Below are positions 1-20,000 of a stretch of DNA of 20,000 bases, in pieces. The stretch is taken from NCBI GenBank assembly GCA_026026165.1, contig JAPEUD010000049.1, forward strand, positions 174,309 through 194,308. The letters are read 5' to 3'. The translations under genes and the position numbers were made by a program. This stretch comes from Sarea resinae (Eukaryota). Each line of letters begins with the position of its first letter. Position 1 is the first letter of the stretch. The notes under the pieces are model-generated. The model searched no databases. It worked only from the letters and a program-made list of their open reading frames with translations, and was not told the origin of the DNA.

Positions 1-82
1 AGCTCGTCCACGCGAGAAACATGGTCAAGGGAAACAATCTGAATAAACGACTGGAAACCGTGCTTCGAGACCGAGTAAACAT

Positions 83-1237
83 TTAGGTGGCAGGCAAATT
101 CTTCATGTCGCCTTTTCCGTCTTGAATCCATTTAGGATCAATGAGTCTCTCCTTCTCCGCATAAAGATTCTTGTATGCAGTTCGAATAGTGCCGTCGCTA
201 ACGCCGGCTACAGCAGAAATCTCTTTCGGCGTCTTCCCGTGCTTCATCAAATAAGATGCCATGTAGATACAGGCTGCTGCTGCTGAGATGGGGGAACGGC
301 CTGCAAGAGCCCCAATCAAAGACATTTTCTCAGCTAGTCCTTCGGCGACCATCATGCAAACAGAGGGCAGACCAAGCTGACTGCAATACCGCGAGCACAG
401 GTCTTTAGCGTTTGTTGAAGTTGTTGTGGTGTAGGAGTCGTTGGGGTTGACGACTCCTATATCGATATAGATTAGATCAAATTCTACAAGTCAGATGGGG
501 CAATTTTCAAACTTACCGCCTCCTTGAACTAGCAAATCTTGTTGCTTCTTGTTTTCGATGGTAAAAAATTTCTCCAGGTGTTTGAAAATGCGTCCAATTT
601 CTTTCTTTGATACATTGGTCACCCGAAAGATGTCTTGAAAGGTGCGATTCGCATTTGTCTGCCGGCAGCCAATAAAAAGACAACCAGCAATCACAGCGTC
701 GGTAGATTTGCCTTTGAAAGCCTTTGCATCATCGACCTTCTTAAAGAGCTGCTTGGCAGCGTCCGAAGCGGTCTTAGGAATTGCTAGTTTGTCACTATAC
801 GCGCCAATTTCCTTGTATGCTGCCAGTAGGTTCTTGGTATCTTTATCGTGAGTAGACTTGTTCTGAGCGCGGTGGAGTTCGCGGCTTCTGCTTCCACCGT
901 CACCGAACGAGATGGTTGTCTCCAACTGCGAGCCATTCAGTAAGGGATTTGCCGCATCTCCAACACGTGACGGGTCATCATTCCCTTGGTCGTCATTCGA
1001 AAAAGTGCGCCATTCTGATCGAGTATCCACAATACGATCTCCCAGGACTAGGCCACAAGATCCACACACCATGTCCCCGGAGGAGAACTCTTCGACGAGG
1101 TTGGGTGGGAACTCCTTACAATCGCGACAGATCATCTGCATATTGAGATTCTCCCTCCAAGGTTCTTCGGCCATCACGGGTCTCGTCACATCAGGGCGGT
1201 CCCCCGGATTGGGCACTTGAGCTATCGCTGCTGTCAT
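83..1237 (-). CDS. SUA7: Transcription initiation factor TFIIB; 2 exons (1237-517, 456-83), intron 516-457, about 364 aa
   Basis: N-terminal Zn ribbon CRDC...CGSCG, B-reader motif EWRTFSNDD...DPSRVG, and cyclin-fold repeats ending GRSPISAAAACIY...GVSDGTIRTAYK. The 60-bp intron GTAAGT...CTAAT...TAG joins the two ORF-track pieces in frame (QGG-G-VVNPND). Confidence 0.97.
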
Positions 1238-2310
1238 CTTGACTGTAACTTTGACCTGATTCTTTCGATGAGCGTGTTCGCGTCTCCTCTTGATGGATTT
1301 CGAAGAGGTTGAAAGGTTGAGCTTTTTTGCGCAATGACGGATAAAGAGAGGAGAATACAGCTTGGCGACTGATCGACACTTATGCCAAACGGCAGCAGGA
1401 GAGAACGAAGTGAGTTGGTGGCCGCGTCCTCTGCGGTCGCCACTAGCTCATCAGAGTCAGCCAGCTAATTCGGGAGAGGCAGACTTGATCGCGAACTCGA
1501 TAAACAAGATGCTATGCGAAATGTGCTCAAGAATGCGCCATGAAAGCCAGCTCGGATCTCATTATTACCTTCTATGGTGATGTGGCGCGATGATGCGTTC
1601 CAATCAAACAACAAAGACCCACGGAGGATAGAATCAAAGTGAGATGCGGGGTTTGGTGAATTGCGACTGGAAGGGTGAGCTGCTGCTTGTCCGACCGCTT
1701 CAAGCCAGTGAAGGCGTCCGTTAGAAACCGAGAAGCATCAGGTCCGTAACAGAAGGTCGGTCAGATACGTCTTTCTTCCAAGTTTAAAGAAACAGGCGAG
1801 GCTGTAGTCTATCTTTGTCTCTTAAGAACAGACGTGCTCCGTGCGCAGCAGTACAGCAGGTGGCGAGAAGAAGTGAAGGATGAAGCATTACAAGTCGTCT
1901 AGACTCGAGTGACTACCTATGAGTGAGTCGCTTGCGTTGCGGCTCTTAGGTTCTTTGTTTGAAGGTTGCCTTAGATTTGTCAGCACATTTCCCCAACTCG
2001 GTCTCCAAGTCGGCGACTGCATCTGTGTAGGTAAGGTACCCAGCAGTACTGCGCAGTACTTTCAATTCGGGTAGAGTTCCGTGTATCTGCCAAGGAGACG
2101 AACCCTATCAGCTGTACTGGGGCGGCTCAGAGTACAGAGTACCTAGTACGAGGTACTGGAGAACCTTTAGCCGAAGAAGGCTCTCCTGCCGACAAACCAC
2201 CACCACCAAGACCATATCTTACCGACCTCGAGCCTTCCGCTTCATTTCCAACAATCTCAGTCCCGTCTTGCCGCTGTGGTTTCAATTGAGCTTCATTCGC
2301 CTATCACACC
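1238..2310. promoter_or_regulatory. Shared divergent intergenic region (5' UTRs and promoters) of TFIIB and ATP14
   Basis: The two start codons point away from each other, about 1.07 kb apart. No specific binding sites or transcription starts can be assigned. Confidence 0.5.
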
Positions 2311-2812
2311 ATGTTCTCACAATCACTCAGAGCTTCGGTATGCTACTATAGCTTTTTGCTTGCCTCGGCTGGTCGAATGCTTACTGACCGACACATCTAG
2401 CGCTCGTCCTTGGCCCGTGTCGCTCGGCAGCAAATCATCCTTCCCCGGCGGACATTCATCACTCCTACCGCCATCCGACAAGGTAAATATACTCATTTCC
2501 TTTGCGAGCATATTCAAGGACTCTGATGCTGATGGAATGCCATGCATAGCCGATCTCGTGCAGGATTTATATCTCAAAGAGCTCAAAGGCTACAAGCCGC
2601 CGCAAGTCAAGCCATCCGATGCCGAAGGTCACGTCCAGAAATTTACTGCCCCAAAGGCGCCGCAATCTCCGGAAGAAAGTGACCTGGCCAACGATTTGAA
2701 GGCTTATGAGGATCAGCAGGTGGAGGTAGAAGGTCAGGCTGCTGCTGGAGAAGCCGCTACACAAGAGGAGGATTGGTTTGTAGAGGAGGAGGAGGCTGCT
2801 GCGGCTCACTAG
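2311..2812 (+). CDS. ATP14: Mitochondrial F1Fo ATP synthase subunit h; 3 exons (2311-2337, 2401-2482, 2550-2812), about 123 aa
   Basis: Spliced product MFSQSLRAS-RSSLARVARQQIILPRRTFITPTAIRQ-ADLVQDLYLKELKGYKPPQVKPSDAEGHVQKF...EEDWF. It has an Arg-rich presequence and the DLVQDLYLKELK motif. Introns are GTATGC...CTGAC...TAG and GTAAAT...CTGAT...TAG. Confidence 0.95.
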
Positions 2813-3828
2813 GCGCACACTCATTGGGTAATCTGAAGAGAACCCCTGTATATTGCGATGCGGTCTTTATTTTAAGCAATTTTCAAAATAAGAAGGATCT
2901 CTCGGTCAGCCTTCTATCAATACCAGATCGTAGACGTGGTAGCAACAATCAGCTTCATGTCAGTCAATTGGTTGACATCAACGGCAGTGTGCTTGTCTCA
3001 ATGCCATCACGCCGAGAAGGACAAGCCGTCTGTCACGCATCCGGGAATACCTCGATGCCTGTGCCTGTTGAAGCCATAAATCCATATCTTCTAACGCACG
3101 ATGTATAGTCGATATCGTGTATGTTGTTGATGGAGTCATTTACTTAGTCTATCAGAGCTCGCCCCATAATCCGCTATAAAGAGTCCCCATCCCGCCAACG
3201 GGCTCAGCATTGTTCTCCAGGCGATAAGGCAGGTTCCTACCTCAGCCGGTAAATAAGGCACAGCAGAGCATGACTGAGGTGGTTGCCCGCTATCGTAGCG
3301 CGGAAATGGAGACATCATCTATCATGTCCAGCGATGGCTTAGTACCTACCTACCTTTGCCTTACTCTGTTGTGTCGTATCTGATAATTGAACCCATTAAT
3401 TCCAAAGTACCGTTTTGATCCATCATTGTTCTGGACAACGTCAATTGAAGTGGAGAGTACTAAACTTGAGATTCGAGTCCGTCTCTCTGGTGGACTCACC
3501 GGTGTCTCTATCCTCTTAATTCTTCTCCGCGACAAAGGTTTCTATCTGACAGCCCTTGGCAGGATTGACCCTATTGCGGGACACTCCTCCTATATGGCCC
3601 AAACCTCTGAAAATTTATATCAACGTTGCCCACACCCGCGGGTAGGTAGGTAAGGTAAATACCTACAGTGCTCTCTTTAATGATCCTATACCTACCTCCC
3701 CGTCAGTAGAAGACTACCTACCTTCTTACTCAGTGTATTTCTGAGCTTGAGAGGTTACTACTCGGAGTACGGGTAGTGCAAAGTAGGGGTACATAGTACT
3801 CCGTACATAGGTGGATGAGGATCTCCAG

Positions 3829-3963
3829 TTACCTCAGCATGCTCAGACCACATCACGTGGATCCGGATTAACATCCGGCCCGTTCGCGGGCATTCTATAC
3901 CCGCAACTGTACTCTGCGAAGATGTGGTCTGAGGCAGATTTCCTGACGTTGGCGGTGCCACGC
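3829..3963. repeat. Left terminal structure of the DNA transposon (outer TIR, branched foldback, inner IR)
   Basis: The 13-bp stem CTCAGACCACATC (3842-3854) / GATGTGGTCTGAG (3921-3933) encloses hairpins CCGGAT-taac-ATCCGG (3863-3878) and GTT(c)GCGGG...CCCGCAAC (3882-3907). Confidence 0.85.
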
Positions 3964-4673
3964 GGGAGTTTTCATTAATTTTCACAGTGTAAGGAAAAGG
4001 TCAACGTGAATAACTCACTGAATATAGCTCTATATAGCTTTAGAATCTAATCACTTATGAAAAATATATAAGAGTACAACCTATACTAGTTTGTTTGATT
4101 TCCTAGGACCTAGTTTAAGATATCTTATGCTTTAAAGTGAAATCTAAAAATAGCATATTTTGCCCTTTAAGCGCCTTCTTGACACTGACTTTTGTTAAGC
4201 TACTACAATTTTACTAGTAGTTAAGGTACGTACCTTTTCAGGCCCTTATCTTTAAACTCTGCTCCTATATACATACTAATTTAGATTTATTGTGAGGACT
4301 GCAAACAGGCAAATCAGTACCCAGCTGAGTCAAAAAGACTACTATAACTAGCCCCTAGGCTAGTTATACCTATTTACCTACTATATAGCAGCAGTTGTCA
4401 CCTAACGTAGGGAACTGCACTGTCGGCACGTTCCGCGGCACTTACTACCAGTACGTAGCTACGTACTCTGGTGGCCCCCTCAGGTACGTTGCGCAAGTAC
4501 CTCTGTACCTCAAGTACCTCTGTACCTGCGCTCCTGACATTTATCTAGAAATCTAATCACTTATAGAGAAGAAGTAGAGCTTTAATATTAGCTAAAATCA
4601 TTTATATAAAGTGTTGTAGTTAAAGAGATCTTATGCTTTAAAGTCAAAAATTATTGCTTCTAACACATATTCT

Positions 4674-4793
4674 GCGTGGCACTCACAAAGTCAGGCAAAA
4701 GTGCCTCAGACCTCTGGCTGGTCAATTGCCTAATTAGGCAATAGTGGTCCGTGCGGACCACCGACCAAGCGAGGTCTGAGCATGCTGAGGTAA
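4674..4793. repeat. Right terminal structure of the DNA transposon (inner IR, branched foldback, outer TIR)
   Basis: The 10-bp stem CTCAGACCTC (4705-4714) / GAGGTCTGAG (4771-4780), extended by GCTGGTC/GACCAAGC, encloses the palindrome ATTGCCTAATTAGGCAAT (4725-4742) and hairpin GTGGTCCG-tg-CGGACCAC (4744-4761). Confidence 0.88.
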
Positions 4794-5507
4794 GATCTCC
4801 AGTGGGATCGCATCCGTGATTCGTCATGCATCCGCAGTGCGGCCGAGGGCGCTTTCTCGCATGCCCAGACCCTGTCAACCCTGGCTTGGCTGCTCAAACG
4901 CTCATACGACAGGAGTACTTTAGTGCAGCCTGTGCTAGGAGTAATAGTACGGAGTACTCCAGCTGTGCAGCACTCTACTCCGTATGCACTGGATTAGTCG
5001 CATTTCATTACTATTTATTACTTTCTCACCTACGGCAATTGTGCGCTACTACTTCCCTTTCCGTGCTATTGAAGGACTAGGACTACGCTGCGCTCGCTCA
5101 GCCTACCTGGCTTACCTGGCATATCTCATGCCCAAATTCTCCTCTCCCGTCATTTTCACATTCATTTACAGCTGAGGACAGTCTCTGCGGCCCAAATTTA
5201 ATAAACGTTATTGCCTCGTTCTACTTGTGGTCTGGTCTTACCTAGGTGGATCTGCGCTCGCTCGGACCAAGACGTCAGGCATCACGTTCCGCCAGCTCCC
5301 TCGAAGTTTGCCTGCGAAAGACGTTCTGAAATCAGCCTATTCTGTATACTATCAGACTCGAATACCCACCAGTCGCTTCCGCCTAGGTATATATGAACAT
5401 CAGCATTCTGGCTGGACCATGAATGCTTGATACTTGCGAGAGGAGAGGGTCACGACAAAACGTCCAATCTTATCGTGGCATGGAAGGCAAGGGTGTGTCC
5501 CACTGAA

Positions 5508-8500
5508 ATGGCCTCGAGCACTTCTGTATTAGGCCATGCTGTGGATATATCGGGGTCAGCTCGTGATCGAGGCCCGCGTTCTTTGAGAAATGAACAGAAT
5601 GAACTGCCGCGCTCTGCAAGCTACACTTATCTTCCGCTTGATCCAGAGTCCAATTCGGATGATCCAACGAACTTTCCAGTCAAGCGCACCTTCTCCGAAA
5701 ACGTTGTTCCGTCACCGAATGGCGAGGAAGAAGGCGTCGTTTCGTCGAAAAAGACATCAAAAAAGAAATCCAGGCGCGGCATCTCGCCCTTCGGCAGACG
5801 GAAATCATCTCAGGCTGATGCCCAATCGAAGATAACCATATCTAAGTTCGCCCGGTCTTCTGGATGCCCCGACGGAGACACTTCCTATGAGTCCAAAACA
5901 ACGGGGAAGGGGCAAGGAGTACAGCCCGATCCAAAATCTCACTCCAGGCCAGGATCGCTCTCAAACTTTGCGCGCAAGTCCTGGATCTCAGCATCAAGAT
6001 CGCCCTCCCCAAGTAAAACGGAGGAAGATGGAAATATTGAAGACGACGATCGGTCCACCTTACGCAGCTCAATATCTTCGACGGGTCGACGAAAATCCTT
6101 TTCAATTCGTAACGACTCCCTATCTCCACCAAAGGACGCACCTACCGGAGAAGGTAGAGGTCTCGTGAGAAGAGGTACTGGGCTGATCAGGACTTCCAAA
6201 AGACCTCTAAGTGCAATCTTGAAAGGCTCTTCCACGGACGCGTACTCGGGAACCCTCCCTGCCGTGCCGTCCATTCCAAAATCCTTCTCAACGGATAGGC
6301 TTCCTTCGTTTGGCAAGTCTCATCCGTCGTCTGAGAGGCTGCCCCCCGTCCCCAGGTCTCACTCGTCAGAGCGTTTACATGGCTTCGGGCTTCTTGATAG
6401 TCCCCGCAAGAAAGATGAGCTGTGGTCTGCCTTCCGAGGACTCGACGGCGATTTTCAAAAGTAGGCTTCTTATGGACACGTCTGCTAGCATTCGAAGGAT
6501 TGAATTAACTAGCAATAGGTTCCAGTCCAAATCGAGTTCCTTGAAAGCTAACGTTGTTCGAATGTCATTGTTACCCTTCCTCAGAAATTTTGCTCAGCAC
6601 CCTTCGAACAAGATGCTCCGCCCAGAAGACTTGGACCGGAGAATCATCATTCTCAACAAGTGGTGGACAGGACTTCTTGAACTATTAAACGGCCGGACCA
6701 ACCAGTCAATATCAGGAACTGATAGACCTGCTCTTCTAGAGGCAATAGCTGGAATCATGGAGAGACCTGAATGGCGTCTTCCACCATCTTCGTTCTCTCC
6801 ATTAAAAGAAAGGTCTGTAAAGAGTTCTACGCAGTCGCGATCATCAACATCGGTTGAATCATCTGCATCGGAGTTCCTTGCAGAATCGGTCTACCACAAT
6901 GTCCGCAATACCTACGTCCAGAATCTTCTTGCTCAAATGACGTTAGTAATAGAGAAGATGTCCCTTAGGAATGCGCCGGCCAGTCTAGTCACCTTCTGTG
7001 GGAAAGCCTGTGCATACGCATTCTTCTTCTGCCCTGGCGTTGCAGATGTTCTCGTACGACTGTGGAGCACATCGTCGAGCAGCATGCAGCGCATCTTGGA
7101 AGAGTATGGTATTCCACGAATTTCGGATCTGAAAGCCGTCTCCGAGACCATCGTGCCGGGATTTCCTCCGTGTTTAAGCTCTCTAGGATTTGTGTCTCTT
7201 GCTTCGACAGTCAAAACCCTTCGAAAGGGTTCTCCGCTCCCTTTGGGCGCTTCAAACATTCCTTGGTACGGACCTTGGGTAGCTCGATGGTCTGGACGTG
7301 ACAGTGACCTATTTTTTGTTTTCGTGAAACATTTCCATATCCTTCTTGCGGAATTCCTTCCGTCGGACGCGGGAATGGAGGAGAAGATTTGCGCTCCGGG
7401 CTTCATTCTCGTCCTGGCGCAGATGGCAGAGGTCTTAGATTCGACGATTCATCGACGCAATAGTCAGATGCCCCAGGAGCCGTCAGCCGGTCCATCACCA
7501 ATAACTTTTGAGGACGTCCTTGCAGAAACTGACGTCTCGGCAACAACTCTTCCCCTTCCTACGTCGAATGCTACTAGGTCCATGGCCGAAAATCGTCTGA
7601 TAATGCTCTTACGCGAATTACTTTCGGATAGATACGCAGATCTCCAAATGGCGCGCGAGACGTTCGCTGACGCTTTCAACATTGTCCTCAAAGCTTCGGC
7701 TCGTAGGACATCTATTTTTGATCATGGCGCATGTTTCACCCTGTGTGATTTTTTGGAAGAAGCTATTGGAATATTGGAGAGATATGAGCGATTTTCACAA
7801 CCTTCACATCGCGCGATTGATTGGTCATTCTGGTTTGACGTTTTCAGACATATGACGGAAAGTCAGAATATGATGACAGATATACGGCTGTTTGCATTCC
7901 TTTATAGCATATGGGGGTTGATCGCAAGCGATGAAGAACGAAAGCGCGAGCTATGTATCGGATGGCTATTGAGCGGTGAGGTTTTTGAGAAATATTTCAA
8001 CCATTGGTGTCCGATGGTTCGAGCATATTACATGCGATTGCTCTGTTGGCGGTTGGCGAGAGTTGACGGAGAGGGCTCGGCTCTTGACACGTAGGTATGG
8101 CCTATTTCTCTAGTCGGCATCTGCTAACAGAACTTTGAAGTGATATTTTTGTCGTTCTCTCTGGCCGACTCAATTCTATCTGGTCGTACTTCCTTCATTT
8201 AAGGGCCATTTCAGAATCAGATAAGATACTGGCCCCATCAACGGCACCGTGCAATCCAGCCCCGGGGCGCCGTTTCCTTATCATCAGAAATGATAGTCAG
8301 CTAGCCCCCAGGGGAATGTTCCTCTCCTTTGAAGGTGTTGTTCCTCCGTCGGCCAAAAAACAGCCCAGTGCTTTCGAACAGCATGTTTCTGCTGATCAAG
8401 GTTCTCAGGAGGAGCTTGAAAATGGCTCAAAAGCCATAGCGTTTGGGAACGGGGCAGGGTCCGCTCCTGCTTCGAGTCAGGGAAGAAGACGATGGGGACT

Positions 8501-9032
8501 CTTACGAAACATCATGCCTTTCAATTCATCCAACGAGCGATCGAATTCGAAGCAGGCCGGGTCTGTATCTCTTCAGTCAGACATTTCCAGCCAAACATCT
8601 GGTTCAGACAACGAAGGAGAGAAATCATCTTCCAATCAAACAGTGACAAAGGCAGTCAGCAAAGGTCTTTCGTCAAGCACAAAGCCTCAGCATTATCATC
8701 AATTCCGCAACTTTTCATTTCGGTTTTCTCTGGAGTGGATTGAGTCCGCGCCTGGCGCCGGGAAAGAAAGAAGGCTTTACCCACCACGGCTTCCGATGCC
8801 TGCGCAGAACCTTTTGCAATTGACACAAAAGGAACCAGACGAGATCCAACCAGCCCAACCTACTGGTCGGTCGGTCGCTTTCAGCAGATACGCAGGAAAG
8901 GCCCTTGCAGAGTGGGCATTAGTCGTTATAGAATGTCAGAACTTCTTCGAGCGTAGAAAAAGCGAAGGGGTTCCGGAGAACAAATGGGTCGAGACTCCCT
9001 CTCTAGGGGTAGAAAGCGTCCGGAGACATTGA
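5508..9032 (+). CDS. Conserved fungal DUF1765 / UPF0592-family protein; 3 exons (5508-6460, 6519-8090, 8141-9032), about 1138 aa
   Basis: Three ORF-track segments join in frame through introns 6461-6518 (GTAGGC...TTAAC...TAG) and 8091-8140 (GTAGGT...CTAAC...AAG). Motifs recognised from memory: LNKWWTGLL, CGKACAYAFFFCPGVA, YFNHWCPMVRAYYMRLLCWR, YAGKALAEWALVVIECQNFFERR. The N-terminus is Ser-rich and probably disordered. The start codon is less certain. Confidence 0.85.
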
Positions 9033-9610
9033 TTGGTCGATTTGCGCGGACTTCACTTGCATAATTCCTCTGAGCTTCCTTGGTTGAATTGGCATGTATC
9101 ACTATTGCGGGGAACTGGGACAATTCTATGCATTGGGAAGGAGTTTTGTTCTCTGCTCGAGAAGCTGGTTTTTAAATTCTTTTTTTTTCCAACGCAGCTG
9201 CGGTGCATTTCATCCATTTTTATCAACGATAGATATAGTGTGTAGATTGGGCCATAGCATTTAGCCAGCGATGTAATTATCTGGGTCTATATGAGCTTCG
9301 ACATTGCCGAGATTCCAGGTCGATTCCCTTTTCGCCTACAATCATATAGCTTATAGGAGTCCGCACAAAATGTAATGTTTCGGTATATAAGACAAGACGC
9401 ATTTTTTTAGAGTAAGCGCCTGGACTACCAACTTTGGTGTCGTAGTATTACTTACCCATGTCCTTGGAGCCTGGCCTTTCACAACCCAAGCGGATTCGGA
9501 TTACGACCAGCGCAAACCCCATCTACCAGAAAACACTCCTCTAACGCCCTGTCCGTCTACTTGATATGCGATCGTCCTCTAAGTCCGACAAATGTGCATG
9601 ATATCAATCA

Positions 9611-10976
9611 ATGCCTGACGCCATGTCGTCGTTCGGTGATGACGAGACGGCCGAAGGAGACGAGGTATCAGAATTTGAGACAGGAGGGGAAAGTTCAAAT
9701 CCTCTACAGCAAGCCAATAGGTAAGCCGTTCAACTACAATATCATATATCGGAAGGGCTTTGTTCATCGATTTAAGCCTTTTAAAAGTATTTGATGCTGC
9801 CAAGAAAGCACAACGACCAGCTTACTTTGCGGCACCTATGGTCCGGTGAGTCAAAGCCCGCAGGTGTCGGCGCCTATATACTTATCTTAATATCCTTTCT
9901 CCTTTTAGGTACAGTAAGCTGCCTTTCAGAGCTCTAGTACGCTCTTACAATGTGGATGTTTGCTATACTCCGATGGTAAGAGCTCTCCGCATCCATCACT
10001 CGAGGATATCTTACTCTCATGCACTGCGATCCCAGATACTAGCCAAGGAATTTAATCGCAGCGAATTGGCTAGAGATAGCGGTACGTATTTCATTCCACT
10101 GAATATGTCTTGCTAACCAGTCGTCAGACTTCACCACAAATGCCGAGGACAGGCCACTTGTAGTTCAGTTTGGAGCAAACTCTGGCGAGGAGCTTTCTCG
10201 GGCGGCTGAGTTGGTTCAGCCATATTGTGATGGTATTGACTTGAATTGTGGCTGCCCCCAGAGTTGGGCCTGCCAGGAAGGCTTAGGTGCTCACCTCATG
10301 GAGGATAAGCGTAAGGTCCACGATATGATTAGGGCTGTGAAGGTCAGATGCGGACAGAGCTTCTCTGTCAGCGTCAAGATTCGAGTTCACGCTGATCTCA
10401 AGTATCCAAATTATTGGCCCATCATGCTGTTAAATAACGCTGATCGTCGTTCAGGCGTACCGTCGAATTCGTAAGGGCAGTTGAGGCGGCTGGAGTTGAT
10501 TATATCGGCTGCCACGGTCGGCGTAGAAGCCAAAAAAGCAGTGAGCCGGTCGACCTTGAAGCTATTCGACTAGTAAAGGAGGTTGCTACAGTCCCTATTG
10601 TCGCTAACGGCGATGCCTTCAGTCTGGAGGAGGCGGACTACATCGCCAGCCTGACTGGTGCGAACGGTTCGCAGATCTAATCTCTGCATTGTGGGGTGCT
10701 CGTGCTGATCAAACTTTAGGGGTCATGTCTGCTAGAGGGCTCCTGGAGAATCCTGCGCTTTTCGTTGGCCACGGACAAACACCTTGGGACACAATAGAGA
10801 GATTTCTAGGTCTTGCTGTTCGGTATCCCTTGCCTTACAGGCTCGCATTACATCACATATCTGAGATGGGAGCCAAGATGCTCTCTCGTCAAGATAAAGC
10901 AGAGATGCTTGATAATCGTGATATGCTTAGCCTTGTTGACTGGCTAGAGTCTAGGTCTAAGATCAAGAGACTATAA
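9611..10976 (+). CDS. DUS4: tRNA-dihydrouridine(20a/20b) synthase, Dus4-like; 7 exons (9611-9720, 9777-9845, 9909-9975, 10036-10081, 10128-10401, 10455-10666, 10720-10976), about 344 aa
   Basis: Spliced product contains APMVRYSKLPFR, YTPMILAKEF, DRPLVVQFGAN, GIDLNCGCPQSWA (catalytic Cys), SVKIR, HGR, VANGD and GVMSARGLLENPALF. All six introns are GT-AG and preserve frame. Exon 1 and the start codon are the least certain parts. Confidence 0.92.
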
Positions 10977-11084
10977 CTTAAGTGATGTTTTAGATTTATA
11001 GTGGTTTAAGTAATACTATAACAAGACGTTCTATTTAATTAGAAGAATTTAGAAATCATAGTAAATATTAGAGAGTAGTATTAA

Positions 11085-11393
11085 TATAAGGGCCACTACT
11101 AATAAGGGTGCTGTATGCAGCTCGGCGCAGCGCAGGGTAACCACCTGGTGTGGTTCAGCAACGTTTAGGTAAGCTGAGCGAGGTCATTAGTTATATAGAT
11201 CAATAGGGGCGCTAGCTATTAGGGCTAGCGTTCAGTGCAATTACAAAGTCAGTGCCTACTAGCAATATCTATATCTATAGTATTAGTTCTGCATCGCTAG
11301 AGTGACGCTAGCACGCTGCAAGGCACTAGCCTATTTAATTATGCTATTCCTACCTACTCTACTATAGCTAGAAGTCTAAGAGGCAGTCTAACA
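11085..11393 (+). repeat. 5' LTR of the Gypsy element
   Basis: TATAAG (inferred TG before RIP)...TCTAACA. Gap-free match to 18156-18464 with about 17 differences, all transitions. Confidence 0.95.
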
Positions 11394-11396
11394 ATT

Positions 11397-11405
11397 CTAA
11401 ACGCT
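11397..11405 (+). other. Putative self-priming primer-binding site
   Basis: CTAAACGCT starts 4 nt after the 5' LTR. It is the exact reverse complement of AGCGTTTAG in the 3' LTR (18298-18306) and differs by one RIP-type change from AGCGTTCAG in the 5' LTR (11227-11235). Confidence 0.6.
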
Positions 11406-11517
11406 CTACTAACACAGTAGTAGACTAGGTAAGATAGCGACAATAAATACATGTAATACTATAAGGGCTCCTAATACTCTGCTAGGTAAGAGAGCTAATA
11501 GAGACAATAGTAAGACA

Positions 11518-14500
11518 ATAGCAAGCTAGGCAAAAGGCAAGGTTAAGGAGCCTGTCTCTAACTAGATCACTAATTAATTGCTAGACTAAATACAGCAAGA
11601 GTGTGACGCTAAAGAGCGGCAGGCTTAATATCGTTGACTCTAGAGAGAGATAGCCTAGTTCTATACAGAACAGCAACTACAAGCACTTGCATAAGTATTG
11701 CAGCTAGAACAAGGCCTTGCAGCCACCACGCTAGCACCCTGCATCACTAACTAGACTAAAATCCAAGCTCTAGAGCTATTTACAGGCAAGACAATTAAGG
11801 AGCATAATGAATTTGTCTAATCCTATAAGATAGCGTTCTAACTAGGTGCTATTGCAGACAAAAGTGATAATGTAGCAAAGGTGCTATATACTATGCAGTA
11901 CCTAAAAGACAAACTAGCGCTAGCGTGGCACTAGGTTAAAGAATCTACTAGAAAAGACACTTATACCTAGGATAAATTTGTCTTATTCCTGCTAGACTAA
12001 GTAGAAGATCTAGTAAATCAAGGTGGTTTAATATCACAGCTATACTATAACGCTACGCAGGCGCTGCACTAGAGCATTAATAGCTTTACAGCTTTCCTAG
12101 AACAGATTGAACTAGAAGTGCTAGGAGGATAAGACATCCCTAAAGAGCAGCAATACAACTTGTTCTATACTAAGATCTAAAGTGAAATTTACTAGGAACT
12201 GCTCTAAACCCTACTAATACCACGAAAGTAGAGCGCTGCTATAGCGTCAGCAAATTAGGTAGAGGAACTCCTTTGTATAAGCAATAAAAGGAATAAGAAT
12301 AAGAACCCTAATCTATCTAAGCTAGACAATAAGCGACAGCATAGCAATAGCGTAGAGAAGGGAAAGAGTTAGAACAAATAAGGAACTAAACGAAAGTTTA
12401 ATCCTACTAAACGCAAGGGCAAAAGCCTACCTCTATAAGAACAAAAAACTTCTGCTTAGCCTAAGGATAATAAAGGCGATAAGTCTATACAGTGGCCTTA
12501 ACAGCTCTCTAACAAAGAGTATTGCTGCAGGCAAGAAGGCAACCTTTGCCTAAACTGTAGCTAAGAGAGCTACTTTGCTTCTACTTGTAAGAATAAACGC
12601 AACGACAGGCCTACGCTAGCTTTATAACTAGAGCTAAAACCCTACACTATTTGCTATCTTAGTGTAGGAGAACCTTAAGGAGCTCTAACCCTAAAATTAG
12701 AGACGTCGCTAACTATTCGCACCTCTAGTAGTACAGCAGATAGCACTACCTTAATTGACTTAGGAGCAGAAGCTTCTCTAGTTTTGCAATTATAGATTAA
12801 GGAGCATAGGATCCCTAAGGCTAAGCTTAGGCAGCTACCTAGCGCAGTAACAGTGAACAGCTTGCAAGTAGCGATCTACAGCTAACACTAATTAGAAATA
12901 CAAGTCGCTAATAGTAATAGCGTGAGAAAGATAGCGTAGTGCTAGTTCCTTGCCTGCGACTTTAATAGTCCTCTATTCTTACTTAGGTATCTATAGCTGT
13001 CCTTATACCGCCACGATATGCGTTAGTTAGAAGGTAAATTTAGCTACGTTAAGCCTGTAGATAAGCCTAGGCTTAGCAAGGAACATTAGAAGAAACGTCA
13101 GCTAAACTGCTAAGGGATTATAGTAGTGCCTAAACCTATAGAGGCAGTGAAGCTTCGCTAGGTCAGCGCTAGTAACAAGATACCTAAACAGTATAAGGAA
13201 TTTGCTTCTGTCTTTAGCAAAGAGAAAGCTAGCTAGCTTCCTAAGCATAGCCTAGCCGACTATACTATTAAGTTAGAGAGTAAAGACTCTCTCTATAGTC
13301 CTATATATCTATTATCCTAGAAAGAATTAGGTATCCTACAGACCTACCTAGACAACAGCTTAGTAAAGAGGTAGATCACTCTCTCTATAAGCCCTATTAG
13401 TGCGCTAATCTTGTTTGTGCCTAAGAAGGATAGTAGCTTACGACTTTGCGTTGACTACTAGGCGTTAAACAAGGTCACTATTAAGAATCAATACCTATTA
13501 CCCCTTATTTCTAAGCTTATAGACTGAATAAGCAGTGCTAAAGTTTTTTCAAAACTAGACCTAAGAGATGCTTACTACTGCATAAGGATCTGCAAAGGCG
13601 ACAAGTATAAGACAGCGTTCTGCACTTGTTATAGCTAGTTTAAATATAAGGTTATGCTCTTTAGATTAGCTAATGCACCTGCTACATTTTAGAGCTATAT
13701 TAATTATGCGTTACAAGGCCTAGTTAATGTCTACTGCGTTGTCTATCTAGACGACATTCTTATATACTCTAATTCACCTAATAAGCATAAGAAGCATATA
13801 CACTAGGTCCTTAAACAGCTATTAACCTATAGCCTATATGCAAAGCCCTTAAAATGTGTCTTTAGAGTGTAGGAAGTTGATTTCTTAGGATTTGTTATTA
13901 GGACTAATAGTATCGCGATAGAGAAGAGCTAGGTAGACACTATAAAAAAGTGGCTAGCCCTTAAGACCTATTATAACCTCTAAGTCTTCCTAGGATTCGC
14001 GAATTTCTACTAATAGTTTATAGAGAAATACTCTATTAAAGCGCTGCTATTAACTAGCCTGCTTGCTAGGAGCAAGAATAGAAAGAAAAGCAGTCTATTC
14101 TACTTCTCTAAGGAAGCTAAGGAAGCATTTAAAGCCCTAAAAGAAGCTTTTACAACAGCGCCTATACTGCGCTACTACAATCTAAAGAGGCAGATATAAG
14201 TAGAAACAAACGCTTCTAGATTTGCTGTTGCAGCAATTTTATCCTAGCTAGTCAAGGATAAATAGGGCGTGACAACAGCGTTAAGGTAGCACCTAGTTGC
14301 ATACTAGTCTAGAAAGCTTACTAATACTAAATCGAGATATAAAGTGCATGACTTAGAGTTGCTAGCTATTGTAATAGCTTTTAAGCAATAGCGCTATTAC
14401 TTAGAAGAGGCTAATTACCCTATTAAGGTCTTAACTAACTATGCAAATCTACGCTACTTTATAACAACAAAGGAGTTAACCTGTCGCTAGGCTAGATAGG

Positions 14501-16833
14501 CTGAACAGCTAGCAGCGTATGATTTTAAACTTGTATATAGAGCAGAGAAAGCTAATCTAGCTAATAGGCTGTCGCAGCGCCCTAATTACAAGGTAAAGAC
14601 ATAGGGTCTAGAAGTGATACTTCTTACTCTATAGCAGAAGCTGCAGAACCTGCGTATGTTAAAGAGAGACAGCACTGTGCTAGTGATCTAAAACCTTCTT
14701 GCTAGAACAGATAATAAGTATCTAGGCGAAATAGGCGCTAATACACTAAAGGATAATGTGCATCTATAAGGGATTAAAAACCTCTCTAGGTTAAGGGATA
14801 ACACCTTGCCTACTGTTAATAAGCGACAGTAGCGCGCTAGGATAACACCTAGTCTAAGCGTAAAGGATAATGTGTATCTATAAAGGATTAAAACCCTTTC
14901 TAAGTTATAGGATAAAACCTAGCCTAATGTCAAAGAGCGATAGAGAGGCACTAGAGTGACACCTAGGCCTAGCCTAAATAACAATGCTAATAAGCTAGCA
15001 TTAGGAGATAAGTTTAAACACCTCTATATAAGACAAGCAATGCATAAGGCAGCTGCTAATAAAAGAGCGTACAACCTGCTAACAGGCTAGCTGCTTAACG
15101 TTATCCTTAGGACTTAGTAGGAAGATTATTTCGCTAAGGAAAAGATTAAAAGCATTTCTACTAAGGAGGTTACAGGCTAAGAAAAGTGGAAAATAGACTC
15201 TATAGGCCTGCTGCGCCTAGAAGGCAAAGCATATGTGCCGCGTGATGCAGCTATTAGGTTAGAAATCATAAGGATAAACTATAATAACCTGTTTAGTAGC
15301 TACTTTAGCGCTAAGAGAACGATAGAGGTGATCTAGTGTAAATACTAGTAGACTAATTTAGCTAAGGATGTCAAAGAATATATTAATAAGTGCGATATAT
15401 GTTAAAGGGTCTAGGTGCCTAGGCATCGCCTATACAGCGAGCTACAGTCGTTACCTATACCCTACTAGCTGTTTAAAGAAATCACTATAGATTTTGTGAC
15501 AGGCCTGCTGCTAAGCAACACAAGAGATTGCAAGGCCTATAACATAATAATAGTAGTAGTTGACTGCTATACAAAGATAGCGAAATATATTCTATGCTGA
15601 ACAAATCTGAATGCCGCTATACTTGCAGACATATTTGTTAACGTTATAACAACAGCGTATAGCAATCTAAAGCGCATTGTATTAGATAGGGGCAGTGTAT
15701 TTGCAAGCAAGTTTTAGTCAGCGATATGCTATTGAATGCGAATTAAGAACTAGCTTAGCACTGCCTTCTACCTGCAGACAGATAGCTAGACTAAGAGGCA
15801 AAACTAGACGTTAGAACACTACTTACAGTGCTATATAAGCAGCTGCTAGGACGACTAGGCCCTGCTGTTGCCTATAGCTAAGTATGCATACAATAATAGC
15901 ATACATTTGTCTATAGGAATGTCACTCTTCTATGCCCTATATAGCTATAACCTAGATCTGCAACTTAATATCACAGACAATGCTATAGAGAGAGAGGTGC
16001 TAGCAGCGAACAAGCGCCTTAACGTCCTCTAAGAGGTAAGACAAAGACTAGAAGAGGATCTTGCTAAGGCATAGCAGTACTAAGCTAAGTAGTACAATAG
16101 GAAACATAAGCTAATGCAATACAAAAGAGGCGATAGAGTTATGCTGTCAGCGCGCAACCTTAGCACTATACACCTGAGTAAGAAGTTAGAGCACTGCTAT
16201 ATAGGCCTATTTGTAGTACTTAACTCTATAGGCAAGCAAGCCTACTAGTTACAGCTCTCTAAGGCTTATAGATCTATCTACCTTGTATTTTATGTGTCGC
16301 TACTTAAGCGCTACTACAGCAATAGCAATACCTTTCACTAGCACTTTAAGCTAGTTAATAGCTAGGTTAAGTAGATTGTTAAGAAAATCCTAGGCTGTAG
16401 AGTACTTAAGAGAGAACAACAATATCTAGTTAAGTAGAAAAGAGCTCTAGTAGATAATACTAGCTAGGAGCTAGCAGAGCACCTAGCAAACGCTATAGAC
16501 CTAGTATAGGATTATAAACAGCACTTACTCTCTAACTAGTATAGAGGCCTAGCAAACAAGGAATAGGATGCTAGTGTGCTATTAACTAAGCCTTATAGTC
16601 GACTAAGGAAGCGACTGCTTAGTGATAACGCTGTAGAGGCGATAGCTAAGAGGCTAAGAGGCTACCTAAGGAAGAATCTACTACTCTATAAGGAACCCCT
16701 AGCTAGCCTAGAGATGCTAGTAACAAAACGCCTACAAGGAAGGCTATAGAAGTATAGCCTAAAGCTGCAAGTGATTGTAGGAAGGAGACCTTACAGCTGT
16801 CCTAGAAAGGACACGCTGTTGCAGCACTAGTAA
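11518..16833 (+). pseudogene. RIP-destroyed single-frame gag-pol polyprotein
   Basis: Every motif checked is in frame +1, with many TAA/TAG stops. Residues in brackets are inferred pre-RIP. Zn knuckle CLNC...(H)FASTC 12547-12588; protease LID(S)GA 12751; RT FVPKKD(GG)LRLCVDY(R)ALN about 13410-13470 and VYLDDIL 13741; RNase H VET(D)AS 14200; integrase (S)DRG about 15680 and STAF(HP)QTD(GQ)T(E)RQN about 15760; G(P)F about 16200; chromodomain 16369-16500. Both ends are approximate. Confidence 0.93.
14747..14974 (+). repeat. Two tandem 114-bp (38-codon) units in the RNase H-integrase linker
   Basis: TAAAGGATAATGTG(C/T)ATCTATAA(G/A)GGATTAAAA(A/C)CCT... starts at both 14747 and 14861. Confidence 0.85.
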
Positions 16834-17105
16834 GGAGCTGCTATTAGAACTCTTTCTACCCCTTTTACCTACAAAGGTTTTTAGGTGGTTTTAGCAAGCT
16901 AATATAGGGGTAGGCCTGCGATGCGATTGCATGCTAACAGCGTACAGTCTTTATAGAAGGCTATTAGGCTATAGGGCTACAATGCTACAGTTATAAGAGG
17001 AGATAAAGTCATAGAAAAGAAAAGTAAAATTAACCTCTAGCGCTGTCCTAGCGCGAACCTAAAGCTATCTAGTATACAAAGGAAACAGAAAGAACTACTA
17101 TCCTA

Positions 17106-17803
17106 TTACTAACTAGTCTGCCCTGCCTAGCCCTAACTAGCCTAATTGCTAGACCTCTCTAGAGGCGTAGTTGTATTGTTGTTATCCTTATTATCACTCT
17201 TACCTACATGTGTAACAGACAGCAAATCGAACTAGATAACTAGGTTAGCGCTGTTATATCGCTAGCGTTCTACATACAACTTACAGCAAACTAGAGGATA
17301 TTATTAAGGCTTTTAACGCTATTAGTGAGTTGTTCTGTCGCTACAGCTGTACAAAGCGCGTTGTTAGACAAGTGCTTGTTAGCAGCGTTTATATAGACTT
17401 TAACCTAGCGAGTGAATCGCCTCTATAGATTGCAGAGCGCAGCAGCTAACAGCTTCTTAGCAGGGTTATTATTAGCGTAGCTAACCACTACGTTAGCCGC
17501 CTTAGTAAGCTAGTTTAGGCGCTTGCAGAAGACTATAGGCACCTTTAGCACGCTAGGTCAGAGCCTAGCTAGCACTATATAGGAGTCACTTACCTAACTA
17601 CACTTCTTATACAACTAAGCACATTATATGCACTTTGCAGCTAATAAGGCCTTTGTACAAACAATATCTAGTGTAGACCTAATAACCTTAGCGCAGCAGA
17701 GGCAGACGTCCTAATTCAGTTCTATAGGCTTTTAGAGGGCGGTAGCAGGCTAGTTTACATGTAGCAGAGGCGCAGCAAAGCGTCTAGGATTTATAATAGG
17801 CAT
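17106..17803 (-). pseudogene. RIP-mutated antisense 3-exon accessory gene of the Gypsy element (exons 17803-17594, 17542-17285, 17231-about 17106; about 197 aa) with a Zn2Cys6-like Cys cluster
   Basis: ATG at 17803 and the pattern C-x2-C-x11-C-x8-C-x2-C-x6-C. Two phase-0 introns: GTAAGT...CTGAC...AAG (17593-17543) and GTAAGT...CTAAC...TAG (17284-17232). All internal stops are TAG/TAA that RIP can explain. The true stop is uncertain. Confidence 0.78.
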
Positions 17804-18140
17804 ATAGAACGTACCTAAAACATAGTGCAAAAAGTTTAATTATACACGCGCGCACTAGATCACCTACGTTTTATACCTACACACCTATAGCTAAGCAACC
17901 TCTAAGCGATAGAGAGAATGCCTAATGCAGACAGTTTAAAGCATTCACTCTATCTATTTACTGCTGCTACTCTAGCGCAGCGTTTAGCAAACTAAGCAAA
18001 TAGGACAAAGAACTCTCTTTATTATCTACATAAATTCACTGTTTGCAGCGAATAGCAACGCTACTAAGGCGCTAGCAAGACAAAGACTTAACACTATAAT
18101 GTTATACATCGCGAACAAAGGACCTAGAGGACTAGGTCCT

Positions 18141-18155
18141 AGGAGAGGAGGTAAT
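18141..18155 (+). other. Polypurine tract
   Basis: AGGAGAGGAGGTAAT immediately 5' of the 3' LTR. Confidence 0.8.
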
Positions 18156-18464
18156 TATAAGGGCTACTACTAATAAGGGTGCTGTATGCAGCTTAGCGCA
18201 GCGCAGGGTAACTACCTAGTGTGGTTTAGCAACGTTTAGGTAAGCTAAGCAAGGTTATTAGTTATATAGATTAATAGGGGCGCTAGCTATTAGGGCTAGC
18301 GTTTAGTGCAATTACAAAGTTAGTGCCTACTAGCAATATCTATATCTATAGTATTAGTTCTGCATTGCTAGAGTGACACTAGCACGCTGCAAGGCACTAG
18401 CCTATTTAATCATGCTATTCCTACCTACTCTACTATAGCTAGAAGTCTAGGAGGCGGTCTAACA
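18156..18464 (+). repeat. 3' LTR of the Gypsy element
   Basis: Direct repeat of 11085-11393 at offset 7071; ends TCTAACA followed by TTAA. Confidence 0.95.
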
Positions 18465-18850
18465 TTAAGTAGGTAGTCTCTTAATTATTACTAGGTACTA
18501 GGTACTAGTACTAGACAAGTGATATACTATAAATATACAGTTAAACCTACTTATAATAGTAGAGGTTTAAGAATCTAGAAAAGGTTTAACACTATTATAA
18601 GACCTAAAAAGGTTTAATATAGTCTTAACACTTAGAGTAGGTTTTAGAGACCTATAGAAGGTCTTAAAACTCTTAATACTATTATAATATAGTCTTAAAC
18701 TAGTTATAAAAACCTCTTTAAAGGCACTTAAGTACCTTAGTACTATATTAAGTAATTTTAAAACTGTGTTTAAACTGTGTTAAAACTATATTATTACTAC
18801 TATAAGTGTTAACACCTATAGAAATTATAAGACAGTACTATAACAGTGTT
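18465..18850. repeat. Unclassified, heavily RIP-degenerate AT-rich repeat relic
   Basis: Very AT- and TpA-rich, with short reiterated motifs (AAAAGGTTTAA, AATATAGTCTTAA, AAACTGTGTT). No recognisable protein motif. Confidence 0.5.
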
Positions 18851-19027
18851 TGTTATAAGGTAGTATAAATATATAAGTAAAGAAAGGTGCTAAAGAAGTA
18901 TAGTATAGAATAATTATATATTATAAACTTAGAGATTCTAGCTATAGAGGTAGAAGGCAGTTAATATATAGACTTAACTAACTTAATAGAAAATTCTAGC
19001 AATAACTAATTGTATAAGTGATTTGTA
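18851..19027 (-). mobile_element. 3' part of a Copia-type LTR in minus orientation (solo or 3' LTR, apparently interrupted)
   Basis: Reverse complement aligns with 19351-19528 over about 177 bp with one indel. It ends in ...ATAACA at 18851 and is not followed by a PBS. Confidence 0.75.
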
Positions 19028-19081
19028 TTAGAATTATAACCTTAATTCTAGTCACTCTTAAGTATCTAGACTATTATAGAA

Positions 19082-20000
19082 TGTTATATAATTGTATAGA
19101 TATATCTAGAAGCTTCTATAGACCTATAGAAGCTAATAGAATATAGTAGAACCTTATAGAATCTTATAAAACTTTCTAGAAGATTCTATAGCTATGCTGA
19201 CTAAGCATCACTATATGCTGACTAAGTATCTAAAACCTTTTAGATTACTCTAGAATGTTCTAGAACTACCTAGTAGTCTATAGAATCTCTTAGATATCTA
19301 TAGAATCTCTATAATATAAGAGTTATATAGTAACTATCCTCTAACTTTCTTACAAATCACTTATGTAATTAGTTATCACTAGAAGTTTCTAGTAAGTTAG
19401 TTAAGTCTATATATTAACTGCCTTACACCTCTATAGCTAGAATCTCTAAGTTTATAATATACAATTATTCTATACTATACTTCTTTAGGCACCTTCCTCT
19501 ACTTATATCTTTATACTACCTTTAAACAGGTTATAAGCCTTGCTAGCCTGCTAAAGAAGCCTATAATTTCGTGGTTTTTTCACCTATAGCCACTGAAATT
19601 CCTTTAAAGAAGAGTTAAACTTCCTCTTTTTCACCTAAAAAGACTAGGTCCTATAGTCTTTATAGTCCCTAGGCAGTTATATAGCCTCTTAGAGGTTATA
19701 TAACTTAACTTGCAGATAAGAACCACTTAGAGTAGACTGCTTAAACTAAGCCTATACTTATAGACATTGTGTATACACACACTTAATAAGGATTTTCCTA
19801 ATCCTTTGTGCTGCCTTATAGGCATAATCCCCTTTGAAGGGAAACACCTATAGGAGAGCAAGTTAAGTGCTTAATGTATGCTGCCTTTACCTAGTCCTAT
19901 AGTACCTATAGCTTGTGTCTATAGAACTATAGTATAGCAGCCTGTGTTCTGCACACCTTAGCAGCTTGTGTTCTGCAAAGCAGCCTTTGTGCCGCAATTT
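19082..20000 (+). mobile_element. 5' end of a RIP-mutated Ty1/Copia-type retrotransposon: LTR about 19082-19528, PBS 19529-19540, internal leader running off the window
   Basis: TGTTA...AAACA boundaries followed directly by GGTTATAAGCCT, the RIP form of GGTTATGAGCC seen after Copia 5' LTRs. The LTR has reiterated TAGAA/TTCTA motifs and two ATGCTGACTAAG copies. No coding motif is recognised in the window, and the LTR start is less certain than its end. Confidence 0.7.

Follow-up and report, generated by a model that had tools for sequence, protein, structure and literature searches.

A 965-bp insert has been characterized in a 20-kb stretch of DNA from Sarea resinae (JAPEUD010000049.1), the whole of which is referred to here as the window. 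The insert is a non-coding, non-autonomous DNA transposon lying in an ascomycete-type region, and it belongs to a mobile family that is present in many copies. At the ends of this family a palindromic module follows the terminal repeat, with its sequence replaced between subfamilies, as well as between the two ends of one element, and its base pairing kept. On balance, the insert is probably a deletion derivative of a helicase-encoding, AcademH-like family of ascomycete cut-and-paste transposons, with ends that perhaps fold.

The limits of the insert are set by a target site duplication (TSD) and by terminal inverted repeats (TIRs). Recomputation confirmed the perfect 9-bp TSD, the perfect 21-bp TIRs and the length of 965 bp given in the original prediction, with the following features:

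3820-3828, no strand: left TSD copy, 9 bp, GATCTCCAG
4794-4802, no strand: right TSD copy, 9 bp, GATCTCCAG, a perfect match to the left copy
3829-3849, plus strand: left TIR, 21 bp, TTACCTCAGCATGCTCAGACC
4773-4793, minus strand: right TIR, 21 bp, complementary to the left TIR at 21 of 21 positions

The direct repeat is formally 10 nt long (GATCTCCAGT). Because the conserved sequence begins with TTACC in 24 of 24 related loci and the base preceding it varies, the TSD is taken to be 9 bp and the T at 3829 is assigned to the element, whose termini are 5'-TT ... AA-3'. The TIR holds an 8-bp palindrome, AGCATGCT, and finishes with 8 nt, CTCAGACC, that serve as the 5' arm of the left hairpin stem. 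With up to three mismatches allowed, the TIR is present at only two places in the window (0 expected, from 200 shuffles), while CTCAGACC occurs four times, in every case at the element ends (0.47 expected; four reached in 0 of 200 shuffles), which bears out the claim that this motif stands twice at each end in inverted orientation. A flank motif, TACGGAGTAC, is found just four times in the window and defines no further element. An allele or empty site with a single GATCTCCAG, which had been proposed as a check, was not found among the contigs of two sequencing runs, as no contig of run X1 (the probable source run) or run X2 joined across the element. Run X2 gave a single piece of 151 nt as its sole match, in the right flank (4832-4982).

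Behind the outermost 13 nt, which are unpaired, each end of the element carries a hairpin module followed by a second zone of similarity between the ends:

3842-3933, plus strand: left hairpin module, a 13-bp closing stem (3842-3854 with 3921-3933) around hairpins at 3863-3878 and 3882-3907
4705-4780, minus strand: right hairpin module, a 10-bp closing stem (4705-4714 with 4771-4780) and hairpins at 4725-4742 and 4744-4761
4717-4723 with 4763-4770, minus strand: second stem of the right module, 7 bp with one bulge, inside the 10-bp stem
3926-3964, plus strand: left arm of the inner inverted repeat, resuming directly after the closing motif
4674-4712, minus strand: right arm of the inner inverted repeat, 32 of 39 positions identical to the left arm

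The predicted stems of 13 bp on the left and 10 + 7 bp on the right, around two adjacent hairpins, were thus recovered at both ends, and alignment reproduced the 32/39 identity of the inner repeat. When folded as single-stranded DNA, the modules are far more stable than shuffled sequences (z = -6.4 left, -6.6 right; equally good folds in 0 of 200 shuffles), also when the motifs are held fixed and the interior alone is shuffled (z = -4.9 left, -6.1 right), and both strands give stable folds. At both ends of the element, the inner hairpins are perfect palindromes of 16-18 nt. The segments enclosed on the left and on the right are unrelated in either orientation (local alignment z = -0.6 and -0.8), so that the original description of unrelated sequences with a branched fold at both ends stands, on alignment as well as on folding. 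Its lengths of 66 and 56 nt hold as the distance between the extended stem arms, but become 76 nt and 60 nt if the count starts behind the 8-nt motif and stops at its inverted copy.

The interior of the element comprises two short direct repeats and a nested insertion:

4111-4142, plus strand: internal direct repeat, copy 1, 283-314 nt from the left end
4617-4648, plus strand: internal direct repeat, copy 2, 91% identical to copy 1
4291-4539, no strand: nested MITE-like repeat of 249 bp, flanked by TTTAT at 4286-4290 and 4540-4544

No open reading frame (ORF) above 80 codons overlaps the element and no family matches were obtained, and searches of the window revealed neither helicase remnants (tblastn with 78 helicase proteins) nor tRNA genes. 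The neighbouring genes are of fungal type (TFIIB, ATP synthase subunit h, DUF1765). The nested repeat, which has imperfect ends (TGTGAGGACTGCA / TGCGCTCCTGACA), is covered in run X1 at 5-20x the flank depth, with contigs passing into dissimilar sequence on either side, before 4290 and after 4539. The core of the direct repeat is shared with subfamily A, where the matching stretch lies immediately ahead of the helicase ORF, about 272-298 nt from the A end. This core, ATCTTATG-N-TTTAAAG, is invariant in 6 of 6 aligned rows (both copies and four A loci), and a BLAST comparison of copy 2 with subfamily A gave 27 nt at 89% identity (E 7e-4).

Other copies at different sites, which the original prediction had called for, were found in two data sets. 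In run X1, 95 contigs map to the stretch, 58 of them at less than 99% identity. Summed depth on the TIR and the right module reaches 10-30x that of the flanks (about 30x for the right module), and contigs leave the element behind 4794 into unlike and mutually different sequences. The left module, apart from the TIR, is at single-copy depth, and right-module variants include an enlarged loop with GCTAAGC in which the stem is kept. The exact TIR was also detected in 24 metagenome contigs with differing outer flanks, and in neither prokaryote genomes nor viral contigs; given that the ends of these relatives were collected by exact TIR match, the TIR conservation among them is partly a matter of ascertainment. 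Among the loci examined, a further copy complete with two ends and a TSD was not encountered, so the proposed comparison of copies with different 9-bp TSDs returned none, and the 9-bp TSD is that of the window copy alone. Two other TIR pairs lie within one locus each, L011 (184-1303) and L014 (153-783), with no flanking direct repeat, and these are probably ends of different or rearranged elements affected by repeat-induced point mutation (RIP). Between the A and B ends there is an overlap of up to 1379 bp at 97-98.8% identity, and A and B are therefore the opposite termini of a single element about 2.35-2.47 kb long. As at the two ends of the window element, the A and B modules are unrelated in sequence, and similarity between the two ends resumes after the module. 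Inspection of the loci revealed no A-end flank that is the reverse complement of a B-end flank.

The same end plan recurs across the family. In 24 of 30 ends the TIR is followed by 32-115 nt of variable sequence and then by the inverted motif, GGTCTGAG; this closing motif is absent from the remaining six, one of which (L024) is cut by the contig end, the other five being deleted, rearranged or diverged. The background for an inverted 8-nt motif is 6.1% of shuffles and 0 of 18 control segments taken 400-570 nt inward, while the motif appears in 4 of 16 outward flanks, all of them TIRs or end fragments of neighbouring related elements. Next to the motif, each arm is complementary to its own partner (mean score 6.9, minimum 3.0), and complementarity to the arms of other subfamilies is lacking (mean 0.76, maximum 4.5, n = 86). 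In an alignment of 17 rows, 86% of cells pair, compared with 71.9 +/- 1.9% after shuffling (0 of 500) and 28-47% when the partner is slid, and 48 double-sided changes are counted against 18.2 +/- 3.6 (0 of 500). Positions +1, +2 and +3 beyond the motif are paired in 14 of 17, 14 of 16 and 16 of 17 rows, with four or five pair types at +1 and +3 and three at +2. Within the 8-nt core, 6 of 8 pairs never vary, and one end shows a compensatory change inside the motif itself (CTCAGGCC with GGCCTGAG). Two short motifs, TGATTGG and GCTAAGC, turn up repeatedly in modules that are unrelated in other respects. The suggested covariation across copies was thus found, with the closing stem kept by compensatory changes while its sequence is replaced (0 of 500 shuffles). 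Covariation in a DNA palindrome can also arise from arm-to-arm copying or from symmetric RIP, and the left end of L011, with matching C-to-T and G-to-A changes on both arms, looks like the latter.

The T-shaped fold is less general than the closing stem. Two inner hairpins are predicted for both ends of the window element, as originally proposed, for subfamilies B and C and for the single copies L022 and L015, but not for A (L001, L007), E and G (L019), where one long imperfect hairpin is predicted, nor for D, whose copies are predicted to form two or three small hairpins with z near zero (-1.1, -0.2). The fold of the L006 module is weak (z = -1.7). The interiors are asymmetric and occur in a single orientation within A (4 copies), B (6), D (4) and G (2).

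A stand-alone RecQ-like helicase of superfamily 2 (SF2) is encoded by the larger members of the family, just inside one end. A helicase had been predicted for a longer, autonomous partner, and relatives with the same TIR do carry one in that position. Pfam DEAD was recognized in 12 of 34 ORFs scanned, these coming from seven loci of subfamilies A, B and G, and in L019 the helicase ORF begins 836 nt from the element end. A full-length homologue, P0001 (707 aa, 98% identical), has DEAD and Helicase_C. There are 78 homologues, 71 of them with E <= 2e-46, and all of the named ones are from Ascomycota; the best relatives of solved structure are WRN, RecQ and RECQ5, and the catalytic motifs are invariant in an alignment of 20 proteins. 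These proteins of 700-1100 aa contain DEAD, Helicase_C and weak related matches and nothing else, with DEAD starting at residue 68-109 in 6 of 7 scanned proteins and at 207 in the seventh. Helicase sequence is present beside the same TIR in at least three diverged subfamilies (A/B, D, G), between which it is 38-56% identical. The helicase profile had no match in viral contigs. No transposase of any kind was detected in the related loci, within up to 2 kb inward per locus (Pfam, 34 ORFs). The interior ORFs of subfamily C matched no Pfam family, no PDB relative below E = 0.45 and nothing in the Atlas at a score of 0.9 or above, and longer homologues of them were not found.

Taking the 9-bp TSD and the helicase together, the family appears to fit AcademH best, AcademH being known here through passages of citing papers. 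In these passages, AcademH elements have 9- or 10-bp TSDs and an encoded helicase (PMC10045372), proteins with DEAD and Helicase_C are attributed to AcademH or KolobokH (PMC10799480), and non-autonomous Academ elements are reported in fungi (PMC8290104). The likeness, as far as those passages go, extends to TSD length, TIRs, a helicase with DEAD and Helicase_C and low copy number in Ascomycota. Here the TSD is seen in the window copy only, the TIRs match at 21 of 21 positions, and the helicase is carried by exact-TIR relatives and is absent from the window element; the Academ transposase, in contrast, was not seen within up to 2 kb inward per locus. The original association of a 9-bp TSD with AcademH agrees with the passage in PMC10045372, and the assignment of the family to AcademH is putative. 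An 18-nt string of the TIR had no match in searchable papers, and no description of such transposon ends was found in the literature searched (main texts). [quoted passage not shown] This candidate disagrees with the 9-bp TSD, the TT...AA termini and the stand-alone helicase, and TTAA adjoins none of the 24 loci nor the window copy.

The 9-bp TSD, TIRs, non-coding interior and size below 1 kb are likewise those of MITEs derived from Mutator-like elements (MULEs), and the TSD range of 8-11 bp given for MULEs in a passage of PMC6446971 covers the 9 bp seen here. Under such an origin, which a transposase would exclude had one been seen, the helicase of the relatives would be captured host DNA, as in Pack-MULEs. 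This is improbable, considering that a RecQ-like helicase, but no MULE domain, turned up in relatives with an identical TIR (0 of 34 ORFs scanned from related loci with a MULE domain), that the same TIR stands beside the helicase in at least three diverged subfamilies (A/B, D, G), and that this helicase family retains all catalytic motifs.

Several known systems combine mobility with hairpins. Integron attC sites have short inverse cores that close an imperfect palindrome, the centre of which is free in length and sequence while structure is conserved. The ends described here resemble them in architecture, as inverse cores close a palindrome of free sequence kept by compensatory change, and attC is a closer analogue than the inverted terminal repeats (ITRs) of parvoviruses; however, attC sites belong to bacteria, where a tyrosine recombinase acts on them in folded single-stranded form, and they do not serve as transposon termini. 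No homology is implied. With the ITRs of parvoviruses and AAV, to which the original prediction had compared the ends, the window ends and subfamilies B and C share a three-way junction of two small hairpins in a longer stem, and a helicase is involved in both. The analogy is weak, since here the hairpin is not terminal, 13 nt lying outside the stem, flip-flop is lacking in A (4 copies), B (6), D (4) and G (2), a TSD and TIRs lie in chromosomal DNA, and the helicase is RecQ-like SF2 as opposed to the HUH-SF3 Rep of AAV. A parvovirus-like rolling-hairpin origin was rejected on the grounds of hairpin position and missing flip-flop. Subterminal hairpins are also read on single-stranded DNA in Helitrons and in IS200/IS605, and Helitrons encode a helicase. 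These elements differ in having no TIR or TSD and in using HUH nucleases and, for Helitrons, Pif1-type helicases, none of which were seen here; a Helitron was ruled out by the TIR and TSD and by the RecQ-like nature of the helicase.

In the AcademH-like family proposed here, each end is tripartite, with the strongly conserved 21-bp terminus, presumably the site of transposase cleavage and binding, followed by the palindromic module of 32-115 nt and the resumed inverted repeat of about 40 bp. The module stem opens with the final 8 nt of the terminus (CTCAGACC) and closes on the inverted copy (GGTCTGAG). If the end were unwound, the module could be extruded as a hairpin or cruciform. Branched DNA being the substrate of RecQ enzymes, the element's own RecQ-like helicase would be the obvious candidate for unwinding the end. 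Extrusion would set the outer 13 nt beside the inner repeat, offering the transposition machinery a junction-shaped substrate, and recognition may then proceed by shape and short core sites, in a manner analogous to attC. A single-stranded or cruciform step in end recognition, as originally proposed, would be part of this scheme. In its full form, in which the ends are recognized by DNA shape, the helicase unwinds them and only the folded module (hairpin or three-way junction) is cut and joined, the scheme is tentative and less likely than not.

The same family could instead use its ends as duplex, CTCAGACC and its inverted copy being two binding sites bound by a dimer and the palindromy a relic that forms no hairpin. 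This is a real possibility, short of probable: DDE transposons commonly have subterminal binding sites in both orientations, hardly any variation is seen in the 8-nt core (6 of 8 pairs constant), the spacer varies widely (32-115 nt), the modules of D and L006 fold no better than shuffles, and the palindrome AGCATGCT in the TIR suggests dimer binding. Duplex sites, however, need no complementarity beyond the core, whereas here it runs on in subfamily-specific sequences, and both window ends contain perfect inner palindromes of 16-18 nt. The modules might also be by-products of hairpin-templated repair, of gene conversion within the palindrome or of symmetric RIP. A left module that is single-copy in run X1 and has a perfect 13-bp stem, as expected of a recent palindrome, would suit such an origin, as would the matching changes on both arms at the left end of L011. 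We consider it unlikely in view of the constant position of the module (in 24 of 30 ends it starts with nt 14 of the terminus, and this across helicase lineages only 38-45% identical in protein), the asymmetric interiors with one orientation within subfamilies, and the recurrence of TGATTGG and GCTAAGC in otherwise unrelated modules. It is more improbable still, to the point of being remote, that the hairpins work as RNA, for instance as small-RNA precursors that arise from read-through transcripts and silence or regulate the family. MITE hairpins are known sources of small RNAs and the folds are stable on both strands, but the fixed position from the terminus and a stem built on the terminal repeat point to a role in transposition, and no Rfam family is matched at gathering score in the window, the only sub-threshold match being SAM-II inside the nested MITE-like repeat.

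These observations bear on the function of transposon-encoded helicases. As to why AcademH and KolobokH elements carry a helicase, a passage in one citing paper only speculates on a link with TSD length (PMC10045372). A covarying terminal module found together with a RecQ-type enzyme provides a concrete and testable candidate substrate for that helicase. Enzymes of this type are specialised for branched DNA. The 21-bp terminus with an inverted 8-mer within about 120 nt also constitutes a search key that recovers non-autonomous members; with two unrelated ends and unrelated interiors, these escape similarity searches. Should such ends already have been described for AcademH, the finding would reduce to a new, well-documented member of that group. 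If recognition by shape is true, the family would represent a eukaryotic TIR transposon with attC- or IS200-like, single-strand-dependent end recognition, and this would give the helicases of AcademH and KolobokH a first concrete job.

The insert at 3829-4793 is a 965-bp element with the target site duplication (TSD) and terminal inverted repeats (TIRs) that the original prediction had described, with GATCTCCAG on both sides and perfect 21-nt inverted termini. Across related loci, a variable base is followed by conserved sequence that invariably opens with TTACC; the TSD is therefore 9 bp, not 10. The terminus ends with the 8-nt motif CTCAGACC, which occurs four times in the window, all at the two ends (0.47 expected), and the proposed closing stems are present, with 13 bp on the left and 10 bp + 7 bp on the right, each enclosing two small perfect hairpins. 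Folding of the ends as single-stranded DNA gives z = -6.4 and -6.6, with 0/200 shuffles as good. The two enclosed stretches are unrelated to each other in either orientation, and an inner inverted repeat resumes directly past the closing motif with 32/39 positions identical, so that every feature originally described is present in the sequence. The insert is without coding capacity, and no further copies of the terminus occur in the 20-kb window with up to 3 mismatches allowed. The surrounding genes are of fungal type (TFIIB, ATP synthase subunit h and a DUF1765 protein). Within the 21-bp terminus, a perfect 8-bp palindrome, AGCATGCT (3836-3843 and 4779-4786), lies between two direct CTCAG pentamers, with a third, inverted pentamer (CTGAG) supplied by the closing motif.

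Sequencing run X1 covers 94% of the window and probably comes from the source organism, and hence is not independent. It contributes 95 contigs that map to the window, 58 of them less than 99% identical. The flanks and 3903-4237 have a summed depth of ~320; the TIR and the right module, the palindromic hairpin stretch inside that end, reach 10-30x this value, and contigs exit the element exactly at 4794 into differing sequences, so that other sites of that genome also carry these ends. In a check for an empty site, no contig joining across the element was found among the X1 contigs. The right module (4640-4793 compared) is about as repeated in X1 as the TIR, and the left module with its adjoining 330 bp (3836-4237 compared) stands at single-copy depth; the left end of this copy may be unique or chimeric, depth sums not being copy numbers. 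Two further repeats lie inside the element.

Repeats inside the element
4291-4539 (4286-4544 with flanks): nested repeat of a second family, 249 bp, with TTTAT on both sides and imperfect inverted ends
4040-4145 and 4546-4650: internal direct duplication, 506 bp from start to start, or about 252 bp once the nested MITE is subtracted

The nested repeat, with an X1 summed depth of 5-20x that of the flank and contigs diverging at both boundaries, is regarded as a MITE because of its own boundaries and TTTAT flanks. The core of the duplication, ATCTTATG-N-TTTAAAG, also occurs directly upstream of the helicase ORF of subfamily A and may represent either a promoter/TATA region or a site of subterminal binding. 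Outside the element, the right flank at 4832-4982 matches, with one mismatch, a 151-nt contig (depth 2) from run X2 of a different organism, and may be conserved non-coding sequence or another repeat; TACGGAGTAC motifs near 4832-4982 define no element. Across 11000-20000, GC content drops from about 0.48-0.50 to 0.36-0.41 (0.26-0.33 near 18000-20000), AT skew is positive and long ORFs are lacking, which may mark a block affected by RIP or rich in repeats.

The exact 21-nt terminus has been found in 24 metagenome contigs and in none of the prokaryote genomes and viral contigs searched. Oriented from this terminus, the ends form at least eight sequence groups, with outer flanks unlike within groups. 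This transposon family is mobile, and the 21-bp terminus is strongly conserved in it. Thirty ends were compared, comprising exact-terminus contig ends, four diverged termini from the same loci and the two of the window. An inverted copy of the terminus's last 8 nt, GGTCTGAG, lies 32-115 nt inside 24 of them, as against 6.1% in shuffles and 0/18 in segments 400-570 nt inward; outward flanks gave 4/16 matches, each of them to a terminus or end fragment of a related element nearby. Closure is missing from six ends, of which one (L024) is cut by the contig end and five are deleted, rearranged or diverged. Groups A and B, in opposite orientation, overlap for up to 1379 bp (97-98.8% identical) and are therefore the two ends of one ~2.35-2.47 kb element, in which the modules are unrelated and an inverted repeat again follows the closing motif, as in the window element; ends that differ from each other are the rule. 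Some short motifs are common to modules that are otherwise unrelated: TGATTGG in A, D and the loci L012 and L017, and GCTAAGC in B, E and F, the latter also in the enlarged loop of X1 variants in which the right hairpin of the window retains its stem. The window element has two directly repeated copies of a ~25-nt motif that it shares with the region immediately upstream of the A helicase ORF, so that its kinship with the coding elements is not limited to the terminus. In two unrelated contigs, at L003 1965-1985 and in L021, a diverged terminus of the TAGTCTCAG...CTCAGACC type, belonging to a related element, is placed tail-to-head 15-19 bp outside the exact TIR (L021: 39 nt outside the TIR), and the contig L014 carries three termini within 1 kb. 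Such clusters may reflect an insertion preference beside relatives, or just TE nests.

Within the same end, the bases after CTCAGACC pair with those before GGTCTGAG (anchored score mean 6.9, minimum 3.0), whereas arms taken from different subfamilies fail to pair (mean 0.76, maximum 4.5, n = 86). For a 16-pair stem, covariation was assessed in an alignment of 17 rows with an anchor on either side.

Covariation in the closing stem, compared with shuffles and with the partner slid by 1-3 columns
Cells paired: observed 86%; shuffled 71.9 +/- 1.9%, 0/500 reaching 86%; slid 28-47%
Double-sided changes: observed 48; shuffled 18.2 +/- 3.6, 0/500; slid 14-26
Covariation score: observed 0.373; shuffled 0.133, 0/500; slid 0.10-0.19

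Positions +1, +2 and +3 past the motif are paired in 14/17, 14/16 and 16/17 rows, with 4 or 5 pair types at +1 and +3 and 3 at +2, and in one end the core itself is altered on both arms (CTCAGGCC with GGCCTGAG). The subterminal palindrome is kept by compensatory change and is followed by the resumed inverted repeat. At 184-284 of contig L011, a left terminus and module carry many RIP-like C-to-T and G-to-A changes (TTACCTTAGCATACTTAGACC, AT-rich interior), and the stem still pairs because these changes are symmetric.

With cores fixed and the interior shuffled, module stability reaches z = -2.4 to -6.6 in eleven ends, is weak in four (D, -1.1 and -0.2; L006, -1.7; L015, -1.9) and is absent in the chimeric L003 (+0.7). 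The T shape of the original prediction, with two inner hairpins at a three-way junction, is predicted for both window ends, B, C and the single copies L022 and L015 from other groups; it does not extend to the remaining A copies, E and L019, where one long imperfect hairpin is predicted, nor to the D copies, with 2-3 small hairpins and stability not above shuffles. It is the closing stem around a structured interior that is conserved, and not the T itself. Asymmetric interiors occur in a single orientation within A (4 copies), B (6), D (4) and G (2). No flip-flop is seen, and the suggested parvovirus likeness does not generalise.

Pfam DEAD matches were obtained for 12/34 ORFs scanned, at seven loci just inside ends of A, B and G. 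In group D, helicase fragments were matched by BLAST. Locus L019 holds a 395-codon open frame starting 836 nt from the end, whose full-length homologue has 707 aa with DEAD and Helicase_C domains. The 78 helicase homologues are 700-1100 aa long, 71 of them with E <= 2e-46, and every named one belongs to Ascomycota. WRN, RecQ and RECQ5 are the nearest solved structures. An alignment of 20 proteins shows invariant Walker A, DEAH, SAT and arginine-finger motifs, as well as an invariant cysteine cluster. The helicase is a stand-alone protein. Of the seven proteins scanned, six have a DEAD domain that starts at residue 68-109, and the other has it from residue 207. A search for a transposase, covering at most 2 kb inward of the ends, gave none at any locus. 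Larger members of the family encode an intact RecQ-like helicase, which bears out the helicase partner anticipated for the insert, and the original interpretation largely stands apart from the generality of the T shape and the parvovirus analogy.

AcademH elements have been described as having 9- or 10-bp TSDs and encoding a helicase (PMC10045372), DEAD and Helicase_C domains have been ascribed to AcademH or KolobokH, AcademH being of low copy number in Ascomycota (PMC10799480), and non-autonomous Academ elements have been reported from a fungus (PMC8290104). KolobokH is described as fungal with a RecQ helicase, and Kolobok has a TTAA TSD and RR...YY termini (PMC9587614), neither of which was found when tested on the window element. 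A rival explanation is a MULE MITE with a captured helicase, as MULE TSDs are given as 8-11 bp (PMC6446971); no MULE domain occurred in the ORFs scanned from related loci. Taking into account the 9-bp TSD and the helicase in relatives, which agree with AcademH as described in the citing papers, together with the unmatched Kolobok features and the lack of a MULE domain in the ORFs scanned, AcademH is the best fit, and the superfamily is probably this already named one. The TIR string does not occur in the searchable papers, and the literature searched gave no account of a helicase-encoding transposon whose TIR holds a palindromic module.

Integron attC sites have conserved inverse cores and a free central sequence, and their fold is recognised. 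They are the nearest analogue in logic. In the most likely mechanism, the 21-bp terminus would be the transposase site, and unwinding of the end would extrude the module as a cruciform or hairpin, bringing the outer 13 nt beside the inner repeat. Enzymes of the RecQ class bind and unwind branched DNA, and the RecQ-like helicase might make or resolve the extruded structure. The serious alternative is recognition, as duplex, of two inverted sites per end; regeneration of the palindromes by repair or symmetric RIP and an RNA-level role of the hairpins are further rivals. The family offers a testable role for transposon-borne helicases, and hence its interest.

Follow-up and report, generated by a model that had tools for sequence, protein, structure and literature searches.

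AT-hooks are described as binding the minor groove of DNA through an RGR core (PMC11354804), and in CBX2, BRG1 and LEDGF/p75 they act alongside chromatin readers (PMC11354804; PMC5053271). LEDGF tethers the HIV integrase to chromatin (PMC5053271, PMC11354804). In Neurospora, HCHC is reported to reach heterochromatin by means of HP1 together with CHAP's AT-hooks (PMC7544195), and the loss of multi-hook proteins is reported to have left DNA methylation not greatly reduced (PMC11381320). Among retrotransposons, the chromodomain of MAGGY from Magnaporthe oryzae is described as binding H3K9me2/3, and heterochromatin targeting has been proposed for it (PMC3350952).

The pile-up of fungal retrotransposons in AT-rich RIP compartments is usually ascribed to chromodomains and selection. 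RIP is a process of fungi. An AT-hook fused to the integrase, found in about one in ten intact relatives of the element reported here and four times in the element itself, offers another candidate, one at the level of sequence, and intact natural tails make it open to testing. Should it steer insertion, the hooked integrase would contain a compact targeting module of its own, and genome defence would be linked directly to two-compartment genome structure. No description of AT-hooks in chromovirus integrases was found among the titles and opening abstracts searched, and the word "hook" has no occurrence in PMC3350952 and PMC3248453.

The element of Sarea resinae resembles MAGGY-type chromoviruses in its LTRs, the 5-bp target duplications at most two-sided sites of its family, its enrichment in AT-rich repeat clusters and its PR-RT-RH-INT-SH3-chromodomain order, and it differs from them in having Ala as the third cage residue and, behind the chromodomain, a four-hook tail some 100 residues long. 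It shares a chromodomain followed by an RGRP tail with intact relatives such as P0021, P0063 and P0133 and with the fish proteins P0268, P0272, P0275 and P0276; nearly all members of this larger hook-bearing group have one hook. Its likeness to HMGA, that is several PRGRP-type hooks with short linkers, is a resemblance of motif alone, whereas HMGA is a free chromatin protein and is described as having three hooks (PMC11354804). Like LEDGF/p75 (PWWP and AT-hooks), CBX2 (chromodomain and AT-hook) and HCHC, it places a reader of histone marks beside AT-hooks; however, those systems are host-encoded while here the element's own integrase carries both parts, and the analogy is one of function only. 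What the locus adds is a four-hook array next to a degraded cage, one hook seen in an apparently un-RIPed contig, and controls within the same genome.

Structure of the element and RIP damage

The window, meaning the whole stretch of 20,000 nucleotides that was analysed, is G000:C88:174309-194308 of Sarea resinae. An LTR retrotransposon occupies positions 11085-18464 and is a Ty3/Gypsy chromovirus inactivated by RIP. Its two 309-bp LTRs (5' LTR, 11085..11393; 3' LTR, 18156..18464; both on the plus strand) form a direct repeat with 17 differences, every one of them a transition (C/T or A/G), and a polypurine tract can be read in the sequence at 18141..18155 (plus strand). The gag-pol remnant lies in a single plus-strand frame (11446..16833, start approximate; translated with X at its many RIP stops) and contains protease, RT, RNase H, integrase, SH3, chromodomain and tail. 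The RT motif YLDD is found at position 13744, and the frame translation gives RT, RNase H and integrase in the order known from Ty3/Gypsy chromoviruses. The top homologues carry the Pfam domains RVT_1, RT_RNaseH, Integrase_H2C2, rve, SH3_Tf2-1 and Chromo, and the homologue sets of 89 and 150 proteins consist mostly of Ty3/Gypsy polyproteins with a chromodomain. A Tf2-1-like SH3 of the integrase was recognized at 16129..16314 (plus strand; Pfam PF24626, SH3_Tf2-1, E=1.4e-15), and the reading frame probably ends at TAG TAA (16828..16833, plus strand), both codons being present in all 12 RIPed copies. A repeat search also detected an in-frame tandem duplication of 114 bp (77% identity) in the linker between RNase H and integrase (14747..14974, plus strand).

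A 3' fragment belonging to the family but free of RIP (L025) sits at the end of contig C107, where it breaks off about 80 bp past hook 4. Compared with this fragment, positions 16892-18464 of the window show 271 differences over 1,573 ungapped bases, 270 of which are C-to-T or G-to-A. The changes affect 112 of 196 CpA (57%) and 141 of 298 CpG (47%), against 14 of 244 CpC and 3 of 179 CpT in the disfavoured contexts. CpG is targeted by RIP nearly as often as CpA in the Sarea resinae genome. DNA, protein and pattern searches of the assembly for an un-RIPed tail returned only RIPed copies (12, 12 and 10, respectively).

On the minus strand, at 17106..17794, lies what is left of an antisense gene that has a six-cysteine motif and apparently contains introns. 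It was made out by eye in the un-RIPed fragment, where L025:2171-2859 can be aligned to these window positions without gaps. Two of its exons were compared with Pfam and gave no match. Boty-like elements are described as carrying an antisense gene, brtn (PMC7264820, PMC8365987), and in layout, the only feature compared, the present element is like Boty of Botrytis cinerea, where an accessory gene likewise runs antisense in the stretch that separates pol from the 3' LTR. In the older subfamilies (L004-L012) the middle of the 3' region (within window positions 16892-18155) retains only 50-73% identity with many indels, while their pol tails are 85-96% alike, a divergence which suggests turnover of the accessory gene.

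Chromodomain and aromatic cage

The chromodomain is located at 16372..16524 (plus strand), at the integrase's C-terminus, as in the relatives. The RIPed window copy scores 18.9 bits with Pfam PF00385 (E=0.0014), which is below the Pfam Chromo cut-off of 25.1 bits. Cage positions 1 and 2 read TAG in all 12 copies, which is compatible with Trp, and were never seen as Trp. The third position (16444..16446, plus strand) is Ala, spelled GCT in 12 of 12 copies, and the argument of the sequence-only reading that RIP is unable to derive Ala from an aromatic codon holds. The same position is aromatic in 177 of the 209 relatives that were scored and Ala in two.

Group I (HP1-like) chromodomains are described as having three aromatic cage residues, Y24, W45 and Y48 (PMC3350952), and in the present element this set is incomplete, the third position being Ala. 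Group II chromodomains, known from plants, have no first and usually no third aromatic residue according to the same source (PMC3350952); compared with this definition, the first cage position here is compatible with Trp in the RIPed copies. The plant group II elements, whose chromodomains have no cage residues, are nonetheless described as mostly heterochromatic (PMC3350952).

AT-hooks in the integrase tail

Four codon strings behind the chromodomain had been proposed to revert to AT-hooks through RIP-type changes only. All four were confirmed in position and in the gag-pol frame, and PRGRP[RK] is compatible with the four tail sites in 12 of 12 copies. The core of AT-hook 1 (16588..16611) was seen in an apparently un-RIPed contig of sequencing run X1, and the assembled copies force P, R, G and R as the first four residues of this core. 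The putative hooks 2 (16648..16674), 3 (16726..16752) and 4 (16783..16809), like hook 1 on the plus strand, are each compatible in all 12 copies. Gly alone is forced in hook 2, where the differences can be placed in the hot context; Arg and Gly are forced by two subfamilies in hook 3, and both prolines are forced in hook 4. The hooks are spaced 21, 26 and 19 codons apart. GRP as written is found in none of the 12 assembled tail-bearing copies, the window copy included.

When RIP-type differences are allowed, the motif PRGRP[RK], which was picked post hoc, fits at four sites among the 100 codons of the tail, whereas the 1,695 codons upstream of them in this frame contain no such site. Four sites were reached in none of 20,000 codon shuffles (best 3) and in none of 20,000 base shuffles (best 2), and if the following Lys is added to the motif the four tail sites are the sole matches in six frames of the whole element. 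Moreover, all 17 differences needed for the hooks can be placed in CpA/CpG context, and a rule restricted to this context gave at most one match in each of 20,000 shuffles. The bare RGRP was dropped as a test because it is frequent by chance, with five RIP-compatible matches in the tail and five in the body, and with at least five in 105 of 20,000 codon shuffles. Chance-compatible sites are frequent in heavily RIPed DNA, one strand of L070 having nine in 3.5 kb.

Transversions among the 12 copies fall in the third codon position in 13 of 19 cases over 16201-16830 and in four of four cases inside the hook cores, which suggests that the hook residues were under selection. The Pfam AT_hook model (PF02178) gave no match on the RIPed tail; it is insensitive even to intact hooks, since among 10 intact proteins, nine of them hook-bearing, it gave a single match, missing eight of the nine hook-bearing proteins and scoring the ninth below the cut-off. 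These data support a tail in which AT-hook motifs followed the chromodomain in the same reading frame, and hooks 2-4 were very probably present in the working protein, judging by the residues that the RIPed codons still permit.

The element was found in one public sequencing run (X1), with no RNA run among the matches listed. An X1 contig of 200 bases with a depth of 984 covers window positions 16462-16654 and has 25 differences from copy L003, with which it was compared; the other X1 pieces listed have depths of mostly 340-490, and one of 862. Differences were ascribed to this contig by the depth value, and among the 40 of 66 differences that were listed the nine unique to depth 984 all run opposite to the direction of RIP. 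The contig has sense codons at the stops 16537 and 16564 and a complete hook-1 core, and it is apparently an un-RIPed copy. The third stop before the hooks, at 16507, is a sense codon in one of the 12 copies. The sequence-only reading had allowed for a real stop between the chromodomain and the hooks, and these sense codons in the contig and in one copy indicate that there was none. X1 is possibly the assembly's own sample and would therefore not be independent of the assembly.

Hooks in intact relatives

The survey of fungal Gypsy elements that had been advised recovered the combination of chromodomain and hook. From 237 intact proteins retrieved with the window's own sequence, 19 without a chromodomain match were left out, and a strict hook behind the chromodomain was present in 21 of the remaining 218 (20 with one, 1 with three). 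Shuffled tails gave a mean of 0.9 hook-bearing relatives and a maximum of 4 (1,000 shuffles). In 5,968 tail residues there are 22 occurrences of the motif, whereas the 223,763 residues upstream contain one. P0133, with three hooks, is the maximum by regular expression, and P0063, P0277 and P0278 have two GRP cores by eye; none of the relatives examined has a four-hook tail. The median tail length of the relatives is 19 residues. GRP-free basic tails were found in 197 of the 218 proteins, and most of these look like nuclear localisation signals.

The 31 hook rows among the 232 rows of the tree need 24 changes (shuffled mean 29.5), a scatter indicating that the hook was often gained or lost. The rows nearest to the window copy are hook-free, and the copy itself lies on a long, compositionally odd branch. 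A search with the P0133 tail, which is biased toward hooks, added 27 further proteins, 11 of them hooked; four of the five that it added from the fish Cirrhinus mrigala have a hook. The fish Gypsy proteins named above (P0268, P0272, P0275, P0276) have a C-terminal chromodomain and a motif of the RGRGRPR type. The pairing of chromodomain and hook is thus not restricted to fungi with RIP. The proposal of a RIP-specific module does not agree with fish Gypsy proteins that also end in a chromodomain plus RGRP, and a RIP-specific adaptation is doubtful.

A hook was found in 6 of 32 relatives with a degenerate cage and in 15 of 177 of the others, after leaving out 9 of the 218 in which the cage could not be scored; this difference is not significant (p=0.10), and the rows are not independent. 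The three-hook protein P0133 is also without the third aromatic cage residue.

Insertion sites and AT content

Thirty of 40 LTR matches were counted as 20 independent sites, and L042, which has a truncated LTR and 47-48% GC beyond it, was excluded from these. At 19 of the 20 sites the DNA is AT-rich, meaning that on one or both sides GC is at most 35% within 200 bp. In the background, a non-random sample of 15 stretches at a fixed 50-kb offset, only 10 of 356 bins of 200 bp are under 35% GC. In the comparison of flanks with background suggested beforehand, most insertions are in AT-rich DNA. The RIPed copy C138 is in normal-GC DNA.

A 5-bp target duplication was found at 11 of the 13 two-sided family sites, the window and C60 copies being mismatched. 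The flanks of the window copy (11080-11084 and 18465-18469) show no 5-bp duplication and have a host gene on the left and a RIP relic on the right. A 4-bp TTAA duplication at this copy was rejected because the duplications of the family are of 5 bp. The C60 copy is alike in this, and at both copies the cause may be recombination with another copy or an error of assembly. The statement that this copy sits in AT-rich DNA is correct for the right flank, which has 26% GC over 1 kb, but not for the left flank, where 21% GC extends for about 100 bp and is followed by a host gene of 50% GC.

At about eight sites the AT-rich halo measures merely 100-600 bp, and halos of this size could be produced by RIP spreading from the element. 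Un-RIPed junctions were found at the ends of contigs C133 and C107, in 20-26% GC, and at the end of C108, in 27-28% GC, while on C63 an LTR piece of 123 bp, likewise un-RIPed, has surroundings of 47-52% GC; two of the three un-RIPed junction sites are thus AT-rich. The DNA around these two un-RIPed insertions has 20-28% GC, and it was already AT-rich when they arrived. The ends of C133 and C107 share one 5-bp duplication, and the two contigs are probably joined through one unassembled recent insertion.

Elements without hooks provide the comparison within the genome. In two RIPed Gypsy families that show no hook consistently in frame, 8 of 11 sites are AT-rich, and the difference from the 19 of 20 sites of the hooked family gives p=0.115 (Fisher) with small numbers. 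Moreover, an intact hook-less chromovirus (C108:124069-132586), with a frame of 2,102 codons, aromatic cage residues and no GRP, has identical 144-bp LTRs and surroundings of 26-27% GC. As the hook-less families and this intact element are also in AT-rich DNA, placement caused by the hooks is not supported, and these controls argue against crediting the hooks with it. In the Sarea resinae genome, one hooked and one hook-less chromovirus have both inserted recently and escaped RIP, so that nature itself provides a comparison.

Proposed role of the hook array

The dual targeting module proposed by the sequence-only reading keeps its structural side, namely hooks in frame, a cage that has lost its third aromatic residue, and insertions that are mostly AT-rich. 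Its central claim, that the hooks steer integration into RIP relics, is not supported, the sites of the hook-less families being likewise AT-rich (p=0.115). We lean slightly towards a reading of the hook array as a multivalent tether, giving extra DNA affinity and some AT bias beside a weakened chromodomain. The working protein would end in SH3, chromodomain and a tail, roughly 100 residues long, along which four AT-hooks are evenly spaced. The hooks would grip the minor groove and so keep the complex that carries out integration on nucleosomal DNA rich in AT, the methyl-lysine cage of the adjoining chromodomain would be weakened, and the array would add affinity and some AT bias to an insertion directed to heterochromatin, in a manner comparable to the hooks beside the PWWP of LEDGF/p75 and the chromodomain of CBX2. 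It may represent an expansion of a single-hook tail which has been gained and lost often among chromoviruses, and it would be dispensable for reaching RIP relics. The DNA binding, the weakened histone reading and any effect on target choice are what we infer.

It is possible, though somewhat unlikely, that the hooks, although real, serve for nuclear import or bind DNA and RNA without specificity, with placement resulting from chromatin targeting, selection against genic insertions and RIP spreading into the flanks. AT-rich placement common to hook-less elements, the 197 of 218 intact relatives with basic GRP-free tails and the occurrence of the hook in fish elements are all consistent with this, and the NLS and AT-hook-like motifs of LEDGF are described as a case of non-specific DNA binding (PMC11354804). 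Nevertheless, an exact PRGRP[RK] repeated four times, with core transversions in third positions only, is unnecessary for import, and GRP is far above what the composition of the tail leads one to expect. The broader idea that some chromoviruses carry a dual reader of the LEDGF or HCHC kind, and that in this family the reader has come to recognise DNA instead of histone methylation, a degraded cage and an HMGA-like array of four hooks steering integration to AT-rich DNA made by RIP, is a tentative one and rather improbable.

A replacement of the broken cage by the four hooks, which as the main targeting device would read RIP-made AT-rich DNA, seems quite unlikely to us. Such a role would agree with the Ala that all 12 copies have as their third cage residue, with the missing third aromatic residue of P0133, the sole three-hook relative, and with AT-rich DNA at 19 of 20 sites and at two un-RIPed insertions. 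However, the excess over the hook-less families is not significant (p=0.115, small numbers), the link between cage and hook reaches only p=0.10, sites of normal GC exist (C138, C63), and plant group II elements are described as mostly heterochromatic without cage residues (PMC3350952). That hooks 2-4 arise artificially from allowing back-mutation freely in an AT-rich basic tail is highly improbable in view of the shuffle tests, the forced residues, the third-position transversions and the direct sight of hook 1, even though GRP is spelled in none of the 12 assembled copies and chance-compatible sites are frequent in heavily RIPed DNA such as L070.

Neighbouring genes and other elements

The host genes of the window encode TFIIB (83-1447, minus strand), a DUF1765 protein (5397-9032, plus strand) and a tRNA-dihydrouridine synthase (9850-10976, plus strand), the last frame of which ends 108 bp upstream of the 5' LTR. 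An AT-rich element at 18851-19528, with inverted arms of 147 nt at 91% and 40 nt at 88%, is probably a RIPed non-autonomous DNA transposon. Another feature, at 3829-4793, has inverted repeats of 21 nt that match perfectly and are separated by 923 nt, with a 32-nt direct repeat inside, and this is a possible un-RIPed MITE. Elsewhere in the genome, stop-free retroelement frames were found at G000:C42:2594-4873 (1,256 codons) and at C52:18312-21089 (1,053 codons), the latter nested in a copy of the hooked chromovirus family.

Follow-up and report, generated by a model that had tools for sequence, protein, structure and literature searches.

In a decayed retrotransposon of Sarea resinae, does the DNA that separates pol from the 3' LTR hold a gene of its own, read on the opposite strand, and what would the product of such a gene do? 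The window, which is the whole stretch of 20,000 nucleotides that we analysed (contig JAPEUD010000049.1, positions 174,309 to 194,308 of assembly GCA_026026165.1), contains a Ty3/gypsy element for which an earlier note had proposed a hidden, spliced minus-strand gene encoding an atypical zinc-cluster protein. The best explanation of our data, to which we assign a probability of roughly 60%, is that the window carries a RIP-dead copy of a genuine chromovirus accessory gene, whose product is a small nuclear regulator of the Gal4 style. The coordinates of the element and of the antisense gene are given in Table 1.

Table 1. Features of the element and of its antisense gene in the window (positions are those of the window)
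Feature	Position	Strand	Remarks
5' LTR, Ty3/gypsy element	11083..11393	+	about 311 bp, ends approximate; direct repeat 11085-11384 / 18156-18455 (95% identity), widened by the alignment to about 11083-11393
gag-pol region	11386..16515	+	single frame, heavily RIP-mutated; Pfam on X-read frame from 11386
RVT_1	~13417-13899	+	domain in pol
RNase H	~14107-14520	+	domain in pol
Integrase_H2C2	~15250-15411	+	domain in pol
SH3_Tf2-1	~16129-16314	+	domain in pol
Chromodomain-like end of pol	to 16515	+	alignment with the chromodomain ORF of L001
Antisense gene, exon 3	17106..17231	-	tail, FDL...KSDNKDNNN; stop TAA 17108-17106
Antisense gene, intron 2	17232..17284	-	53 nt, phase 0; GTAAGT donor, CTAAC branch point, TAG acceptor
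Antisense gene, exon 2	17285..17542	-	86 codons, helical middle region; begins VP
Antisense gene, intron 1	17543..17593	-	51 nt, phase 0; GTAAGT donor, CTGAC branch point, AAG acceptor; in-frame TGA inside
Antisense gene, exon 1	17594..17803	-	basic N-terminus and six-Cys module; start at 17803 or 17794; ends ...KKCS* at 17594
TATAAAA, possible promoter element	17869..17875	-	66-72 nt upstream of ATG 17803; read from sequence
Purine-rich tract (PPT, RIP-altered)	18120..18152	+	directly before the 3' LTR; read from sequence
3' LTR	18154..18464	+	ends approximate; direct repeat with the 5' LTR, alignment-extended

The class of the element can be read from its pol. Pfam domains were found in the X-read frame with E-values of 2e-25 for RVT_1, 2.9e-22 for RT_RNaseH_2, 1.2e-6 for Integrase_H2C2, and 1.6e-14 for SH3_Tf2-1, and the same search of the RIP-mutated window pol did not detect Chromo. 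The C-terminal part of pol was aligned by tblastn with the integrase-chromodomain ORF of an intact metagenome locus, designated L001 (38% identity over 446 aa, positions 15187-16515 of the window). In the window and L001 together, the domains follow the order RT - RNase H - integrase - chromodomain that is characteristic of Ty3/gypsy chromoviruses. The gag-pol region has TA/AT RIP indices of 1.55-2.64. A DNA sequencing run (X1) compared with positions 16000-18155 at 80% likeness yielded 1039 contig pieces, in which 252 kinds of difference were counted, transitions accounting for 239; these pieces fit many copies of the element, each mutated differently by RIP.

Evidence for a gene in the region downstream of pol comes from an intact relative, P0003, a hypothetical protein of 194 aa in a Sarea resinae MAG, which the X-read window frame retrieved at E 2.8e-49 when 1.84 billion representatives were searched exhaustively. 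When P0003 was searched back against the window by tblastn, it matched one place only, in two blocks at 17794-17285 (E 1e-55) and 17231-17115 (E 4e-7), and in the BLASTP comparison with the window frame the single gap corresponded to exactly the 17 codons of intron 1. Once both introns are removed, the 195 codons of the window CDS are collinear with P0003, codon for codon. The three-exon minus-strand gene proposed for this place is thus confirmed, its sequence being as described.

Comparison with P0003 also shows how this copy was lost. The two sequences have the same residue or stop at 129 of the 195 codons, and C>T or G>A changes alone suffice to turn a codon for the P0003 residue into each of the 66 codons that differ, including all 14 stops. 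There are 11 stops in the window frame over exon 1, intron 1, and exon 2, and 14 in the spliced CDS; the window copy is therefore dead, a pseudogene inactivated by RIP, as was implied by the residues that had been guessed earlier by reversing RIP. The start of the gene needs a correction: the ATG at 17803, where it had been placed, is present, whereas the start in intact copies is probably at 17794, because the Met of P0003 aligns with ATA at 17794-17792 of the window. RIP may also have created the ATG at 17803. It should be noted that the TATAAAA motif upstream is a possible promoter element of the antisense gene and weak as evidence, because RIP makes TA-rich sequence.

The second locus for which DNA is available, L001, was the sole relative locus from 133 pattern matches in a scan of metagenomes, and scans of genome contigs (71 pattern matches) and viral contigs (177 pattern matches) contained no relative. 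In L001, a gene of the antisense type occupies 907-1556 (+) and converges on an open ORF of 476 aa, which ends at 1648 (-) and encodes Integrase_H2C2, rve, SH3_Tf2-1, and Chromo (Chromo E-value 4.7e-17), so that the gene is antisense to pol in both loci with DNA. Both window introns are in phase 0, because 201 and 258 nt of coding sequence precede them, and L001 has introns at the same two codon positions: intron 1 at 1099-1143 (45 nt) and intron 2 at 1408-1451 (44 nt, GTAAGC...CTAAC...AG). Donors of the form GTAAGT or GTAAGC and the CTAAC branch point are splice signals that L001 has in common with the window. The intron pair that had been described in the window is therefore a conserved property, and a homologue with an open spliced frame, antisense to pol and with the same intron positions and cysteine spacing, was found as had been suggested. 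Antisense introns survive retrotransposition by an established logic, since the genomic RNA is the other strand, and the two short phase-0 introns would persist in this element for that reason.

Splicing of the two introns is proposed on the basis of gene models and splice signals. Among transcript data, a wood-decay metatranscriptome (X2) that held 0.07 of the words of window positions 8200-18150 gave no contig matching 16000-18155 at 80% likeness, which is no proof of absence; two further runs searched against the same positions at the same likeness gave one piece of 37 nt (X3) and none (X4). In the window copy, in L001, and in several database ORFs, the acidic tail is lost if intron 2 is retained, whereas intron 1 preserves the frame and is free of stops in copies of the Helotiales type.

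Protein searches showed that P0003 belongs to a family. A profile search limited to lengths of 105-340 aa found at least 16 proteins at E<=0.1 among 5.8 billion, 14 of them at E<=1e-14, while a further homologue search, in which the best 8000 candidates were scored, gave 4 proteins; the antisense family may exceed 16. The named members are from Sarea resinae, Stipitochalara longipes, Hyaloscypha hepaticicola (2 proteins), and a Mollisiaceae species, three of these four host taxa being Helotiales. A feature-based protein search returned Ascomycota clusters only, with scores of 0.87-0.90 or below, which we regard as leads.

The family has no Pfam entry, and all of its database members are unreviewed models named hypothetical protein, as would be expected if there were no protein gene here and the ORF and gene models were predictor artefacts on repeat DNA, with only the antisense transcript, or nothing, being of importance. 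We consider this highly improbable, since the conservation of the protein is far above chance (E-values from 1e-14 to 1e-99 within the family), the six cysteines are invariant, collinearity that preserves the frame appears only once both introns have been removed, and independent annotation pipelines (NCBI MAG, JGI fungal genomes, and metagenome ORF callers) agree on the frame.

The position of the gene is that of an aORF-3R, on the opposite strand between the end of pol (16515 in the window) and the 3' LTR (from about 18154), with the gene itself at 17803-17106. Its conservation likewise corresponds to this class: the antisense proteins are 27-36% identical to each other against 38% for the C-terminus of pol, a value from two loci that is lowered by RIP, indicating that the gene diverged along with the element. 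This bears on the passenger explanation, in which one element family captured part of a host Zn2Cys6 regulator gene with its introns, in reverse orientation, and the captured gene has no role there. The introns are in line with descent from a cellular gene, only a small family is present in the databases (at least 16 proteins among 5.8 billion), and transduction of cellular sequence is discussed as an origin of plant antisense ORFs in the consulted parts of PMC11963269. A neutral passenger would, however, be expected to decay over such divergence of pol and of the antisense protein, whereas the open frame, the identical Cys spacing, both intron positions, and the acidic tail have been kept; nor did the protein searches, in which the profile search covered lengths of 105-340 aa, reveal a longer host paralogue or one bearing Fungal_trans. 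We therefore hold the passenger explanation to be improbable. That the gene is a real, conserved gene of the element is very likely, and the family consists of real accessory genes of one chromovirus lineage, a new entry in the known class of antisense extra ORFs. The idea that this lineage is an undercharacterised one fits the occurrence in Sarea and three Helotiales taxa with pol sequences 38% identical, as judged from the two loci with DNA.

The intact antisense proteins have a length of about 150-240 aa and consist of three parts: a basic six-Cys module, a helical middle, and an acidic tail. The spacing C-x2-C-x11-C-x8-C-x2-C-x6-C that had been read in the window is present in 12 of 13 pattern-matching proteins, the remaining one, P0018, having x9 in the third gap. 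Over the six columns of the alignment, cysteine was counted in 14/15, 14/15, 14/14, 14/14, 13/14, and 13/14 sequences, and every other residue was Y (4 cells), which is RIP-like. The possibility that the cysteines are artefacts of RIP was rejected: all six Cys positions of P0003 are occupied by Cys in the window copy and in the intact relatives generally, and only the four extra Cys of the window copy, which are Arg in P0003, arose as Arg>Cys changes.

The canonical Zn(II)2Cys6 spacing is C-x2-C-x6-C-x5-12-C-x2-C-x6-8-C, and the module departs from it in the first loop, which has 11 residues against 6, the other gaps being within range. In terms of sequence family, the description as Zn2Cys6-like did not hold: none of 16 members matched Pfam Zn_clus (PF00172) at E<=10, although most matches weaker than about E 0.1 are lost to the HMMER filters. 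Against PDB sequences, the family profile found nothing significant (best synaptobrevin at E 0.5, PPR1 at E 9.5), and exon 1 alone matched only ribosomal protein L33 (E 4.9). In terms of predicted fold, the description remains plausible: the modelled Cys domain retrieved Zn2Cys6 domains only from the PDB (6/6 rows with Foldseek and 4/4 with VIA), all with weak scores, and in the models a short helix starts at each CxxC. Fold searches with the whole protein gave nothing specific. According to these models, the module is most likely a divergent binuclear cluster of the Zn(II)2Cys6 type in which the first loop exceeds the canonical length by five residues, and a zinc-binding Zn2Cys6-like fold appears more likely than not.

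The remainder of the protein agrees with the helical middle and probably acidic tail that had been predicted. The AF2 model of P0003 has helices at residues 70-88, 96-122, and 127-154, and the pLDDT is uniformly high (91-97) over residues 31-120, which take in the Cys module as well as the first and second long helices. The tail of intact copies is short, disordered, and strongly acidic (ESDDEDDDD in P0003), with D+E against K+R counts of 9 v 1, 11 v 2, 8 v 1, and 11 v 1 in the relatives and 11 v 1 in exon 3 of L001, while the Cys module contains 9-12 K+R against 2-3 D+E. A basic Cys module followed by an acidic tail is the charge layout of Gal4-type factors. For a predicted complex of two copies of P0003 25-158 with four Zn, a score of 0.03 and a mark of 0.32 were obtained, which speak neither for nor against dimerisation.

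Target sites were sought on the side of the L001 gene that faces the LTR, in a stretch of 906 bp where pairs of CGG/CCG half-sites occurred 0-2 times per type against 2.1-4.3 expected from mononucleotide shuffles; 446-500 of 500 shuffles reached the observed count. This motif count over L001 1-906, a weak test, thus gave no sign of classic Gal4-type sites.

These data must be weighed against a further explanation, in which the element does encode a zinc protein that is not a DNA-binding transcription factor, its six-Cys module and helices binding protein or RNA instead. Such a protein could be, for example, an anti-silencing adaptor, an RNA export or packaging factor, or a decoy titrating a host Zn2Cys6 partner. 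The first loop of Gal4-type domains carries DNA-contacting residues, and it is this loop that is lengthened to 11 residues. The conserved gene with its invariant Cys pattern, the absence of a PF00172 match in all 16 members, and the lack of enrichment of CGG pairs near the L001 LTR suit this explanation, and the uniform pLDDT of 91-97 over residues 31-120 is unlike a free DNA-binding head on a linker. The consulted text of PMC10186651 adds a viral parallel, HBZ, which acts mainly via bZIP partners. On the other hand, the sole solved folds resembling the Cys module are DNA-binding Zn2Cys6 domains, and a strongly basic module with a strongly acidic tail is the classic layout of an activator. We consider protein or RNA binding rather unlikely. 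For the regulator itself, we infer zinc binding, DNA binding, activation, and a target, and the chance that the antisense protein has a role in transcription regulation is by our estimate slightly less than even.

Comparison with known systems places the gene more precisely. With the Zn(II)2Cys6 domains of Gal4, Ppr1, Leu3, Pho7, and Lac9 (PF00172), the antisense protein shares six Cys, a C-x8-C-x2-C-x6-C half within canonical ranges, and the succession of basic module, helices, and acidic tail. It differs from these factors in its longer first loop and lack of a PF00172 match, in its size of only 150-240 aa without Fungal_trans or a middle-homology domain, and in being encoded by a retrotransposon rather than at a host locus. 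Among the papers covered by our literature search, no description of a Zn2Cys6 antisense gene in a fungal LTR retrotransposon was found.

A counterpart by position is brtn of Boty elements, reportedly described by Zhao et al. in 2011 (Virology 417:248). Botrytis and Sclerotinia, the hosts of brtn, belong to Helotiales, as do three of the four hosts named for the present family; no Botrytis or Sclerotinia protein was among the matches of either protein search (1.84 billion representatives and 5.8 billion proteins). According to the consulted parts of PMC8365987, PMC7264820, and PMC4227169, brtn is an extra gene of a Boty-like fungal gag-pol element with a chromodomain and lies in antisense orientation after pol and ahead of the 3' LTR, so that, compared by description only, placement and type of element are the same; those parts make no mention of cysteines, a zinc cluster, or introns.

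There is a functional likeness to HBZ of HTLV-1 and the APH proteins of HTLV-2/3/4, which, in the sections of PMC10186651 that we consulted, are encoded on the minus strand near the 3' LTR by a spliced transcript. HBZ combines an activation domain with a domain for dimerisation or DNA binding, and it modulates LTR-driven expression (PMC10186651). The resemblance, a minus-strand spliced gene near the 3' LTR with the architecture of a transcription factor, is functional only: HBZ is a bZIP protein of a human retrovirus and has no sequence relationship to the fungal antisense protein, and its promoter, as given there, is in the 3' LTR, whereas the antisense ATG of the window lies about 350 bp inside the internal region. 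Plants offer a third comparison, the antisense aORFs that Retand (TRP28 proteins), Grande, and RIRE2 carry between pol and the 3' LTR, which in the consulted passages of PMC11963269 and PMC7264820 resemble the present gene in position, orientation, conservation across the copies of a lineage, and a suspected DNA-binding regulatory role. They differ in their plant hosts, their non-chromovirus lineages, and their domain (TRP28, PF04195), and those passages mention no introns for them.

Under the preferred explanation, a Gal4-style regulator, the element itself would make the factor: the zinc module would bind DNA and the acidic tail would recruit the transcription machinery, with the element's own LTR, an internal promoter, or host genes as the target. 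The protein would then be a fungal functional analogue of antisense-encoded HBZ. A bolder version, which is speculative and in our view unlikely, would have the chromoviruses of Leotiomycetes and Sareomycetes encode, in a spliced antisense gene, a miniature Gal4-type factor of a long-loop Zn2Cys6 subclass not recognised before, which binds the LTR or internal region and sets the balance of sense (genomic RNA) and antisense transcription, with an intron-retention switch producing an activator and a tail-less competitor, as a counterpart of HBZ.

LTR retrotransposons are usually thought to depend on host transcription factors. If the regulator role is true, a sequence-specific regulator encoded by the element would amount to an accessory control layer in fungal chromoviruses similar to that of retroviruses, comparable to HBZ, Tat, and Tax, and it could explain the escape from silencing, or its timing, in some families. 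If brtn proves homologous, the present family would be a new member of the brtn family and would provide its first fold assignment and thereby a structural hypothesis for brtn. Spliced antisense genes within RIP-degraded repeats are missed by gene callers and TE annotators, and in the present case the family can be tested directly, since its gene model is clear, its motif is conserved, and there is a hypothesis for its fold.

Between pol and the 3' LTR of the Ty3/gypsy element in the window, the earlier note had described a hidden minus-strand gene with two introns, and re-reading of the sequence from 17803 reproduced this description exactly and in full. Since the spliced frame contains 14 stops, the window copy is a pseudogene, inactivated by RIP; many stops also occur in the two other frames of the region, so the window frame by itself is weak evidence for a gene. 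We regard the comparison with P0003, an intact 194-aa hypothetical protein from a 139,551-bp contig of a Sarea resinae MAG, as decisive for the gene being real. An exhaustive HMMER search of the window frame, with stops read as X, against 1.84 billion representative proteins gave two proteins at E ≤ 0.001, the best being P0003 (E = 2.8e-49), which BLASTP aligned to the window with 104/167 identities and a sole gap, the 17 codons of intron 1. Spliced at the coordinates of the earlier note, with the start set at 17794, the window CDS comprises 195 codons and is collinear with P0003 including its stop; 129 codons agree, and at all 66 that differ, the 14 stops among them, C>T or G>A changes alone suffice to turn a codon that specifies the P0003 residue into the window codon. 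All six Cys of P0003 are also Cys in the window, the four extra window Cys are Arg in P0003, and the residues that the earlier note had guessed behind the RIP changes, e.g., (R), (G), (P), (Q) and (E)SD(DE)D(DDD), agree with P0003. A second copy of the gene was not found in the window by tblastn. Over the antisense gene (17152–17871), summed contig depth of the DNA sequencing run X1, a poor measure, was about 3,300–7,700 versus 12,900–25,200 on either side, at the pol end and towards the PPT; the lower depth could mean that copies diverge more over the gene or that there are copies without it.

Features of the window and of the metagenome locus L001
Locus	Feature	Position	Strand	Details
Window	TFIIB, host housekeeping ORF	491-1237	-	
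Window	ATP synthase subunit h, host housekeeping ORF	2276-2812	+	
Window	DUF1765 protein, host housekeeping ORF	6310-8094	+	
Window	Dihydrouridine synthase (Dus) fragment, host housekeeping ORF	10211-10474	+	
Window	Complete LTR retrotransposon	11083-18464		LTR pair as direct repeat
Window	Antisense gene, start ATG and Cys-rich exon 1	from 17803	-	sequence
Window	Antisense gene, intron 1		-	51 nt, phase 0; GTAAGT...CTGAC...AG
Window	Antisense gene, exon 2		-	86 codons, first residues VP; sequence
Window	Antisense gene, intron 2		-	53 nt, phase 0; GTAAGT...CTAAC...TAG
Window	Antisense gene, tail exon	TAA at 17108-17106	-	stop TAA; sequence
L001	Antisense gene	ATG 907, stop 1554-1556	+	
L001	Intron 1	1099-1143	+	45 nt; GTAAGT; in frame, stop-free
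L001	Intron 2	1408-1451	+	44 nt; GTAAGC, CTAAC, AG
L001	Open 476-aa ORF	ends at 1648	convergent with antisense gene	Integrase_H2C2, rve, SH3_Tf2-1, Chromo

The host element is itself thoroughly RIP-mutated, with TA/AT of 1.55–2.64 and GC of 32–41% across 11–20 kb; the host genes at 1–3 kb and 5–11 kb have TA/AT of 0.48–0.85 and GC of 45–51%. Its LTRs (about 311 bp each) are 95% identical, its single plus-strand frame contains RVT_1, RNase H, Integrase_H2C2 and a Tf2-type SH3 domain by Pfam, and the C-terminal region of pol aligns through the chromodomain of the related element at L001; no ORF of at least 80 aa is left in the element. Between the RNase H and integrase regions, pol carries a 114-nt tandem duplication (14747–14974, 2 copies, 77% identical). 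The flanks ...ATTAA (about 11078–11082), 5' of the 5' LTR, and TTAAG (18465–18469), 3' of the 3' LTR, are possibly a 4–5-bp target-site duplication blurred by RIP, and because the Dus fragments stop a few hundred bases 5' of the 5' LTR, the insertion site may lie within the Dus gene or right next to it. Beyond the 3' LTR, the region 18465–20000, more AT-rich than the element (GC 26–33%) and with RIP-type dinucleotide indices, is probably another degraded repeat, and the short region 4001–5000 between host genes (TA/AT 1.62, GC 0.43) may represent an older relic affected by RIP.

In a search with a profile built from P0003 and the related database protein P0004, 16 of 5099 candidates reached E ≤ 0.1, and 14 of these reached E ≤ 1e-14. 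The named sources are Sarea resinae (Sareomycetes), Stipitochalara longipes and Hyaloscypha hepaticicola (both Helotiales, the latter with two proteins) and a Mollisiaceae species; the remaining members come from JGI, ENA or Logan metagenome data. All are annotated as 'hypothetical protein', with no precomputed Pfam domain in any of them. In the alignment, a basic N-terminal part contains R-P-C-C-L-R-C-S-K and six Cys (spacing C-x2-C-x11-C-x8-C-x2-C-x6-C); it is followed by V-P-x-x-C/F-x-x-R-L-N-R-L and a helical stretch to D-V-L-R-Y-Q and, in correctly spliced models, an acidic tail such as SRDNPEDDDDD. The six Cys columns hold C wherever a protein has a residue, except for Y in four cells, which sit in sequences that look RIP-affected (TGY>TAY). 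The Cys module has 9–12 K+R versus 2–3 D+E and the tail 8–11 D+E versus 1–2 K+R, a layout of basic module and acidic tail that the family has in common with classic activators.

A metagenome scan yielded a single locus, L001 (3080 bp), which is free of RIP mutation and where the gene is positioned as in the window; the antisense arrangement between pol and the 3' LTR is thus present in both loci with readable context. No further family loci turned up when prokaryote genomes and viral contigs were scanned. The codon positions of both introns are identical in L001 and the window, and past intron 2 L001 encodes NNLPPISRSNPENDDDDAEDG..., the acidic tail that P0009 and P0010, both spliced models, also have. 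Five members (P0004–P0008) have an insertion of 14–16 residues that starts with V-S or V-R and lies precisely where intron 1 would be, and several continue as ...YQVS... at the intron-2 site; matching the translation of unspliced GTAAGT, these stretches point to read-through. P0013 and P0016 are without the intron-1-site insertion. In the Helotiales-type copies (L001, P0004–P0008) the length of intron 1 is divisible by three and its frame is stop-free, so unspliced RNA would give a full-length protein with the 14–16-residue insert; intron 1 of the window, of Sarea type, has an in-frame TGA. Retention of intron 2 costs the acidic tail in the window and L001, and P0008 keeps the tail, its retained stretch being in frame. 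In L001, 22-nt tandem repeats (508–567, 2.8 copies) and an 11/22-nt repeat array that reaches the ATG (824–907) precede the intact gene. A TATATATA box (about 735–742) adjoins a pyrimidine run (745–780), the sense-strand polypurine tract, and on this basis the L001 antisense promoter seems to be located where PPT and LTR meet; the window ATG is about 350 bp away from the LTR.

Neither PF00172 nor a convincing other Pfam family was found at E ≤ 10 in any of the 16 members, and the family profile had no significant PDB sequence match (best E 0.5, PPR1 E 9.5); by sequence, the protein lies outside the described families. The AlphaFold2 model of P0003 (15-sequence alignment, mean pLDDT 78.9, 86–97 over residues 21–120) has a short helix starting at each CxxC (32–36, 56–60), long helices at 70–88, 96–122 and 127–154, and then a disordered tail; the whole-protein model matched nothing specific in fold searches. 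With a separate model of just the Cys domain (L001 exon 1, 64 aa, pLDDT 76.7), Foldseek against 350,542 PDB chains gave six rows at E ≤ 10, all Zn2Cys6 domains: PPR1 chains A and B, GAL4, Pho7 twice and LAC9 (E 1.6–9.5, rmsd 2.1–3.1 Å, 36–40 columns). For P0009 residues 12–64 as modelled in the ESM Atlas, eight of ten structure rows were Zn_clus or 'Zn(2)-C6 fungal-type' (TM by query 0.57–0.62), and whole P0003 gave seven of ten rows with Zn_clus-type clusters (TM 0.24–0.33). These matches are striking yet weak, all scores being below conventional significance, and it may be a learned Cys pattern that both predictors return. The module is predicted to be a Zn2Cys6-type cluster that has diverged: its first loop exceeds the canonical six residues by five, which is probably why the Pfam model misses the family. 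The atypical six-Cys, Zn2Cys6-like, spliced antisense product with an acidic tail proposed in the earlier note is supported by the intact homologues and the predicted structure; its role as a regulator is one that we infer.

That role has a serious rival, in which the protein binds protein or RNA and not DNA in the manner of Gal4. This follows from the lack of PF00172 membership, from the lengthening of the first loop, which in Gal4-type domains carries the DNA-contacting residues, and from CGG/CCG pairs, for which no enrichment was found in the LTR-side flank (906 bp) of the L001 gene. As a DNA-binding regulator, the protein would enter the nucleus, bind DNA through its Cys module, perhaps pair via its helices and activate transcription through the acidic tail, with the element's LTR or host promoters as the target. 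By general reasoning, the introns of the antisense gene persist through retrotransposition, since they lie on the strand opposite to the genomic RNA. The nearest functional parallel is HBZ of HTLV-1, a minus-strand, spliced, transcription-factor-like product that carries an activation domain and modulates LTR expression (PMC10186651).

The plant elements Grande, RIRE2 and Retand are established carriers of an additional antisense ORF in the interval from pol to the 3' LTR, that of Retand encoding TRP28 proteins with predicted DNA binding (PMC7264820 and PMC11963269), and brtn is such a gene in the Boty elements of Botrytis and Sclerotinia (Zhao et al. 2011, as cited in PMC8365987, PMC7264820 and PMC4227169). 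A zinc-cluster-like product, two conserved introns and this family are apparently undescribed in the literature searched, where Zhao et al. 2011 is represented by citations. In view of the plant ORFs and brtn, the kind of gene is already known. Three of the four named hosts of the family belong to Helotiales, as does Botrytis, and homology to brtn is therefore quite possible, at about even odds. Integrase and chromodomain of the window and L001 elements are 38% identical over 446 aa, a figure lowered by RIP, and the antisense proteins are 27–36% identical to P0003; this divergence marks the gene as an old component of the element lineage, not a recent passenger. Taken together, the antisense gene is an old accessory component of this chromovirus lineage, conserved and with introns of its own.
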